A DNA stretch of 64,000 bases from a virus (IMGVR_UViG_2898615884_000001:20097-84096); one strand, 5' to 3'; shown: positions 1 through 64,000, numbered from the stretch's first letter. Notes: generated from the letters alone by a model not told the origin. A program made the numbers and translations.

Positions 1-1357
1 CCGCGTCCGCGGACTGGGCGTCGGCGCGGGCGACGTTCTGCCGGGCGCGCGCCACCGCGAGCTCGGAGTTGCGCACCTGCCGGTTGGCGTCGGCGAGCCG
101 CTGCCGCGCCTGCCGCACCTGATCCGACCCCTCGACCCCGGCCTTGGCCGCGGCGCGCTCATCGGCGACCAGCCGCTTCTGCGCCAGCTGCTGCTCGCGC
201 AGCTGCTGGATGGCCTGGTCGTAGCGCAGCTGCGCCTCCTGGCGGGCGAGCTGGTCCTCCTTGCGTTTCTGCTTGGCCGCGGCGAGCTGCTGCTGCGCTG
301 CCGTCACGGCGGCCTGCGCGGCGGCCTTGGCCGCATCCGAGGCCGCCGGATCCGCCGCGAGCTTGGCGGCGTTGGCCTGCGCCTGCGCCACCCCGGTCTG
401 CGCCTGCTGCACCGCCAGGTCGTCCTGCCGCGCGGAGGTGAGCTTCTCCAGCGCGAGCCGGGCCTGCTGCACCGCGAGCTGGTCCTGCCGGATCGCCAGC
501 GCCCCGTCGATGACCTGGTTGCGCATGTCGACCAGGCGGCGGGAGGCGTCCGCGCGCGCCTGGTTGAGGGCCTGCTGCGCCTGCTGCGCGTTGCGCTGCG
601 CCGAGGCCAGCGACTGCTCGGCCTGCCGCACCCCATCCAGGGCCTGCTGGTGTGCGTACCCGGCGTTGCGGAGCGCGGAGGCCAGGGCCTGCTGCGCGCC
701 GGCCAGCGCGAGCGCGCGCTGCTGCCCCTGCACGGCCGACCCGTTCGACTGGGCCTGCGCCGCGCCCTCCTCCGCGATCGCCTGCTTGATCTTGTTGAAC
801 GCCGGGACCGCGACCGCCTGCAACCCCAAGACCCCGACACCCGCCGCGGCCGCGGCGCCGGCCAGACCAGAGATCCCCACGATCGCGGTCGCGCCGACCG
901 GGATCGCCGCCAGCGACAGCAGCGCCATCCCCAGTTCCTGCACCGCCGCCAGCGCGGGTCCGGTGTCGATCGAAACCGACGGCTCCGAACTGGAGGCCGC
1001 GGCGTTGAAACCGGTGGAGAACTGCAGCCCGGACTCCTGGCCGCTGGCGGCCGACTCCGACACATACCGGCCTAGGGCGTTGCGCAGGCGGCCTTGGGCG
1101 TCGCGGGTGAACGTCTCCCCGAACCCCTGGCCGAACTGCTGGCCGGAGTCGCGGCCGCCGGCGTCGGCGTCCCCGTTGAACTGGCGGAAGACGTCGCGGA
1201 GCCGCCCGGGTGATTCGCTGCTGAACCCGTCCCCGAACGCCTGGCCGAACGAGCGGCCGCTGTCGCTGCCCGCCCGCCGGGCTTCCCGGTCGACGTCGCC
1301 GCGGAAACCGGAGGGGTCCGCGCGGACACGGACGAACGCTGTCGCCAGGGGCGCCAT
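1..1357 (-). CDS. Tape measure protein (N-terminal part; runs off the window)
   Basis: ATG at 1357 (MAPLATAFVRVRADPSGFRGDV), long Ala/Gln coiled-coil, open to the edge, directly after the tail chaperones. Confidence 0.85.
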   Translation of the reverse strand, partial: MAPLATAFVRVRADPSGFRGDVDREARRAGSDSGRSFGQAFGDGFSSESPGRLRDVFRQFNGDADAGGRDSGQQFGQGFGETFTRDAQGRLRNALGRYVSESAASGQESGLQFSTGFNAAASSSEPSVSIDTGPALAAVQELGMALLSLAAIPVGATAIVGISGLAGAAAAAGVGVLGLQAVAVPAFNKIKQAIAEEGAAQAQSNGSAVQGQQRALALAGAQQALASALRNAGYAHQQALDGVRQAEQSLASAQRNAQQAQQALNQARADASRRLVDMRNQVIDGALAIRQDQLAVQQARLALEKLTSARQDDLAVQQAQTGVAQAQANAAKLAADPAASDAAKAAAQAAVTAAQQQLAAAKQKRKEDQLARQEAQLRYDQAIQQLREQQLAQKRLVADERAAAKAGVEGSDQVRQARQRLADANRQVRNSELAVARARQNVARADAQSADA

Positions 1358-1360
1358 GCC

Positions 1361-1680
1361 TCACCCCCGTCCGCGGTTCACATCCCGGAGGAAGGCGGCC
1401 TCAGCCGCGCGGGCACGGGCGTCGAGCGGCTCCAGCAGCCGCGCGTCGAGCTTCTCGATCTCCTCGGGGTCGCCGCCGTCGGTGAGGAAGGCGTAGACGG
1501 TGTTGCACAGCTGCCGGGGGGTGAGCGCTACAGCGCCTCGGCCAGCCGCCCCACGGGCACCAGCGTGTCGTCCATGCCCGGCCGCGCCCGCGGCGCCGGA
1601 GGAGAGGAGGAGGTGGCCGTCGAGGGTGCTCCAGTTGTGGGCGGCCCACTGGAGGAGCCGGACGGCTGCCGGGTAGGGCG
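1361..1680 (-). CDS. Tail assembly chaperone, frameshifted C-terminal (T-frame) segment
   Basis: -1 frame overlapping the chaperone: PYPAAVRLLQWAAHNWSTLDGH...LTPRQLCNTVYAFL; no plausible start of its own; ends 3 nt before the TMP start. Confidence 0.55.
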
Positions 1681-2088
1681 GGCGTTGATGACCTCGATCG
1701 CCTGCTGGACGACCGTCATCATCTCGTCGGCCTCGGCCTTCTTGACGGTCATGTCCCGCTCGAAGCGCTTCCAGTCGTCCTCGTGGAGGCAGTCGCGGAG
1801 CATGTCGTAGATCGCGACGAGGCCCTCCATGTCGTTGGCGTCGACGTCCATGGAGGCGGTGTGCGCGAACTTCAGCAGCGGCATGAGGCCGACCTTGTCG
1901 GCGACGCGGTAGTGGCCGCCGAGGCATTCGACGGTGTCGCCGTGGACGACGCCCTCGCTCATGGCCTGGATCTGGTGGGCTTGGGCCTCGGCGTCCTCAC
2001 CGGCGTTGAACATCACCGGCGGGACGGCGCCCTCCGTTTCGGGGACGGTCTCGACCTCGATCATCGGGACGGACTGCAGCTGGCTCAT
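1528..2088 (-). CDS. Tail assembly chaperone (gpG-like)
   Basis: Acidic protein between tail tube and TMP, ending NARPTRQPSGSSSG low-complexity tail. Confidence 0.7.
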   Translation of the reverse strand: MSQLQSVPMIEVETVPETEGAVPPVMFNAGEDAEAQAHQIQAMSEGVVHGDTVECLGGHYRVADKVGLMPLLKFAHTASMDVDANDMEGLVAIYDMLRDCLHEDDWKRFERDMTVKKAEADEMMTVVQQAIEVINARPTRQPSGSSSGPPTTGAPSTATSSSPPAPRARPGMDDTLVPVGRLAEAL

Positions 2089-2090
2089 GG

Positions 2091-2675
2091 TCACGCCCTC
2101 GCCGCGCCGGTCGTCCAGTACTTGAACGGCAGGGACCCGTCGGCCGGCTTCTCGAACGTCCACTCGTTGGGCAGGGTCGCCTTGTCCGCGCCCTTCGCAC
2201 GACTGATGTTGATCTTGCCGGTCTGGAAGCACTGGATCCCCACCAGCCGCTCGGTGGAGTCCTGCGCCTCCCACCCGATCATGCGCCGGACCTCCGAGCC
2301 CAGCTCCGGCGGGGCGAACTCGTTCAGCTGCGTCGCGCCGCTACCCGTGGTGGTGATCGTGCCGCCGTTGACCGCCAGCTTGAAGTTCGTGGCGTGGATC
2401 TGCGCCAGGTCGAACGTCATCGAGATCACGCGGCCGGTCGGCACCACCGCCACCGCGTCCAGGGTCTCGGCCACCTCCACGTTGTCGGTGGACAGCTCGT
2501 AGTTGAACTCCGAGCCCTTGTCGGTCGCGCCGAACAGGCTCCACGCGACGGGCCAGGTATCGGTGAACACACCTCCGGCGACGGTGTTGGCCGGGAACGC
2601 CGAGGCGAGCGGCGCCCAGTACAGGAATCCAGGGCCGAGGGCGATCGCGTTGATCGGAACAGCGACTGCGGGCAT
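2091..2675 (-). CDS. Major tail tube protein
   Basis: 194 aa, GPGFLYWAP...GATDKGSEFNYE pattern, syntenic position. Confidence 0.8.
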   Translation of the reverse strand: MPAVAVPINAIALGPGFLYWAPLASAFPANTVAGGVFTDTWPVAWSLFGATDKGSEFNYELSTDNVEVAETLDAVAVVPTGRVISMTFDLAQIHATNFKLAVNGGTITTTGSGATQLNEFAPPELGSEVRRMIGWEAQDSTERLVGIQCFQTGKINISRAKGADKATLPNEWTFEKPADGSLPFKYWTTGAARA

Positions 2676-2750
2676 GGCGATGTCCCTTCCGGGCTGCTAC
2701 AGCCCTCAGGTGGTGGGTGATGGAAGAGCGCCGCGCTACGCGGCACGGGG

Positions 2751-3188
2751 TCAGATGAGGGCGGGATCAGCCAGCAGGAAGTCGGCGTCGACCAGGTACC
2801 GGAACTGCTCGTGGTTGGACTCGGAGTCGTCGATCAGGAGCGGACCGGAGATGTTGTCGACGGTCAGGCACACCGCCTCGCCCATCGGGGTGCGGGTGCC
2901 GCCGAGCGACAGGGTGTGCAGGAGGGATGCGTAGGCGGTCGCGGCGCGCGCGGCGATCAGCTTGGTCGGCGCGTAGATCGCGGCGGAGATCCGGGCTTGG
3001 TCGACCGGTTGCTCGACGGTGAGGGTCGGGACGCCGCCGACGCGGGTGAGGTAGGCGTAGGCGCCTCGTCCGGGGCTGTGCTGCCGGTTCAGGAAAGCGC
3101 CGAGCTGGAGCGGATGCCCCACGCCGACGAGGTCGCCGGTGCGGGAGTTGATGAAGGCGCGGACGGCGGCCTCGGCGTCAACGACCAT
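2751..3188 (-). CDS. Tail terminator-like protein
   Basis: 145 aa immediately upstream of the tail tube gene, C-terminal RYLVDADF. Confidence 0.65.
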   Translation of the reverse strand: MVVDAEAAVRAFINSRTGDLVGVGHPLQLGAFLNRQHSPGRGAYAYLTRVGGVPTLTVEQPVDQARISAAIYAPTKLIAARAATAYASLLHTLSLGGTRTPMGEAVCLTVDNISGPLLIDDSESNHEQFRYLVDADFLLADPALI

Positions 3189-3345
3189 CAGCGGTGTCCG
3201 CCCGGCGGCAGATCTCGTCGAGGAGGGCCCCGGGGATGAGGTGAATGTTGTGGTGCCAGCGTGCGCGCGTGGCCCGGCGGCCGAGCATGGTCGGGCAGTA
3301 CAGGGCGTGCGCGATCGCATCCAGCCGCCGCCAGCGCCGCTTCAC
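3178..3345 (-). CDS. Hypothetical 55-aa basic protein
   Basis: GTGA overlap with the upstream stop; stop overlaps the next ATG. Confidence 0.4.
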   Translation of the reverse strand: MKRRWRRLDAIAHALYCPTMLGRRATRARWHHNIHLIPGALLDEICRRADTADGR

Positions 3346-3779
3346 AGCTGCATCATCACGTCGAGCGCGGGCCGCAGATGCGGCTGAGCGCGGGTCCCCG
3401 GGTGGCGGACCTTCCGGCCGAACACCTGCCCGGTCTGGCGGTTCCGCAGCGGGTAGTCGCCGTGCGAGGCGATGTCGTGCGGCTCCGTGCCGACCTCGAT
3501 GAACAGCCCCAGCGGCTTCCCGTCGGGAGTGGTCGAGGGGTTCTTGACGTCCACGTACAGGCCCTCGCGGTCGCGGCCCAGCTCCCACCCGATCTGCGAC
3601 CGCGAGTAGCCGGACGGCCGTCCGTGCGACCCGCGGGGACTCACCGGGCAGAGGGTCTTGGCGGCCTGCGCGCCGACCGTCCCGCGCCGCGACAGGTCCC
3701 GCCCGACCGGCCCCTCCTTCGAGTTCAGGAGCCTGTCGAGTTCCGCCTCGTCCCACACGAGCCAACCGCCTACCGCCAC
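3342..3779 (-). CDS. HK97 gp10-like tail completion protein
   Basis: FIEVGTEPH...HPGTRAQPHLRPAL motif. Confidence 0.72.
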   Translation of the reverse strand: MAVGGWLVWDEAELDRLLNSKEGPVGRDLSRRGTVGAQAAKTLCPVSPRGSHGRPSGYSRSQIGWELGRDREGLYVDVKNPSTTPDGKPLGLFIEVGTEPHDIASHGDYPLRNRQTGQVFGRKVRHPGTRAQPHLRPALDVMMQL

Positions 3780-3782
3780 CGC

Positions 3783-4028
3783 TCAGCCCCCCTCGCTATC
3801 CGGTCCTGGGTCGGGTTCGGGCCGGGAATGCTCCAGCCGCCACAAGATCGCCTGGACCTGCCCGAGCGCATCGGCCGCCTTCTCCGGCATCGCCTCGTAG
3901 GCTGCCGGGGTCATGTGCGCGCAGAACCGCGACACCGCAGCGACGAGCCCGGCTACGGGTTCCAGGTCGGGCAGCCGGACCGTGACACTCCCTGGCGCCG
4001 CCGACATGTCCTGCGGCCGGTGCGCCAT
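3783..4028 (-). CDS. Hypothetical protein
   Basis: 81 aa ORF coupled to both neighbours. Confidence 0.45.
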   Translation of the reverse strand: MAHRPQDMSAAPGSVTVRLPDLEPVAGLVAAVSRFCAHMTPAAYEAMPEKAADALGQVQAILWRLEHSRPEPDPGPDSEGG

Positions 4029-4279
4029 CAGGACTTCGCGGCCGCCGTCTTGGCGGCCTTCGCCGGGCCCTGCTCAGCCGGGACGGCGTCGGCGGCGTTC
4101 TGCGTCGCCTGCTCGGCCGCCTGCGCCGCGGCCTTGGTGTCGACCTTGGCGACCTGCTCGGCCGAGTACCCGTGCGCCTCGACGTTCTCGGCGGGCACCG
4201 GGTCGCCCACGTGGTAGGCGCGGACACCGCCGTGCCAGATCTCCTGCAGCGCGACGTACTCGTACTCGGGTGCAGCCAT
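4028..4279 (-). CDS. Small probable virion-associated protein
   Basis: MAAPEYEYVALQEIWHGGVRAYHVGDPV, Ala/Lys-rich tail, SD upstream. Confidence 0.55.
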   Translation of the reverse strand: MAAPEYEYVALQEIWHGGVRAYHVGDPVPAENVEAHGYSAEQVAKVDTKAAAQAAEQATQNAADAVPAEQGPAKAAKTAAAKS

Positions 4280-4293
4280 CGGCGTGGCTCCTC

Positions 4294-4728
4294 TCACAGA
4301 TAGGTGTCGCCCCACGGGACGGGCTCGGGGAAGGCGTAGACGGGCCGGCCGCCGTCGGCGCCGGTACCGGCGTCGTCGCACGCGTCGATCAGCTGCTGCA
4401 GCGCGAGCTTCGCGCGGGCGTCCAGGGTGGTGTACAGGTCGGTGATCTGCGCGTTCCGTTCCGGCCACGCCAGTTCGATGTCGGCGGCGGCGCGCCACGC
4501 GGCGGCGTCGTTGGCCAGGCCGTACAGCGCTTCGGGGATGGACGCCACGGCCGCGCGAGTCTGCGCGACGGCGCCCTCCACGATCGGTTCGACCTCGTCG
4601 GCGGTAGGGACGGTGGTGTCGTTGAAGGTCCCGGCGGGGTTGTCGTTGCCGGGCTGGGTCTGGTCGCGGGTCTTGGTGGGGATCCGGGCGCCGACGTCGG
4701 TCATGCTCGGCGCCCACGGCTCAGCCAT
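4294..4728 (-). CDS. Head-to-tail adaptor
   Basis: 144 aa helical protein (WRAAADIELAWP) in connector position. Confidence 0.6.
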   Translation of the reverse strand: MAEPWAPSMTDVGARIPTKTRDQTQPGNDNPAGTFNDTTVPTADEVEPIVEGAVAQTRAAVASIPEALYGLANDAAAWRAAADIELAWPERNAQITDLYTTLDARAKLALQQLIDACDDAGTGADGGRPVYAFPEPVPWGDTYL

Positions 4729-4951
4729 CGCTCGCCGCGTCGATCATCCGCAGCACCTCTTGTGACTTTGCATCGACGGCTTGAGCCGCTTCGCCCAGGG
4801 CAGAGGAGAAGAGCCGCTGCGTCACCTCGGGTGTGCGCCCCCAAGCCCAGCCGCTACACAGGTCAGCCCATTCGCCATCGCCCACTCGCGCGCGGATGAC
4901 GAACTCGGCCCGCACCGGCGGCGGCACAGTGTGCGGTTCGGGGCGGGTCAT
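4721..4951 (-). CDS. Hypothetical protein
   Basis: TGATG coupling, 76 aa. Confidence 0.45.
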   Translation of the reverse strand: MTRPEPHTVPPPVRAEFVIRARVGDGEWADLCSGWAWGRTPEVTQRLFSSALGEAAQAVDAKSQEVLRMIDAASDG

Positions 4952-5322
4952 CAGCCGGGGACGATCTTCGCGGCGATCGACACGCCCGTCACCGCCGAGC
5001 ACACGACCTTCGCATACCCCTTCGACCCGCCGCCCTGGTCGAACCGGCCGTCGTTGGCGATGTACACCTCCTGCTCATCCGTCGCGCCCATCGTCACCGT
5101 CAAGTCCTGATCAGCGCCGTAGCTCGACGTCACCACCGAATCGATCACCGCGTTGCACGCGGTCCCGGTCGTGCGGATCCGCAGAATCGTGCCGCGGCCC
5201 GACAGCGGGATCAGGTCACCGGTCGTCGCGGTCGCCGCCGCCCAGCCGGCGTCCTGCCCCGCGGCAGCACCGGTGGTCTTCGCACCGACCGGGGTCAGAG
5301 CTGTCCTGGCGAGTGTCGCCAT
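4951..5322 (-). CDS. Probable virion structural (decoration-type) protein
   Basis: MATLARTAL...GDLIPLSGRGTILRIRT beta-rich Gly/Ala/Thr protein after the capsid gene. Confidence 0.55.
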   Translation of the reverse strand: MATLARTALTPVGAKTTGAAAGQDAGWAAATATTGDLIPLSGRGTILRIRTTGTACNAVIDSVVTSSYGADQDLTVTMGATDEQEVYIANDGRFDQGGGSKGYAKVVCSAVTGVSIAAKIVPG

Positions 5323-5386
5323 GGGGATGTCCCTTCTGTGGAGCGGCCCGGCAGCGTGACGGGGTCGCGCGCTGCCAGGCCGCGGC

Positions 5387-5758
5387 TCACTCGCCCTTCA
5401 GGGTCTTGACCAGCTCGGTCTTCGACAGGCCCTCGGCATCCGGGCGTTCCATCCGCCCCGAGCCCACGGCGTACTCGACCCAGGCGTCCTTGCCCGAGCC
5501 CGGCCCGTTCTCCGGCGGCATGCTCGGCCCGCCGCTCTCGGCCTGCAGCGACGCCTGCTCCTCACCCGAGTCCTTCGCCGGGGAGTCGCCGTCGTCGAGC
5601 GGCTCGATCATCTCGGCGTCGACCAGGAACTTCATCTTGTCGCTGGCAGGATCGCCGACGAACACCGTGTTCTGGTACAGCGTGCCCAGCTGGACACCGC
5701 GGTCGGTGTTCATCGGGATGTGCACCACACACGGCGCCAGCACCTTGTACCGCCTCAT
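5387..5758 (-). CDS. Hypothetical protein with C-terminal HeH/Rho-N-like motif
   Basis: KDAWVEYAV...AEGLSKTELVKTL; follows the capsid gene. Confidence 0.55.
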   Translation of the reverse strand: MRRYKVLAPCVVHIPMNTDRGVQLGTLYQNTVFVGDPASDKMKFLVDAEMIEPLDDGDSPAKDSGEEQASLQAESGGPSMPPENGPGSGKDAWVEYAVGSGRMERPDAEGLSKTELVKTLKGE

Positions 5759-5771
5759 GTGTCCCAGCCCC

Positions 5772-6710
5772 TCAGGTGTTCGTGATCTTGATTCCGGCGC
5801 CGGGCTCCTGGATCACCGGGACCGTGAGCCGCCGGCCCCACAGCTCCCAAGCGTCCCGCTTGGCCTTGCGTTCGGACTGGACCTGGATCGCCATGTCCGA
5901 CACGGCGTAGCCCGGGTCGACCTCCGCCTCGTCGGCCATCCCCCCGAGCTCCTCGTTGTCGATGATCCACACGTCGTCCGACGGCAGACTCGACAGCGGC
6001 GCGGGCACCACGATCAGATCCCCGATGATCTCGATACGGCCGTTGTAGACCGGGTTGTCGGTCGCCTCCCGCCGACGCAGCGACGCGATCGTGGGGTCGG
6101 ACGCCATGTAGGCGTACTTGGTGTTGCTCATGACGATGATGTTCGGGTTGTAGCCCTGCTTGAGGTCCACGACCTGCGCCTTGGCCAGCTCGATGTCCCG
6201 CAGGATCATCGCCGCCGTCGCGTTCGCCCACCGGTTCGAACCCGACCCGGTCGCGGCCTGCGTCGCGGTGATCGCCGACCCGACCGCCGACATGGTGATC
6301 CCGTCGACCTTGGTGATGATGGTGTTGACGGTCTTGCGGAGCGCGCGGTCCAGCGCGTCGCCGCCCTTCACCGTCCGCTTGATCGACTCATCAGTGAGGA
6401 ACGTGCCCTGCCCCCACTTCTCGACCGCGGCCAGCGCGCCCGTCCCGGGAGAGGGGGTGTCCATCGGGTACTCGCTGCCGGGCGCGACCGACTCCACCGG
6501 GCGGGTGTTGACGATCGGCTCGGACACCTCGTAGGCGATCGCGCCGCCCGAGGTGCGGAACCGCTGGGTCAGCACCTGATCGGAGATGAACCGCAGGTCG
6601 ACGAAGGTGCGAAGACGTCGGGTGATCTGCGCCGGGGACTGCAGGAGCCTGCTGATGGTCAGCAGGTCGCCGCTGAGACTGGGTGCCCCCGGCGGGTAAG
6701 CGTCAGGCAT
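5772..6710 (-). CDS. Major capsid protein
   Basis: 312 aa after the cement gene; MPDAYPPGAP...VAPGSEYP...KWGQGTFLTDESIKR pattern of actinophage capsids. Confidence 0.85.
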   Translation of the reverse strand: MPDAYPPGAPSLSGDLLTISRLLQSPAQITRRLRTFVDLRFISDQVLTQRFRTSGGAIAYEVSEPIVNTRPVESVAPGSEYPMDTPSPGTGALAAVEKWGQGTFLTDESIKRTVKGGDALDRALRKTVNTIITKVDGITMSAVGSAITATQAATGSGSNRWANATAAMILRDIELAKAQVVDLKQGYNPNIIVMSNTKYAYMASDPTIASLRRREATDNPVYNGRIEIIGDLIVVPAPLSSLPSDDVWIIDNEELGGMADEAEVDPGYAVSDMAIQVQSERKAKRDAWELWGRRLTVPVIQEPGAGIKITNT

Positions 6711-6725
6711 GGTCTTCCTTTCCCA

Positions 6726-6767
6726 TGCGACAGCCCCCGACCCGGTGATGCTGGGCGGGGGCTGTAC
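6726..6767 (-). other. Intergenic stem-loop upstream of the capsid gene
   Basis: ACAGCCCCCG...CGGGGGCTGT 10-bp outer stem with an inner stem. Confidence 0.5.
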
Positions 6768-6790
6768 GGATGATCGTGACGGGGGCCGCC

Positions 6791-7177
6791 CTACAGGGCG
6801 ACGTAGCGGACCTTGGCGGCGTCGGCGGCGGTGTTGAGCGCGATTCCGACGATGGAGCGGGCGTCGTTGATGTCGCCTGCCGTGGCACCGGACGCGGCCG
6901 CCTTGGACGCGACCTTCCCTCCGGCTGCGGCGACGAGCTGGTCGCCGGCGGTGACGGAGCCGGAGCCGACCACTTCGTGCTCTGGGCCGCGCAGGTGGAT
7001 GGTGACGCGGGCCCCGGACGCGGCGTCCGTGGCGAACACACCGATGACCTTCGCCGATCCGGCCGCGGCCGGGCCGACGGTGCTGTCCCCCGACACGGCG
7101 GCCAGGGTGCCGCCGGTGACCGCCGCGGACGTGGTGAAGGATCCCTTGCTCTCGTAAACCGGGATGTAGTCGCCCAC
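6791..7177 (-). CDS. Capsid cement/decoration protein (DUF2190-like)
   Basis: 128 aa Gly/Ala-rich, VIGVFATDAASG...VTAGDQLVAAAGGKV. Confidence 0.75.
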   Translation of the reverse strand: MGDYIPVYESKGSFTTSAAVTGGTLAAVSGDSTVGPAAAGSAKVIGVFATDAASGARVTIHLRGPEHEVVGSGSVTAGDQLVAAAGGKVASKAAASGATAGDINDARSIVGIALNTAADAAKVRYVAL

Positions 7178-7180
7178 GGG

Positions 7181-8863
7181 TCAGGCTCCCTTCGAGGTGG
7201 CGGGGACGGGGCGGGTGAACAGCGAGTCGAACTCGCTGGCGTCGGCCGCCGCGTCGGTTTCGCTACCCGGCGCGCCCGCGTCCTGGACGGGCACCAGGCC
7301 GGGCGCCAGCGACGCCAGCGCCTCCTTGGCGCCGGTCTCGTCCTTGTCCCAGTAGCTCTCCCAGTGGGGGCGGCGGACCGGCGGGAACTTCCCGGCCTTG
7401 ATGGCGTCGTCGAGGGCGCGGTCGCGTGCCTCGCGGCGCTGCTGGGCGCGGGCGGCCACACCTTCCAGGGCCTGCTCGCGGAGTTCGGCGAGAGCGGCCT
7501 CGTCGATCGTGACGGTGCCGGGCGCGAGCGTCTCGGCGGGGTCGGTGGCGGGGGCGGCCGGGGCGTCGCCGCCTTCACCCTCGGGGTCGGCCGGGGCCTG
7601 GTCCTCGGGGTCGCCGGCGGGCGCCGGTGGGGTGGGCGTGATGCCCTGGGTGGTGAGGGCGGTCCTCACCTCGTCGTCGGTGGCCTCGGGAGAGAGCCCC
7701 AGGGCCTGACGGAGCAGAGCCGCATCCATGGGCTCTCCCTCCTGGTTGTGGTTACCCTCGACCGCGGTCGCGGCAGGGGGGTCTGTGTGCGCCTGCTCGG
7801 CGGGCGCGGGGTCCGGCTCGGCGCCGTCCGGGTCGGCTGCCTGCGGCTCGGTGGCCGTGTCCTCGGTCGTGTTCTCGGTCGCGTCCTGGCCTTCGGCTGC
7901 TGCGGCCGGGCGGTCACTGGGACGCGACTCGGCGCGCGAGGCATACCGCAGCACCGGCGGCCGCGACGACGCGGCAGCGACCGCCGCGACCCCGGCAGGG
8001 GCGTCCTCGTACCGCACCACGACCTTGACCGGATCGGCGAAGGTCACAGCATCCTCGCCGTCACCCTCACCGATGGTGACCGGCACCCGCGACAGGCCAC
8101 CGGTGGAGTCGTCCATCACGATCAGCTGCAGGTCGGGGCCGAGCTGCATCTCACAAATCCAGACGTCCCAGCCCGAGCCGTACTCGGAGCTGTAGAACGC
8201 GCGGCGGACGTCATCGGTGGAGACGCCCGCCCGGACTGTGGCGGGGTTGGGGTTGGGCACGGCGTCCTCCCGGGCGGCGTGGGTAGTGGACGAGGCGGCG
8301 GCGCGGATCGTCACGGCGACCGGCACCCCGGCTCCGGCCGGATCAGTAGCGGCGGCGACGTCGTACAGCGCGGCGACGTCCTGGAGGGACTGCAGCGTCC
8401 CGATCCCCGGAGGGACCACGCCGAGCAGCGCGACAGCGGTGATCACGAACGGGTGGGTGTGGCCGAGCTGGCACCGGTGGTCGTACCGGCCCTCAATGGA
8501 CCGGTCGGGGTAGGCGGACGCCAGGAACTGCCCGTCCATCCAGGCGGGCATCCCGGCGTAGTCCCCGACCAATGTCTGGCCGCCCTCGACGGTGGCCATG
8601 TTCGCGATGTAGCCGACGGCGGGTTCGCCGTCCCAGCGCTGCCCGTTCTCGTCAGGGTCGGGCTCAGCGTGGCCGAGCTTGAGGACCGGGCGACGGACGG
8701 CCGGGCAGTCGAGGGCGGCGACAGCGGCGGCGAGGTCCCCGGCGGTGAAGTTGGCGATGCCGGTGGAGATCGGCCACTGCCCGACGTGCATGAGCTCCAC
8801 GTTGGGGACCGTGACGAGCGCGGGCGGCACGGTCACCGTGACCTCGGGCGCCGGGTCGGTCAT
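7181..8863 (-). CDS. Mu gpI-like capsid maturation protease plus scaffold
   Basis: VPNVELMHVGQW...VLKLGH...AYPDRSIEG...VALLGVVPP protease part; acidic helical scaffold C-terminus; ATGA overlap with the portal stop. Confidence 0.78.
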   Translation of the reverse strand: MTDPAPEVTVTVPPALVTVPNVELMHVGQWPISTGIANFTAGDLAAAVAALDCPAVRRPVLKLGHAEPDPDENGQRWDGEPAVGYIANMATVEGGQTLVGDYAGMPAWMDGQFLASAYPDRSIEGRYDHRCQLGHTHPFVITAVALLGVVPPGIGTLQSLQDVAALYDVAAATDPAGAGVPVAVTIRAAASSTTHAAREDAVPNPNPATVRAGVSTDDVRRAFYSSEYGSGWDVWICEMQLGPDLQLIVMDDSTGGLSRVPVTIGEGDGEDAVTFADPVKVVVRYEDAPAGVAAVAAASSRPPVLRYASRAESRPSDRPAAAAEGQDATENTTEDTATEPQAADPDGAEPDPAPAEQAHTDPPAATAVEGNHNQEGEPMDAALLRQALGLSPEATDDEVRTALTTQGITPTPPAPAGDPEDQAPADPEGEGGDAPAAPATDPAETLAPGTVTIDEAALAELREQALEGVAARAQQRREARDRALDDAIKAGKFPPVRRPHWESYWDKDETGAKEALASLAPGLVPVQDAGAPGSETDAAADASEFDSLFTRPVPATSKGA

Positions 8864-11238
8864 GAGTCCGGCCAGACCGCGACAAGCACGCCGCGGCACC
8901 GCAGGCGGCCGAGACATTCGATGTAGCCGCCCGCCGCGTAGGCGGCGCCTGCCGCCTCACGGGAGTCGAACTCTGTGCCATCGATCTCGACGCAGTTCTT
9001 GCAGGTGCCGGTGTCCAGGACTTCCGACGCGACGTAGGTGGCCTCACCGGCGTCCATGAGGGTGGCCCAGCGGCCGTGCGCCTGGGCGGCCCACAGCGCC
9101 CCGCCGAGCTGCTCACGCGGCCACGCATCCGTCAGCCCCTCCATATGGGAGCGGACCAGCCCGGCGACGTCCTCGCCCGACGCGCCGGGAGTCCAAACGC
9201 GTAGGGCTTCCCGCCCGGCCGCGTCCGCCGTGGCAGAACCCATCAGCGCGGCGATGGTGTCGGCCAGCGCACGGAGTGCGTCCTCGTCCAGTTCGGGCGT
9301 GGCCAGGTCGACACCTTGGGACGCGGCCTCGGCCACGACCTGCCCGGCGCCGGTCGAGGCCATCGCCAGCAGGGCGGGCGCCAGGACCTCGGCCGCGGCG
9401 GAGGTGTCGAGGGTGAGCGCAGCGAGCTGCGCCGTCTCCGCCGCCACGACGGCGGCAGCGACCTGTTCGACGAGCGCGTCGGTCTGCGCGGCCTGCACCG
9501 CCGCCCACGCGGCGAGGAGATCCTCCAGCGCGGCGTCGTGGTCGGAGGCGATCTGGTCGGGGTCCATCCCGGCGGCGGCCTCGACGGTGGTGAGCTGCCG
9601 ATGCCCGGCTGCGCTGTCACCCGCCGCCCGAACATCGCCGCGCCGCGCCGTGCGCCTGCGGGGGCTGGCGCCGCGCGGCTGAGCGGCGGCTCGCGCGGGC
9701 GGCGCAGGCGGCGCGGCGCCGGCGTCGGGGAGCCTGGCGCCGGCGCCCTGCGGAAGGGCAGGCAGGCCGAGCCGCGCGCGGCGCTCATCGACGGTCAAAA
9801 ACGCTTCGCCGCGCGCGGTCGCCGCCGCGCGTGCCTGCACCTGCGGCGCCGTCGGCGCGGTCTCGGTGTCGGGTGGCGGCGCGTACCGCAGGTTGCTCGG
9901 CGTCGGAAGCTGGGCCCCCGCACCGCCTGGCAGCGGCGGCAGATTGATCTGCGCGCGGCGCTCGTCCACCGTGAGGATGCCGTAATCCAGGTCGTAGGCG
10001 TACGACCGCTCCGCCGTGGCGATGTCGTCCCGCTTGCGCTTGGGCAGCCGGTAGGTGCCGCGCAGGTACGCCTCCAGGTCGTCGTCGGGGTGGATGACCC
10101 CCGAGGACACCAGCCCCTGAAGGGCCTCGGCCGTGAGGTCGTGGCGGCGGCCCACGTCGGTGCACACGACCCTCGGCGCCGGCTCGTCCTCACCCCAATT
10201 CACGTCAACGAGGTCGGTGACGATCCCGGTCAGGCCGGGCTGCCCGGAGGTGGCGACGTCGGCGACCTCGTCCGCGACCGCCTGCAGCGACAGCAGGAAC
10301 TGGTCGATGAACGATTCGCCCAGCGCGCGGCTTCCGGTCTGGGTCTGGCCGAGGTCGAGGAACCCCGCCAGGGCGAGGGTGGACATCTGCTGGTCGAGGT
10401 AGCGGACGAACTCGACGGTGTCCGGGACTGATCCGCTGAGGCCGGTGAGATTGACCTTGAAACCGTGCGGGACACCGACCCCGGCCTGGTCTCCGACTCG
10501 CATCGAGGACGCGAGCCGCTGCGCCTCCTGCACCTGCGCGGGCGTCGCGCCCGTGGGGGCCTCGACGTTCGGGACACCCATCCCGAACCGCCGGTTCGAT
10601 GTGGCGTGCACACGCCACATCTCGTGTTTCAGCAGCCAAGGCCCGTAGGCGGCGCGGAGCAGAGACCGGCCGGTCCAGGTGGCGCCCTCCCGGTCATGCG
10701 CGTACCACACCAGCCGGTTCGCGGTCATTGGTGTCGTCCACGCCAGGTCCTGGGTGACGCTTTGGATGGTGCCGTCGCGGTTCAGGTTGATCATCGCGAG
10801 CGTCCACGGCATCCGCTCGCCCAGGTTGATCAGCCGTGCGAGGCCGCCGCGGATCTCGTAGCGGCGCTCGAACACGGCGTGGCCGTAGACCAGGGACAGC
10901 AGGGCGAGGCGGAGATGCTCGGCCCAGGACACACCACGGCGGCGCGCCGGGCCAGGCACGGCGTCGGCGCCGAGGATCGGCACGCCGAGGTCGTCAGCCA
11001 CGACCTGGACGACCTCGTCGCGGCACCCGGCGGGATCGATGGCCCAGGTCGCGCGGCGGATCGGCAACGAGTAGGCCTTGAGAATCGCCGTGAGCTTGGG
11101 GTCGTGGCGCATCCGGGAGTACATCCGAACGCTGAGGGGCCAGGCCAGGTCGGGGACGAACTCGTTGACGTCGACCCACTGCGCGCCGACGACGTCGGCG
11201 AAGTCGATCGTTCCGAGGTCCTTCGTGGGTGGCGCCAT
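8860..11238 (-). CDS. Portal protein (DUF935/Mu gp29-like) fused to a MuF-like head morphogenesis domain
   Basis: Follows TerL; LLSLVYGHAVFE, RAAYGPWLLK portal motifs; C-terminal SEVLDTGTCKNC...CLGRLRCRG. Confidence 0.85.
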   Translation of the reverse strand: MAPPTKDLGTIDFADVVGAQWVDVNEFVPDLAWPLSVRMYSRMRHDPKLTAILKAYSLPIRRATWAIDPAGCRDEVVQVVADDLGVPILGADAVPGPARRRGVSWAEHLRLALLSLVYGHAVFERRYEIRGGLARLINLGERMPWTLAMINLNRDGTIQSVTQDLAWTTPMTANRLVWYAHDREGATWTGRSLLRAAYGPWLLKHEMWRVHATSNRRFGMGVPNVEAPTGATPAQVQEAQRLASSMRVGDQAGVGVPHGFKVNLTGLSGSVPDTVEFVRYLDQQMSTLALAGFLDLGQTQTGSRALGESFIDQFLLSLQAVADEVADVATSGQPGLTGIVTDLVDVNWGEDEPAPRVVCTDVGRRHDLTAEALQGLVSSGVIHPDDDLEAYLRGTYRLPKRKRDDIATAERSYAYDLDYGILTVDERRAQINLPPLPGGAGAQLPTPSNLRYAPPPDTETAPTAPQVQARAAATARGEAFLTVDERRARLGLPALPQGAGARLPDAGAAPPAPPARAAAQPRGASPRRRTARRGDVRAAGDSAAGHRQLTTVEAAAGMDPDQIASDHDAALEDLLAAWAAVQAAQTDALVEQVAAAVVAAETAQLAALTLDTSAAAEVLAPALLAMASTGAGQVVAEAASQGVDLATPELDEDALRALADTIAALMGSATADAAGREALRVWTPGASGEDVAGLVRSHMEGLTDAWPREQLGGALWAAQAHGRWATLMDAGEATYVASEVLDTGTCKNCVEIDGTEFDSREAAGAAYAAGGYIECLGRLRCRGVLVAVWPDS

Positions 11239-11347
11239 GCATTCACCCCCTGACCTGCGTGTTTAGTTTTGTTCTGCGGCGCAGTGACGGCGGGATGCCC
11301 CGACCTCCCTTGCCCAGGGAGGTCAGGCGGTGATCGAGCTCAAGCGG

Positions 11348-12979
11348 TCACCAGTCCATCGACATGTAGTCGCCGGTGCGCGGCTCCGCCCCTGTGGAAG
11401 CCGTGTACGCCTGCCCGATCGCGCCGTCGTCCGCAGGTCCTGCTGTGCGGCGCTGGTCGACCTGGTCGGCGGTCTCCTGCGGCAGCCAGTGCGCCGCGAC
11501 CACCCGCGCCGCATAGGAGAGGGTGTCGACCTGGTCGTCGTGTGCCGCAGATGGAAACGCAGCCAACTCGTCGCACCACTCGTCCAGCCAGTCCGCTTCA
11601 GCCGGGAACCACACCCGGCCCGCCTTCAACCGGGACGTCGCCGGGACCGCGCGGGTGACCTTGTCGGTGTCCGCCGCTACCGGCTCAACCGGCAGTCCGG
11701 CCTTCGTCGCGTCGATCACCATCGTGGAGCTGATGAACGACTTCTCCACGAATACCGTGGCCAGCGCCCACCGAGAGACCAGAGGCCGGGCCAGGTCCCA
11801 GTGGTCCTCCTCGACCACGCGCTTCCGGGCGCGGTCCAAAAGGATCAGGTCACCGTCCGGGCTGATCGCCCACGCCGACACAACCGTGTAGTCCGCCGAC
11901 CGCTTCGTGGACGCGGCCAGATCGACCGTGGCCAATCGCCAGCAGTCATCCAGGAATACCGGCCGGCTGTCGAGGTCGACACGCCGACCATCGGCCGTGC
12001 CGTGCCTGCTCAGGTCGGCTGGCATCGGGTTCCAGTACCGGAAAGTCGAACGGCGGAACATGTTGCCTTCGGCGGCGACCGGGGTCTGCTGGTAGATGCT
12101 CCGCCACACGTACGGGGAGCGCACCTCTTGCAGCCCGTGGAAGTAGCCGGGCTTGCGGTCCTGGACGGAGACGAGTTCCTCGCCTGGGGCGCGGCCGAGC
12201 GGATCAACGCCGTCGGCAACCCACACCGTCTTCGCTCGGCCGTCAGCGCCCTTGATCTGGACGCCCTTGCCCGCGACCGCCGGGATCGACACGACCCGCC
12301 ACCGACCCGGCTCGCGTGTCACCAGCCGCCCAGCAAGGTCGTCGCAGTGCCAGCGCGTCATCATCAAGCACACCTTGAAGCGCGACGATCCTCGGGTTGA
12401 GCCGTTGGACTCCCACCAGTCCCAGGCGGCATCGCGGTAGGTCGCGGACTCTGCTTCGGCTCGACCGCGGAACGGGTCGTCAATGATCAGCACATCGACT
12501 TTTTCGCCGGTGATCCCGCCCGCGATCCCGGCGCATATGACGCCGCCGCCATCTTCGGTCTCCCAGTACCCGGCCGCCCGGGTGTCTTTCCTCAGCCGGA
12601 TCCCGAGCTGCGGGTTGTCAGCCGCGTCACGGCGGATGGCCTTGCCCCAGCGGAGCGCCTTGTTGTCGTTGTAGGAGACGATCCCGATGCGCAAGGTCTT
12701 GTCGTGCGCGAGAAGCCAGAGCGGAAACCTTCTGGATACTCTCTGTGATTTCCCCTCTTGAGGGGGGCAGTAGAGCTGGAGGCGGTCGGTGTCGCCGTCG
12801 GCGAGCTCGACCAGCTCGCGGTCGATGAGGTCGAGCGCGGCGGTCTGCCGGGTGGCGCGGTCGATCGCGCGGGCGAGCTGCCCGGGTGTCGACCACCGGC
12901 GGCCTCGGGGCGGGGGTGGCGGCTCGAAGTGCGCCAGGATCGCTGCGGCGACACCTTGGACGGGGTCGAGGACGGTCAT
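11348..12979 (-). CDS. terL: Terminase large subunit
   Basis: Walker A-like PPQEGKS, Walker B LIIDDP, nuclease VDLAAS...ADYT and HDDQVDTLS. Confidence 0.93.
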   Translation of the reverse strand: MTVLDPVQGVAAAILAHFEPPPPPRGRRWSTPGQLARAIDRATRQTAALDLIDRELVELADGDTDRLQLYCPPQEGKSQRVSRRFPLWLLAHDKTLRIGIVSYNDNKALRWGKAIRRDAADNPQLGIRLRKDTRAAGYWETEDGGGVICAGIAGGITGEKVDVLIIDDPFRGRAEAESATYRDAAWDWWESNGSTRGSSRFKVCLMMTRWHCDDLAGRLVTREPGRWRVVSIPAVAGKGVQIKGADGRAKTVWVADGVDPLGRAPGEELVSVQDRKPGYFHGLQEVRSPYVWRSIYQQTPVAAEGNMFRRSTFRYWNPMPADLSRHGTADGRRVDLDSRPVFLDDCWRLATVDLAASTKRSADYTVVSAWAISPDGDLILLDRARKRVVEEDHWDLARPLVSRWALATVFVEKSFISSTMVIDATKAGLPVEPVAADTDKVTRAVPATSRLKAGRVWFPAEADWLDEWCDELAAFPSAAHDDQVDTLSYAARVVAAHWLPQETADQVDQRRTAGPADDGAIGQAYTASTGAEPRTGDYMSMDW

Positions 12980-13305
12980 GTGTCCTGCACCCACAGGACG
13001 CCGTAGAGGGCGGTCTTGTGCTGGCCTGATCGCGTCGCGGTCAGCTTCCACCAGCGCGCGCCGGCCGTCGCGACCGCGGAGGCGGGGACGTCCGCCTCGC
13101 ATTCCCCGGCGGCCGCGTCGGTGACGGCCGCGGTGAGGGTGACCACGGTGGCGTCTTCGTCGTCGGTGTCCTTCGACGGTTTGATCAGCATCCGCACCGC
13201 CGCGCCGGCCAGGTTCGCCGGGGCCTGGGCGTCGTCGTCGGTGACGGTGAACGCGAAGCTCTGGTCGTCGCCCTGGACCAGGGTCAGTTCGAGGTAGACC
13301 GCCAC
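12976..13305 (-). CDS. BppU-N-like small structural protein
   Basis: LTLVQGDDQSFAFTV...NLAGAAVRMLIK...DAAAGECE pattern. Confidence 0.55.
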   Translation of the reverse strand: MAVYLELTLVQGDDQSFAFTVTDDDAQAPANLAGAAVRMLIKPSKDTDDEDATVVTLTAAVTDAAAGECEADVPASAVATAGARWWKLTATRSGQHKTALYGVLWVQDT

Positions 13306-13315
13306 GCCGTCCTCC

Positions 13316-14992
13316 TCACCGCAGGTGTCCGGACAGGGCGCCGCGCACCGTCGCGGTCCCGCTGAGCTGGCCGGCGACGCGGGCGGTCCCGGCGAGGTCG
13401 GGCAGGGGCGGCACCCCGGGCAGGTGGGCGCTGACGGTGTCGGTCAGGGTGATCGTGTCGCTGGCCGGCCTGGTGAGGTGCCCTCCGGCGGACAGCAGGT
13501 CGGGCAGGGCTAGGAGGTCGGTGGCCGCTCGGGTGAGGTCGCTGGTCCGGGTCGGCGCGTCGGTGGTGGTGATGCTGTCGCCGGAGCCGCGGGCGGTGGC
13601 GGTGGAGCCGGCCACCGCGTCGAGGAGCGTCGCGGTGTCGGCCGCGGCGGCACCGCGCCCGGATGTGGGGGTGGCGGTGTCGCCGGCGGTGACCGTGTCG
13701 CTGCCGTCGCGTCCCTGGGCGCTGGCCGGGGAGGCGAGGTCGGTGGCGGTGAGGGTGTCGCCGGTCGGGCGCTGGTAGGTGACCTGGAGGTCGGTGGTGT
13801 CGGCTGCGGTGAGGGTGTCGGTCGCGGTCGCGCCCCGGCCGGTGCCGGCGGTGGCTTGGTCTGCCGTGGTTGTGGTGTCGCTGCTGGCGCGCGCCGCGGC
13901 GAGAGCACCGGCGGCGGTGTCGGCTGCGGCGGCGGAATCGGTGGCTGCACGTCCTGATGCGGTGGCCGCTGCGGCGGCGTCGGCGCCAGTGAGGTTGTCG
14001 CTGGCGATGAGGGTCGAGATCGTTGTCCGGGTAGCGGCGTCGGCGGTGGTCGCGGTGTCGGCCGCCGGGCGGGCGAGGACGACGGCCGCGGCGCAGCCGT
14101 CGGAAAGGTTGGCCGTGTCGCCGGTGGCGCGGGGGGCGGTGGCCTGCCGGGCGGAACTGTCGGCGACGGTCAAGGCGTCGGCGGCTGCCCTGGGCGCGGC
14201 GGCCGTGCGCGCGGCGGCGTCGGCGAGCGCCGCGGTATCGGTGGCCGCGCGGGCGGTTTGGACGGTGCGGGCAGGGCTGTCGGCCAGGGTGGCGGAGTCG
14301 GTGGCGGATCGGCTGGACGACCCGCCCCCTCCGGCGGCGAGGATGGCCAGGGACCAGGTGGTGACGCCGGACGAGGCGACGTTGCCGACCAGGTCTGGTG
14401 GGGTGACCGGGGTGCCGGAGGGGTTGGTGGCGGCGAGGCCGTCATCGGCGATGCCGGTGATGGTGCCGCCGGAGCCGAGCGCGAGGCTGTCGGAGTCGAC
14501 GCGTTTGGTCCACCCGCTGGTGGTGATGGCGGTGGACCCGGTGGACTGCCGTTCGCCGATCATGGAGGCGATCGCGCATCCGGCGGCCGTCGGGGTGACG
14601 GCGGGGCACGGGTGGCTGGTGACGGCGGACGCGCCCTCGTTGCGGCTGGTGATGGCGTTGACCGGGGTGGTGTTGTCGACGCCCCGGTAGACCGTCACGG
14701 AGAAGGTCTGCCGGTTGGTGCCGTTCATGGTCCCGGAGATGTTGCCGGACTCGCTGCCGGTGCAGACGCGGTAGTAGACGCGGGTGCGTAGCGACCCTTG
14801 GGAGGAGACGACCGCTGCGGCGGCGGCCGTCCAGCCGGATGGGTCGCTGGTGACGGTGTTGCCCGACGACTGCGACCAGATGAGCAGGGCCACGTCCCCG
14901 GACGCGGGCGTCGCCGACAGCGACGACCAGGCGAGGTTCAGGGTGGCGACATTCCCGCCGGCACTGCCGCCCCCGACGTAGGAGATCGCCAC
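13316..14992 (-). CDS. Fibre/minor structural protein with 15 x 20-aa repeats
   Basis: N-terminal beta domain (GDVALLIW...RVYYRV...VTVYRGVD), then R-x3-D-x5-D repeats. Confidence 0.65.
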   Translation of the reverse strand: MAISYVGGGSAGGNVATLNLAWSSLSATPASGDVALLIWSQSSGNTVTSDPSGWTAAAAAVVSSQGSLRTRVYYRVCTGSESGNISGTMNGTNRQTFSVTVYRGVDNTTPVNAITSRNEGASAVTSHPCPAVTPTAAGCAIASMIGERQSTGSTAITTSGWTKRVDSDSLALGSGGTITGIADDGLAATNPSGTPVTPPDLVGNVASSGVTTWSLAILAAGGGGSSSRSATDSATLADSPARTVQTARAATDTAALADAAARTAAAPRAAADALTVADSSARQATAPRATGDTANLSDGCAAAVVLARPAADTATTADAATRTTISTLIASDNLTGADAAAAATASGRAATDSAAAADTAAGALAAARASSDTTTTADQATAGTGRGATATDTLTAADTTDLQVTYQRPTGDTLTATDLASPASAQGRDGSDTVTAGDTATPTSGRGAAAADTATLLDAVAGSTATARGSGDSITTTDAPTRTSDLTRAATDLLALPDLLSAGGHLTRPASDTITLTDTVSAHLPGVPPLPDLAGTARVAGQLSGTATVRGALSGHLR

Positions 14993-15008
14993 GGTCGCAG
15001 GTAGGGCG

Positions 15009-15401
15009 CTAGCTCGCGGTGATCGTCTCGGTGATCGTCAGCGCGTCGCCGGACGCCGAGAGCGTGGCGGTGGCCGACAGCAGCGTCTCGTACACCATGG
15101 TCCCGGAGCTGCTGGCGTTGAACACACCGATCTTCGCCACCGTCACCGGAAGTGAATCCGAGCCGTTCGCGGTGAACGTCTTGGTCAGCGTGGCGGTGGC
15201 CTGACCGTTGGTGTGGGCGTAGGTCGCCTGCGCCCGGATCAGGCCGCCGCTCGCGGTGGTGATCTCCCCGGTGAGGGTGGTGTCGGAGGCGGAGGGGGCG
15301 GTGGAGTTCGCGGTCAGCGCGATGTAGTTCGCGGCGGCGGGTTGGGTGCTGGTGGTGAAGCAGGCCGCGAGGACGTGGTCGCGGCCGCCGTTGGTGAGCA
15401 C
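15009..15401 (-). CDS. Small tail/fibre-associated structural protein
   Basis: YIALT...SDTTLTGE...IGVFNASSSGTMVYETL...DALTIT pattern. Confidence 0.58.
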   Translation of the reverse strand: MLTNGGRDHVLAACFTTSTQPAAANYIALTANSTAPSASDTTLTGEITTASGGLIRAQATYAHTNGQATATLTKTFTANGSDSLPVTVAKIGVFNASSSGTMVYETLLSATATLSASGDALTITETITAS

Positions 15402-15404
15402 CGG

Positions 15405-15740
15405 TCAGACCTCCTCAGCCTCGGCGCCGGCGTCGGCGGCGGCGGGCTGGTCGGGTTCGGGGTCGCGGACCTCGCAGCCGTAATGCGCGGCCAGCAGTTG
15501 CGCGAGCGCCGGGTCGGTGGACGCGACCCACGCGGGGGCGCTGTCGGAGTGGTAGGCCCACACGCCGCGGGGCGCGGTGATCGTGGCGAAGATCTCGGCC
15601 ATCGAGGTTCCGGCGGGGGGCTGCACGGTGGTGCAGCGGTTCCCGGGCAGGGGGGTGCGGGTCTCGCGGCCGTGGTCGTCGTGGGTGACTTCGACGGCGT
15701 CGCGGTTGCCGAGGTAGACGGTGGTCTGCTCGTCGGGCAT
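15405..15740 (-). CDS. Hypothetical protein, first gene of the virion operon
   Basis: SD GAGGA before ATG 15740, 111 aa. Confidence 0.55.
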   Translation of the reverse strand: MPDEQTTVYLGNRDAVEVTHDDHGRETRTPLPGNRCTTVQPPAGTSMAEIFATITAPRGVWAYHSDSAPAWVASTDPALAQLLAAHYGCEVRDPEPDQPAAADAGAEAEEV

Positions 15741-15814
15741 GGGGTTCCTCGCAGGCGGTCGGTGGTGCTGGGCGGCCGACGGCAGCAGACCGGGGTGGCC
15801 GTGTCTCCGGGGGG

Positions 15815-15855
15815 AAGGAGAAAGGCCCGGGAGCCGGTGGCTCGACCTGGGCCTT
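15815..15855 (-). terminator. Intrinsic terminator-like hairpin in the leader of the virion operon
   Basis: Minus strand AAGGCCCAGG-TC-GAGCC-ACC-GGCTCCCGGGCC followed by TTTCTCCTT. Confidence 0.55.
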
Positions 15856-15894
15856 GGGGGTGTGGCGACAGAGCACCACATTGAGGAGAGGGTC

Positions 15895-16155
15895 TCACAA
15901 ATAGTGATCGGTGAACAAGCTGGCGGGGTGTGTCTTGCGAGGTCGTCCGCGTTTGGTGGCGTGGGTGTCGGCTTCGGTTTGCAGTGCGTCACCGAAGCGG
16001 ATGAGGAGTTGGCCGCGGTCGTTGCGGCCGCGTGGGGTGATCTTGTTGCGGCGGACCCATTGGTCGATGGCGCCGTAGGAGACCTGGCCGTCGAAGAAGG
16101 TGACGAGTTCGGGGATGGTGAGGAGCGCGTCGCGGTTGAGGTCGGTGCCGCTCAT
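15895..16155 (-). CDS. MerR-like HTH DNA-binding protein (probable late regulator)
   Basis: LLTIPELV...SYGAIDQWVRRNKITPRG...LIRFGD; TACCCT 6 nt before ATG suggests a leaderless mRNA. Confidence 0.62.
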   Translation of the reverse strand: MSGTDLNRDALLTIPELVTFFDGQVSYGAIDQWVRRNKITPRGRNDRGQLLIRFGDALQTEADTHATKRGRPRKTHPASLFTDHYL

Positions 16156-16361
16156 GGGCTCAGGGTAGATCTTCGCCCCGGGTGTGACCGGCGGTGATGC
16201 CGCGTCGGGGTTTTCCCGGATGGGTGTCCGTGGTTCCACGGTGGCCGGATGGTGACAGCCGAGTAGTAGCCGTGAACGCGCTGTGAACGTGCCGCGTCCT
16301 ACCCCTACCGTTTCGACCGCCCCCCGCCGAGGCTCGGATCACGACAGAAGGAAACCCTCAC

Positions 16362-16838
16362 ATGCGCCTCACGATCATCCTGCCCGTCGCCGCCGCTCTG
16401 GTGTTCGGTGCGACCGCGTGCGACCCGGCCGCGCAGGACCCGGTCGCCGTGCAGTCCACCGAGTCGGGCAAGGGCGCCACCGGGAAGGGCAAGCCGAAGA
16501 GCGCGGTGCCGATCAAGCTGGTCGCCAAGCGCGCGACCGCGACGAAGAGCGTGCTGTCGAGCGGTGGTGCGCTGACGTGCGTGAAGGTGACGGTGACGAA
16601 CCAGGGGAAGAAGCAGCTGGAGGTCAACCCGCTGTACTTCTCGATCACCGACACCGGCGGCACCAAGCACTCGACCGATCAGGTGATGGGCGAGTACGAG
16701 AACGCGATCGACACCACGCAGTTGGCGCCGGGTGAGAAGGCGACGGGGATGGTGTGTGGGAAGGGCCGGTTCACGCCGAAGACGGTGGCGATGACGAACG
16801 CGTTGTTCTCCGAGGCCGCGCGGGCGCAGGTCGCCTGA
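16362..16838 (+). CDS. DUF4352-like lipoprotein (moron)
   Basis: Signal peptide with lipobox GATA-C; KVTVTNQG...VNPLYFSITD...LAPGEKATG; opposite strand to its neighbours. Confidence 0.78.
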   Translation: MRLTIILPVAAALVFGATACDPAAQDPVAVQSTESGKGATGKGKPKSAVPIKLVAKRATATKSVLSSGGALTCVKVTVTNQGKKQLEVNPLYFSITDTGGTKHSTDQVMGEYENAIDTTQLAPGEKATGMVCGKGRFTPKTVAMTNALFSEAARAQVA

Positions 16839-16883
16839 CGCTGACGTTCGGATGGCGGGGTGTCTCCGCGCGGGCGCCCCGCC

Positions 16884-17093
16884 TCAGGTCTTCGCCGCCG
16901 TCTCGTTGGCCAGATCCGCGAGCCTCTGCGCGGCGGCTCCGATGTCGCGGACGACCCAGGCGGGCAGGGAGTCCAGCGCGAGCCGGGCGCGTTCCTCCAG
17001 CGGTAGGGCTTCCGGTGTGCCGCGCATCGCGTCGTTGAACACGGAGATCAGCCCGGTCACGCGCGGGATGTCGAGCCCGAGCCGCACGCTCAC
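16884..17093 (-). CDS. Hypothetical protein
   Basis: GTGA coupling, 69 aa. Confidence 0.45.
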   Translation of the reverse strand: MSVRLGLDIPRVTGLISVFNDAMRGTPEALPLEERARLALDSLPAWVVRDIGAAAQRLADLANETAAKT

Positions 17094-17338
17094 GCGTTCG
17101 ACCACTCGGTGTGAACGGCGGCGACCTCGCTCACGTCGAGGTACTCGATCGCGGCGTTGGCGCGGGCGGTGGCCTGCCACTTGATGCCCACGAGGCCACC
17201 GAGACGGTTGTGCTGGATCCGGTACTCGTCGACATCCGCGCGGATCTGAGCGCCGCTCTTCAGCGTGACGACCATGATGATCGGACCAGCGTCCGACCTG
17301 GTGTCGCTGGTCGTTTCGGTACGGGTCGTCTCTGCCAT
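17090..17338 (-). CDS. Hypothetical protein
   Basis: SD GAAGGGA, VVTLKSGAQI, 82 aa. Confidence 0.55.
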   Translation of the reverse strand: MAETTRTETTSDTRSDAGPIIMVVTLKSGAQIRADVDEYRIQHNRLGGLVGIKWQATARANAAIEYLDVSEVAAVHTEWSNA

Positions 17339-17410
17339 GTCGATCCCTTCAGAACGGCCAGCCTTCGGCGCCTCGCACGCTCGCGGGAGGCGTCTGCTCA
17401 TGGTGCTCCG

Positions 17411-18304
17411 CTAGGACGCGGCGCGCGCGGCGATCGTCTCGTCCACCACATCGAACCCGGCCACGCTGACGACGTCGTCCTGGTACTCGTCCTCGTTCAT
17501 CAACCGGCCGCAGTTGCGGCATTCGATGTGTCCGTCGTCGCGGGTCTGGAGGACGTTGACCCACGTGCAGCGCGGGCACCGTCCGGGACGGCGGCGGACG
17601 ACTGGGTCGGACTTCGTCGCGCGGAGCAGCCGTGCCTGCCATGCCAGAATCCCGCGCCCGAACCGGGGTGAGCCGGGGTTGTCGAGGATCCTGTCGGCCT
17701 GCTCCAGGAGGTAGGCGAGGGTGCGCTGGCGGGCGTCGCCGCCGCGGGAGCGGCCGGGGCGGGGCGGGTGCCCGGCGTGCTCGCGCCATTGCCGTTCGAC
17801 GTCGGCGAGCATTCCGTAGAGGGCGTCGAGCATGTCGGTGATGGGCGAGGGGGACGGCGCGGTGGTGCGGCGGGTGGGGATGTGCTCGCCGGATGCGGCG
17901 CCGCGGTGTCCGTCCGCCCACGCCTCCAGTGTCGCGGCGAGGTCCCCGATCTCGACGAGCGCGGCGCGGATCCGTCGGCGGCACCTGGGGCACCACACGT
18001 TCGCGCCGCTGGCGGTGACGGCCTCGCCCGCGGTGAACGGCACCTCGGGTTCGTCGGGCGGGTCGGGGAGGCGGCCGGGTTCCTCGGGGAGGACGATCGC
18101 GAAGAGCGCATCGTAGGCGTCGGGCGCTAGATCCTCGTCCTCGGGGACGTCGGCGAGGAGCTGCGCGGCGGTGCCGGACAGGGCGGCGCAGGTGCTCCGC
18201 CAGGCGGTGTGCGCGGTCGTGTACGCCGCCCACGCGTCACGGTAGCGGCGGTTGCAGGCGCCGGGGCAGGCGTCTTCGGACGGCCCGATCGTGTTCACCA
18301 TCAT
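17411..18304 (-). CDS. Zinc-binding probable late transcription regulator
   Basis: WCPRC and C-terminal CPRC...ECRNCG zinc ribbon; position just before the late region. Confidence 0.6.
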   Translation of the reverse strand: MMVNTIGPSEDACPGACNRRYRDAWAAYTTAHTAWRSTCAALSGTAAQLLADVPEDEDLAPDAYDALFAIVLPEEPGRLPDPPDEPEVPFTAGEAVTASGANVWCPRCRRRIRAALVEIGDLAATLEAWADGHRGAASGEHIPTRRTTAPSPSPITDMLDALYGMLADVERQWREHAGHPPRPGRSRGGDARQRTLAYLLEQADRILDNPGSPRFGRGILAWQARLLRATKSDPVVRRRPGRCPRCTWVNVLQTRDDGHIECRNCGRLMNEDEYQDDVVSVAGFDVVDETIAARAAS

Positions 18305-18528
18305 CCGCCTTCCGTGAAAAGCCTCGCGAGCATGAGCTGGTGGAGCGTGATCGCCATCTGTTCGGCGGCGGCGGTGGACCAGCCGTCGCGCTGGAGCTGG
18401 TCGCGGTAGCCGCGGACGGTCTCGTCGAGGGGGCCGAGGGCTTCACGGATGTCTGCCAGACCCCCGGCGAGCATGTTCGCTGCGTCGTTGACGTCTGGTG
18501 GTTCGGGCTGCTTGCGGGTTGCTCTCAT
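18301..18528 (-). CDS. Hypothetical protein
   Basis: ATGA coupling; GYRDQLQRDGWSTAAAEQMA. Confidence 0.55.
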   Translation of the reverse strand: MRATRKQPEPPDVNDAANMLAGGLADIREALGPLDETVRGYRDQLQRDGWSTAAAEQMAITLHQLMLARLFTEGG

Positions 18529-18869
18529 CGGAGGCCCAGCTCCCGTTCGAGCTCGGCGATGCGCCGGTCGCGGTCGGTGACTTGTCGCCGGAGCTCGGTG
18601 GGCGAGAGCGGCGCTGTCTTGACCAGCGCGTTGATCGCGACGCGGTAGAGAAGGTATGCGGGCCAGAGCGGCGCGAGCCCGACGCCGGCGATGGCGGCAG
18701 TGCGACGCCAAGACTCGATCTTGCCCGGCTCGTTCATGAGGGACGGCCACCTCTGGCAGCTCTGTTCGACCTCGCGGGCGATGAAGGGGTGGGCGGCGTA
18801 GCGCACTCCCAGGGCGAGGTAGACGGCGGTTCCGACGACGGCGGCGAGGACGTGGAGGGCGGTGTTCAT
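18525..18869 (-). CDS. Membrane protein with C-terminal coiled coil
   Basis: Two hydrophobic segments; RDRRIAELERELG. Confidence 0.55.
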   Translation of the reverse strand: MNTALHVLAAVVGTAVYLALGVRYAAHPFIAREVEQSCQRWPSLMNEPGKIESWRRTAAIAGVGLAPLWPAYLLYRVAINALVKTAPLSPTELRRQVTDRDRRIAELERELGLR

Positions 18870-18988
18870 AGCGCCCATTTCCAGAGCCAGGCGATGCAGG
18901 GCATCGCGGTGAGGACGCCGATGAGCGTGGCCCATTGGATGGCTTGGGCGGTGGCGCGGGTGAGGGCGTCCTTGGGGAGGTCAGCCAT
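18866..18988 (-). CDS. 40-aa membrane peptide
   Basis: MADLPKDALTRATAQAIQWATLIGVLTAMPCIAWLWKWAL; overlaps both neighbours. Confidence 0.45.
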   Translation of the reverse strand: MADLPKDALTRATAQAIQWATLIGVLTAMPCIAWLWKWAL

Positions 18989-19157
18989 GGGGTGGTTCTT
19001 TCTCGGGGCCGGTGGGTGTCTCGTCGGGGGTGAGGCCGTCGATGGTGACCGTGCCGAGGTGGACCGGTGGATGGTCAGGGATGCCGTTGTCGTCGCTGGT
19101 CCACCACCACGCCTCGCCCTTGCCGAACGTCATGATGGGCCGGTCGTCGTCCGTCAC
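18981..19157 (-). CDS. Hypothetical 58-aa protein
   Basis: GTGA coupling; MTDDDRPIMTFGKGEAWWW. Confidence 0.4.
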   Translation of the reverse strand: MTDDDRPIMTFGKGEAWWWTSDDNGIPDHPPVHLGTVTIDGLTPDETPTGPEKEPPHG

Positions 19158-19474
19158 GCTGTCGCCTCGCGCCGGTGGTCGGCGATGATCGGTAGTTCGA
19201 CGATGACGCCACCGACGGTGCGCGCGTGTTTGTCTGCGCGGTCAGGGGCGTCAAGGTAGGCGCGGACGATGCCGGTGCCGTCCACGACTAGGTGCACCTC
19301 TGATTCGGCCTCGTCGTCCTCGCTGAGGTCGAACCCGCTGTTGGTCGCGTAGTCGATGGCCAGTTCGGGGAGCGCGTTGCGGACGGCGTCCAGCATTCTG
19401 GCCATGACCTGGTGTGCGTCGTCGTCGGTGATGGCCACAAGCGTCACGGCGACGCGGTGGGTGGTGTCAGGCAT
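19154..19474 (-). CDS. Hypothetical protein
   Basis: SD AAGGAGGA, 106 aa. Confidence 0.55.
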   Translation of the reverse strand: MPDTTHRVAVTLVAITDDDAHQVMARMLDAVRNALPELAIDYATNSGFDLSEDDEAESEVHLVVDGTGIVRAYLDAPDRADKHARTVGGVIVELPIIADHRREATA

Positions 19475-19871
19475 GGGGCGTGTCCTCCTTCGGTCCGGGG
19501 TCGGGTATCCACCCGATGCCGTCGCACGCCCCGCAGGGTTCGAGTGCGAGGGCGGCGGCGCGGACACGCACCTCGTGCCAGGTGGCCCGCGCGTTCCCGC
19601 TCTCGGTGCACGTGGCGCCTGGAGGGGCGGCGCAGACCGGGCACGACACCTCCGCCGGGTCGGCAGGCGTCCGGACGGAGGGCGTCCATCCGGCGCATTC
19701 GGCGCAGTTCGGGCAGCGGCGGAGTCGGGTTGCGGCGGCGAGTGGCCGGAGCTTGTGCGCGAGTTCGCGGGGGAGGTCGCTGCTGGTGGCGGTGCAGGGG
19801 CGGCCGGGGTCGGCGAGGCAGGCCGGGCACCGCGCGGCGAGCGGATCGGCTCCAGCTTCAGGCATCAGCAC
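19467..19871 (-). CDS. Tandem zinc-finger protein
   Basis: Two CPxC-x-x-PG-x-x-C...H units plus CGACDG. Confidence 0.65.
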   Translation of the reverse strand: MLMPEAGADPLAARCPACLADPGRPCTATSSDLPRELAHKLRPLAAATRLRRCPNCAECAGWTPSVRTPADPAEVSCPVCAAPPGATCTESGNARATWHEVRVRAAALALEPCGACDGIGWIPDPGPKEDTPHA

Positions 19872-20553
19872 GGCCTTCCTCGGCCGGGCGTGGCCCCTGG
19901 TCGGCGCCGTGGCCGACGTGGACCTTGGCGAGCAGCTCGCGGACGGGCGCCTTGGTCATCGCGTCGTACTGGGCGCGGACCCAACGGACGTCGCCCATAG
20001 CGGTGTGCCGGTCGAACGCGCCCGGGTCGACGCCGAGCGCCCCGGAGAGCAAGTCGGAGTTCCACGGCAGTGCGGTCACGAGGGTCGGCCCCTGGTCGAC
20101 GACGTCGTGCGGCAGGCCCCGCGCGGCGAGTTGGTCGGCGCACTGCCGGAACACCCCGTGTGCCCAGCCGACCGCCATCGCCTCGACGTCGATCAGGTGG
20201 TAGTGCCAGCCGGGCTCCAGCCCGTGGCGGCGCAGCAGGATAGCGATCCGTTCGGTGTCGAAGTTCGGGACGGCGCCCACGATGTGCGGGTGGCCGGACA
20301 GGATCTCGGCGATCTCGCGGGCTGCCTTCGCCTGTGGTTTCGCGGCCTCGCCGGGGGCGAATCGTGCCCTGTGGTCGCTCAGGAACGGCTCAGGCAGCGC
20401 TGAGCACTTCGCGTAGTCGTGCTGGATGAACATGTGGTGTTCGTGCTCGGTGCCGTCGGGCTCGCGGATGATGGCGGCGAACTCCCAGATGTCGTCGTCT
20501 AGGGACAGGCCGGTGGTCTCGGTGTCCACGAAGGCGATGCGGGACTTGGTCAT
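19858..20553 (-). CDS. DEDDh 3'-5' exonuclease
   Basis: FVDTETTGL, VGAVPNFD, HTAMGD motifs. Confidence 0.85.
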   Translation of the reverse strand: MTKSRIAFVDTETTGLSLDDDIWEFAAIIREPDGTEHEHHMFIQHDYAKCSALPEPFLSDHRARFAPGEAAKPQAKAAREIAEILSGHPHIVGAVPNFDTERIAILLRRHGLEPGWHYHLIDVEAMAVGWAHGVFRQCADQLAARGLPHDVVDQGPTLVTALPWNSDLLSGALGVDPGAFDRHTAMGDVRWVRAQYDAMTKAPVRELLAKVHVGHGADQGPRPAEEGRADA

Positions 20554-21065
20554 GTTCTCTCCGGTCGTGCGGGCGGGTCGGGGACCTGGTCGTATTCGCC
20601 GCGCGCGATGAGCTGGTGTGCGTTCTTGGCCCACGCGGCGAACCGCCGCCGGATGTAGGGGCGCCCGTTCAGGCCAGCCCACCAGCACGCCAGAAGGACC
20701 TCGGTGCGGGTGACGCCGTAGTCGAGGGCGACGTCCTCGGGTGCGTCGCCGGCGTGGACGCGGTCGGCGATGGCCGCGCAGGAGATGCCCCGGATCATGG
20801 GCTGGCCGGAGCGGACGGCGGGGTCCACGTGGATGACGGGCCTCGGCCAGTCGCAACCCCACGGGGTGGTGGGTGTCGAGGAGTCCCCTTCGAGCATCTC
20901 GGCCGCCGCTCGGAGCGCGGAGGCGAGGTGGGCCATCAGCGCGTCCTCGTCGTCCGTGACGGGTGCGACGCTGTCGAGCGCGCCGTCGTCGACGGTCTCG
21001 ACGGTGAGGAGTTCCTTGATCTCGCCGGAGCCGGCGTCGAGCGTGACGCGGATCTTCGGGCTCAT
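20550..21065 (-). CDS. DUF433-domain protein
   Basis: IHVDPAVRSGQPMIRG...AGDAPEDVALDYGVT. Confidence 0.75.
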   Translation of the reverse strand: MSPKIRVTLDAGSGEIKELLTVETVDDGALDSVAPVTDDEDALMAHLASALRAAAEMLEGDSSTPTTPWGCDWPRPVIHVDPAVRSGQPMIRGISCAAIADRVHAGDAPEDVALDYGVTRTEVLLACWWAGLNGRPYIRRRFAAWAKNAHQLIARGEYDQVPDPPARPERT

Positions 21066-21739
21066 GCTGCGGCCCCGCTGGTGAGGTTGTCCAGCTCGGT
21101 TTGGAACGCGGCTTGGGTGATCGTCGCTGCGCGCGCTGCGTCCTCGTCTGACAGCTCCAGGCCGACGATGACCTGCTCTACGACCCGCCCGACGAGCGTG
21201 ACGTAGGTGGTGCCGACCTGGCGGAAGACGTCCACGATCGTGGCTGTGGCGCCGGCGTCCAAGGCGGCCTTGGAGACCTGCGCGAGGTGGCGGCGTTCCT
21301 GCTGGTAGAGGACGATCCACGCGTTCGGGGTGGCCTTCTTCTTCACCTCGCGGTCGGCGCCGATGGTCTCCTCGGTGACGCCCCAGACGATCTGGTCCTC
21401 CTCCAGTTCCTGGACGCGGAGCTGGAGGTAGGCGACGGTCGCGGCGGACCGTTGGACCTCTTGGAGGAGGGCGGTGGCGGGGTCGATGTCGAGCGAGCCG
21501 CCGAACCGCTCGGCGGCGATGCGGGCTTTCGCGGTGCGCGCGGCGACGCGTGCGTTCCGGACGGATCCACCGTGGAGTTTGCAGTTCCCTACGCCGGGGC
21601 CTTCGTCGTTGGTGGCGTGGTCGGTTGCCCAGCCGGCCGGGAGGTGGCAGGCGGTCCCGGAGCCGTCCCTCTTGCGGGCGTGGCAGTGGTTCCGGGTGCA
21701 GCCTTCGAGGTCGGGGCCGTCCTCGTTTGGTCTGGCCAT
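21062..21739 (-). CDS. HGGxSTG-type protein, probable terminase small subunit
   Basis: Cys/His N-terminus ending CKLHGGS, then DPATALLQEV...WGVT...WIVLYQQER...ALDAG. Confidence 0.6.
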   Translation of the reverse strand: MARPNEDGPDLEGCTRNHCHARKRDGSGTACHLPAGWATDHATNDEGPGVGNCKLHGGSVRNARVAARTAKARIAAERFGGSLDIDPATALLQEVQRSAATVAYLQLRVQELEEDQIVWGVTEETIGADREVKKKATPNAWIVLYQQERRHLAQVSKAALDAGATATIVDVFRQVGTTYVTLVGRVVEQVIVGLELSDEDAARAATITQAAFQTELDNLTSGAAA

Positions 21740-21818
21740 GGTCACCCCCTTGGCCCCCATTGTGCCCTGTACGGCGTACGGAGTGGGGGAGTCGGTGGCA
21801 GCGACCTTTGCGCCTCGG

Positions 21819-22319
21819 CTAGGACTTGTTCAGCTTCTTGATCCGTCGCTGGATCGCGCCCTTCTGCGCGCTCATCTTGTCGAACTGCTCGATGGTCCTG
21901 ATCTCCTCGCCACGCCACGTCGTGTCGATGTCGAGAGCCCAGATGCCATCGAGCGCCTTCTGCCTGATCGCCTCGGAGAAGCGGGTGTTGTTGATGATCT
22001 CGGAGAGCTCTTGCAGCCGGCGGTGCCGGTCCGTCTCCTCGACGAGGAGTTGAAGGGCTGGCTCTCGTTCATTCGGTGGGGCCTCGGCGACGCGTTCGGC
22101 GGCCTCGATCACCTGCTGCTCTTGTTCGGCGAGCTTCTGTTCCATGCTCATCTCGATGCCTCCCGGGAGGGTGAGGGAGGTCATGCGGGCGAAGACGCTG
22201 TCAACGGCGTCCCGGTGTCGCTTGAGGATGAAGATCACGAGGGTGAGTACTGCGAGGGGCCAGGCGAAGGAGCCGATGAGTTTGGCGATGGCCTCGATGA
22301 GCTTGATCCAGTTGTCCAT
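21819..22319 (-). CDS. Membrane-anchored moron protein
   Basis: N-terminal TM (FAWPLAVLTLVIFIL), coiled coil, visibly lower GC than the flanks. Confidence 0.7.
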   Translation of the reverse strand: MDNWIKLIEAIAKLIGSFAWPLAVLTLVIFILKRHRDAVDSVFARMTSLTLPGGIEMSMEQKLAEQEQQVIEAAERVAEAPPNEREPALQLLVEETDRHRRLQELSEIINNTRFSEAIRQKALDGIWALDIDTTWRGEEIRTIEQFDKMSAQKGAIQRRIKKLNKS

Positions 22320-22443
22320 CGGGGGGCTGGTCCGTTCGGTTGCTGGTGGGGTTGGACGGGTTGGACGTTGTGGTTGCTGGCGTGGTTCACCGCTTGTTCG
22401 GGGGCGTGCCTACGTCGCGTGGGGTCGGCTCGATGGGGTGAGT

Positions 22444-22749
22444 TCAGCTCGACGGTGGGAGCCAGCGCGGGTCGTAGTCGGCGTGGTCGTCCCAGATCAC
22501 TGCGAGGTTCTGGAGGACTAGGGCGTAGCCGAGGGCGATGCCGTCGGTGAACTGGGTGCGGGCTTCGAGGGCTTGGGCGTGTGCGGCTCGTGCTTCGCGG
22601 GCGATGGCGCGTTTGGCGTTGATGTCGCGGAGGGCCTGGGCGGGGGCGGGGGTTGCGGTTTGGGTGAGGCGGTGTTCTTCGTCGTCCAGGCGCGCTTCGG
22701 TGAAGGTGGCGAGGTCCAGGAGGAACGGGGTGGGGTTGAACGTGGTCAT
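22444..22749 (-). CDS. DUF6221-like protein
   Basis: FTEARLDDEE...LRDINAKRAI...LAVIWDDHADYDPRW. Confidence 0.7.
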   Translation of the reverse strand: MTTFNPTPFLLDLATFTEARLDDEEHRLTQTATPAPAQALRDINAKRAIAREARAAHAQALEARTQFTDGIALGYALVLQNLAVIWDDHADYDPRWLPPSS

Positions 22750-22758
22750 GCTGTTGTC

Positions 22759-22941
22759 CTACTCGGCTTCGGTCCAGGGTCCGTGGAGTTGCCAGCCGTT
22801 CTGCTCGGTGGGTTTCTCGGGTTCGCGGTAGACGAGGACGCCGCCGTATTGTTCGGCGGCGGCGCGGGCGAGTTGTTCGGCGTTGGGGCCGGTGATTTGG
22901 AAGAGGATCTCACCGTCCACGCGCGCCGCCCAGGTCTTCAT
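22759..22941 (-). CDS. Hypothetical protein
   Basis: ATGA coupling, 60 aa. Confidence 0.5.
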   Translation of the reverse strand: MKTWAARVDGEILFQITGPNAEQLARAAAEQYGGVLVYREPEKPTEQNGWQLHGPWTEAE

Positions 22942-23156
22942 TGGTCGTCGTCTCCGGCTTCGTCTGCGCCTCGGTGGGGGTCGTCGGGGTGGCGTTCGGC
23001 GCGGAGCATGTACTTCAGGTGGGTCGCCTCGTAGCTGTTGACGATGCTGAGCATCTCGATGTCGGTGAGGTCGTGCTTCTCCTGGAAGTCGATGAGGAGG
23101 ACGCGGAGGTCGGCGAGGGCGCCCCCGACACGCATGGTGCGTTCGTGGAGTTTCAT
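22938..23156 (-). CDS. Hypothetical protein
   Basis: ATGA coupling, 72 aa. Confidence 0.55.
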   Translation of the reverse strand: MKLHERTMRVGGALADLRVLLIDFQEKHDLTDIEMLSIVNSYEATHLKYMLRAERHPDDPHRGADEAGDDDQ

Positions 23157-23392
23157 GGCTGCCACGGTTCCCGTCGGGTTGAGGTGACGTGGGTGGTGGT
23201 GATGCGGGTGACGCGGTGCTGGTGTCGGGTGAGGCAGGGGTCGCATACGCGGAGTTCGAGTTCGCCGGTTTCGTCGTAGGTGGAGCTGTAGCCGGGGGCG
23301 CCACGGAACGGTGTGGAGTCGCCGTCCGCGAGGTCGTCGCCGCAGGAGAAGCAGGCCGGGGTGGGCTGCTCCGGTTCGGGGTTGGGGGTCAT
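23153..23392 (-). CDS. Small zinc-binding hypothetical protein
   Basis: CFSC...CDPC. Confidence 0.5.
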   Translation of the reverse strand: MTPNPEPEQPTPACFSCGDDLADGDSTPFRGAPGYSSTYDETGELELRVCDPCLTRHQHRVTRITTTHVTSTRREPWQP

Positions 23393-23435
23393 GGCCGCCA
23401 GCCTTCCTGCTGGAGCGCGTGCGTGGCGAGATCCA

Positions 23436-24137
23436 TTACACGCCAGCATCCCTCAGGATTCTCCCGACCGTTGCGATGCCGCGTCCGACCTCCCGCGCGA
23501 TTGCAGGATGGGTGCGTCCTTCCCGACGGAGGGCGACGATCCGGGAACGCTCGTCGTCCGAGAGGCGCGTCTGCCGCAGTCCGCGTGAGCGCCGAGCTTC
23601 CTTCTGGCGCCGGTTGCTCCGTTCGTTCTCGCATGTCCGGCAGCGGTGCACCTCACGCCCCTGCTGGTGTACTACCACCAGGTTGTCGCCTTCCTTTGCA
23701 TGGCCTCTAGGGCAGTGGGTCTTACGCGGAGGTCGGTAGGCGCGGCCGCGAGCGACCGCGTCTCGCACGTTCTCCACGACCGTTCCCGGATAGAGGTGGG
23801 CGGGATTGACACAGGGCGGGGTGTCACAGTGATGGAGGATCCATATGCCGTCTGGGATTGGCCCGCGCTCGCGTCGCCATGCTTCTCGATGTGCGAGGTG
23901 CTTGCTCTTCCAGCGTCCGTAGCCCTTCGGGTCGGCTTTGCCTGTCCAGAGCCAACATCCGTAGTCGTGCGTCTTCTCGACCTGGCTCCAGAAGTCGTCG
24001 ACGAACCTGGGGGCGATCTCGCGTTCCTCGACCGGGGTGTGGTCGAGCCAGTAGCGATAGCACCGGCTGCACATCCCGCGCGTTAGCTTTCCGCCTGTGC
24101 CACATCCTGGGGTTGAGCAAATACGGTCCTGGGTCAT
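23436..24137 (-). CDS. HNH endonuclease with C-terminal HTH
   Basis: CWLWTG...LAHR...ILHHCDTPPCVNPAHL...N; HCPRGH; terminal HTH. Confidence 0.9.
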   Translation of the reverse strand: MTQDRICSTPGCGTGGKLTRGMCSRCYRYWLDHTPVEEREIAPRFVDDFWSQVEKTHDYGCWLWTGKADPKGYGRWKSKHLAHREAWRRERGPIPDGIWILHHCDTPPCVNPAHLYPGTVVENVRDAVARGRAYRPPRKTHCPRGHAKEGDNLVVVHQQGREVHRCRTCENERSNRRQKEARRSRGLRQTRLSDDERSRIVALRREGRTHPAIAREVGRGIATVGRILRDAGV

Positions 24138-25324
24138 GGTGCTCCGGTGATCGTCTGCTCGTGCATCCGCTCGCGCAGATGCTCGGGCGTGTGGTGGGTG
24201 TGCTGGTCGGCTGGTTCAGGTTCCCACCGGCCGGGGAGGGCGGGGGGTCGTTTGGCAAGGCGGGCGGCTTCGGACTCGGCGGCGATCTGGGCGAGGTGCT
24301 TCCTCGCGGCGGCGATGGTTTGGGCGACGGAGGGGCGGGGCCCGTCATGTTCGGGTTGCCGGTCGGGCGTGGCGGCGGCGAGCGCTTCGGCGACCGAGCG
24401 GCTGTCGGGCAGCGCGGGCCCGGTCGGGGTGCGGTCGTCGTACGGGTCGTCGTCGTCGTCCGGCGCGGTCGTGGTGGCGGTCGAGTGGAGCTGGACGGCC
24501 TCGACGATGTCGAGCAGATCGGTTTTGGGTGACCCGTCGGGGTGGACGGTCATCGACTCCATGTACTTCACGAGGTCCACGACTCGCGTGCCCGCGCGCC
24601 CCCGCACGACCTCGATCACGGCGGCGGCTTCCTCGTCGGTCAGTCCGTAGCGCTCGTGAAGCCAGCGGGTGCCTTGCCGGTCTCGCGCGCGCGTCGACTG
24701 ACTGATCGGTGTATCTGGTCGGTGGACCTGATCGGTGGGCGGACATGCTGCATGTCCGGTTGAGGCGTCAGGATGTCCGGTTGAGGTTCGCGTTTTGTCC
24801 GGTTGAGAATCCTCATCCGGACACTCATAGGTGTCCGGATGAGGCGCGGTCTCAACCGGACGTTCTTGGGTGTCCGCTTGAGACGGTTCGGCGGGCAGCG
24901 CTTCGGCCGCCATCTCGGGAAGTTCGCAGTCTCCCCACGCGGGCGCCAGGATCTCGGCGAGCCGCGCGAACACTGCGGCCGGGAACGTGGCGATGTAGAC
25001 GCTGGCGCGGGTCGTGCCGTCGCCGTTGCGGCCGCCGCGCTGCACGCACATCAGCCAACCGCCGGCGATCGCCTGGTCGAGATGCCTGCGCAGCGTCCGC
25101 TCCGTACCGCCCCGCGCGAGGACGAACCGGTGATACCCGGGGCGGCCCTGGGTGCCGTCGGGGTTCATGTACAGCGCGAGGACGCACAGGGTGTACCGGA
25201 CCTTCTCGGGCAGGTCGAGGCCAGCGATGTGCAGTGCCTTCTGCCAGATGAAGACTCCCCGGGCGCCGAGCAGCGCGGCCGGTACGGGTTCCGGCGCCGG
25301 AGCGGCACGCGGACTTTCGGGCAT
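24134..25324 (-). CDS. Replication initiator 1 (N-terminal winged helix, internal iterons)
   Basis: LCVLALYMNPDG...RPG...TERTLRRHLDQAIAGGWL; repeat-coded linker. Confidence 0.75.
   Translation of the reverse strand: MPESPRAAPAPEPVPAALLGARGVFIWQKALHIAGLDLPEKVRYTLCVLALYMNPDGTQGRPGYHRFVLARGGTERTLRRHLDQAIAGGWLMCVQRGGRNGDGTTRASVYIATFPAAVFARLAEILAPAWGDCELPEMAAEALPAEPSQADTQERPVETAPHPDTYECPDEDSQPDKTRTSTGHPDASTGHAACPPTDQVHRPDTPISQSTRARDRQGTRWLHERYGLTDEEAAAVIEVVRGRAGTRVVDLVKYMESMTVHPDGSPKTDLLDIVEAVQLHSTATTTAPDDDDDPYDDRTPTGPALPDSRSVAEALAAATPDRQPEHDGPRPSVAQTIAAARKHLAQIAAESEAARLAKRPPALPGRWEPEPADQHTHHTPEHLRERMHEQTITGAP
24753..24882. repeat. Iteron cluster (putative origin 1): TGTCCG(G/C)(T/A)TGAG x7
   Basis: Copies at 24753, 24774, 24796, 24832, 24871 (direct) and 24812, 24851 (inverted). 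Confidence 0.75.
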
Positions 25325-25449
25325 GCGAGGGACTCCCCAGGTCGAGGCAGGGGTGGGGGAAGCGACGACCCGGGGAGCGGGCGTCGGATGGGACGGGCCT
25401 ACGGGGGCCGGAGGATCAGGCGGGAGCGCCGCCGTCGGGCAACGGCATG

Positions 25450-25854
25450 TCAGGCGTCGGAGTCGGTTTCCGCCGCGCGCTCTTCCTCAGCGATCTCGGC
25501 GCCGGCCTTGATGAGGCGGGGCCGGTGGATCATCGTGTTGGTCGGCCGCTTGGCCTTGCCGGCGAGGCAGGGACCGCTCTCCACTTTGCAGCTGGGGCAC
25601 GGCAGGGTCAGCGCACGCGCGCGGATGCGGGCCTTGCGCTCTTCCCAGGCGGCGTCGGCGCGGTCGATGAGTTCCTGCGGCGGTCGTTCCGGGAGTTCCG
25701 CGCCGGGGCGGCGCATGAAGTAGGCCCAGAGCGCCTCGACGAGCTGGCTGCGGGTCGTGCCCATGGCCTCGGCGATGAGTTCGCCGGGCTCCCAGTTGTC
25801 GTCCGAGAGGGTGACGGACCGGTGTTGGCGACCGGGTTGGGGCTGTCTGGGCAC
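25450..25854 (-). CDS. Ribbon-helix-helix-like regulator with C-terminal zinc finger
   Basis: HRSVTLSDDNW...AEAMGTTRSQLVEALWAYF; CPSC...C...H..R. Confidence 0.65.
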   Translation of the reverse strand: MPRQPQPGRQHRSVTLSDDNWEPGELIAEAMGTTRSQLVEALWAYFMRRPGAELPERPPQELIDRADAAWEERKARIRARALTLPCPSCKVESGPCLAGKAKRPTNTMIHRPRLIKAGAEIAEEERAAETDSDA

Positions 25855-25869
25855 GAACCGGAGTTTCTC

Positions 25870-25955
25870 AGGTCCACGTGTGCTTATCAACGCGCTGCCT
25901 TTCCGTGCGGTGAGTTGAGGTCCACGTGGACCTAAGTTAAGGTCCACGTGGACCT
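25870..25955. promoter_or_regulatory. Operator palindromes AGGTCCACGTGGACCT
   Basis: Perfect 16-bp palindromes at 25918-25933 and 25940-25955, partial copy at 25870-25880, between divergent genes. Confidence 0.8.
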
Positions 25956-25987
25956 AATCGCAACCCCGACATGCCAAGGGAGATCAG

Positions 25988-26794
25988 ATGCCCCGCACCC
26001 TCGTTGCCGCCGCCCCCGGCCCGGCGCGTCTCGACATCACCGTCCCTTTCGGACACGTCAAGATCGCCGCCGCGCCCGGCTGCGCCACCGCCACCCTGAC
26101 CCTGACCGCGACCACCACCGACCCCGCGCTCGCCGACCTCATCGACCGCGCCACCCTCCACACCACCGACCACGGCCTCGTCGTCGCCGTCCCCAAACTC
26201 CCCGGCACCGCCACCATCCGCACCAACGGCAACTTCGGCATCCAGGTCCAGGCCAACCACGGCAGCGGCACCTTCATCGCGGGCGACTACCACGGCGCGA
26301 ACGTCATCAACGGCCAGCACATCCAGCCCGGGGCCCCGCCCCGCGCGGTATCCGGGGACATCGAGGTCGTCGCGCTCGTACCGCCCGGCAGCGACATCGA
26401 GGTCGACGGGAACGCCGCCGACCTGAGCGCCAAGGGCCGCCTCGGCTCTGTCACCGCCCACGCCAGTTCGGGGGACGTGGACGTGGACACCGCCGACACC
26501 CTGACCGTCCGCACGACGTCTGGTGACGTCCATGGCGCCGAGGTCACCGGCCGGACCGACATCACCACCACCGCCGGCGACATCAGCATCGCTAGGTTCG
26601 GCGGCACGGGCGACTTCGTCACATCCTCGGGAGACGTCACCGTCGCCGCGATTCAGCGGGGTAACGTCCGCGCCCGCACCTCAACCGGGGACATCCGCGT
26701 CACTGCCGCGCCTGGTATCGCCGAGGGGTTGACGGTCTGGGCCCGGAGCAGCGTGGGGTGTATCCGCGTTCCGGACGGGGCGGCTGCGGGCTGA
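25988..26794 (+). CDS. DUF4097-like beta-strand repeat protein
   Basis: Repeated xTxSGDVx units (ASSGDVDV, TTSGDVHG, TTAGDISI, TSSGDVTV, TSTGDIRV). Confidence 0.8.
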   Translation: MPRTLVAAAPGPARLDITVPFGHVKIAAAPGCATATLTLTATTTDPALADLIDRATLHTTDHGLVVAVPKLPGTATIRTNGNFGIQVQANHGSGTFIAGDYHGANVINGQHIQPGAPPRAVSGDIEVVALVPPGSDIEVDGNAADLSAKGRLGSVTAHASSGDVDVDTADTLTVRTTSGDVHGAEVTGRTDITTTAGDISIARFGGTGDFVTSSGDVTVAAIQRGNVRARTSTGDIRVTAAPGIAEGLTVWARSSVGCIRVPDGAAAG

Positions 26795-26844
26795 CCTAGG
26801 CGTTCTGCGTTTTCTCACGTCGTTGCGGATTTCTTGGAGGACTT

Positions 26845-28218
26845 GTGCGGGATACCGCAGAGCAGGCTCCCGCCGGGGCCGAGGCCGACCCGCCACCCGC
26901 CCCACCCCCCGAACACCACAACCCCGCGCCCGCGGAGGACATCGAGCGGACGCCACAGCCGGCCGAGGACGCGCCCCGTCCCGCGCAGGTGGTCGCCGGA
27001 CCCTCGGCAGCGATGGCCGCCGAGGTCGCGACCGCCGTGCCCGCCGCGCTGTTCCACGCCGGGGGTTGGATCGGTCTGGCCGCCGGCGCGGCCGCCGTGG
27101 TCGGGACGGGCGCGGCCGGGGTCGCCGGGCGCCGCCGGGTGGGTACTTCAGGGCGGGCGTGGACGCGGACCCGGACGTGGTCGACGGGCGGCCGGTCGAG
27201 CGCGGCGAAGATGCGGATGCCCGGCACAGGCTCGACGCGAGCGAGTGGGAGCCGGACGCCGCAGTCGTTCGGACGCTCACCCGCCAAGGGCGGCGCCACG
27301 GGCGGCCGGGCCGCTGGCATGCGCGCGGGCGGGGTCGCGGGACGGGCAAGGGCCGGGCGGCTCGGATCCGCGGCACGCCGCGCCACGGCCAGCCCAGCGG
27401 TGAGCGGCCCCGCCCGAGCAGCCCGCCGCGCCACCGCCGCGACCGGCCGAGCCGCGCGCTCGGGATCCCGGAGCACCCGACGCGGCATGGACCACGCGAC
27501 GACCGCCGCCATCCGGAACGCCCGCGCCGCCCGCGCCGCACACCGCGCCGTCGCCGGCGGCGGCACCGGACGCGACGCCGCACGCGCCGCACGCGCATCC
27601 CTGAAGGATTCCCACGCCCACCCCACCCGGATCCGGTGGCGGCGCCTCGCCGGGGCGGGCCTGTGGAGCGCGGCGGCCTGGACCTACGGGCGGAGCTACA
27701 CCGCGAGCCGGACACTCGCCCGGCGGGCGATGGCACGCCTACGCGGCCAGGACCCGGCGGACACCGACGCCGAGCGCGACCAGCCGCGGATCGAAACAAA
27801 AGTGAACCGGCCGACCGACCCGGCGGCCAACACCAGCAGAGGAGAAGACATGACCCGACGTGAGAGCGGAGGTGGCGTGCCGTCGTTCGTCGCAACGGCG
27901 CAGGAGCATGCCGAGTCCCTCGCCCGGTACGAGCCGCCGCCCGGCGCGGGCGGGATGGTGCAGATGTACCACGACATCGAGATGCTGCCCGACGCGCTGG
28001 CGTGGATCGCCCAAGGGTTCGAGCGGATGGCCACACGGTGCCGTAAGGAACTGCCATTGCACCCCGCGATCAGTGAGCTGGTCGTTGAGCTAGCGAAGAC
28101 CCAGACCCGCATGGCGTCGGTCGCGGCGGAGATCAAGCCCGCGATCACCAAACTGCACGAGGAGGACCTGAAGCGCCACGAAGCGCCGCGTCCCAGCGAA
28201 GAGCGGTGGAACGTCTGA
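26845..28218 (+). CDS. TraA-like plasmid transfer protein (TM segment, Arg/Gly-rich linker, conserved C-terminal domain)
   Basis: SD GGAGGA before GTG; C-terminus LHEEDLKRHEAPRPSEERWNV; TGATG-coupled to traB. Confidence 0.6.
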   Translation: MRDTAEQAPAGAEADPPPAPPPEHHNPAPAEDIERTPQPAEDAPRPAQVVAGPSAAMAAEVATAVPAALFHAGGWIGLAAGAAAVVGTGAAGVAGRRRVGTSGRAWTRTRTWSTGGRSSAAKMRMPGTGSTRASGSRTPQSFGRSPAKGGATGGRAAGMRAGGVAGRARAGRLGSAARRATASPAVSGPARAARRATAATGRAARSGSRSTRRGMDHATTAAIRNARAARAAHRAVAGGGTGRDAARAARASLKDSHAHPTRIRWRRLAGAGLWSAAAWTYGRSYTASRTLARRAMARLRGQDPADTDAERDQPRIETKVNRPTDPAANTSRGEDMTRRESGGGVPSFVATAQEHAESLARYEPPPGAGGMVQMYHDIEMLPDALAWIAQGFERMATRCRKELPLHPAISELVVELAKTQTRMASVAAEIKPAITKLHEEDLKRHEAPRPSEERWNV

Positions 28219-30425
28219 TGGGCGGCGTGGATTGGCGGTGGCGGCACGGGACGGTGTCCGGGCCCTTGCACGCGACGATCGCGCTGGCGACCGCCTACGA
28301 AGTCGGGACGCTGCCCGTCCTGGACGTCTCCCCGGAATGGGTCCTGATCGGCGGCGCGACCGCGGCCGGGGTGACGAGCTGGCGCGCGGCCCACGACGGC
28401 CGCTCCTGGCTCGGCCTCGGCTACCGGATCGCAGGCATCAGCGGCAGCACCCTCTGGCTGGCGCAGGCCGTCACGACCGGGTGGACGGCCACGCTCGGGT
28501 GGACGCTCGCGGCGGGCGCGGTCACCGCCGCCGGGCTTGCGCGCCCGATCCGCGCCCGCGACCGCGTCGTCGCCGAACGGCACGCCGCACAGGAAGCCGC
28601 GGCGTCCGTAGCCGCCGTGGACGCGGCCGAGCAGGAACGCTTGACGGGCATCGCCGGGGAGTGGGTCACCCGGATCGAGCGGGTGACCCAAATCGTGCTG
28701 CGCCCCCTCGACCCCCGCACCGGGAAGCGGCCACCAGTGCAGCAAGTCGTCGTCGCCGTCGAGCACTGGATGTTCCCCGGCCCCGGCGGTGTCGAGCGGT
28801 GCACCGGCTACACCCTGGAACTGGTCCTCCCGACCACGGGCGTGACGTGGCAGACGCTCTCCAATTACCAGGACAACCTCGCCGCGGCCGCCGACCTGCC
28901 CCAGGGGTGCGGGGTCGAGATCGGGCCGGGCAGGTCACGGCGCCGCGCGCTCATCGAGGTGTCCATCGTCGATGCGCTCCGCGACGACATCGCCCTCCCA
29001 CTGCCCACCGAACCCCGCACGATCAACAACCCGATCCCCGTCGGAGTGGTCCGCAACGGCGCGCAGGCGGACGTGCCGCTGCGCTACAGCTGCGCCGTCC
29101 TGGTCGGCGCGACCGGGTCGGGGAAGAGCAACGAGCTGCAGACGATCGTGGCCGGGCTGCTGTCCTGCCATGACGTGCTGGTCCTGGTGATCGACTACAA
29201 CGGCGGCGGCGTCGCGTTGCCGTGGCTGTCGCCCTGGGTCGACGGGACGATCGCCCGGTCCCCGATCCTGTGGGTGGCCGACAACGAACACGAGGCCATC
29301 ATGATGTGCGACTGGCTGATCGCCGCGATCGAGCACCGCAAACGGGCCTACCACGCCGCGAACCAGGCCCGTGACGACGACAAGCTCGCCGCAACCCCCG
29401 CCACCCCGCAGCTGGTGCTGGTCACCGACGAAGCGGGCGCGACTGGCCGCGAGGTCACCAAACGGATCGCGCAGATCTCCGACCGCGGACGCGCGGCGGC
29501 GGTGCGGACGGTGACGTGCGCGCTGCGGGCGCTGTCGGAGTACATCCCGACCGAGGTCCTCGCCCAGGCGCAGGTCCGCATCGGCATGAAGGTCAACGAC
29601 CGCAAGGAGCTGGGCTACCTCTACGACTGGGCGGGGGGCCGGGGCGGGCCGTCGCCGGAGGACGCGCCGCACACCGGCTACGGGCATGTGCGGTCGGGGC
29701 AGGAGCCGCCGCGGGTGTTCAAGGGGTATCGGACGTCGCCGTCGATGATCCGTGCGGTGGCGGTGGCGCAGGATGCGTGGCGGCCGGAGCTGGATGAGGT
29801 GACGTTGCGGATGTCGGCGGAGTGGCAGCGGGTGTTCGAGGAGCGGTGGCAGCGCTCGGCGCATCTGCTCGCGGCCGCCGGTGGACGAATGCCCGTCCCG
29901 TCGGCGGGTGGTGGAAGCCCTGAGCGGCGGGAGCGGCAGGCCCCGACGGGGCGGGGTGCGCTCCCGCCGACGCCCCCGGACGGACCGGACGCGGGGTCGA
30001 AGTTCGCCGGGCTGAACGACGCGCTCGCCGACCTGGACGCCGCCGCCGAACGGCTCCGCAACGCCACCCCGGACACGCCCGCCGGGCCGCGCGACGACGC
30101 CGCCGACGCCGCCGCGTTCGAGGCGATCGTCGCCTACGAGGTCGTCGTCCCCGAACTCGTCGTGCGCGTCCTCGCTGCGATGGGCTCCGCCGAGCGGATG
30201 CACACCCGGCAGATCGCCGAGAAGATCGGCAGCCGCGCCGAGTCGCTCGGGGGGCTGCTGTCCCAGCTCGACATCCGGCCGCTCAAGTCGGACTTCACGG
30301 TGGACGGGCGCCGCGGCCGCGGGTACGAGCGCGCGGAGGTCGAGGCGGCCGCCGAGCGGATCCGGTCGGGTGAGCTGGTGCCGCCGGAGGAGGTCGCGCG
30401 GTGGCGCCCGGACGCGCCGGCCTGA
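28218..30425 (+). CDS. traB: FtsK/SpoIIIE-like conjugative DNA translocase TraB
   Basis: N-terminal TM helices, Walker A GATGSGKS, Walker B LVLVTDE, GRAAAV, C-terminal winged helix. Confidence 0.88.
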   Translation: MGGVDWRWRHGTVSGPLHATIALATAYEVGTLPVLDVSPEWVLIGGATAAGVTSWRAAHDGRSWLGLGYRIAGISGSTLWLAQAVTTGWTATLGWTLAAGAVTAAGLARPIRARDRVVAERHAAQEAAASVAAVDAAEQERLTGIAGEWVTRIERVTQIVLRPLDPRTGKRPPVQQVVVAVEHWMFPGPGGVERCTGYTLELVLPTTGVTWQTLSNYQDNLAAAADLPQGCGVEIGPGRSRRRALIEVSIVDALRDDIALPLPTEPRTINNPIPVGVVRNGAQADVPLRYSCAVLVGATGSGKSNELQTIVAGLLSCHDVLVLVIDYNGGGVALPWLSPWVDGTIARSPILWVADNEHEAIMMCDWLIAAIEHRKRAYHAANQARDDDKLAATPATPQLVLVTDEAGATGREVTKRIAQISDRGRAAAVRTVTCALRALSEYIPTEVLAQAQVRIGMKVNDRKELGYLYDWAGGRGGPSPEDAPHTGYGHVRSGQEPPRVFKGYRTSPSMIRAVAVAQDAWRPELDEVTLRMSAEWQRVFEERWQRSAHLLAAAGGRMPVPSAGGGSPERRERQAPTGRGALPPTPPDGPDAGSKFAGLNDALADLDAAAERLRNATPDTPAGPRDDAADAAAFEAIVAYEVVVPELVVRVLAAMGSAERMHTRQIAEKIGSRAESLGGLLSQLDIRPLKSDFTVDGRRGRGYERAEVEAAAERIRSGELVPPEEVARWRPDAPA

Positions 30426-30631
30426 CCCCCACACCCCCTCCCACACCCGGGGTGTGGGAGGGGGTGTGTCAGGGGTGTGGGACCCACACCCACCCCCACA
30501 CCCCCCACAGCCCGCTGACCTGCGTAAACCACACCCCCACACCCCCCACACCCCTCCGTGCGAGGGGCCCCTTCCCCGGGCCAGGGGACCGCGCACACCC
30601 CCCGGCCGGGAGGGGTGTGGGGGGTGTGGGA
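30426..30631. repeat. clt-like cis-acting transfer locus (CCACACC repeats)
   Basis: 11 exact CCACACC copies (7 forward, 4 reverse) plus near matches, directly after traB; includes a near-perfect palindrome at 30430-30468. Confidence 0.7.
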
Positions 30632-30650
30632 GACCGAGAGGACACACACG

Positions 30651-31532
30651 ATGAGCACGCAGAAACGCCCCGGCCTGATCTGGGCGTGCGCGGTCCTGAC
30701 CATCGCAGCCGCCAACCAGCTCCTCTGGAACCTGTGGCACGCCTTCGACACCGGCATGCCGCACCCGCTGGCCGTCGCGACCGGCGCAGTGCCCGTGCTG
30801 CTCGCGCTCGGCACCTCCGCGCTCGCGGCCAGGGTCCGGTGCGGCAACGTGCAGCGGACCCTGACGTACGGCGTGATGCTCGCGGCGATCGGGATCTCGA
30901 TCCTGGCGCAGTACGACCTGCTGATGCACTGGATGGGGAGCAAGGCGGTCGCGGTGTTGTTCCCGACCGTGGGCGACCTGGCGACGCTGATCGCTCTGCA
31001 CGTGTTGATCGCCGACCCGGTCCCGGTGCGGGTGGCGGCACCGGTCCGTACGAAGGAGAAGACCCGTACGACGACGGTCCGTACGGCGCAGCCGGTGATC
31101 TGTGAGAGGTCGATCGGGACGCCGTACGTACGGGCGCCGCAGGGCGTTCTGCGGGCCGTACGGAACGAGCAGTACGTGCCGGAGCGTACGGGCGAAGAGA
31201 CCCGTACGCCGGAGCCGCGTACGCCTTCCGGCGAGCCCCGTACGGCCGAACACGCGGCCCGTACGCGCGCCGTGGTGTCCGCCCGTACGACCCGTACGGA
31301 CCAGGTCAGCGCACCCGTACGGGGCGTACGGGAAGGCCGCGCGCACTGGGTCGAGGTGCTGGCCGACGAGATCCGTACGGCCCGTACGGAAGGCCGTACG
31401 TGGGAACCGGCGTACGTCGAGCTGGAGGCCCGTACGGGGTGGGGCCGGTCGTGGTGCGAGAAGACCGTACGGGCCGCGCGCGAGGCGGCCGAGGAACGTA
31501 CGGGCACCCGTACGGGCACCGACGACGCCTAG
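30651..31532 (+). CDS. Spd/DUF2637-like membrane protein with repeat linker and C-terminal HTH
   Basis: Four N-terminal TM segments, Arg-Thr repeat linker, AYVELEARTGWGRSWCEKTVR. Confidence 0.7.
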   Translation: MSTQKRPGLIWACAVLTIAAANQLLWNLWHAFDTGMPHPLAVATGAVPVLLALGTSALAARVRCGNVQRTLTYGVMLAAIGISILAQYDLLMHWMGSKAVAVLFPTVGDLATLIALHVLIADPVPVRVAAPVRTKEKTRTTTVRTAQPVICERSIGTPYVRAPQGVLRAVRNEQYVPERTGEETRTPEPRTPSGEPRTAEHAARTRAVVSARTTRTDQVSAPVRGVREGRAHWVEVLADEIRTARTEGRTWEPAYVELEARTGWGRSWCEKTVRAAREAAEERTGTRTGTDDA

Positions 31533-31549
31533 CCAAACGGGGCCGTACG
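31047..31549. repeat. Dense array of palindromic CGTACG sites
   Basis: 24 copies counted by eye in about 500 bp, mostly as CCGTACG. Confidence 0.85.
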
Positions 31550-31561
31550 AGGCGGCCCCGT
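31537..31561 (+). other. Intergenic hairpin
   Basis: ACGGGGCCG-N7-CGGCCCCGT. Confidence 0.5.
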
Positions 31562-31585
31562 ACACACCAAGCGAAGGAGAAGGCA

Positions 31586-31951
31586 GTGCCGACGATCATC
31601 ACCTTGCCGGTCGAGATCTCAGAGGACGTCGTCCGCGCGGCGGCGCAGGGCCGAGTCCGGCAGTGGGTCGGGCCGGAGATCGCCGAGGACGTCGTACGCG
31701 CCGTCTTGGCCGACGTCCTGGGAGAGGAGAGCGACGGCCAGCTGCCCGAGCAGTCGAGGCCGGACGCGGACGAGGACGCCGTGGCGGTGTTGATGCGCAA
31801 GTACCTCGGAGTGGACCCGGCGACCGTGAGCGTGCGGAAGGTCCGGGCGGACCTGGGCGGCGCTCGGCACGACCGAGCGGTGCGCGTGAAGGACCTGTGG
31901 ACGGCGAGGTACGCGGCGGCGTTCGGCGGCCGCGCGACCGTACCGGCCTGA
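31586..31951 (+). CDS. Small protein with C-terminal HTH (Spd-like)
   Basis: SD AAGGAG; VSVRKVRADLGGARHDRAVRVKDLW. Confidence 0.6.
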   Translation: MPTIITLPVEISEDVVRAAAQGRVRQWVGPEIAEDVVRAVLADVLGEESDGQLPEQSRPDADEDAVAVLMRKYLGVDPATVSVRKVRADLGGARHDRAVRVKDLWTARYAAAFGGRATVPA

Positions 31952-32009
31952 ATCTCTGAACGGACCGGCCGTCGAGCCGGTGGAACCGATCATCGAAAGG
32001 ACAGGAACC

Positions 32010-32282
32010 ATGCCCCCCACAACCCAGCAGCCGGCCGCTTGGCCGGAGGGCGTCATCGCCCGGTACCTCACCGTCGGCGGCGCGACGGTCGATCTGATGC
32101 GCAGCCGGGCCGGGATCACGGCGGTCTGCCGCGGCTGCCCCGTCGCGCACGCCACGCGGGCGTTCGAGAGGGCGGGGTCGGTCCGGCAGGACGGCGGCAA
32201 GCGGGCGACGGAGCAGGCGCAGGAGTGGGCGCAGACGCATGCGGAGCGGTGCCGCGCCATGCCCCGCCCGGACAGCGAGTGA
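32010..32282 (+). CDS. Small Cys/His mobile-element protein
   Basis: WPEGVIARYLTVGGATVD...CRGC...WAQTHAERCRAMP. Confidence 0.65.
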   Translation: MPPTTQQPAAWPEGVIARYLTVGGATVDLMRSRAGITAVCRGCPVAHATRAFERAGSVRQDGGKRATEQAQEWAQTHAERCRAMPRPDSE

Positions 32283-32286
32283 CGTC

Positions 32287-32718
32287 GTGCCCGCGAAGAC
32301 GCTCGACATCCGCGCCTACACACCCGCCACCGCGCCACCCTGGGCCGCCGAGATCGTCACCGCGATCCGGGGAGGCGACCTCGCCAAGGGCAGCCGCCTG
32401 TTCCGCGAGGCAGCCTCGACGTCCGGTATCGAGCGCGCGGTCTACGCGGTCGCGGCGGTGGTCGAACCCGGCGCCGGTCAGCTCACGGTCGGCCCGGGGC
32501 CGCTCGTGTACGGCAACCCGCTGCGGACCGGCTACTGCTGGCGCTGCGGGACGTGCCTGGCCACCTTCCGCCGGGGCGGCCCGGCGCCTACCGCGGGCGT
32601 GAACTACAAGACCGCCCAGAGCGCGCGCGGCGCCGCAGTGAAGCACGACCGCGAGGCGCACGGGGGTCGCTCGACGGTGCACGAGCTGAGCCCGAGGGGG
32701 CGTGACCTGCGGTGCTAG
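32287..32718 (+). CDS. Hypothetical zinc-binding protein
   Basis: WRCGTC...KHDREAH; overlaps the next start. Confidence 0.5.
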   Translation: MPAKTLDIRAYTPATAPPWAAEIVTAIRGGDLAKGSRLFREAASTSGIERAVYAVAAVVEPGAGQLTVGPGPLVYGNPLRTGYCWRCGTCLATFRRGGPAPTAGVNYKTAQSARGAAVKHDREAHGGRSTVHELSPRGRDLRC

Positions 32719-33614
32719 GGAAGACGCACGCGCTGAGCGGCGCGATGATGTTCGGGGTGCTGGCGGTCCCGGCCGCGCCGGTCGCGCACCTGTCCCTCCC
32801 CGAGCTCGCCCTCGGCACCGTCGTGTGTGCGGGTGCGGCGATGCTCCCGGACATCGATCACCGCGAGTCGCATGTGGCGCGGACGCTCGGGCCGCTGTCC
32901 CGGGGGCTCGCGTGCGCGGTCGCGTGGGTCGCCGGCGGGCACCGCAGGGGTGTGCACTCGCTCGTCGGGGTGGCGGTGGTCGCGCTGCTGGCGTTCCTCG
33001 GCGCCGCGCTCCGCTCGGGGAGCACGAGCTGGGCGGTGGCCGGGATCGCCCTGGCCGCCGTCCTCGCGGGCTCCGGGCTGCTGGCCGGGATGGCGTGGCC
33101 GGGTGACCGGCGGCGCGGCCGACGCGTCTACCCCGAACGCTGGCACGGACCCGCGGCCGCCGGGGTGTTCGGCGTCGTCGCCCTGGCGCTCGCCGTCGGC
33201 GCGGCCGTGGACCCGCACGCGACCGGGACCGGCGTCCTCGCGGTCCTGCTCGTCCTCACCCTTGCGTCGGCGGCGAGGGTCTTCCACATCCGCCGGTGGA
33301 CGCGCCTGCGGACCGAGGTGGACGACCTGCTGCCGATCCCGGTCACGTTCGTCCTACTCGTCGGCGACACGAACCTCCGCGTGGTGCCCTTCGCGGTCGT
33401 CCTCGGCGTCATCGTCCACATCGCCGGAGACATGGCCACCGTCGGCGGCTGCCCGCTCGGATGGCCGTGGTCGCTGACCGCGCGGGGGCCTCGCGCGTTC
33501 AGGACGAACTCGCCCATCGAGCGGGGGCCGGTGACGTGGGCGTGCATGGTGATCTTTGCGGTGACCGTGTTCTGGAACAGCGGGATCGCGAACGCCATCA
33601 CCAGGCACGGGTAG
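32712..33614 (+). CDS. YdjM-like membrane metal-dependent hydrolase
   Basis: KTH, LPDIDH, HRRGVHS, HIAGD motifs; multiple TM helices. Confidence 0.88.
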   Translation: MLGKTHALSGAMMFGVLAVPAAPVAHLSLPELALGTVVCAGAAMLPDIDHRESHVARTLGPLSRGLACAVAWVAGGHRRGVHSLVGVAVVALLAFLGAALRSGSTSWAVAGIALAAVLAGSGLLAGMAWPGDRRRGRRVYPERWHGPAAAGVFGVVALALAVGAAVDPHATGTGVLAVLLVLTLASAARVFHIRRWTRLRTEVDDLLPIPVTFVLLVGDTNLRVVPFAVVLGVIVHIAGDMATVGGCPLGWPWSLTARGPRAFRTNSPIERGPVTWACMVIFAVTVFWNSGIANAITRHG

Positions 33615-33627
33615 CGGCGCGGCGGCG

Positions 33628-33658
33628 ACGGCCCCGAACCACACCGGTTCGGGGCCGT
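33628..33658. terminator. Hairpin between convergent operons
   Basis: ACGGCCCCGAACC-ACACC-GGTTCGGGGCCGT, 13-bp stem. Confidence 0.65.
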
Positions 33659-33679
33659 TCGCATGCTCGGCGTCAGCGC

Positions 33680-34189
33680 CTACGGAAGGATGGCGAGCGA
33701 CGTCGCCTGCGCCTGCGCCCAGCTCTGCTCACGAATCTCTTCCGCCCTTCTACTGACACAGACCTCCGACGACTCACCCGGCAGGCGCTCGGTCAAGCAG
33801 TACGTGCGAGCCTCGGCGTGCGCTGCCCTGTCCACATCCCTGGACGCCTCTCTGGCGGCGACGAGGGAGACGGCCACGGGGACCGCCGCAGCTACGAACA
33901 CGAGTCGCCTCCTGTGCCGGACCGCGATGACGCCCAGGCAGGCCGCGGTGAGCACGACCGCGACGACGAACTTGAGCGGGTCGCCGGGGATGTTGTCGAT
34001 CAGCCCCGTCCATCTCCGTCGTTCGGCGGCTCGCGTGTCCGCGTATCGGCGCCGGGCCGACCAGCCGGCGAGCCGATACGCCGCCCATCCCAGGATCGCG
34101 GATACCTGACCGGCGATGACACCGGCCGTGGCCCCGATCGCGATCGCGGTGGCCGTGACGCTGGACAGGTCTAACAATTTCCTGATCAT
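33680..34189 (-). CDS. Membrane protein
   Basis: Three hydrophobic segments; ATGA coupling. Confidence 0.55.
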   Translation of the reverse strand: MIRKLLDLSSVTATAIAIGATAGVIAGQVSAILGWAAYRLAGWSARRRYADTRAAERRRWTGLIDNIPGDPLKFVVAVVLTAACLGVIAVRHRRRLVFVAAAVPVAVSLVAAREASRDVDRAAHAEARTYCLTERLPGESSEVCVSRRAEEIREQSWAQAQATSLAILP

Positions 34190-34581
34190 GGACTGCTCCC
34201 AGGGGTATGCCGGATGCGGGGCCGCTGGACGTGGAGGTGCTCGACCGTGACCAGGCGGCCGGACTCCCGTAGCCGCGCCGCGAGGAGCTCCGCTACAGCG
34301 ACCGACCGGTCATGCCCCTGCGAGCAGCCCAACCCGATCGACGCGGTGCCCGGCGCGCACGCTCGGGCGTAGAGCCGGTCCAGCAGTTCGGCAGCGGCGG
34401 AGTCGGCGAGCACGACCTCTCGGACCGCCTGGTCCCGCCCATCCACCGGGCTGACCTCTAACAGCGCGAGGATGCGGTGGTAGCCGGCCGGGTCGGCGAG
34501 CTGGTGGCGGAGGTCCTCGACATGGTCGGCGGGCGGGGGCGGGCCGTGAAGGTAGCCGAACGAGACCAGGTGGACGGTCAT
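34186..34581 (-). CDS. Stand-alone RapZ C-terminal-like domain protein
   Basis: VHLVSFGYLHG...DLR..L.DP...GC-x-x-GH-x-RSVAVAELL. Confidence 0.8.
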   Translation of the reverse strand: MTVHLVSFGYLHGPPPPADHVEDLRHQLADPAGYHRILALLEVSPVDGRDQAVREVVLADSAAAELLDRLYARACAPGTASIGLGCSQGHDRSVAVAELLAARLRESGRLVTVEHLHVQRPRIRHTPGSSP

Positions 34582-34802
34582 GTCTTGGTGTCCTCCTGGA
34601 GGTCGGTGCGGGCCCCCTGGCCAGGTCGTTGATGGGCGAGGATCGTGGCCGGCCTCCAGACCGGTGAACGGCCGAACTGCTTGTCCTCGGGTGGGAGTTC
34701 GCCGCGGGCTCGGTAGCGGCGCGCGGAGGCGTACTTGATTCCGTAGTGGTCGGCGACGTCTTGGAGTGTCCAGTAGTCGGCGTCGGGGTCGGGCTTGGTC
34801 AC
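34578..34802 (-). CDS. HTH regulator (AlpA/excisionase-like)
   Basis: YWTLQDVADHYGIKYASARRYRARGELPPED..FGRSPVW. Confidence 0.75.
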   Translation of the reverse strand: MTKPDPDADYWTLQDVADHYGIKYASARRYRARGELPPEDKQFGRSPVWRPATILAHQRPGQGARTDLQEDTKT

Positions 34803-34885
34803 GGGTGCGGGCTCCCATCGTCTACTTGATGGGGACAAAGTCTAGGCCGTGGGTTGTGGCGGTCCCTCAAAGCTACTTCGTCTCT

Positions 34886-34932
34886 CTGATGTTGACAAGG
34901 TTGCTCGCCTCTCCTAACCTTGTCTACATCAG
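34886..34932 (+). promoter_or_regulatory. Housekeeping-sigma-type promoter overlapped by an operator inverted repeat
   Basis: TTGACA(34892)-17 bp-TAACCT(34915); CTGATGTTGACAAGGTT-N13-AACCTTGTCTACATCAG. Confidence 0.8.
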
Positions 34933-34955
34933 GACGACAAAGACTGGAGGGTGAC

Positions 34956-35408
34956 ATGGCGAAGCGGACCACCACCAAGACGGCCCACTGCCGCCGCTGC
35001 CGCGCCCTCCTCACCAACCCCCGCTCCGTCGCCGAAGGCATCACCCGCCCCTGCCTCCGCAAGGAGCGCGCAGAGGCCGCCGCGCTCGCAGAAGCCCGCG
35101 CCTCCGTCGTCGAGGTCGCCGTCAACGCCATCGACACCACCGCCTTCAAAAACCCGCAGGCCGTCAAGGACAAGGCCGTCCAGCTCATCCTCGACGGCGC
35201 GATCGTCCCCACCCGCTTCGACGGCGTGTACCTCGCCACCGGCTCCGACGGCGTGTCGACCTACCTCACCGACACCGTCGAGCGGTCGTGCACCTGCAAA
35301 GCGGGCCAGCGCCTCGGCCGCTGCAACCACCTGATCGCGGGCGACGCGCTCGACCTGCTCGACAACGGCGCCTTCGCCAGCACCACCGCCATCCTGCTCG
35401 CCGCCTGA
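34956..35408 (+). CDS. DUF6011-like plus SWIM zinc-finger protein
   Basis: CRRCRALLTNPRSVAEGITRPC; CTCKAG...CNH. Confidence 0.7.
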   Translation: MAKRTTTKTAHCRRCRALLTNPRSVAEGITRPCLRKERAEAAALAEARASVVEVAVNAIDTTAFKNPQAVKDKAVQLILDGAIVPTRFDGVYLATGSDGVSTYLTDTVERSCTCKAGQRLGRCNHLIAGDALDLLDNGAFASTTAILLAA

Positions 35409-35432
35409 ACTGCTTTCCCGAAGGAGACCAAG

Positions 35433-35717
35433 ATGAGCGCACGCTGGGACCGGCTCGCGGCCACCCTCGCCGAGGCTGGCATCGCCACCGAGGTCGACCG
35501 CCGCACATGGCACGGCGAAACCGTCTGCCGCATCACCATGCGCGTAGACGGCGGCCTGATCACCATCGGCGACACGTGGCGCCGCGGCCGCTGGACCGGA
35601 TGGCAGGTCACTGCTGAGGACACCGACGACATCGTCGTCCGCGAGTTCCCCAAGACGAAGAAGCGCGCCGAGGTCCGGCAGCACGTTGAGGAAGCCCGCG
35701 CCGTCCTCGCAAGCTGA
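35433..35717 (+). CDS. Hypothetical protein
   Basis: SD AAGGAG, 94 aa. Confidence 0.6.
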   Translation: MSARWDRLAATLAEAGIATEVDRRTWHGETVCRITMRVDGGLITIGDTWRRGRWTGWQVTAEDTDDIVVREFPKTKKRAEVRQHVEEARAVLAS

Positions 35718-35723
35718 CGCCCC

Positions 35724-35749
35724 GTCTCGGGCCGGTACCGGCCCGAGAC
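35724..35749 (+). other. Perfect 26-bp palindrome after a stop codon
   Basis: GTCTCGGGCCGGTACCGGCCCGAGAC. Confidence 0.65.
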
Positions 35750-35789
35750 AGGACGCCGGCTCACCCCCCTGATCAGGAAGGACCCCGAT

Positions 35790-35942
35790 ATGTACACGCT
35801 CCGCGCTGTCGCGGCGCTCGCGTCGCTGATCTGTTTCGCGGTCACCGTCACCACCCAGGGGTTCGGTGTCCTGGCCCTGATCGGCGGGATCGCGGTCACG
35901 TGCTGGGTCCTGGTTCTCGCGCTTACTCCTCGGAGGCGCTGA
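35790..35942 (+). CDS. 50-aa two-TM peptide
   Basis: SD AGGAAGGA; MYTLRAVAALASLICFAVTV. Confidence 0.55.
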   Translation: MYTLRAVAALASLICFAVTVTTQGFGVLALIGGIAVTCWVLVLALTPRRR

Positions 35943-36027
35943 CGGTGTGCTGGGCGCTCCCCACCCCGCCGGGGGAGCGCCCAGCATCCACCAGCACCCC
36001 ACCCCACCCCACCGGAGGGAGATCCCG

Positions 36028-36168
36028 ATGCAGCGCTGCACCGAGTGCGCCGTGACCAAGCCCGACGTGCGCGAACGCCCTGACCCTTGCGAGGAGGACG
36101 TCAACGGCCGCGAGGTCCGCCGGGACCTGTGCGACGACTGCGAGGCCGCGATCTCGAACGAGGTCTGA
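36028..36168 (+). CDS. 46-aa zinc-binding peptide
   Basis: SD GGAGG; CTEC...CDDC. Confidence 0.55.
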   Translation: MQRCTECAVTKPDVRERPDPCEEDVNGREVRRDLCDDCEAAISNEV

Positions 36169-36207
36169 CCAGCCCCATCTACCCCACCGCGAACCCGAAG
36201 GAGACCC

Positions 36208-36660
36208 ATGGACCTCCAAGACCTCAAGCAGCTGCCGGAAGGCACGCAACTCCGCACCACCAAGAAGGAGATCGTCACCCTCGCCGGCTTCGTCCGGTCC
36301 GTCGTGATCGTCCGGCACGCGGACGGCGGAACCCGCGAGTACAGGTCGGTCAGCCTCCACCACGTCACGGACGTCCACCCGCTCATCACCCGCGAGCGCG
36401 CCGGTCTGACCGGTCACACGGTCACGGTGGAGCGCGTGGGCCGGGACGCGGCCCGCCAGTTCGCTGGCACCGTCCCGAACTGGGAGGGGCTGATCGGCCG
36501 ACTCGCCGTGGTGGAGCGGACCGACGGGCGCCTCGGCAAGGTCTGTGACGTCGCCGGGGTGAACGGCCTCGGCGACGGTGAGGACGATGTCGTGTTCGCG
36601 GCGTCGAGCGTGGCGTGCGCGTACGGCGCCCGGTACGTCCCCACCGGAACCCTGACCTGA
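36208..36660 (+). CDS. Hypothetical protein
   Basis: SD AAGGAG, 150 aa. Confidence 0.6.
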   Translation: MDLQDLKQLPEGTQLRTTKKEIVTLAGFVRSVVIVRHADGGTREYRSVSLHHVTDVHPLITRERAGLTGHTVTVERVGRDAARQFAGTVPNWEGLIGRLAVVERTDGRLGKVCDVAGVNGLGDGEDDVVFAASSVACAYGARYVPTGTLT

Positions 36661-36666
36661 CGCCCC

Positions 36667-36705
36667 GCCCCGGTCTCGTCCGCGGGTGGCGGACGAGACC
36701 GGGGC
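36667..36705 (+). other. Intergenic hairpin, 17-bp stem
   Basis: GCCCCGGTCTCGTCCGC-GGGTG-GCGGACGAGACCGGGGC. Confidence 0.65.
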
Positions 36706-36749
36706 AGGCCGCCAGACCAGGCCCAACCCACCACCAAAGGAAGGCGCGC

Positions 36750-37250
36750 ATGGGCTACGACACCGACTTCACCGGCAAGATCCAGATCGAGCCGCCCCTC
36801 AACCCCAGCGAAATCAGCTACCTGCGCCGGTTCTCCGACTCCCGCCGGATGCACCGCGACACCGGCCCCTACTACCTGGGGAACCGCCGCCCCGAGGAGA
36901 ACGACACCGGCGTCGTCGACCCCAACTCCCCGCCCCCGGAACAGCCGGGCCTGTGGTGCGACTGGGTCCCGACACCCGACGGCACGGCGATCGAGTGGAA
37001 CCGGATGGAGAAGTTCTACTACGCCACCGAGTGGATGGAGTACCTGATCAACGCGTTCCTGTCGGAAGGCGCGGACGTCCAGGCCGAGCTGAAGGCGCCG
37101 ATCGTCGGCCGGTTCTACCCGCCGGAGTTCGCGGAGTTCACGTTCGACCACGTCCTCAGCGGGACGGTCGAGGCGCAGGGCGACGACCCGGACGACCGGT
37201 GGGACCTGGTCGTCTCCGACAACGAGGTCCAGAGGGTGGAGAAGGGCTGA
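36750..37250 (+). CDS. Conserved phage hypothetical protein
   Basis: MGYDTDFTG...LWCDWVP...IEWN..EKFY...EW..YLI...AQGDDPDDRW. Confidence 0.7.
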   Translation: MGYDTDFTGKIQIEPPLNPSEISYLRRFSDSRRMHRDTGPYYLGNRRPEENDTGVVDPNSPPPEQPGLWCDWVPTPDGTAIEWNRMEKFYYATEWMEYLINAFLSEGADVQAELKAPIVGRFYPPEFAEFTFDHVLSGTVEAQGDDPDDRWDLVVSDNEVQRVEKG

Positions 37251-37278
37251 CCAGCCACCCCAATGAGACCGTGAACGC

Positions 37279-37311
37279 GAAGGGCCCGTACCCCACCGGT
37301 ACGGGCCCTTC
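37279..37311. terminator. Hairpin between convergent operons
   Basis: GAAGGGCCCGTACC-CCACC-GGTACGGGCCCTTC. Confidence 0.65.
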
Positions 37312-37320
37312 ATCGCGTGG

Positions 37321-37563
37321 TCAGGCCGGGCCGGCGCCGATCCGCATCGCCCAGCCCGACGGCAACGGCACCGCCTCCGCCTGAAGCCGGTCCCTGCCCG
37401 CCTGAGTCCTGGCATGGACCGAGAACCACCCCTCACTGACCTTCCACGTGCCGCCCGCGCCCCCGAGGTCCTCGGCGGCCGCGGTCAACCGCTTGTGGCG
37501 CTCGACGGCCTCGTCCACATCGGCCGGCGGGAAGGAGATCGTCAGGAGGTTTTCGTCAGCCAT
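37321..37563 (-). CDS. Hypothetical protein
   Basis: SD AGGAAGG, 80 aa. Confidence 0.5.
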   Translation of the reverse strand: MADENLLTISFPPADVDEAVERHKRLTAAAEDLGGAGGTWKVSEGWFSVHARTQAGRDRLQAEAVPLPSGWAMRIGAGPA

Positions 37564-37620
37564 GAGGGCCTTCCTTTCTGGGAGGCTCCCAGGATCCGGG
37601 ACGCCCGGCGTGGGCGGGAG

Positions 37621-37653
37621 GGGTTTCCAGTTGACTGCTGAAACTGGAAACCC
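37621..37653 (-). terminator. Hairpin downstream of the methyltransferase gene
   Basis: GGGTTTCCAGTT-N9-AACTGGAAACCC. Confidence 0.6.
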
Positions 37654-37664
37654 GGGCGCTCGCG

Positions 37665-38804
37665 TCAGGGGCTGATGATGTTGGACGGGGCGTCGCGCCA
37701 AACCACCTGACGGTCGGGGCCCACGGTCAGCCCGAACTCCTCCCGGCCGGGACGCCCCCACCCTGTCCACCGCTCGTACGCGGAGGCGACCTCGTCCCAC
37801 AGCCGCCGCGGCCCCGCCTGCCACACCCGATGCTCGCCGTCGCCCTGCCGGACCCGCGCCCACGAGGTCCCGGCCGTGTCCGCCAACTCCACCTCGACCA
37901 CGCCGTCCCGCTCGCGGGGCGCGCCCATGACATCCGGGAGCGCGCCGGTGATCGCGACGTCCGCGCCGAGACTGCCGGTCACCTCACCGGGATCGAGGTC
38001 CGTGGTGGTCTCATCCGCGCCCGCCATGTCCGCAGGCACGGTCAAGGTGCTGCGCTGCGCGCGGAGGATCATGTAGTTCGTGGTCCCGATGAGCCGGCCG
38101 ACCGCGTGCCCGTCGCCGGTGACGGTCAGGACCGCCTTGTGGCCTTCCCCGTACTCCGGCATCCACGGGACCACGATCCGGCCGCCCGGCCGGGTCTGCT
38201 CCACCCACGCATACGGGACATCACCGACACCGCAGGTGACGTGGACACCATCGAACGGCGCACGATCGGGGACGCCGAGCGCACCGTCGCCGGTGACTAT
38301 GAGCGGGTCGAACCCGGCCAGGTCCAGGGTCTCGCAGGCAGTAGCGGCGAGGCCCGGGTCGACCTCCACCGTGGTCACGTCCGCGCCGAGCGCGGTCAAC
38401 AGCGCCGCCGTCCACCCGGTGCCGGTGCCGATCTCCAGGACCCGGTCACCGGGCTGGACGTCGAGCGCCTCCAGGAACGCCACGACCGCGCCCGGGGCCG
38501 ACAGCGAAGACGTGGCCTCGGCGACGCCCTGGGCCGGGTCAGCGGCTCCGTCGGCGGCCTGGACGACGATGGACCCGTCGCTGTACACCGCGTCCCACCA
38601 GACGTCCGGGTCGGCGTCGCGGTCGATGCGGTGGCGGGGGCCGGGGCCGTTCGTCGCGAACCAGCCGCGGGCCGGCGCGAACAGGTGCCGGGGGGCGGCG
38701 TGCAAGGCGTCCCGGGTGCGGGTGCTGATGAGGAAGCCGCGGGCGGTCAGGGTGTCGGTGAGCGCGTCGGTGCGTGCGCTGGTGTCGGTGGTGTGGACGG
38801 TCAT
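37665..38804 (-). CDS. PIMT-like peptide/protein aspartyl O-methyltransferase with C-terminal extension (PAMT type)
   Basis: PRHLF, VLEIGTGTGWTAALL, PFDGVHVT, WVEQTRPGGRIV; C-terminal QAGPRRLWDEV...FGLTV. Confidence 0.9.
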   Translation of the reverse strand: MTVHTTDTSARTDALTDTLTARGFLISTRTRDALHAAPRHLFAPARGWFATNGPGPRHRIDRDADPDVWWDAVYSDGSIVVQAADGAADPAQGVAEATSSLSAPGAVVAFLEALDVQPGDRVLEIGTGTGWTAALLTALGADVTTVEVDPGLAATACETLDLAGFDPLIVTGDGALGVPDRAPFDGVHVTCGVGDVPYAWVEQTRPGGRIVVPWMPEYGEGHKAVLTVTGDGHAVGRLIGTTNYMILRAQRSTLTVPADMAGADETTTDLDPGEVTGSLGADVAITGALPDVMGAPRERDGVVEVELADTAGTSWARVRQGDGEHRVWQAGPRRLWDEVASAYERWTGWGRPGREEFGLTVGPDRQVVWRDAPSNIISP

Positions 38805-38911
38805 TTGCCTTTGCCCTTGTCGGGCTTGCCCTTCTCGTCCTTCTCGGCGGGAGGGACGGGACGGTCGGGCTCGTAGGAGTCCTCGTCGGATCGGTCGCCG
38901 TGCTTGCCCAT
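38801..38911 (-). CDS. 36-aa charged peptide, putative imiditide/pamtide precursor
   Basis: SD GGAGGAG; MGKHGDRSDEDSYEPDRPVPPAEKDEKGKPDKGKGK; ATGA overlap with the methyltransferase. Confidence 0.75.
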   Translation of the reverse strand: MGKHGDRSDEDSYEPDRPVPPAEKDEKGKPDKGKGK

Positions 38912-39016
38912 GGTTCTCCTCCGGGGTCGAGCGGACGTGCCCACAGTGCGGTGACCGACGGTACTAGCGCCCTGACCAACGGTGGTCTAGCCCGGCGGTC
39001 AGACAACCGTGCCGAC

Positions 39017-39751
39017 CTACACCAGCGCCCGGCGCACGACGAGCAGCTCGGGCCCGTCGGCGGGCTCGGGCACGTCAGCCATGGCCGCGGCCGCACCGGC
39101 CAGCTCGCGCCGCGCGGCCATCGACCACAACCGCGAGGCTCGGCCACCGCCTCGGTAGACGTCGACGGCGAGTTGCTTGAGCGCGCGGTGCGCGGCTCCC
39201 GTGCACCCGACAGCGACGCCGAGCGCTCTGGGGAGCTCAGCGAGGTCGGGCTGGTAGGTCCACCGCTCGACCTCGAAGTGGATGTGGGCGCCCATGTGGG
39301 CGTGCCGGTCGATGACGGCCCGCGCGCACACCGACCCGCAGGCGGACAGGCTCCAGGTCCGCTGGACGGTGTTGCCGACCTGCACGTATCCGTGTTCGTC
39401 GCGGGGGCTGGGGTCGGCGTCGTCGGGGCGCGCGTAGTTCGGTCGGACCGACCAGGCGCTCACCCGGTAGCGGGTGGGGCGTCCGCAGCCTGCGACACCT
39501 TGGCACGTGGCCATGCGCTGCACGGCGAGCAGGTTGCAGTTGGCGCAGGTACAGGCGTCGCCGCAGTTGCAGCGGGGGGTTCCGTCGTCGTACTCGCCGG
39601 CGCAGTCGCACTCGTCGGGGTCGTCGACGGGACCGGTGGGGGTGGGGGTCCAGGCGCCGTCCCATGCGCTCTGGAGGGTGCGAATGGCGGTGGCGAGCTG
39701 CTCGGGCGTGGGCTGCTCGTTGTCGGGTCGGGGGTTGGTGTTGGTCGGCAT
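39017..39751 (-). CDS. Cys-rich hypothetical protein
   Basis: CDC...CNCGDACTCANC cluster, 244 aa. Confidence 0.55.
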   Translation of the reverse strand: MPTNTNPRPDNEQPTPEQLATAIRTLQSAWDGAWTPTPTGPVDDPDECDCAGEYDDGTPRCNCGDACTCANCNLLAVQRMATCQGVAGCGRPTRYRVSAWSVRPNYARPDDADPSPRDEHGYVQVGNTVQRTWSLSACGSVCARAVIDRHAHMGAHIHFEVERWTYQPDLAELPRALGVAVGCTGAAHRALKQLAVDVYRGGGRASRLWSMAARRELAGAAAAMADVPEPADGPELLVVRRALV

Positions 39752-39793
39752 GTGGGTTCCTTACCGTCTTGGTCGGACGTTTCGGGGTGAGTG

Positions 39794-40219
39794 CTAGGCG
39801 GGGTGGGGAGGCTGGTCGAGGGCGGCGTGCAGAAGCCCGGCCCCGATCGCGTGATGCAGAACGCCGTGGACGCTCGTGGACACCTCCACATCCTGGTCGA
39901 ACGGGTGGACCCACCGCAGTGCCCGGCCGGGCTGGACGGCGGCTGGCTCGCCGGTGAGTTCGACCCGGTACAGCTCGGTGAGGACGAGCGCCCCGTCGAT
40001 CCCGGACACCGCCTCGAACCGGTCGACGTACGTGAGGCCCGCCAGGCCGGTACCGAGTTCGGCGGCCAGTTCCCGGTCCAACGTCGCCTCGTGGCTCTCA
40101 CCCTCGACCGCGGGGCCGCCCGGCATGCAGTAAATGTCAGGGTGCCGGGACGCGGTGATGGTGAGGACGCAGCCGTCCCGGACGACGAGCGCCGAGACCT
40201 TCCGGTAGACGTCGGTCAC
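39794..40219 (-). CDS. NUDIX hydrolase (slightly degenerate box)
   Basis: MPGGPAVEGESHEATLDRELAAELG. Confidence 0.8.
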   Translation of the reverse strand: MTDVYRKVSALVVRDGCVLTITASRHPDIYCMPGGPAVEGESHEATLDRELAAELGTGLAGLTYVDRFEAVSGIDGALVLTELYRVELTGEPAAVQPGRALRWVHPFDQDVEVSTSVHGVLHHAIGAGLLHAALDQPPHPA

Positions 40220-40638
40220 GGGGTAACTCCTGGCTGGTCGAGGACGGCGTGGAACAGGCTGATGAGTCGGCGGAGTTGCTCGTTGCCCTCCGCCTCGGGA
40301 ACGTTCTGGTCGAGGAGGTCGACCAACTCTTGGGCGCGCTGGAGTGCGGCCTCGGCCTGCTCGGCGCGTTTGGCGCTCGCGATCGCGCGGCGCTCAAATG
40401 CCACCGCCGCCTGATGCGCCCGGTCACGGGACGCCCGGACGGTCGCGAGCGCGGCCTCGAAGACGGGCAACACGGCCAGCGCCGCGACATCGGCCTCACC
40501 ACCAGAGATCGGGATGGACCGCCCAGCCGCGAGGTCAGCAACCGCGCGGGGGCCGGGCTTGATGCGGACAGTCGCGCGGATGGCTTCGGCGAGCTGGTCG
40601 CGGAGCGCGGGCTCAGGCGGCGTCGGGTCCGTAGGCAT
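40216..40638 (-). CDS. Hypothetical coiled-coil protein
   Basis: Coupled ORF, 140 aa. Confidence 0.55.
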   Translation of the reverse strand: MPTDPTPPEPALRDQLAEAIRATVRIKPGPRAVADLAAGRSIPISGGEADVAALAVLPVFEAALATVRASRDRAHQAAVAFERRAIASAKRAEQAEAALQRAQELVDLLDQNVPEAEGNEQLRRLISLFHAVLDQPGVTP

Positions 40639-40640
40639 GG

Positions 40641-41291
40641 TCACCGATCCTCCTCGGGCGGGTTGCAGAACACGGCGCCACCGTTGGCGATGGCATCCGC
40701 GATCTCCTGCGGCGTCGGTGCGGGCACGATGTGCCGGGCGGCGGCTTCCATGCCACGGCGGAACGACGCGCGGGGACCGGTCAGGGCGTCGCGGTACGGC
40801 TCGGCCTTGGCCAGGATCTCGGCGGCCACCTGCTCGCGGACCTGCCGTTCGTGTTCGCCGGGCCGTGCCATCTCGCACAGCCGCACCGTGTCGTCCGCGG
40901 TGCGCGGCTCGGACCGCCGGGCGACGACCTCCTGCCGTGAGCCGAACAGCTCCGTCATGACCTGCCCGCGGGTCTTCCGCTTGATGTGTGGCGCGCCAGC
41001 CTCGATCACCCTGCGGGCCTGCCCGGCGAAGTCCTGCCATCGCAGGTGGTCCGCGTTGAACTCGGCGTCGTAGTCGCGGAGCAGGAGTTCGGCGACGGCC
41101 GTGACCGCTTCCTCGGGTACGTCCGGCGCGTCAGCCATGGGTGTGGTCTCGGGTTCGGGCAGCGGCAGCAGGCCGGCCTCTTCGCGGCAGGCGGCGCAGC
41201 CCCCGAGGCCGTTGCACTTCGCGACCAGCCGCGGGCCGGGCTTAGCCGGCTCGCCAGGGCCGTACCAGTGGCCGTGGGTGGTGTAGGGCAT
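40641..41291 (-). CDS. Hypothetical protein
   Basis: MPYTTHGHW...CNGLGGCAAC N-terminal motif. Confidence 0.55.
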   Translation of the reverse strand: MPYTTHGHWYGPGEPAKPGPRLVAKCNGLGGCAACREEAGLLPLPEPETTPMADAPDVPEEAVTAVAELLLRDYDAEFNADHLRWQDFAGQARRVIEAGAPHIKRKTRGQVMTELFGSRQEVVARRSEPRTADDTVRLCEMARPGEHERQVREQVAAEILAKAEPYRDALTGPRASFRRGMEAAARHIVPAPTPQEIADAIANGGAVFCNPPEEDR

Positions 41292-41307
41292 GGTGTCGAG
41301 TCCTGTC

Positions 41308-41583
41308 CTAGAAGTTGGTTCGTTCGGTGCGGCGGTTGCCGTGGTGCAGCCTCACTAGCTCGGCGAACACGGTCCGGAGACCACGGACATCGCCGTCGTT
41401 CTGCGCGAGCATCCGGACGGTCTGGTTCATCACGACCGCCCAAGGGACCCCTTCGGTGAGCGCCCCGGCGATCGCGCCTTCGAGGTCGCGGATGTTGATG
41501 TCCTCGCGGGTCTTGGCGGCGAGGGCGAGGAGTTCGGCCGTAGCCGGCTGCGCAACCGGCTGCCCGGCTGACTTACCGGTCAC
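41308..41583 (-). CDS. Hypothetical protein
   Basis: GTGA coupling, 91 aa. Confidence 0.55.
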   Translation of the reverse strand: MTGKSAGQPVAQPATAELLALAAKTREDINIRDLEGAIAGALTEGVPWAVVMNQTVRMLAQNDGDVRGLRTVFAELVRLHHGNRRTERTNF

Positions 41584-41822
41584 GTCCCACCTCGCGCGAC
41601 CCGGGCGGCCTCCCGAAGCTCATCAGCGCTCGCATGCCAGCCGGTCGTGTCCAGCTTGGTCGCGCGCCCCTCGATCTCGCTGGCGATCTGTTCGCGGACC
41701 TGCGACGCGAGCGTCTCGGCGAGGCTCCCGTAGTCGATGGCCCGCGCGTGTTGGCACACGATGTTGTGGTCGGTGTGCCAGTTGCGGACCGCGCTGGCGA
41801 TGAGGGTTTCGAGGGGGCTCAA
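41580..41822 (-). CDS. Hypothetical protein
   Basis: TTGA coupling, 80 aa. Confidence 0.45.
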   Translation of the reverse strand: MSPLETLIASAVRNWHTDHNIVCQHARAIDYGSLAETLASQVREQIASEIEGRATKLDTTGWHASADELREAARVARGGT

Positions 41823-42343
41823 AGCAGCTCCAGTTGTCCGGTGGGGTGCGCGGTGGCGCGCTTGGGCTTCTTGGGCTCGGCCGCGCGGCGGAGGGACGGT
41901 CGGGGGGCGGGTCGTGCGGCGGGTGCGGGGATCCCGGCGTCCCGCCGCGCGACCTGGACGGCGATCCGCTCCGCACGCCGCTCGGCATACGGCTGCGCGC
42001 GAACCTGGCGGAGGATCATCTCGGCAGCGCGCCACGGGTCGGCCTCACGGCGACAATCCGCACACCGGCCGACGACGTTCTCGTGATGGCAGAGCTGCAC
42101 ACCGTCCGGCTCCGTCATCGCGCGGGCGTTGTGGTTGTTGACCCTGGCCTGGATAGACGCGGGCCGCTCCTCCGGGATCCGGAACGGGTTGTCAGCCTCC
42201 TGCGCACGGGCCATCGCGTCACGAAGCTGAGCCGTGGTCATCCCCTTGCGGCACTCGGGCCCAATCCGGAACGCACGGGATGCCGGGTCGGTGAGCGGCT
42301 TTCCGCATTCGGTGCAGGTGGGGTCGACCACGCGGATGCTCAT
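41819..42343 (-). CDS. DUF6011-like protein
   Basis: CTECGKPLTDPASRAFRIGPEC. Confidence 0.72.
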   Translation of the reverse strand: MSIRVVDPTCTECGKPLTDPASRAFRIGPECRKGMTTAQLRDAMARAQEADNPFRIPEERPASIQARVNNHNARAMTEPDGVQLCHHENVVGRCADCRREADPWRAAEMILRQVRAQPYAERRAERIAVQVARRDAGIPAPAARPAPRPSLRRAAEPKKPKRATAHPTGQLELL

Positions 42344-42573
42344 GCCGGGCCCGCGCCGTTCTTGAGCGCCAGGCCGTGCTGGATGAGGGCGGTGTGCACG
42401 TCATCCAGCGACTTGGTCCCGAAGTTGCGGATGTCGAGCAGATCGAACGCATCGCACGCCGCGAGGTCGCCGATGGTGCGGATCCCCTCACGCATCAGCG
42501 CGTTGTAGGCGCGGGGCGACAGGTTCAGCAACGCGATCGGGTCGCCCGGCTGGAGGGTGCGGGTGGTGGCCAT
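42340..42573 (-). CDS. Stand-alone RNA polymerase alpha-CTD-like protein
   Basis: PIALLNLSPRAYNALMREGIRTIGDL...DLLDIRNFGTKSLDDV...GLAL. Confidence 0.85.
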   Translation of the reverse strand: MATTRTLQPGDPIALLNLSPRAYNALMREGIRTIGDLAACDAFDLLDIRNFGTKSLDDVHTALIQHGLALKNGAGPA

Positions 42574-42577
42574 GGGG

Positions 42578-42772
42578 TCACTTCCTGGTGGTGGGGTGGT
42601 GAGCAGCGGTGATGCGGTGCCGGTCGGCGCGGACCTGCATGAGGCGGACCGCCCACACCGCGGTGACGGTCCGGCCGTAGTGGCGGACCTCGGAGGCGCC
42701 GCAGCAGCAGGACCAGGACACGGCCCGCACCTCCGGGAGATGGCCCGTGCTGACCAGGTGGCTGACGCTCAT
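42578..42772 (-). CDS. Hypothetical protein
   Basis: ATGA coupling, WSCCCG. Confidence 0.4.
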   Translation of the reverse strand: MSVSHLVSTGHLPEVRAVSWSCCCGASEVRHYGRTVTAVWAVRLMQVRADRHRITAAHHPTTRK

Positions 42773-43107
42773 GACATCGAGAGCTCCTCGTCCCAGGCAG
42801 CGAAGAAGTCGAGCTGGACGGCCTCGGACGGCACGACGCGGCAGTCGCAGGCGCACCGCCAAGCGCACGGCCGGCCGACCCGCCACACCCGCGCGTCGCT
42901 CGACGGCGCAGGCGAGACCACCGAGCCCTTGCTGTTGGTGACCCACCCCGCCGGGAACACGGCGGGCTCGCCGGCGCGGCACCGGTCGTGGTCGCCGTGC
43001 ACGCAGTTCGAGCACGGCCCCCACTCGCAGGGGCAGGTCGCGATGGGCGCGCGGAGGGCGGGAGGGAGGACGTTGGCGCGGATCCACGCGGCGGCTTCCG
43101 GTGTCAT
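42769..43107 (-). CDS. Cys-rich protein (DUF6248-like)
   Basis: MTPEAAAWIRANV...CPCEWG.C..C.HG.H..C...VW...CAWRCACDC. Confidence 0.62.
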   Translation of the reverse strand: MTPEAAAWIRANVLPPALRAPIATCPCEWGPCSNCVHGDHDRCRAGEPAVFPAGWVTNSKGSVVSPAPSSDARVWRVGRPCAWRCACDCRVVPSEAVQLDFFAAWDEELSMS

Positions 43108-43331
43108 CAGGCCCCCCAGTCCGGGCAGTCCACCGCGCCGCATGGCGAGCCCAGCTGCTCGATGGCGCCGCACCAGGGGCAGTCCTCGTCGGAGGGGTCG
43201 GCGTCGCCGAGGTCCTTGCGGTCGGCGACGTCCAGGCCGCATACCGCCCGGTCGGGGTCGCAGCAGTAGACGTGGACGAAGTCGTGGTCGAGTCCGGGGC
43301 CGGTGGGGCGCGGCAGGGTCGCGGTGATCAC
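43107..43331 (-). CDS. Small zinc-binding protein
   Basis: HVYCCDPDRAVCG...CPWC. Confidence 0.55.
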   Translation of the reverse strand: MITATLPRPTGPGLDHDFVHVYCCDPDRAVCGLDVADRKDLGDADPSDEDCPWCGAIEQLGSPCGAVDCPDWGA

Positions 43332-43882
43332 GACGCCTCCTGGGTGGTCGTGGTGGTGCAGGTCCAGCAGGTGCCGTCGGGGTCAAGCGCGGTGCCGCAG
43401 GTCCCGCAGGTCGGTGCGTCGGCGGGGTGTCCGTCGTTGTCCGCGCGTGTCCGCCGGTGTCCGTGGTTGTCCGCGCGGGGTGGTGCGACGGGGTGGGCGG
43501 CGGCGTGCAGGACGAGGTCGGTGTACGGGGCGGTCGGGCCGAGCTGGGCGCGCGCGGCTTCGATGGAGGCGGCGCCGCAGTCGGGTAGGCGCTGAAGCCG
43601 GGTGACCGCAGCGTCGTATGCCGGGGACGTCTCAGCGGGCGCGAGACGGCCGCGCGTGCGCCGTGTGCGGAACTGGTCCGGGTTCAACCACTTCGCCCGC
43701 CTACGGGGACCTGAGGGACGCACGGGGCCAATGGGGCGCGTGGGCTCAGGCCGATCCCGAAGCCACGCGAGATACGCGACGGGATCCTCCGGCAGATCCA
43801 CCGGCGGCGGCTGCGTCGCCTCGGCCACCTCGCGGGCACTGCGCTCGACCGCCTCCGCCACCCACGGATCCGGCCGGTTCAT
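43328..43882 (-). CDS. Hypothetical protein with C-terminal zinc ribbon
   Basis: CGTCGTALDPDGTCWTC. Confidence 0.5.
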   Translation of the reverse strand: MNRPDPWVAEAVERSAREVAEATQPPPVDLPEDPVAYLAWLRDRPEPTRPIGPVRPSGPRRRAKWLNPDQFRTRRTRGRLAPAETSPAYDAAVTRLQRLPDCGAASIEAARAQLGPTAPYTDLVLHAAAHPVAPPRADNHGHRRTRADNDGHPADAPTCGTCGTALDPDGTCWTCTTTTTQEAS

Positions 43883-44643
43883 GCCAACTCCAGCGGCGCC
43901 TGCGCGAGACGCCGGGCAGCGGCCTCGACATAGGGCTCGTGCCACTCAACGCCGATGGCGCGACGGCCGATGAGCCGGGCGGCATCCAGCGTCGAGCCGC
44001 TCCCCGCGAACGGATCGACCACCAGGCCACCGGGCGGGCACCCGTACTCGATCAGCGGGCGCAGGATGCCGACCGGCTTTTCCGTGGGGTGGATGGCAAA
44101 GCCGCGCAAGTTCTTGCACGCGATGACGCTGGTCATGTATCGGGTTCCGTCGTCCACCCACGTTCCGGTGCCGTAGACGCCCAGATGCTCCGCGCGGGGT
44201 CCTCGCTTGGCAACCTTTTCGCCGGGCTGTGTGTGGGACCGGGCACCACCGGGCGGGACGTGACGCGGCGTCGCATGGTGCACACCGCGCCACTCGCCGC
44301 GATACCAGTGGGTGGCGATCTCGTGGACGCGCTTGAAGCGGTCTGTGGCCGGACTGCTCCCGGCGGTCTTCTCCCACACCACGTCCTGGCTGAGCTGCCA
44401 GTCGGCGAACTCATCGCGGCGGTGAAGGAGCATCCGCATGCTGCCGAAGCACCACATGCTGCTGCTCGCGGTCGCGGCGAGGGCGGGCCAGCCGTCCGGC
44501 CACCGGTCCCATGCCAGGCTCGTTTCCGCGTAGGGCGGATCGGCGACGATCAGGTCGGCGGTGATGCCGAGGGCGGGCAGCACCTCGCGCATGTCGCCGA
44601 GGTAGAGCTGGACGTGGTCGTCCTCGTAGTACGGGTGCGTCAC
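43879..44643 (-). CDS. Orphan N6-adenine/N4-cytosine DNA methyltransferase (beta arrangement)
   Basis: DPPY, HPTEKP, VVDPFAGSGST. Confidence 0.92.
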   Translation of the reverse strand: MTHPYYEDDHVQLYLGDMREVLPALGITADLIVADPPYAETSLAWDRWPDGWPALAATASSSMWCFGSMRMLLHRRDEFADWQLSQDVVWEKTAGSSPATDRFKRVHEIATHWYRGEWRGVHHATPRHVPPGGARSHTQPGEKVAKRGPRAEHLGVYGTGTWVDDGTRYMTSVIACKNLRGFAIHPTEKPVGILRPLIEYGCPPGGLVVDPFAGSGSTLDAARLIGRRAIGVEWHEPYVEAAARRLAQAPLELA

Positions 44644-45035
44644 GGCCGCCTCCCGGTCTCGCCTCCGCGAGCGATCTCCAGCAGGACATCGGCGTGGCAC
44701 GGCTGATCCAGGCGACACCAGCAGGCCAAGTCCTTGCCCGCCAGCTCGCGGCGGATGGCGGCCCGCAACTCCGGGGTGAGCTCCCGCTTGAAGGCATGCA
44801 CGGCCCAGTACGGCGCGCCCGTGTTCGGGATGCGGGTGAACCGCTCGAACCGGCCGAGGCTGGCGTGACGGGTCTCGTGGATGACGTCGGCGGCCTCGCC
44901 CCACGGGTAGTGGTTGTCGCGGACGGGGACGATCCGCCAGGGGTTGGCCCACTTGGTCGGGCGGCCGACGTACACGACGCCTTGGGGCATGCGCCAGCCC
45001 GCGACACGGCGCCTCTGGATCCGGACGGGGCTCAT
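44640..45035 (-). CDS. DUF4326-like protein
   Basis: YVGRPTKWANP...ELAGKDLACWC...CHADVL. Confidence 0.85.
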   Translation of the reverse strand: MSPVRIQRRRVAGWRMPQGVVYVGRPTKWANPWRIVPVRDNHYPWGEAADVIHETRHASLGRFERFTRIPNTGAPYWAVHAFKRELTPELRAAIRRELAGKDLACWCRLDQPCHADVLLEIARGGETGRRP

Positions 45036-45349
45036 GACTCCCCGCCGTCCTTGGAGAGGACCGCCCGTGTCTCGGCGAGATGGACTGCGAGCCGGTCGGG
45101 GTCGTTCAGCAGGCTCGTCAGCTCATCCCGCCTGGCCCGGAGATGCATCACCTCAGCGAGGAGCGTGGGCACGTCCTTCGGCCCCGGCGTCTCCCACTCG
45201 CACGTGTGGTCGCCCTTCTGCTGGACGTCGCGGTGCATGTCGTAGTGGCCGGGGCTGCGGTCGCAGTTGTGGTGGCCGTGGGCGAGGCAGGGGACGCCGC
45301 AGCGGGGGCGGACGGTGTGGCCGCCGGGCGGGTTCGGCAGGTCAGGCAT
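45032..45349 (-). CDS. Hypothetical protein
   Basis: Coupled ORF with a Cys/His cluster. Confidence 0.5.
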   Translation of the reverse strand: MPDLPNPPGGHTVRPRCGVPCLAHGHHNCDRSPGHYDMHRDVQQKGDHTCEWETPGPKDVPTLLAEVMHLRARRDELTSLLNDPDRLAVHLAETRAVLSKDGGES

Positions 45350-45569
45350 GGGTGGCCTCCTCGGCCGGGGCGGTGTGGTTGATCGCGCGGGCGACGGCGA
45401 GGGGCTGCGCGGCGAGGTGCTCGTGCCAGGTCTGGTGCGCGGCGTTGAGGCGGTCGGCGGCCTGCTCCAGCCACACCGCGAGCGGCTCGGCGAGCGCCGG
45501 TGCGACGTGCTTCTGGTCCGGCTCGCGCAGCACCCGGGCGGCGGCGCGCAACTCCTCCTGCGGCGTCAT
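45342..45569 (-). CDS. Hypothetical protein
   Basis: MTPQEELRAAARVLRE...LAVWLE. Confidence 0.55.
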   Translation of the reverse strand: MTPQEELRAAARVLREPDQKHVAPALAEPLAVWLEQAADRLNAAHQTWHEHLAAQPLAVARAINHTAPAEEATHA

Positions 45570-46039
45570 GCGACACGCTCCCCAAGCTGGGCACGGACAG
45601 CGGCGTCCACATGGCTCGGAAGCCGCCACAACCCCAGCGCGCCCTTACACGGAACCGGCGACGGGATCGGCCGAACGTCGGCCAGCCGGAAATGGCGCTG
45701 GCCCGGCATCGCCCACGGCCCACACCCACACACCAGCTCCGTCGCACCGGCCGACTCCGAGCACACGGCGGCCAAGCGAGCGACCGCGAGGATCACCGAA
45801 CGCGCCCGGGACCTCTGCATCACGACGTCGACGGGGGTGCCGGTGATCTCCGCGACTCGTTCCACGGCGTACTGGGTGGCCGTAGCGGCGCCGGCGTGGA
45901 TGGCGACCCAGCCGCAGTAGGTGGGGGCGTAGCGCCAGGCGCGGTTCTCGATGCGCTTTTCGTTGGAGGCGATGGCGTTGGCCCAGGGCTGGTGGATCGT
46001 GAGTCCGCGTAGCTCGTCGGGGGGCGTCAGCTCAGGCAC
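45566..46039 (-). CDS. ASCH-domain protein
   Basis: LTIHQPWA.AI...KRIENR.W...AIHAG...PVPCKGALGLW. Confidence 0.85.
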   Translation of the reverse strand: MPELTPPDELRGLTIHQPWANAIASNEKRIENRAWRYAPTYCGWVAIHAGAATATQYAVERVAEITGTPVDVVMQRSRARSVILAVARLAAVCSESAGATELVCGCGPWAMPGQRHFRLADVRPIPSPVPCKGALGLWRLPSHVDAAVRAQLGERVA

Positions 46040-46502
46040 CGGCGGCCTCCCGCGCGTCCAGCCACCGCACGACGGTCGCCCCGCCATGCAGATGCACCCG
46101 CTCGATCGACTCCAGCCCCCGATCCCAAAACACGATCGAGGGATGCTCACCGCGCCACCGGACCGACGCGGTCCCGTCCGGCCAGAGCACGCCGTCCGCG
46201 ACGAGGCCGGCGCCGGAGACGCCGGTGACGTCCCGGTGGCGGACGAGCTGGAACCGGCGGGGCTCGCCGCTCGCGTCCTCCGTGGCGAGCTGGGCGAGCG
46301 TACGAGCGGCGCGGGCGTGGGCCCGCTGCTCGATCTCGGGCGCGACCACGTTCAACACCTGGGCGGCGAGGCGCCGGTAGTGGTCGGCGGTCGTCCGGTG
46401 GAGTTTGCCCCAGGTCTGGGTGACGCCGTCGCTGTCGCAGATCGCGGCGGCGGCCAGCTCGACCAGGTCGAGGGCGTCGTCGGCGGGCGTCTGCTCAGCC
46501 AC
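46032..46502 (-). CDS. Conserved actinophage hypothetical protein
   Basis: RRFQLVRHRDVTGVSGAG.VADGV.WPDG...HGG. Confidence 0.65.
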   Translation of the reverse strand: MAEQTPADDALDLVELAAAAICDSDGVTQTWGKLHRTTADHYRRLAAQVLNVVAPEIEQRAHARAARTLAQLATEDASGEPRRFQLVRHRDVTGVSGAGLVADGVLWPDGTASVRWRGEHPSIVFWDRGLESIERVHLHGGATVVRWLDAREAAGA

Positions 46503-47715
46503 GGGACACCTCCGCCCCCTCCACAGCGGGGCGTGCGGCGGCGACCAGATCCCACGGGATCCCCTGCTCTCCCGCAGACGTCACCAAGCGCAGCTCGCGG
46601 GCGTCCCTGTCGCACCGGACCAGCAGGCCAGTGACGGATTCGTCGGCCATGGTCAGCACCTCGACGCGGTGACCGACCAGCGCCAGGTACGGGATGCAGG
46701 GGCTGTCGACCGGCTCATCCGCCTCCGCCCCGTCGAGGGCGCGGACGGCTTCGGTCACGGCCTCGCGGACACCATGCGCATCAGCCGCAGGCGCACGCCC
46801 CGTAGGCATCCCTGCGTGGTGGAGAGCGTCCACGAGCATGTAGGCGTGCGACCCAGCGGCAGCGATATCGAGCTGGTCCGGCTCCTTGCCGCGTTCGAGG
46901 CACCAGTAGGCGATGAGCGCGGCCTCGATGACGGCGTGGAGACGGTCGCCGTTCACCTGCTCGGCGAGCCGGCCCCGGTGGGCCTCGACCTTCTTCAGCT
47001 CGCGGCGCTGCTCGCCCATGTCGACTTGGAGTTGCGCGTGATCGGCGGCGGCACGATCGAGGGCCTGTCGGTCAGCGGCCGCTTCTTCGCGGAGCCGCTC
47101 CACCTCGGTCTCGGCGTCCGTGAGCGCGGAAGTGACGGCGTTGATGCCGTCCGCCAGGCAGCCCGCCACCTCCATCGCGGCGCGCCCCTGGTCGGTGAGC
47201 GCGTCGTACGCGGCGGCGCGGTCCTCGGCGAACCGGTCCGCCTCGGCGCGGGCGGCGTCGCGCTCGCGTTCGGCCCGCGCGGCGTCGGTGCGGTGCCGCC
47301 CGCCGAGCCGGTGCGCCTCGTCGCGCTCGGCGGCCACGACGGCCAGCAGGGCGCGGAGTTGCTCCTGCTCGGAGTGGACGACTTTCAGCGCAGCAGTAGC
47401 GATCTCGTCCACCGACGTCCGGAGGATCATCGTGCCGCCGATCGCGCTCGCGAGCTGGCGGTGCATCTCCTCGTCGGTCTGTGGCGGGCCTTCGCCCTGG
47501 CCGACGGGCTCGACCACGACAGGCGCCCACTCGATCGGCAGGGTCGTGAAGTAGCTGCGCCCGTCCGGGTTGACGATGGCCACCTGGACGACGCGCGTGG
47601 TGTCGCTGTCGTGGCCCTCGATGCTGCCGCGCTCGATGCGGGCGCCCTTGATGGTGATGTCGGCGATGGTGCCCGGCTTGAGCTCGCTCGCCTTGGGTGT
47701 GGTCGGGTTGGTCAT
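46495..47715 (-). CDS. Coiled-coil hypothetical protein
   Basis: SD CAGGAG, 406 aa, long heptad region. Confidence 0.6.
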   Translation of the reverse strand: MTNPTTPKASELKPGTIADITIKGARIERGSIEGHDSDTTRVVQVAIVNPDGRSYFTTLPIEWAPVVVEPVGQGEGPPQTDEEMHRQLASAIGGTMILRTSVDEIATAALKVVHSEQEQLRALLAVVAAERDEAHRLGGRHRTDAARAERERDAARAEADRFAEDRAAAYDALTDQGRAAMEVAGCLADGINAVTSALTDAETEVERLREEAAADRQALDRAAADHAQLQVDMGEQRRELKKVEAHRGRLAEQVNGDRLHAVIEAALIAYWCLERGKEPDQLDIAAAGSHAYMLVDALHHAGMPTGRAPAADAHGVREAVTEAVRALDGAEADEPVDSPCIPYLALVGHRVEVLTMADESVTGLLVRCDRDARELRLVTSAGEQGIPWDLVAAARPAVEGAEVSRG

Positions 47716-47732
47716 CTCGGTCTCCTGAGGGG

Positions 47733-48899
47733 TCAGCCGGTCTGGTCGGGGGCGACCGCGCGCTCCGCCGCCCACTTGCGCTTCAGGTCAGCGAGCAGCG
47801 GCGCGGCCGCGCGGTAGTCCTCGCCGGAGGTGGTGTCGTACAGCGGCGCGGCCTCGGCCGACTCGACATCCGCGTCGGGTTCGTCGGGTTCGTCCGGGAC
47901 GGCGTGAATGAACAGCGGGGGCTGCGTCGCGGCCGAGTCGCTCGTGGCACCGCCGGGCAGGAAACGCAGTTCCGGGGGCGGCAACTCCTCGCCCGGCTCG
48001 GCGCCTGCGGCCTGTCCCTCAGTCCTGGTCTGGATCGCCCCGACGATGTCCGCGAGATGCCCGCGCTCGACCATCCGCTGGAGGTACGGGATCGGGTTCC
48101 GGATCGGGTCGGCCGCCCGCGCCTTCGCTGCTTCCCATGCGTCGGCGGCCTCGGGGTCAGTCAGTCCGTAGTTCGACGAGAGCCAGCGGAGCGCCTCGCG
48201 CACGCGCGCACGCGCGTAGACCGACTGATCTCCTTCACCTTCTCCACTAGGGGAACCACCGGCAGGTGGAACGGGACGGGACTGGGACGGGACTGGGACG
48301 GGAGGATTCGGGGGCGAATCGGGTACCCGATGAACGACCCGATCGGGTACCCGATAACCCTGCTGGTCAGACGAGGTATCGCTCGCATCGGGTTGAGAGT
48401 TATCCACAGGCGAATCGGACATCGGGTTTGGAGCAACCCGATGCGAACCCGATGGCATACCCGATGAAGCACCCGATGCGCCGCGACCCCCGTTCCCGGG
48501 GCCACCCTTCTGGCAGTAGCGGCACGACGGATCGGTCTTCCCCTTCCCCTCATGCCACCGCCGGTGGTTCCCCAGCTCACCACCGGACGACATCTTCTTC
48601 CGGCCCGCGATCGCCTCGTCCCGGGTCGGGTTCCGGACCGTCCCGTCGGCATCGACAGCCCACTCGTGGAACTGATAGCCGCCCTGTGCCCGCTCCCAGA
48701 ACCCGGCCTTGACGAGTTCCTCTGCCAGCTCGACCTGGCCGCGAGACAGCGCCGGGATCATGTGCTCGGGGATGAACCCGTCGGTTAGCTGGTCGCTGGA
48801 CCAGGATCCGGCCACGGTCCACAACCCCATTGCGGTGAGCGAAGCGGCCCACGTCTTTGAGTGGGAGTGGAGGTGATCGTCCACCTTGAACCAGGTCAC
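47733..48899 (-). CDS. Replication initiator 2 (actinophage WFKVDD type)
   Basis: MTWFKVDD...AMGLWTVAGSWS..QLTDGFIP...LVKAGFW...GYQFHEW; PSQSRPVP linker. Confidence 0.82.
   Translation of the reverse strand: MTWFKVDDHLHSHSKTWAASLTAMGLWTVAGSWSSDQLTDGFIPEHMIPALSRGQVELAEELVKAGFWERAQGGYQFHEWAVDADGTVRNPTRDEAIAGRKKMSSGGELGNHRRWHEGKGKTDPSCRYCQKGGPGNGGRGASGASSGMPSGSHRVAPNPMSDSPVDNSQPDASDTSSDQQGYRVPDRVVHRVPDSPPNPPVPVPSQSRPVPPAGGSPSGEGEGDQSVYARARVREALRWLSSNYGLTDPEAADAWEAAKARAADPIRNPIPYLQRMVERGHLADIVGAIQTRTEGQAAGAEPGEELPPPELRFLPGGATSDSAATQPPLFIHAVPDEPDEPDADVESAEAAPLYDTTSGEDYRAAAPLLADLKRKWAAERAVAPDQTG
48318..48479. repeat. Putative origin 2: ATCGGGT/ACCCGAT iterons around a perfect DnaA box
   Basis: ATCGGGTACCCGAT palindromes at 48318 and 48342, further half-sites to about 48479; TTATCCACA at 48400-48408. 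Confidence 0.75.
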
Positions 48900-48936
48900 T
48901 CAGATTCTCTTTCTGGCGGTTGCCCTACACGGACCA

Positions 48937-49005
48937 GCGAAGCGATCTAGCTTCGCGAACCATCATAGCGAACTCACTTCACAAGTTCAGTTCGCGCAGT
49001 AATAT
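48937..49005. promoter_or_regulatory. Overlapping divergent promoters with GCGAA(C/G) inverted repeats
   Basis: Rightward TTCACA(48978)-16-TAATAT(49000); leftward -10 TATGAT (48962-48967); GCGAAGC-N6-GCTTCGC and GCGAAC...GTTCGC. Confidence 0.65.
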
Positions 49006-49038
49006 CGCTGCATGGACTTGCGATGGCGGTGTGCGAAC

Positions 49039-49299
49039 ATGGACCCCATGGGTGAGATCCGGGACCGGCTGCTGAACGAGGTCGGCGACCTGGCCTTCCA
49101 GCTCATCGCCGCTGAAGCCGAGGTCGCCCGCATCCGCGAACGACTCCACGCGAAGATCCGAGAGGCTGGCGACCCAGCGCTCGGCAAGGACGAGAAGGCC
49201 GGCCCCTCGGCCATCTCCCGCGCGTCCCACCACCGCTACACGCGCGAGTACGTCGGCAACCTGCTCAAGAACGAGCCCCGGGCCCCCCGGCGGGCATGA
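49039..49299 (+). CDS. Small HTH DNA-binding protein
   Basis: GPSAISRASHHRYTREYVGNLL; divergent from rep 2. Confidence 0.6.
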   Translation: MDPMGEIRDRLLNEVGDLAFQLIAAEAEVARIRERLHAKIREAGDPALGKDEKAGPSAISRASHHRYTREYVGNLLKNEPRAPRRA

Positions 49300-49358
49300 C
49301 ACCCCGGCCGGGCGCCCGCTCGCCCCCGGCCGCTTCCCCCGCCGCCCCGTAGCGCGCC

Positions 49359-49520
49359 TCACCCGCGCTTCTTCTTCCGCTTACGCCGCGGCACCCGCCC
49401 CTGCCGCGCACCCGACCGGGCCTTCTTCTGCGGCGTCCCCTCCAGCCGGCCGACCTCCGGCACCCCATGGGGTCGGTTGGCGACGTCTACCGCGAAGTGC
49501 TTTTTAGCGATCGTGTTCAC
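49359..49520 (-). CDS. Possible 50-53 aa Lys/Arg-rich peptide
   Basis: GAGGAGGTGA SD-like site; AKKHFAVDV...RRKRKKKRG; start codon unclear. Confidence 0.35.
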   Translation of the reverse strand: MNTIAKKHFAVDVANRPHGVPEVGRLEGTPQKKARSGARQGRVPRRKRKKKRG

Positions 49521-49586
49521 CTCCTCGTGTGTGGTCTGGCCGGGCGTCTCGGGGGTCCGCCCGGCCAGTCCTGCTGTGTCATCCGG

Positions 49587-50603
49587 TCATGACGTGGCGT
49601 GTTTGTGCAGGTCGTCACGACGTGTCGGGTATTGGTCCCAGGTGCGGCCGTCCAGCTCGCGGCCCGCGGCCTTCTTCCCGACGCGGCGGATGACCTCGCG
49701 GAACCCGTGCTCGTCCGGCGGCCCGGCGAGGCGCTCACGGTCGTCGATGCAGCCGAGCCCGACCTGGCCTGTTGGCGCCCATTCGCCGTTCTGCTTGTGG
49801 AGGTAGGCGACGTCGGCGGCTTGGCATTGGTCGCGGAGTGATCGGAACCAGTTGGGGTCGGCGGGTCGGGCGCGGGGGCCGGACTCTCCGCCGGTGATGA
49901 CCCAGTCGATGCCGTGGAGACGGCGCTCGCAGCACCCGCCCGCGTGGGCGTAGGAGGCCGTGAGGCCGTGGCCGCGTTCGCTGCCCATCGTCCGGACGGC
50001 GTGCCGCAGATCGATGGGGCCGAGCAGGGGCTCGGCCGAGAGGAAGCGGACGGCGGCCGGGGTCTGGAGGAGGGCCGGGATGCGGAGGTCGGCGCGCTTC
50101 TGGTCCTCGACCGAGACGCCCAACCACACATTCCGAAGCGGCCAATGGTCGAGGCTGGCATGGGTGAACTCGGCCATGGCCTCCTCGACCATGTCCGGGA
50201 ACCCCTCGGTCCCGAGCGAGCCGCGCGACAGCAGCGAACGCATGCGGCCGTGGCGCTTGGTCAACAGCTGAAAGGTGTGGTGGGGTGTCGCGGCCATGAC
50301 GGCGAACACCTGGGCGACGAACTCGTCCGGCACGCCGTCGTGGAACAGGTCGGACATAGAGTTCACGAAGATCCGTGTCGGCTTGCGCCACCGCAGCGGC
50401 AGCCCGAGAACGTCCTCGTGCGCGCTGACCCCGAACCCAGGTCCTGAGGTGCGTGGGTCGCCGTCGCGCTGGTACTTGAGGTTGCCCATGGCCTTGAGGC
50501 GGCGGGCCATGGTGAGGGCGTAGCAGGAGTCGCAGCCGGGCGAGAGGCGGTCGCATCCCGTGGTGGGGTTCCAGGTGCGCTGGGTCCACTCAATGGTGGT
50601 CAT
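49587..50603 (-). CDS. DUF5131 (Gp37/Gp68) family protein
   Basis: TIEWT..TWNPTTGC..SPGC..CYA; IFVNSMSDLFH; FLSAEPLLG; WVITGGESG. Confidence 0.92.
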   Translation of the reverse strand: MTTIEWTQRTWNPTTGCDRLSPGCDSCYALTMARRLKAMGNLKYQRDGDPRTSGPGFGVSAHEDVLGLPLRWRKPTRIFVNSMSDLFHDGVPDEFVAQVFAVMAATPHHTFQLLTKRHGRMRSLLSRGSLGTEGFPDMVEEAMAEFTHASLDHWPLRNVWLGVSVEDQKRADLRIPALLQTPAAVRFLSAEPLLGPIDLRHAVRTMGSERGHGLTASYAHAGGCCERRLHGIDWVITGGESGPRARPADPNWFRSLRDQCQAADVAYLHKQNGEWAPTGQVGLGCIDDRERLAGPPDEHGFREVIRRVGKKAAGRELDGRTWDQYPTRRDDLHKHATS

Positions 50604-50851
50604 CGCATCCACCTCTCGATCACGTCGGGGAGGCGCGGCTCCTCGGGGTCGGCGAGGAGGTGGTCGACGAGGTCCCAATACGCCTCCTCCTCGTTGGGGT
50701 TGGTGAGGTACTGGATGTGCTCGGGGTGGCCGACCGCGGGGCCGGTGGCGGCGGGTCGTTGGTCGCCGAGCGCGCGGATCGCGGCGGTGGTGAGGACGCC
50801 GACCGCGATGAGCGTGGAGACGAGGACGAGGGTGGGGAGGGCGCTGGTCAT
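50600..50851 (-). CDS. Small membrane protein
   Basis: N-terminal TM, ATGA coupling. Confidence 0.5.
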   Translation of the reverse strand: MTSALPTLVLVSTLIAVGVLTTAAIRALGDQRPAATGPAVGHPEHIQYLTNPNEEEAYWDLVDHLLADPEEPRLPDVIERWMR

Positions 50852-51114
50852 GGCCGGCCGTCCTCGGGTCGGGCGCCGACGGGGACGCTGTCGTGGGCCG
50901 GGTGGAGGTCGAGATCCTCGCCGTCGCGCTGGTGCTCGTCGGGCTCGTGCTGTTCCTCGGGTGCGCCGCAGAGGATCCTGAGGACGATCGCCATCGCGGC
51001 GAATTCGGCGCCTGCCCCGGCGAAGATCGCGAAGTCGTGCCATTGCCGGAGGGCGGCGGTGGTGGTGAGGCAGAGTCCGAGGAGGATTGCGGCGGTGGTG
51101 GCGCTGTTTCTCAT
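50848..51114 (-). CDS. Small membrane protein
   Basis: Two hydrophobic segments, acidic tail. Confidence 0.5.
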   Translation of the reverse strand: MRNSATTAAILLGLCLTTTAALRQWHDFAIFAGAGAEFAAMAIVLRILCGAPEEQHEPDEHQRDGEDLDLHPAHDSVPVGARPEDGRP

Positions 51115-51419
51115 TGGCCCTCCTTGGGTGGGTGGAGCGCGTTGATCTGCTGTTCCAATTCGGTGAGGCGCGCCTCGCGTTCGTCCGGGTCTGTGATCTG
51201 TTTCGCGGCGGTGATCTCGTCCGCGAGTCCGCTGCAATCCGCGCATCCGTCCCCGCCGCACAGGCCGGCGCAGCCGTACTGCGGGGTCATCGGCGGCACC
51301 TCCGCGGGGCGGCCGGTCGTGGTGCGGGTGCTGCGCGGGGGCGGCGTCAGGCTCGCGAGGACGGACCCGGCCACGAACGCGGCCGCGCTCGACGCCGCCA
51401 GGGCGAGGACGCGGTTCAT
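51111..51419 (-). CDS. Hypothetical protein
   Basis: Hydrophobic N-terminus, Cys cluster, coupled. Confidence 0.45.
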   Translation of the reverse strand: MNRVLALAASSAAAFVAGSVLASLTPPPRSTRTTTGRPAEVPPMTPQYGCAGLCGGDGCADCSGLADEITAAKQITDPDEREARLTELEQQINALHPPKEGQ

Positions 51420-52063
51420 GAGCGCGCCCCCGCCCGGCTCCTCCGGTAGGCGGCGGCGCGGCGTTCCGTGGTCCGCTCGTCCTCGGTCATCCCGCCGAGG
51501 ACCCCACCCGGGTCGGCTCCTTTGGGCAGGCTGAGGATCCAGCCCCGGCACTTCTCGGTCACGGGGCAGCCGCGGCAGATGCCCTTGGCGACCGCGATCG
51601 TGGCGGCCAGGTGCGGGCTGTCCGGTGGCGGGTCCATGACGCTGCCACGCCCCTTGCAGGCGCCGCGGGTGGCCCAGTCCCCGGGGGCCGTGGCCCGTGC
51701 GGTGGGTGTGGGTTCCGCAAGGCGCGCGGGCTTGCGTGGCCCGGCGGGCTGGTCCTCGTCGTCAAGGTGGGCGATCTCGTCCTGGAGCAGCCGCCGGTAC
51801 TGCTGCGGGTGGAGTTTCGCGAGCGCGCAGCGGGCTTTGTGGTAGCGGCGCCGGTGGTTGCCCTGCTTGGTGACGAGGGCGGCGAAGTCGTCGGCGAGTT
51901 CGGGGAGTTTCGCCAGCCGGACGATCGCGCGGTCTCGTGCCTTGTTGATGTGGGCGTCGACTTCGCGGTGGGCCTGGGCGCAGGCTTCGTCGACGGGCTC
52001 GCCGTTTCGTTTGTGGCGGACCCATGCGGCGTTGGTGCCGCAGGGTTTGAGCTGCCGGGTCAT
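51416..52063 (-). CDS. whiB: WhiB-family regulator with N-terminal extension
   Basis: WATRGAC...AKGICRGCPV..KC...GGVLGGMTEDER; N-terminal PCGT.AA..RH...GEP.DEAC. Confidence 0.85.
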   Translation of the reverse strand: MTRQLKPCGTNAAWVRHKRNGEPVDEACAQAHREVDAHINKARDRAIVRLAKLPELADDFAALVTKQGNHRRRYHKARCALAKLHPQQYRRLLQDEIAHLDDEDQPAGPRKPARLAEPTPTARATAPGDWATRGACKGRGSVMDPPPDSPHLAATIAVAKGICRGCPVTEKCRGWILSLPKGADPGGVLGGMTEDERTTERRAAAYRRSRAGARS

Positions 52064-52995
52064 CTCGCCTCCCGTCCGAGGTCGCCTTCGGTGGGCCGTT
52101 CGCCGGTCTTCGGCTCCGTCGAGGAGGCGCCGATGCTTTCGATCTCGTCCATGGCCGAGGCGATCGAGCCGGCCGCAGCCTCCTGGTCGAGGTCGGCCAC
52201 CAGCTCCTTGGCCTCGCTCTGAGGGCAGCGCTCGCCCGGGGCCAGCGTGTAGCCGTGTGCCTGGCAGCCGCCGTGGTGGTCGAGGTGGCAGGCGTCCGGG
52301 TCGAGCAGGTCGCGGATCAGGTTGTGCGCGCGGTCCCGGTCGGCCTCGGCCTGGAGCCGCGCCTGGTGCGGCGTGAGGCTGCCGACCCGCTGGAGGACGA
52401 ACGCGTACCGCTCCAACTCGCCCGCGAGCTTGACCTCCATCGACACCTTCGGGTCGTCGTCGGTGGGGATCTCGAACAGCGTCTCGGTGTAGTTGGGGGC
52501 GTCGCCGAGCATGCCGCGTGCGACGCCGACCCAGATCGCGGCGAGCTCACGGGCGGGTGTGAGGTCCATGGACATGCCGTTGCGGAAGTCCATGGCGCGG
52601 ATCTTGGATTCCTCCAGGAACCGTTCGGCCATCTGTTCGACGCCTTCGGCTTCCAGCCGGTCGCGCTCGCGCTGGGTCTCGGCCAGCTCGGCGCTGAACC
52701 GGTCCAGGGCCGGGGCGACAACGCGCATGGCGACGTCGGCGAACCGGCCGTACACGCCTTGCCCGGGATCGGTGGGGCGGTTCTGCTCCGGCCCGCAGAA
52801 CAGGTTCTGGCAGAAGGCGGCGGCCAGGTCGGCGCGGAGCTGAGCTGGCTCGCTGGCCGACGGCCCCGGGTCGCGGTACTGGGCCTCGGCGCGCGCCAGT
52901 TCGTCCGCGCACGCCCCGACCTGCTCCTCGCCGAGGCCGTGGGTGCGGAGGATCCGCTCGTATGCGGCGAGCTGCGCATCTGACATGTCAGGCAT
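52060..52995 (-). CDS. Hypothetical protein
   Basis: 311 aa; DPDACHLDHHGGCQAHG motif. Confidence 0.6.
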   Translation of the reverse strand: MPDMSDAQLAAYERILRTHGLGEEQVGACADELARAEAQYRDPGPSASEPAQLRADLAAAFCQNLFCGPEQNRPTDPGQGVYGRFADVAMRVVAPALDRFSAELAETQRERDRLEAEGVEQMAERFLEESKIRAMDFRNGMSMDLTPARELAAIWVGVARGMLGDAPNYTETLFEIPTDDDPKVSMEVKLAGELERYAFVLQRVGSLTPHQARLQAEADRDRAHNLIRDLLDPDACHLDHHGGCQAHGYTLAPGERCPQSEAKELVADLDQEAAAGSIASAMDEIESIGASSTEPKTGERPTEGDLGREAR

Positions 52996-53365
52996 CGGCG
53001 CTGCCCCCCTCGCGGTACACGAGAGTCATGGGGCCGACGGCGTCGAGGACCACATGCGGCGGCGGGGTTGTGAGCGGGTCTCTCTTGGAGTCGCCGGGGA
53101 TCATGAGGATCTCGGGGCCGTTCAGCGCTGTGAAGGCGAACCATGCGGCTTCGTTCCGGTCGTGCCACACGTCACCGGCGCGGGGCGGCCAGTCGGCCGA
53201 GGCGACGCGCGTCACGGCGGCCTGCGGCGGCACGCGCCAGCTCGCGTGCTTTCCGTCGAAGCAGTCCTTGGCGGTGATCGTGACGCAGCCGTGCTGGTCC
53301 TGCTCCGCGATGCGGACGCCCTTGATGAGGATGTCGACGATCTCGCCGGGCCGGTACTCGGTCAC
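52988..53365 (-). CDS. Hypothetical protein
   Basis: YRPGEIVDILIKGVRI...DWPPRAGDVW. Confidence 0.6.
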   Translation of the reverse strand: MTEYRPGEIVDILIKGVRIAEQDQHGCVTITAKDCFDGKHASWRVPPQAAVTRVASADWPPRAGDVWHDRNEAAWFAFTALNGPEILMIPGDSKRDPLTTPPPHVVLDAVGPMTLVYREGGSADA

Positions 53366-53745
53366 GACGCACCGCCCGAGGGTTCGATCTTGCAGGGCTG
53401 GTCGGCGTCAAGCAGGATCGTCCGGGCGCCCCAGACCTTGCGGCCGTTGACGACGCCCACCACCGCCCAGTGGTAGACGATGACCTGGGCGTGCGCCGAG
53501 GGCTGGGGGCGGGCGGTCACGCGCCACCAGACGACCTTGGTGGGGTAGTCGGGGTGGCGGACGATCACTTGTCCGCCGCGCAGGTCGCGTGCTGGTTTGG
53601 TATCTGTGGTCATGGCCGTGTTGCCTCCTTGGTCGGCAGCCGGTCGGTTCGGCGCCCCGGTCGCACCCGGGGCGCCGTTCGTGCGTGTGGGGATGAGGCG
53701 CCGCCACCACGGGCGGCGCGCGGGCTCGGTCGTCACCGGCGCCAT
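53362..53745 (-). CDS. Hypothetical protein
   Basis: Coupled ORF; may start internally at MTTDTK. Confidence 0.5.
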   Translation of the reverse strand: MAPVTTEPARRPWWRRLIPTRTNGAPGATGAPNRPAADQGGNTAMTTDTKPARDLRGGQVIVRHPDYPTKVVWWRVTARPQPSAHAQVIVYHWAVVGVVNGRKVWGARTILLDADQPCKIEPSGGAS

Positions 53746-53854
53746 CTCCGCCAGGCCAGGGTGACCAGCACCGTCACGCCCGCCGTGATGGCGAGCACCT
53801 GGTCACGACATCCGTCGTCCCGGTGATCGCGAGGGATTTCCGTCACCGGGCGCG

Positions 53855-54079
53855 TCACGTCTGCCTCCAGGGGTGGACCCGGCCGATGCTCTTGACGCGA
53901 GCGGAAGCGCGGCCGAAAGCCGCGGTCGGGTCGTACTCGGCCAGCTCGCCCTTCGCCCTGGCCAGCCCGACATGCAGCAGACCGAGCTGCGACAGGGCCA
54001 TGGACTGCGCGGTGTCGCTGATGGCCTCCGCCTCACCAACGAGCCGCTCGGCCTCGCGCACGTGATCCCACGGCGTCAT
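53855..54079 (-). CDS. Hypothetical protein
   Basis: MTPWDHVREAERL. Confidence 0.5.
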   Translation of the reverse strand: MTPWDHVREAERLVGEAEAISDTAQSMALSQLGLLHVGLARAKGELAEYDPTAAFGRASARVKSIGRVHPWRQT

Positions 54080-54282
54080 CGGGGCGTCACCTCGCGCTCG
54101 TGCCAGATGACGATCTCGTCGTCGCGGGCCTCGACACGGGCGGCGTCGGCCCAGCGGGCGTCCTCACCAAGATCGTTCTCGATGGCCGCGAACGCCTTCT
54201 TGACCTCGTCCCAAGGCGTGCCGGATCGCAGTGCGTATTCGGTGCGGATGAAGTGCCGTTCGCGGCGCGTGTAGTCAGCCAC
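54076..54282 (-). CDS. Hypothetical protein
   Basis: 68 aa, coupled to the next gene. Confidence 0.5.
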   Translation of the reverse strand: MADYTRRERHFIRTEYALRSGTPWDEVKKAFAAIENDLGEDARWADAARVEARDDEIVIWHEREVTPR

Positions 54283-54368
54283 GGCCGCCACCTCGCGGTC
54301 GGGCGTGGGCGCCGGGCTGGTGGGCGAGGCCGGCGCGCCACCACTGGAGGCGGCCGATCCGGAGCGGC

Positions 54369-55151
54369 TCACGCATGCTCGGGACCGCCGTCCTGAAAGC
54401 CGCCGGGGGCGGCGTCACCCCCGGCGGGGTCCGGGTGAGCGCCCTGCTCCGTGCGGCGCTCCGCCTCGCACGCCTCCTGGAGCGCGAGCCCCTTCACGCG
54501 CTTCGGCAGCTGCGTGCGCGGCTCCTCCCCGGCGACCGGCGCGCCCGGAGCGACCGCAGGCGCCTCCGGATACCCGGCCGGCCCCTCCCGCTCCTCCGGG
54601 ACCGGGGTGCCGTCCGGCGGCGTGACCGGAAGGCCGCGCCCCACGATCTCCACCGGGTGCGCGCCGGTCTCCTCCTGCTCCACCGGCGCCGTCAACGGGT
54701 CCGGCTGCGACAGATCCTCCGGCGCGAGCCGCCCCGTCTGCTGCGTCGCCTGCGCCGCCTTGAGCGCATCGTCGGTGAAGTTCCGCTGCCGGAGCGTCTC
54801 CTGATAGAGCTCGTCCACGAACATCCGCCACTGCCGCAACTGCGGCACCGTCGCGCCCTCCGGCGGCGTCCACCGGATCAGCCCCACACGCAGGCCCAGA
54901 CCCGTGGACTGCTCCACCTCATCCGGCTCCGGGAACCACGTCCCGCACGCCAGCCCGGACAGCTCCTGGTAGATCTCCGCCATCACCGCCGCCGTACGCG
55001 CGGCGTGTCGGTCGATCGCCTCCCGGGTGTAGTCCCCGTGGTCGTAGTGCGTGGCGGCGCTCTTCAGCGCGTCGGCCTGCTCGTGGCCCAGGGACTTGAT
55101 CCGCAGGGCCATCTCACCGATGACCCTCATCAGCACGTCACGGTCGTTCAT
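54369..55151 (-). CDS. Hypothetical protein
   Basis: ATGA coupling, Pro/Glu-rich C-terminus. Confidence 0.5.
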   Translation of the reverse strand: MNDRDVLMRVIGEMALRIKSLGHEQADALKSAATHYDHGDYTREAIDRHAARTAAVMAEIYQELSGLACGTWFPEPDEVEQSTGLGLRVGLIRWTPPEGATVPQLRQWRMFVDELYQETLRQRNFTDDALKAAQATQQTGRLAPEDLSQPDPLTAPVEQEETGAHPVEIVGRGLPVTPPDGTPVPEEREGPAGYPEAPAVAPGAPVAGEEPRTQLPKRVKGLALQEACEAERRTEQGAHPDPAGGDAAPGGFQDGGPEHA

Positions 55152-55504
55152 GCGATCTGGCTCCTTGCGGTAGCGGCCGCCAGGCGACCGCGGTGCTGCG
55201 TCAGGTGGACCCGCGCCCGCTCCAGCTCCGCCACCCACAGGTCCAGCGCGGGCAGGTCCGCGATCCGCAGGACGAGCGGGCCGTCCTGGAGGCGGACCAT
55301 CGGCCCGGCCGGGCCGTCCAGGACGCCCTGGAACTGGGGGTGGCCGGGCAGCGCGCGGAGGACGACCTCGCTGCCGTAGACGGTGGCGTCCTCGCGCTTG
55401 GGGCTGGTCGGGGTGGTGCGCGGGGTTCGGGGGGTGAGGATGTTCACGAGCCGGAAACCGAACCCGTGTCGCGGGCGGGGGTTCCGGCGGGGGATGATGG
55501 TCAT
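55148..55504 (-). CDS. Hypothetical protein
   Basis: 118 aa coupled ORF. Confidence 0.5.
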   Translation of the reverse strand: MTIIPRRNPRPRHGFGFRLVNILTPRTPRTTPTSPKREDATVYGSEVVLRALPGHPQFQGVLDGPAGPMVRLQDGPLVLRIADLPALDLWVAELERARVHLTQHRGRLAAATARSQIA

Positions 55505-55875
55505 GACGGGCTCCCAAGGTCGTCATCAGCGGCGCCCCCCGGCATGGGGGCGCCGCTCGTTTTCGTTCGGATCCGAACAAGACCGCCGCGCGGTGCGACC
55601 GCAGCGGCCGTAGCGCGCAACGCGCGCCCGAGCGTGTTCTCGTGAGCGACCGGCACCCAGGACGGGAACATCGACAACCCGCACCGCCCACGCCAGGTCA
55701 GCGCCCGGCATCGGGGGTTGCGCAGCCCTCGCCACGCCGGGTGCTGCGACTGGCGCAGCCGCACGGCGGAGTGGCCTCTCGCGCATACGTACGGGGGGCC
55801 GGGGACGTATTCGCCGAGCGCCAGCGCGCCCGCCCTGTCACGGGCGCGCTGGCACATGTCACGGACGCCGCTCAT
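55501..55875 (-). CDS. Hypothetical protein
   Basis: TGATG coupling, Cys-containing. Confidence 0.45.
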   Translation of the reverse strand: MSGVRDMCQRARDRAGALALGEYVPGPPYVCARGHSAVRLRQSQHPAWRGLRNPRCRALTWRGRCGLSMFPSWVPVAHENTLGRALRATAAAVAPRGGLVRIRTKTSGAPMPGGAADDDLGSPS

Positions 55876-56138
55876 CAGGCCGGTGGCCGATCCGGCAGCA
55901 GCGACGCGGCGCCCTGCCACCCCGTGACGAGCTGCACCGAGGCGACGTAGCCGCAACCGCCGTTCAGGCACGTGCACGACCACACGCCCGCGGCGAACCG
56001 CACCGTGTGCCGCTCGGCGTGGCCCTGCACGTACGCGGTCACCTCGTGCGGCCGGAGCTCCCCGGCCGGGGTCGCGGCGGAGACCACGCGGACCCGCTCG
56101 TTCCTCAGATACCGGAGAGCCTTCGCGCGGATGCTCAC
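55875..56138 (-). CDS. SWIM-like zinc-finger protein
   Basis: VQG...HTV...WSCTC...C. Confidence 0.55.
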   Translation of the reverse strand: MSIRAKALRYLRNERVRVVSAATPAGELRPHEVTAYVQGHAERHTVRFAAGVWSCTCLNGGCGYVASVQLVTGWQGAASLLPDRPPA

Positions 56139-57094
56139 CGTCGGCCGCCCATCTCCGCGATCTCATCGGCGGAGTAGTGCAGCGGGTCGTCGAACGCCTC
56201 CGCCTCGGCCTCGGCGTCCGCCGCCGCCGTGTCCGGCGCGGAGGCCGGGGCGGGCTGCGCGGGCGGAGCAGGGGCGGGGGTCGGGGTCGTGCGCGCCGCG
56301 AGGATCTCCTCCGCCGTCGCCGCCGGCGGCGGGAACTCCTCCTCCTTACGCACCTCGCCCCGCTGGATCGACTGGTAGATCACCCCGAGCTGCGCCGCGG
56401 CATGCGGCGTCCACCGGCCGTTCGGCTCCCCGACCTTGGCCTCAAGCTGCGCGAGCGTGATCCCGATCTCGGCGTACTTCTCGATCGCGTTCGCGATCCG
56501 CGTCGCCAGCGGGACACCACCGCCGTCGTTCAGCGTGGCGTTGCACAGATCCTTCGCCTCGGCCACGAACCACGGTGGAAGGATCGCGAAGATCATCTCG
56601 CGGACACGGCGAGACCCCTGGTTGGCGTTATTTTCGTAGACGTCGCGGAGCTCCTTGAGCTGGGACGGCCCCTGCTTGGTGTCCCGCAGGTGCGGGACGA
56701 TGAACGTCGTGGAGACCCGCGAGTTGGTCTGGACGTCCCACGCCCACGCCTGCATCTCCGACTGGCCGAACTCGTCGTCCCGCCTCATCTCAACGATGCC
56801 GTACTGGATGTGCCCCCAGCAGCGGGCCAGCTCGCGGGCGAGGTGCACGGACGCGCCGGACACGGGACCGCCCGCCCGGGGGAACCGGTAGAAGGCGCGC
56901 TCGGCGAGGTGCCGCTGCTTGCAGGACTCGATCATCTGGTTGCGCGCGTATTGGACGTCGCGGGGGAACCGCTGCGCGACCTCGACGGCGGCCATGACCT
57001 CGGCGGCCGCACGGGACTGCTCGACGACTGTGCCCTGCCCGATTCGGCCGGGCGCCGGGACGGTCGGGATGGGAGTGCCGTTGGGGTAGGTCAT
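56135..57094 (-). CDS. Putative recombination/strand-annealing protein
   Basis: EQSRA.AEV...AQRFPRD...FYRFPRAG..VSG.SVHLARELARCWG; paired with the RecE-like nuclease. Confidence 0.6.
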   Translation of the reverse strand: MTYPNGTPIPTVPAPGRIGQGTVVEQSRAAAEVMAAVEVAQRFPRDVQYARNQMIESCKQRHLAERAFYRFPRAGGPVSGASVHLARELARCWGHIQYGIVEMRRDDEFGQSEMQAWAWDVQTNSRVSTTFIVPHLRDTKQGPSQLKELRDVYENNANQGSRRVREMIFAILPPWFVAEAKDLCNATLNDGGGVPLATRIANAIEKYAEIGITLAQLEAKVGEPNGRWTPHAAAQLGVIYQSIQRGEVRKEEEFPPPAATAEEILAARTTPTPAPAPPAQPAPASAPDTAAADAEAEAEAFDDPLHYSADEIAEMGGRR

Positions 57095-57522
57095 GTGCTG
57101 CTCGCCTTCATGCGTGCGCGATAGCGCCTATTGGCTTCGTTCTTGCAGGTGCGGCAGGTCCGCTGGCGCCCTGTCCGCACGGTGTTCGCGGGGGTCTCGG
57201 GGTGGTCGCAGCGGAATGCCCGGGGCGCGCCGGCGCGGTAAGCGCCGCGCGCGACGTTGTCGGGGCGAGAGACCGGCTGGAGGTGATCGGGGTTGCAGCA
57301 CTCCCGGACGCGACACAGGTGATCCAGGTCCATGCCCTCCGGCACCGGCCCGACAAGCAGTTCCCATACGAACCGGTGGACGACTGCGGTTCCGAGGCCG
57401 CGACGCCCCCGGTTGATGGCGCCGTAGCCGTTGCGGTGCTTCGCGCCGGTCCAGAGCCAGCACGGGCCATCCGCGTCGATGCGGGCCCAGAGCCGCTCGT
57501 CGAGAGGTTTGACCTTCCTCAT
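57091..57522 (-). CDS. HNH endonuclease
   Basis: CWLWTGA...HRFVWELLVGPVPEGMDLDHLCRVRECCNPDHL. Confidence 0.9.
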   Translation of the reverse strand: MRKVKPLDERLWARIDADGPCWLWTGAKHRNGYGAINRGRRGLGTAVVHRFVWELLVGPVPEGMDLDHLCRVRECCNPDHLQPVSRPDNVARGAYRAGAPRAFRCDHPETPANTVRTGRQRTCRTCKNEANRRYRARMKASST

Positions 57523-58394
57523 GAGGTGACCTCCTGGAGGAACCGGTTCTCGGCCCACCCGGGCAGCCCGACCTGCGCCACGCTCTCGATATAGGGAGGC
57601 CAGTGGCCGGCCTTCTGGCACCGTGCGAACAGACGGAGCGCCTTGCGGTTCTCGTGCCGACCGGCGTCCAGCGCGATCTGCGTGAGCTGGACGACGCTCA
57701 CGATGTACGGCGCCGTCTTCTCCTGGACCACCAGGAAGTAGGGGACGGCGTCGGACAGGCCGAGCGCGCGGACGGCGTCCTCGTACCAGGCGCCCTGCAT
57801 GTGATAGCCGAAGTTGATCAGGGACTTGCTGATCGCGTCCGGGTGCGCCGAGTCGGCCGTCTTGTAATCCGCGAGGTAGAGGCGACCGTCCGGGCCCTTG
57901 GGGGGCAGCCAGTCGAGCAGCGCGCGCCGCCACACCTTCGTCGGGCCGTCCTTCCAGAACAGCGCCCGCTCCGCCTCCCCGGTCCCGCCCAGCAGCACGG
58001 ACGCGAGCTCGTGCTCGCGGATCGCGGCGGCCATCTCCTCGACCTGGTCGTACTCGTCCGGCTTGAGGGGGACCGCTCCACGGTCGTAGGCGGCGTCCCG
58101 CTCGGCCTGCGCCGCGCCGGACCGGTAGGTGTCGTACGACATGCGGTGCAGCTCGGGCCCGATGCCGAGGACGAGCTTGTGCGCGGCCGTGCCCAGCTCC
58201 ATCGCTTTGGTCGGCTTGGGTGGGTTGTCGGCCTCGTACCGGTACCGGGCCGGGCAGGTCGCCAGGAGCTTGCGGGCGCCGCTGGAGGAGATGCTCCCCG
58301 CCGGAACGGGGTCCGCGTGGTAGACGTCGGCGGGCATGTCGTACACGCCTTCGCTGGTGACGACGGTGGCGGGGGCCTCGGTCAGCGCGCTCAC
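57519..58394 (-). CDS. RecE-like PD-(D/E)XK exonuclease (DUF3799-like)
   Basis: YHAD...ISSSG...GTAAH...RALLDWL...DYKT...YHMQGAWY...EKTAPY. Confidence 0.88.
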   Translation of the reverse strand: MSALTEAPATVVTSEGVYDMPADVYHADPVPAGSISSSGARKLLATCPARYRYEADNPPKPTKAMELGTAAHKLVLGIGPELHRMSYDTYRSGAAQAERDAAYDRGAVPLKPDEYDQVEEMAAAIREHELASVLLGGTGEAERALFWKDGPTKVWRRALLDWLPPKGPDGRLYLADYKTADSAHPDAISKSLINFGYHMQGAWYEDAVRALGLSDAVPYFLVVQEKTAPYIVSVVQLTQIALDAGRHENRKALRLFARCQKAGHWPPYIESVAQVGLPGWAENRFLQEVTS

Positions 58395-58945
58395 CGGTCG
58401 CCCTCCAGCCGCTCCACAACCGGCTGGACCCGCTCGTTCAGCAGCTCCACGACCCGCCGCACGGCGGCCGTCGCGTCCGCTGCGGTCAGCCGCTCGGGCG
58501 CGTCGACCGGAACCCATAGCCGGTCCGTGGGCAGGCAGAACAGCAGGAGGGTGCTCGTGCACATCGCCGGTGTCTGCTCGATCTGGTCGTCGCTCGGCTC
58601 GCACAGGCCGATGTCCTGCCGGTACTCCCAGCCCGACCAGCCGTCCAGGTCCATGAGCGGCTCGATCGGCCGGGTCATGATCCGGACGTAGGCGCGCACG
58701 GGGCCACCGGCCCGGCCGTCCGACCGGCGCCGGTGGAGCCGCGCCCAGGCGATCGGCGAGACGAACGGGACGTAGTGGGGCGGCGGCATACCCGTTCCGG
58801 TCGCTGCCCCGAATGCGGCGCAGGCGAACTCGGTGGGGTCGGGGGTGATGTCGCCGTTCCCGTTGAGGAAGGTGATCTGCCGCTGCTGCACGTTGGCGGC
58901 GTAGCGATCTTCGGCGCCGGGGGTGATGGTGAACGGGGCGGTCAA
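58391..58945 (-). CDS. Hypothetical protein
   Basis: TTGA coupling, 184 aa. Confidence 0.55.
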   Translation of the reverse strand: MTAPFTITPGAEDRYAANVQQRQITFLNGNGDITPDPTEFACAAFGAATGTGMPPPHYVPFVSPIAWARLHRRRSDGRAGGPVRAYVRIMTRPIEPLMDLDGWSGWEYRQDIGLCEPSDDQIEQTPAMCTSTLLLFCLPTDRLWVPVDAPERLTAADATAAVRRVVELLNERVQPVVERLEGDR

Positions 58946-59157
58946 AGCGTCCACCGCCTCTGCTCGTCCCGCAGCGGCCGCCAGTCGTCGGCCGCCTCCC
59001 GCTTGGCCAGCTCCGCGTCGAGGACCTCGGCGGCCAGCCCCAGCGGCCAGCCGGTCTTCTCCGCGAGGATGTCCACCGCCGGACCCCAGCCGTACACCTC
59101 GGCCTCGTAGCCCTCGGCGACCATCGAGATCGCCTCGTCCAACGTCAGGTCCGCCAT
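58942..59157 (-). CDS. Hypothetical protein
   Basis: TGATG coupling, 71 aa. Confidence 0.5.
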   Translation of the reverse strand: MADLTLDEAISMVAEGYEAEVYGWGPAVDILAEKTGWPLGLAAEVLDAELAKREAADDWRPLRDEQRRWTL

Positions 59158-59471
59158 CAGCGGGCACCGCCGTTCAGCTCGGCGGCGCGCGCGTCGGCCT
59201 CGTCCTCCGTGCCGTGGTCGCTGTCCGGAATCCACTGGCCGCCGTCGTGGCGGCCGACCGTCCACACGCCCGGCTCGACGTACTGCACGACGAACGTGTC
59301 CGGGTTGCCTCCGGCGCAGTTGTGGCGGAAGAAGATGACCTGGACCTCGGACGCGTCGCCGAGGAGGTCGAAGCAGCGGCCGGTGTTCCAACCGCACGGG
59401 ATGTGGCTCAGCGTGTGCAGCTCGAACCAGCCGCTCGCACGCTCGGCCCGCCAGTCGCTGGGGATCCTCAC
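59157..59471 (-). CDS. Hypothetical protein
   Basis: 104 aa coupled ORF. Confidence 0.5.
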   Translation of the reverse strand: MRIPSDWRAERASGWFELHTLSHIPCGWNTGRCFDLLGDASEVQVIFFRHNCAGGNPDTFVVQYVEPGVWTVGRHDGGQWIPDSDHGTEDEADARAAELNGGAR

Positions 59472-60067
59472 ACCGCACCCCCGTCCTCGTACACGCGGTA
59501 CGTCACCGGCCGGGCGGCGATCTTCTTCCGGATGTGCGCCGCGGAGGCGCCCATGTCCCCGTGCTCCCGGAGCGCCTCCAGAGCAGCTGCGACCGCGTCC
59601 GCGCGGGCGTCCAGCAGCCGGTCACGGGTGGGGACACCCTCCGACGTGGCCGCGCCCGGGAGGTCGATCGCGTCGTGGATCGCCTCCAGCAGCGCACGGA
59701 CCTCGTCATCGGTGGCGGCGCGGAGCTTACCCACGACCTCCTCGACCGTCCGGCCCGGCTCGTCCTGCCAGTCGGTCAGCTCATCCAAGAGCCGCCCGAT
59801 GGTCGGCGACCCCAGCACGTCGCCCAGGACGGTCCGGCCCAGCGTCCGCACCGCCGCCGCGTGCACTCCCATGGGGACGTGCGCGGCGTAGGAGTGCATG
59901 TCCACGCCGACGGCGAGGGCGAGCGCGGCCGCCAGATCCACCGGGCACCGCTCGGAGGTCCGGTCGGGCCGGTGGTCGTAGTCGCCGTTCTGGGTCCAGC
60001 CCTGGACGGTGAGGATGTCGGCGGCCTTGGTGAGGATCTGCGGGGCGGTCAGCTGCGTGTCGCTCAC
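59468..60067 (-). CDS. DUF6197-like protein
   Basis: ILTKAADIL...GWTQ...WQDEPGRTVEEV...LRAA. Confidence 0.6.
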   Translation of the reverse strand: MSDTQLTAPQILTKAADILTVQGWTQNGDYDHRPDRTSERCPVDLAAALALAVGVDMHSYAAHVPMGVHAAAVRTLGRTVLGDVLGSPTIGRLLDELTDWQDEPGRTVEEVVGKLRAATDDEVRALLEAIHDAIDLPGAATSEGVPTRDRLLDARADAVAAALEALREHGDMGASAAHIRKKIAARPVTYRVYEDGGAV

Positions 60068-60693
60068 CGGGCACCGCCCGTCAGGCGCATCCGCGCCGCA
60101 TCCGCGAACCGCCACGCCGCGACCGTGAAATCGGTCAGCAGCGCGTCCAGGCGGTGCTGCACGTCGAACGCGAGGCATGCGAGGGCCGCGGTCACCTTCT
60201 CCTGCACTAGCTCCGCCAGCCGGTCCGGGTCCGCGTCCGGGTAGTCCGCTGCGGTCGCGTTCCCCGACTGGACGTCCGCGAGCTCACCGAGCGCGCCGTC
60301 GACGTTCTCGTCGAGACGGTCGAGGCGGTCCCACGCCTCGCCGTCCCAGTCGCCCGCCTTCCCCGCGTAATCGGCGGCGATGATCGCCGTGCGGGTCCTC
60401 GCGGTGGCCAGGAGTGCCGGGTAGTCCACGCCCGTCACCCGGGCCGCGAGGCGGGGGTCGACGAGGTCGGTGAGCACGGCGGCGACGTGCTCCGGTCCGG
60501 CCTCGCACGCCAGCTTCGCGGCGTCCCGCAGGCCGATGCCGTCGATCAGGTCGCCGAACGCGGCGGTCCTGGCGGCGTCGGACAGGCCGGGCGCGATGTC
60601 CGTGAGGTCGGCGGCGGCCGACAGGCCGGGGTGGGACCGCACCTGGTAGGCGAGGACCTCCACCTCCCGGCGGGGATCGGTAATCTGTTGCAT
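60064..60693 (-). CDS. Hypothetical protein
   Basis: SD AGGAGAG, 209 aa. Confidence 0.55.
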   Translation of the reverse strand: MQQITDPRREVEVLAYQVRSHPGLSAAADLTDIAPGLSDAARTAAFGDLIDGIGLRDAAKLACEAGPEHVAAVLTDLVDPRLAARVTGVDYPALLATARTRTAIIAADYAGKAGDWDGEAWDRLDRLDENVDGALGELADVQSGNATAADYPDADPDRLAELVQEKVTAALACLAFDVQHRLDALLTDFTVAAWRFADAARMRLTGGAR

Positions 60694-60779
60694 GGCTCCG
60701 CGCTCTCCTTTCAGGGTTTCCGATGTGCGGGGCTAGGGGCTCTGTCAGCCCTGCGACGGCTGACGGGGCCCCGCTTCGT

Positions 60780-60980
60780 TCAGGGGTTCAGGCCGAGAAG
60801 GCCGAGCTTGTCCAGGAACTTGGCCGTAGGGACCTTGAGTGCGCGGCCGACGCGGATGGTGGGGATCTCGCCACGCTCGGCCGCCTTGTAAGAGGCCGCG
60901 GGCTTCAAGCCGAAGAACTCGCCCGCCTCGGGCACGGAGATGGTGGGGCGCTCACGCGGGTCCGGGACGGCGGGCATCAC
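60780..60980 (-). CDS. xis: Excisionase / recombination directionality factor
   Basis: TISVPEAGEFFGL...YKAAERGEIPTIRVGRALKVPT. Confidence 0.8.
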   Translation of the reverse strand: MMPAVPDPRERPTISVPEAGEFFGLKPAASYKAAERGEIPTIRVGRALKVPTAKFLDKLGLLGLNP

Positions 60981-61222
60981 ACCGTCTCCTGCTCCGACTC
61001 GCGCATCAGCAAGGTGTCCTTCTCGCATCGAAGGACCCGGCAGATCGAGCCGAACATCTTCGGGCTCGGCTGCCGGCGGCCCATCTCGTACTTGGTGATG
61101 GTCGACTGGTGGACCCGGCGCCCCATTTGGACCGAAACGAGCGCCGCTAGTTCGGTGGTGGTGAGCTCGTTGTCCTCGCGCAGGGCCCGTAGGCGGTCTC
61201 CGTTGAGCTTCGCTGACTGCAT
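60977..61222 (-). CDS. Cro-like XRE HTH protein
   Basis: LRALRED..LTTTELA...HQSTITKYEMGRRQPS; divergent from the repressor. Confidence 0.82.
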   Translation of the reverse strand: MQSAKLNGDRLRALREDNELTTTELAALVSVQMGRRVHQSTITKYEMGRRQPSPKMFGSICRVLRCEKDTLLMRESEQETV

Positions 61223-61226
61223 GTAT

Positions 61227-61370
61227 GCCACGTTAGGCCACGTTCGGCATCTCGTCCAGACCCTGAGTGGCGAAAAGTGGCGGAGCGTGGCCTAAAACGG
61301 CCAGACTGATGCCGGGTAAGTGGCTCTTCGTGCGCCCAAACGTGTCACGGAGGTGCTAGACGTGGCCTTT
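61227..61370. promoter_or_regulatory. Immunity switch: leaderless cro promoter and GTGGC/GCCAC operator repeats
   Basis: Minus strand TGGACG-17-TAACGT-7-ATG; GCCACGTT x2 and AGTGGCG x2 at 10-bp spacing, further GTGGC copies. Confidence 0.6.
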
Positions 61371-61393
61371 TTTGTCATAGAGACTTGGCGGAT

Positions 61394-61906
61394 ATGGAAA
61401 CCAGACCCGACCCCGCCCGGGTCCGGCTCGCCGAGCACATGGACGAGCGCCGCCGCGACCTGGGAAGGCAGCGGGGGGAGCGGTTCAGCTGGGACGAGGT
61501 CGCCGTCAAAGCCGGTCTCCACCGCGAGACCCTCCGCAACATCCGCCTGCACGGGCGCCCCATGCGAGACACCACGAAAGACGGCATAGAAGACGCCCTG
61601 CAATGGGAGCGCGGCAGCATCGACGCGATCCTGCAGGGCGGCGATCCCACGCCGGCCGGACCGGCAGCGGAGGACTCCCTCGACCGCCTCGACCGCCTCT
61701 TCCATGAACGGAAGAGCGACCCGAGCGTCCGGGCCCGGCTCGAAGCGACGCTGGAAGACGACTCGCGCAAGGACGGGCACGAAACGCCCCAGGAGCGCCT
61801 GGAGCGCTTGGACCGGCTGTGGCGGCTGTGGCGCGACGACCAGGGAGAGCGCGGCACCGTGCTACGTGGACTACTCGAAACCTGGGGCGACAGTGAGGCG
61901 AGCTGA
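61394..61906 (+). CDS. Immunity repressor (CI-like)
   Basis: RLAEHMDERRRDLG...SWDEVAVKAGLHRETLRNI...IEDALQWERGSI. Confidence 0.8.
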   Translation: METRPDPARVRLAEHMDERRRDLGRQRGERFSWDEVAVKAGLHRETLRNIRLHGRPMRDTTKDGIEDALQWERGSIDAILQGGDPTPAGPAAEDSLDRLDRLFHERKSDPSVRARLEATLEDDSRKDGHETPQERLERLDRLWRLWRDDQGERGTVLRGLLETWGDSEAS

Positions 61907-62126
61907 ACCAAGCGTGCAAGTCGGTGAAAGTTTCAGATAGTGAGAATGTTCCACCCAGTGGAACGTCTCCGCCCTGCTGCAATCTGAACCGGTCCAACGG
62001 AGGATGTGTAATCACAACCGAACAAGCCGGGAAGTTTCCACGCTGAGCGACCCCGCCAGGCAAAAAATGCCTTCAGCGAGGACCCCCCCCCCGCAATTTC
62101 AGAAAGCGAAAGGGGTCAGCGCGCGT

Positions 62127-62570
62127 ATGTGCTCACACGACCAGGAGACCATCACCTTCAACGCCGACCAGGCCACCACCAGCATGCGTTCCGCCGCCAC
62201 CGGCGCAGGCATCGCCATGGTCATCCTCGGCCCCGTCGGCATGGCCATCGCCCTCACAGCCGGTGGACAGCTCGCAGACGTCCGCGCCGCCTACCTCGCC
62301 GGCGTCTGCTGCATCCTCCTGGCAGGCCACATGGTCGTCGCCGTCGGCACGCGCCTGGGCGCCCTCACCCTCCTCCGCCACCAGCTGGCGATGGAGCGCC
62401 TCGCCGAGCAGGAACACGCCGCCCTCCGAGGAGAGATCGACGGCCTCAAAGAGCTGATGGCGCACCTCCACGACAGCCAGGAGCGGCAGATCGAGCTGAT
62501 CGGGGACTACCTCGAAGACCAACTCCGCCCCCGCCGGTACGAGCACCACAACGGCCACCGCCACAACTGA
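62127..62570 (+). CDS. Two-TM membrane protein with coiled coil (start uncertain: 62004, 62067 or 62127)
   Basis: Two hydrophobic helices, heptad C-terminus, located between repressor and integrase. Confidence 0.6.
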   Translation: MCSHDQETITFNADQATTSMRSAATGAGIAMVILGPVGMAIALTAGGQLADVRAAYLAGVCCILLAGHMVVAVGTRLGALTLLRHQLAMERLAEQEHAALRGEIDGLKELMAHLHDSQERQIELIGDYLEDQLRPRRYEHHNGHRHN

Positions 62571-62599
62571 GCGGACCACCTCCCCGCGGAGACACCCTC

Positions 62600-64000
62600 A
62601 TGGCCCCCAAAGGCACCGTGTACAAGCGGTGCGGCTGCAAGGACCCGGACACCGGCAAGCCCCTCAACGGCCGGTGCCCGGGCCTGGCCGGCCGCAAGCA
62701 TGGAACGTGGACGATCGACGTCCACATCGACACCACCGCCAAGGCAGGCCGCCGGCTGAAACGCGGCGGATACCAGACCAAGACCAAAGGCGAGGCGGCC
62801 CTGGACACGATCCGGGACCTCATCAAGCTCGCGGCCGACGACGACCGGTCCCGCCGTAGGATCGGCGACCTGATCTTCACAGCGACCAAACGCGGCGGCG
62901 CCCTCCCCACCCCCACAGAGATCCGGCGACGACTCGGTGTGGGAGCAGAGCTAGCCGCACCCTCGACTACCGTCGCTGAATGGCTGAACGAATGGTTCGC
63001 TGGGAGACTCGACCTGAAGAGGTCGACCAAAAACGGCTACCGGCACACCATTGATAAGTTCTTGATCCCGCTGCTAGGAGATCTTCCCCGCGACAAGCTC
63101 ACTGTGGAGCACATAGTGGGGATGTTCGATCGGATCGGCGAGTGGAACGAGGAGATAGTCGCTGCCCGCAAGGAAGGGCGCTCGTACGACCTACCTGACG
63201 ATGTCCGGCAACGAAAACGCTTCGTCGGTATCGCAACCCAGCACCGGATCCTGGCAACGCTCAGCTCGGCCTACAGCGACGCCGTCCTCCGCCCCGGGAT
63301 GCTCGACTGGAACCCGGCCAAGGCGGTCAGACTGCCCCCAGAGAAGCGCGATCCCCGTCGAGTGTGGGGGCCTGAGCAGGTCGGTCAGTTCATCCGGGCC
63401 ACGGCAACGGACCGCCTGGGCCTGCTTTACCGCATCGTGCTCCTGCGTGGCCTGCGTCGCGGAGAGGTGTGCGGGTTGCGGTGGCAGGATCTAGATAGCG
63501 ACGACGGTGGCGCCAAGATCGTCCAGACCATTCTGGAGATCAGGGGTGAGATCGTCGCGGACACTCCCAAGTCGGACGCGGGGGAGCGCTGGGTGGCATT
63601 TGATGCTGAAACCGTGGAGCTGATCCGTGGTCTGCGCCGCGCCAGAAGGCGGGAGCGGTTCGCCGCAGGTCAGAACTGGCAGGAACATGATCTGATGTTT
63701 TGTCAGGAGGACGGCGCCCCACTGCGCCCGTCGCAGGTGTCGGCTTCATTCCAGCAGCATGCCGCGCTCGCTGGGCTGCCCGTGATCACCTTGCATGAGG
63801 GGCGGCACACCGCTGCGACCCTGGCGCTGGAGTCGAGTCTGGACATCAAGATCGTGTCCGATCAGCTCGGCCACTCCTCGACGACCATCACGCAGAATCT
63901 CTATACGCATGTGCGGAAGGTCATCCACAAGGAGGCCGCCGCGCAGGTCGTGCGGATCCTGTCGGGGGCGTCGACGTCGGCGCCAGCTTCGGAATCATGA
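62600..64000 (+). CDS. int: Tyrosine integrase
   Basis: GLRRGEVCGLRWQD, LHEGRHTAAT, LGHSS...YTHV catalytic motifs; stop at 63998-64000. Confidence 0.96.
   Translation: MAPKGTVYKRCGCKDPDTGKPLNGRCPGLAGRKHGTWTIDVHIDTTAKAGRRLKRGGYQTKTKGEAALDTIRDLIKLAADDDRSRRRIGDLIFTATKRGGALPTPTEIRRRLGVGAELAAPSTTVAEWLNEWFAGRLDLKRSTKNGYRHTIDKFLIPLLGDLPRDKLTVEHIVGMFDRIGEWNEEIVAARKEGRSYDLPDDVRQRKRFVGIATQHRILATLSSAYSDAVLRPGMLDWNPAKAVRLPPEKRDPRRVWGPEQVGQFIRATATDRLGLLYRIVLLRGLRRGEVCGLRWQDLDSDDGGAKIVQTILEIRGEIVADTPKSDAGERWVAFDAETVELIRGLRRARRRERFAAGQNWQEHDLMFCQEDGAPLRPSQVSASFQQHAALAGLPVITLHEGRHTAATLALESSLDIKIVSDQLGHSSTTITQNLYTHVRKVIHKEAAAQVVRILSGASTSAPASES

What the first reader, a model, noticed from the sequence alone, without database searches (positions are those of the whole stretch)
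37665..38911. Prophage-encoded two-gene RiPP-like cassette: charged 36-aa peptide plus PIMT-like methyltransferase
Seen: a strong SD precedes MGKHGDRSDEDSYEPDRPVPPAEKDEKGKPDKGKGK (missed by the ORF track). Its stop overlaps the ATG of a 379-aa PIMT homologue carrying the extra C-terminal domain, and a 12-bp hairpin follows. Known: such extended PIMT homologues install aspartimide/isoaspartate in lanthipeptides, lasso peptides and graspetides, and act alone on short charged peptides in imiditides/pamtides. Notable: the peptide has six Asp but no Asp-Gly, and there is no protease or exporter. Inference: an intracellular modified peptide serving a phage function such as signalling, anti-defence or a timer.
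Basis: partly seen in the sequence, partly recalled or inferred. Interest (0 to 1): 0.75.

Follow-up and report, generated by a model that had tools for sequence, protein, structure and literature searches.

The report
Prophage-borne imiditide peptide–methyltransferase cassette
A tiny gene for a 36-residue charged peptide, coupled to a specialised aspartate methyltransferase, is an ordinary member of a known class of modified peptides (imiditides / type I pamtides). It is unusual only because an integrated phage carries it, and isolated Streptomyces phages carry similar pairs.

Summary
On the minus strand, a GGAGGAG ribosome-binding site precedes a 36-codon ORF (38911..38801). Its stop overlaps the ATG of a 379-aa PIMT homologue (38804..37665), and a 12-bp hairpin follows.

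The enzyme has the PIMT core plus the C-terminal extension typical of RiPP enzymes (WxxxGxP motif; full-length match to TIGR04188 and to phrog_13505). The peptide belongs to a conserved family found upstream of such enzymes. Family members start with MGKH, have an acidic N-half and a basic tail, and share two conserved Asp.

I file it as a new member of the imiditide / type I pamtide class. The missing Asp-Gly, protease and exporter are normal for that class.

The prophage setting is real. The element is about 77 kb, with the integrase on one side of the cassette and the head, tail and lysis genes on the other. A related Actinomadura litoris prophage carries the same pair. On the tree the enzyme nests inside chromosomal Actinomadura copies, and homology to a chromosomal copy covers exactly the two ORFs. 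This suggests capture from a chromosome.

Independent pairs occur in Austintatiousvirus phages and in IMG/VR contigs, often beside the repressor-like regulator. The imiditide papers I read do not mention phages. The role in phage biology is untested.

First readers of this scan noted similar phage-borne pairs in other genomes.

The parts
38916..38922 (-). Shine-Dalgarno GGAGGAG, 4 nt upstream of the peptide ATG
   Evidence: Read directly from the sequence.
38801..38911 (-). Precursor peptide gene, 36 aa (P0001). It starts MGKH, has an acidic N-half (net -3) and a basic C-half (net +2), and has conserved Asp at positions 11 and 25.
   Evidence: Translation. Orthologous 36-aa ORFs: P0125, P0126. 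Alignment A3. Further orthologues upstream of L128, L129 and L130. Composition.
37665..38804 (-). PAMT-type O-methyltransferase, 379 aa (P0002). PIMT core about residues 96-240 with GTGTG at 126-130. C-terminal extension about residues 240-379 with WTGWGRP at 346-352.
   Evidence: Pfam PCMT 2.5e-27. TIGR04188 full length, 276 bits. phrog_13505 full length, 337 bits. AF2 model pLDDT 94. Foldseek hits to PIMT structures.
37621..37653 (-). 12-bp perfect hairpin with a 9-nt loop and no U tail, 11 nt after the methyltransferase stop. Possibly a terminator or RNA-stabilising element.
   Evidence: It is not shared with the chromosomal A. terrae copy.
38912..39016 (-). 105-nt gap between the upstream 244-aa phage gene and the peptide gene. 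It is the only place where the cassette could have its own promoter; none was detected.
   Evidence: No sigma-70 consensus site. No stable fold: z = +1.27.

Best explanation
This is a two-gene imiditide (type I pamtide) cassette carried as cargo by an integrated siphovirus-like prophage of about 77 kb in an Actinomadura-like genome.

Inferred mechanism, by homology to NmaA/NmaM and SpaA/SpaM:
1. The two genes are translationally coupled.
2. The methyltransferase binds the linear 36-aa peptide through charge complementarity, using its C-terminal extension.
3. It uses SAM to methylate the side chain of one specific Asp.
4. The methyl ester cyclises to an aspartimide (-18 Da), which then hydrolyses to isoAsp or Asp.

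Modified residue: my estimate is Asp25, in the most conserved block (the KD after the P-I/V-P-P motif), at about 55%. Asp11 (G-D-S/A) is about 35%.

Fate of the product: no protease or exporter is encoded, so the product probably stays in the cell.

Origin: the phage lineage most likely captured the cassette from an Actinomadura chromosome.

Role: what it does for the phage is not known. My leading guess is an accessory, moron-like role in phage-host or phage-phage conflict.
For: Enzyme:
- PIMT core plus full-length matches to RiPP-type models.
- GxGxG and WxxxGxP motifs are present.
- Confident PIMT-fold model with an extra C-terminal domain.

Peptide:
- Its length, same-strand position and overlap with the enzyme gene meet the published mining criteria (10.1101/2023.04.07.536058). 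Its G/P/D/K/E-rich make-up, acidic N-half and basic C-half match what PMC10787088 describes for type I precursors.
- Orthologous peptides are conserved in frame and length.
- MGKH-type peptides stand upstream of many homologues.

Unit of conservation:
- blastn homology to the chromosomal A. terrae copy spans 38913..37662, which is exactly the two ORFs.

Prophage:
- Tape measure, major head protein, protease, portal, large terminase and integrase lie in the window.
- Minor tail protein and endolysin lie to the left; a host acyl-CoA dehydrogenase lies to the right.
- A syntenic A. litoris prophage carries the same pair.

Capture from a chromosome:
- The phage pair is sister to the chromosomal pair and nests within chromosomal homologues.

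Recurrence in phages:
- Austintatiousvirus phages.
- 29 IMG/VR contigs, about 15 of them with peptide-like upstream ORFs.
- Confirmed phage neighbours in several of these contigs.
Against: - No experiment: translation, binding and modification are all inferred.
- The score against TIGR04188 (276 bits) is below its curated cutoff of 380. That model is for graspetide-associated enzymes, and no ATP-grasp gene is nearby.
- The peptide evolves fast. Against the two orthologues, 10-12 codons changed the residue and 7-8 were silent, with little third-position bias. Constraint falls mainly on the C-terminal block.
- The modified Asp cannot be assigned. Site 1 is Asn in one relative, and site 2 is Asn-Asp-Pro in another.
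- No promoter was found, so it is unknown whether expression happens in lysogeny or in the lytic cycle.
- The same cassette in non-phage loci argues against a function tied to phages.
Confidence: 0.82

Rival explanations
1. The peptide is not the end product. It is a tightly bound partner (adaptor, inhibitor or specificity subunit) of the methyltransferase, and the complex modifies other phage or host proteins.
For: - NmaA stays bound to NmaM even in 8 M urea, and turnover is low (10.1101/2023.04.07.536058).
- No protease or exporter is encoded.
- PAMTs are also found next to an FHA-domain protein with a P/G-rich region, which the authors suggest may be a protein substrate (PMC10787088).
- The chromosomal paralogue in this genome keeps an intact enzyme although its precursor gene lost its 5' half.
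Against: - In the two systems tested, the peptide itself is modified at a defined Asp (papers above).
- Conserved Asp positions in the peptide family fit a substrate.
- No candidate third partner is conserved between the phage and chromosomal contexts.
Confidence: 0.1
2. The enzyme is a general isoaspartate repair methyltransferase brought by the phage, and the small ORF is a chance open frame in GC-rich DNA.
For: - The PIMT catalytic core is clear.
- All three frames are open over the small ORF.
- No Pfam or NCBIfam family matches the peptide.
Against: - The scores against the two canonical PIMT models, TIGR00080 and PRK00312, are far below their cutoffs: 81.8 against 159 and 103 against 188.
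- A 140-residue C-terminal extension with WxxxGxP is present.
- The ORF has a strong SD and ATGA coupling, and keeps the same 36-codon length in the A. litoris and A. terrae orthologues (the others are 32-33 aa) and a conserved C-terminal block in five orthologues.
- Homology to the chromosomal copy starts 2 nt before the peptide ATG.
Confidence: 0.04
3. The cassette is neutral hitch-hiking cargo with no benefit to the phage. It was picked up once by illegitimate recombination and has not yet been lost.
For: - It nests within chromosomal copies.
- Only two prophages of this lineage were found.
- Imiditide cassettes are very common in this bacterial family, with homologues in 55 of 151 genomes. 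Occasional inclusion in prophages is therefore expected.
Against: - Both genes are intact in two prophages whose local DNA has diverged to 88.6% identity.
- Unrelated Streptomyces phages carry their own pairs at a recurrent place beside the phrog_5823 regulator.
- The viral label needs at least 8 changes on the tree.
Confidence: 0.25

Closest known systems
Imiditide mNmaA(M): NmaA/NmaM of Nonomuraea maritima (10.1101/2023.04.07.536058; review PMC13001092)
   Same: - Two-gene unit with an unannotated 30-75 aa precursor directly upstream.
- 300-450 aa PIMT homologue with GxGxG and a C-terminal extension.
- Linear G/P/D/K-rich peptide.
- Recognition by charge.
- No protease or exporter.
- Related hosts (Nonomuraea and Actinomadura were the founding genera).
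   Different: - The peptide here is shorter (36 against 46 aa).
- No Asp-His; the candidate sites are Asp-Glu and Asp-Ser.
- It is carried by a prophage, and the papers do not mention phages.
Type I pamtide SpaA/SpaM of Streptomyces sparsogenes (PMC10787088)
   Same: - A stand-alone PAMT acts as the primary modifying enzyme on a linear peptide of about 45 aa.
- The peptide has acidic N-terminal and basic C-terminal conserved residues.
- Modification occurs at a mid-peptide Asp (Asp23).
- The C-terminal residues are needed.
   Different: - Different genus and peptide subgroup.
- The held copy of their dataset is cut, so I could not check whether this cassette or its orthologues are already listed.
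Austintatiousvirus small ORF plus 'O-methyltransferase' (for example PapayaSalad gp25/gp24; Alderaan HQ601_00034/33)
   Same: - A full-length PAMT (40-42% identity, with the C-terminal domain aligned).
- It is directly preceded by a Gly/Ser/Asp-rich peptide with a similar GKHG N-terminal start and a Lys end.
- It is carried by a temperate actinophage.
   Different: - It belongs to a separate clade made only of viral rows in my sample.
- It sits between the lysis genes and the regulator/integrase module rather than inside an early operon.
- It is annotated only as a methyltransferase and a hypothetical protein.
Lanthiphages: class I (FxLD-type) lanthipeptide clusters with an FxlM PIMT-like methyltransferase (10.1101/2024.06.26.600839)
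   Same: - An actinobacterial RiPP system that contains a PIMT-family methyltransferase.
- It is shown to defend against phages and is found more often on prophages and plasmids.
- It gives a precedent for a conflict role.
   Different: - It needs a LanB dehydratase and a LanC cyclase, which are absent here.
- The match to TIGR04364 covers the core only (125 bits against a cutoff of 320).
Canonical protein-L-isoaspartate O-methyltransferase (Pcm/PIMT)
   Same: Same catalytic fold and SAM-binding motifs.
   Different: - Canonical enzymes are about 210 aa, lack the C-terminal extension and repair isoAsp in damaged proteins.
- This protein scores far below the equivalog cutoffs.

Membership tests
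Imiditides / type I pamtides | PIMT-homologous methyltransferase of 300-450 aa with a GxGxG SAM-binding motif | tested here: met
   379 aa. GTGTG at 126-130, invariant in alignment A1. Pfam PCMT 2.5e-27.
Imiditides / type I pamtides | C-terminal extension of 110-180 aa with the RiPP-type WxxxGxP motif | tested here: met
   - Residues about 240-379 are confidently folded.
- WTGWGRP lies at 346-352; W346 and P352 are invariant.
- Full-length alignment to TIGR04188 and phrog_13505.
Imiditides / type I pamtides | The 41-aa C-terminal motif used by Cao et al. to mine imiditide enzymes | not testable with these tools
   The motif exists only as a figure. Indirect support: 49-54% identity to Nonomuraea and Actinomadura homologues, and homologues in this family's genomes carry MGKH-type upstream peptides.
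Imiditides / type I pamtides | Short ORF (30-75 aa, at least one Asp) on the same strand within 500 bp upstream | tested here: met
   36 aa, six Asp, and its stop overlaps the enzyme's ATG.
Imiditides / type I pamtides | Precursor rich in Gly/Pro/Asp/Lys, with conserved acidic N-terminal and basic C-terminal residues and a conserved Asp | tested here: met
   K7, D6, G5, P5 and E4 out of 36 residues. Net charge -3 in the N-half and +2 in the C-half. D11 and D25 are conserved across orthologues.
Imiditides / type I pamtides | No primary RiPP enzyme (ATP-grasp, LanB/LanC, lasso cyclase) in the neighbourhood | tested here: met
   Neighbours give NUDIX, DUF6011, DUF6205, RapZ_C, RNA_pol_A_CTD and DUF4326 hits, or no hit at all. 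Not every small ORF in the window was scanned.
Imiditides / type I pamtides | Enzyme-dependent +14 Da (methyl ester) and -18 Da (aspartimide) on the peptide | not testable with these tools
   This needs co-expression and LC-MS. The complex predictor was closed.
Graspimiditide methyltransferases (TIGR04188) | Score above the curated cutoff and an adjacent ATP-grasp maturase | tested here: not met
   276 bits against a cutoff of 380, and no ATP-grasp gene nearby. By contrast, more distant homologues L012-L017 do have an ATP-grasp C-terminus directly upstream.
Canonical Pcm (TIGR00080 / PRK00312) | Equivalog score and a single domain of about 210 aa | tested here: not met
   81.8 bits against 159, and 103 bits against 188. 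The protein is 379 aa with an extra domain.
MADS defence system (PADLOC mad2) | Full-length match to mad2 and the other mad genes nearby | tested here: not met
   Only residues 106-212 match profile positions 279-394 of 492, E = 8e-15. This is the shared methyltransferase core. None of the seven nearby ORFs scanned matched a mad model.

The most novel reading that the evidence does not exclude
Imiditide cassettes are recurrent, selected cargo of temperate actinophages. In Streptomyces phages they sit beside the repressor-like regulator. They act inside the lysogen in phage-phage or phage-host conflict, for example by excluding other phages as lanthiphages do, or through an aspartimide that traps or times a target. 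If so, phages such as Alderaan or PapayaSalad in Streptomyces venezuelae would give the first genetic route to the unknown biological function of this RiPP class.
Probability: 0.3. Interest if true: 0.7.

Novelty: new member of a known kind. Interest (0 to 1): 0.45.

Why it matters
The chemistry of imiditides / pamtides has been known since 2023. Their biological role is stated to be the main open problem (PMC13001092).

This locus adds no new chemistry. Together with the phage copies found here, it shows that such pairs travel on temperate actinophages, including isolated phages with a tractable host. The imiditide and pamtide papers I could read do not mention phages.

This points to simple experiments, such as deletion in a phage followed by infection and lysogeny assays. 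These could connect the class to a function.

The case also shows that the precursor gene is still missed by annotation in places. No small gene is called upstream of the homologues in L128-L130, and the Alderaan small CDS is annotated with a longer 5' extension than the PapayaSalad one.

Tried and rejected
- Degenerate DNA pattern for the conserved C-terminal peptide block in IMG/VR: 44 hits, all in AT-rich contigs (mean GC 0.41), none next to a PAMT. These are chance matches.
- Single-protein scans of IMG/VR with P0002, the upstream 244-aa protein and the major head protein found no relatives. The 244-aa protein was not found in 300 other genomes of the family. I therefore could not find cassette-free relatives of this prophage to show a clean insertion.
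- megablast of 18 kb of the window against isolated phages: no match.
- Promoter and terminator consensus scan: nothing found. The time of expression stays unknown.
- The upstream 244-aa and downstream 80-aa genes have no family or usable Atlas match. They are shared only with the A. litoris prophage and not with chromosomal copies, so I do not count them as part of the cassette.
- PADLOC: only a core-domain hit to mad2, rejected as membership.
- PDB by sequence: canonical PIMTs only, none reaching past residue 239.
- The stored supplementary dataset of PMC10787088 is cut, so prior listing of this cassette could not be checked.
- No tRNA gene was found in the window, so none marks an attachment site.

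Full report
**1. The observation**

The genes lie on the minus strand.
- GGAGGAG sits at 38922..38916, 4 nt before an ATG at 38911.
- The ORF 38911..38801 encodes 36 residues (P0001). It has six Asp, none followed by Gly or Pro.
- Its TGA overlaps the ATG of a 379-aa ORF at 38804..37665 (P0002).
- Eleven nucleotides after that stop comes a perfect 12-bp stem with a 9-nt loop (37653..37621). It has no U tail.
- The ORF listing offers a longer 47-aa version from a GTG. Similarity to orthologues begins at the ATG.

The description is correct.

**2. The enzyme**

- Pfam finds the PIMT core (PCMT, 2.5e-27, residues 98-216).
- NCBIfam aligns the whole protein to the RiPP-type model TIGR04188 (276 bits, below its cutoff of 380).
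- The two canonical PIMT models, TIGR00080 and PRK00312, score only 82 and 103 bits, against cutoffs of 159 and 188.
- The best full-length match is a phage family, phrog_13505 'methyltransferase' (337 bits, E = 2e-100).
- GTGTG (126-130) and WTGWGRP (346-352) are present and conserved.
- An AlphaFold2 model built on 29 homologues is confident (pLDDT 94).
- Foldseek matches PIMT structures over the first 245 or so residues (TM up to 0.90 by target). The best overall hit is the two-domain Thermotoga enzyme 1dl5.
- By sequence, no PDB match reaches past residue 239 of the query, so the rest of the C-terminal extension has no solved counterpart.

**3. The peptide is a real, conserved partner**

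- The closest homologues (84%, 77% and 66% identity) were fetched with their flanks. Each has a small ORF ending in the same ATGA overlap (P0125, P0126, P0127). Three more orthologues were read upstream of L128, L129 and L130.
- They share the MG(K/R)H start, a G-D-S/A site, a P-I/V-P-P run, an invariant E-K-D-E-K-G-K block and a Lys/Gly tail (A3).
- More distant homologues in the same bacterial family carry MGKH-type peptides too.
- The N-half changes quickly. Against the two orthologues, 10-12 codons changed the residue and 7-8 were silent. Constraint is on the frame, the length and the C-terminal block.
- blastn against the chromosomal A. terrae copy matches window 38913..37662 at 81.6% identity. 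This covers the two ORFs and nothing else.

**4. What is known**

Imiditides (Cao et al., 10.1101/2023.04.07.536058), also called type I pamtides (Lee et al., PMC10787088), are exactly such pairs.
- The precursor is often unannotated, is rich in Gly, Pro, Asp and Lys, and has conserved acidic and basic residues at its N- and C-termini.
- The PIMT homologue methylates one Asp of the linear peptide. This gives a methyl ester, then an aspartimide, then isoAsp or Asp.
- The modified residues are Asp28 (followed by His) in NmaA and Asp23 in SpaA.
- The clusters contain only these two genes. They are commonest in Streptomyces, Actinomadura and Nonomuraea (PMC13001092).

The absent Asp-Gly, protease and exporter are therefore the rule, not an oddity. 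All testable membership criteria are met, so I file the locus as a new member of this class.

Site of modification:
- Asp25 is my first choice. It is the only Asp in the invariant block and lies in the C-terminal half of the peptide; the mapped sites, Asp23 of about 45 in SpaA and Asp28 of 46 in NmaA, lie at or just past the middle.
- Asp11 is second. Its small n+1 residue favours imide formation.
- Relatives with Asn at one site or the other keep this open.

**5. The prophage**

- The window holds tape measure, major head protein, protease, portal and large terminase (2-13102, minus strand). It also holds a RecE-like exonuclease (57519-58604) and an integrase (62129-64000).
- To the left of the window lie the rest of the tape measure, a minor tail protein and an endolysin. 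To the right lies a host acyl-CoA dehydrogenase.
- The element spans roughly 77 kb, and the cassette lies well inside it. It sits at the end of a leftward early-gene block, after a NUDIX gene and a 244-aa gene.
- An A. litoris contig is 88.6% identical over 3 kb here. It has the same order: NUDIX, 244 aa, peptide, enzyme, 80 aa.

**6. Origin**

- The genome's own chromosomal paralogue on contig C3 (78% aa) lies in the same locus as the A. terrae copy: EACC1, caspase-like, glyoxalase, DUF498, then the pair.
- On a maximum-likelihood tree the two prophage enzymes are sisters (support 94). Together they are sister to this chromosomal pair (99), nested among chromosomal homologues (100).
- Capture by the phage from a chromosome is the simplest reading. 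The root is by midpoint only, so the direction is inferred.
- Homologues at E <= 1e-60 occur in 55 of 151 sampled genomes of the family, often in several copies.
- Other close relatives sit in an integrase-bearing element (L128), next to an XhoI-type restriction system (L129), or among metabolic genes (L130).

**7. Other phages**

- tblastn finds full-length relatives (40-42% identity) in five isolated Streptomyces venezuelae phages of the genus Austintatiousvirus.
- In PapayaSalad and Alderaan, a small Gly/Ser/Asp-rich ORF with a similar GKHG start stands directly upstream. The pair lies between the lysis genes and the regulator/integrase module.
- A profile scan of IMG/VR gave 29 contigs. 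About 15 of them have peptide-like upstream ORFs.
- Flanks tested by PHROGs show endolysin, tail fibre, terminase and portal genes. In L056, L057, L061, L064 and L075 there is a phrog_5823 regulator within a few kb.
- On the tree the viral label needs at least eight changes. The Austintatiousvirus group forms an all-viral clade in my sample, but few Streptomyces chromosomes were included.
- None of the four imiditide / pamtide papers mentions phages. Three literature searches found nothing linking the two.

**8. Function**

Nothing here shows what the modified peptide does.
- One precedent for a conflict role exists. Lanthiphages are actinobacterial lanthipeptide clusters that include a PIMT-like methyltransferase. 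They defend against phages and are found more often on prophages and plasmids (10.1101/2024.06.26.600839).
- The cassette also sits in ordinary chromosomal loci, so any function is not restricted to phages.

**9. Verdict**

The locus is a new but ordinary member of a known RiPP class. The phage carriage is real and recurrent, and I did not find it in the literature. That is a modestly interesting lead towards the open question of what imiditides are for.

First readers of this scan noted comparable phage-borne pairs in other genomes (e1-5844971, e1-5844962, e1-5795242). One peptide they describe matches my IMG/VR locus L077.

Noticed in passing
G000:C3:112571-113704 (L004; L081:8587-11140): The chromosomal paralogue (78% aa, 92% nt to the A. 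terrae copy) keeps an intact methyltransferase. A 1.37-kb replacement has removed the promoter region and the first 21 codons of its precursor gene, leaving only the conserved C-terminal block in frame. The orphaned enzyme might act on the prophage peptide; this is untested.
   Followed up: partly
G000:C7:160595-163007 (L005, L006); also C1:311933-312990 and C14:102371-103027: The genome holds more PAMT copies. C7 has a tandem pair (45-47% identity), one of them preceded by a GTG-started GKHED-type peptide. On C1 a copy is split over two frames and is probably frameshifted. C14 has a partial copy.
   Followed up: no
window 25988-37250 (+): A rightward operon with an FtsK/SpoIIIE-like (TraB-like) ATPase (28206-30425; phrog_31069, 375 bits) interrupts the leftward phage genes. 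A 752-aa counterpart lies in the A. litoris prophage (L018:17369-19627). This suggests a conserved phage-conjugation hybrid. First-reader notes e1-5849727 and e1-5849719 describe it.
   Followed up: partly
window 42340-42573 (-): A 77-aa protein consists of an RNA polymerase alpha C-terminal domain (Pfam RNA_pol_A_CTD, 7e-18). The same family hit appears in the A. litoris prophage (L018:5453-5689).
   Followed up: partly
L056, L057, L061, L064, L075 (IMG/VR); L001 (PapayaSalad): In Streptomyces-type temperate phage contigs, the peptide-PAMT pair recurrently lies within a few kb of a regulator of about 400 aa (phrog_5823). In L057, L061 and PapayaSalad it also lies close to lysis genes, and in L057 and L075 close to tail genes. 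This is the classic place for lysogeny-expressed cargo.
   Followed up: partly
L061, L062, L063, L069 (IMG/VR): A separate viral PAMT subclade has a different upstream peptide type: a Gly run, then G-D-x-L-P-G, a Pro-rich stretch and P-D-G-G. It does not resemble the MGKH family.
   Followed up: no
L128 (Actinomadura sp. KC06) and L129 (A. spongiicola): Close orthologues of the cassette (63-67% aa) have unannotated precursors. One lies in an element with an integrase, NUDIX and GntR genes. The other lies beside an XhoI-type restriction-modification pair. Both are mobile or defence-island-like surroundings.
   Followed up: partly
L018:3097-3954 (A. litoris prophage): The related prophage carries a gene with a DpdA-family hit (precomputed Pfam). 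This hints at 7-deazaguanine DNA modification. I did not look for the counterpart in the window.
   Followed up: no
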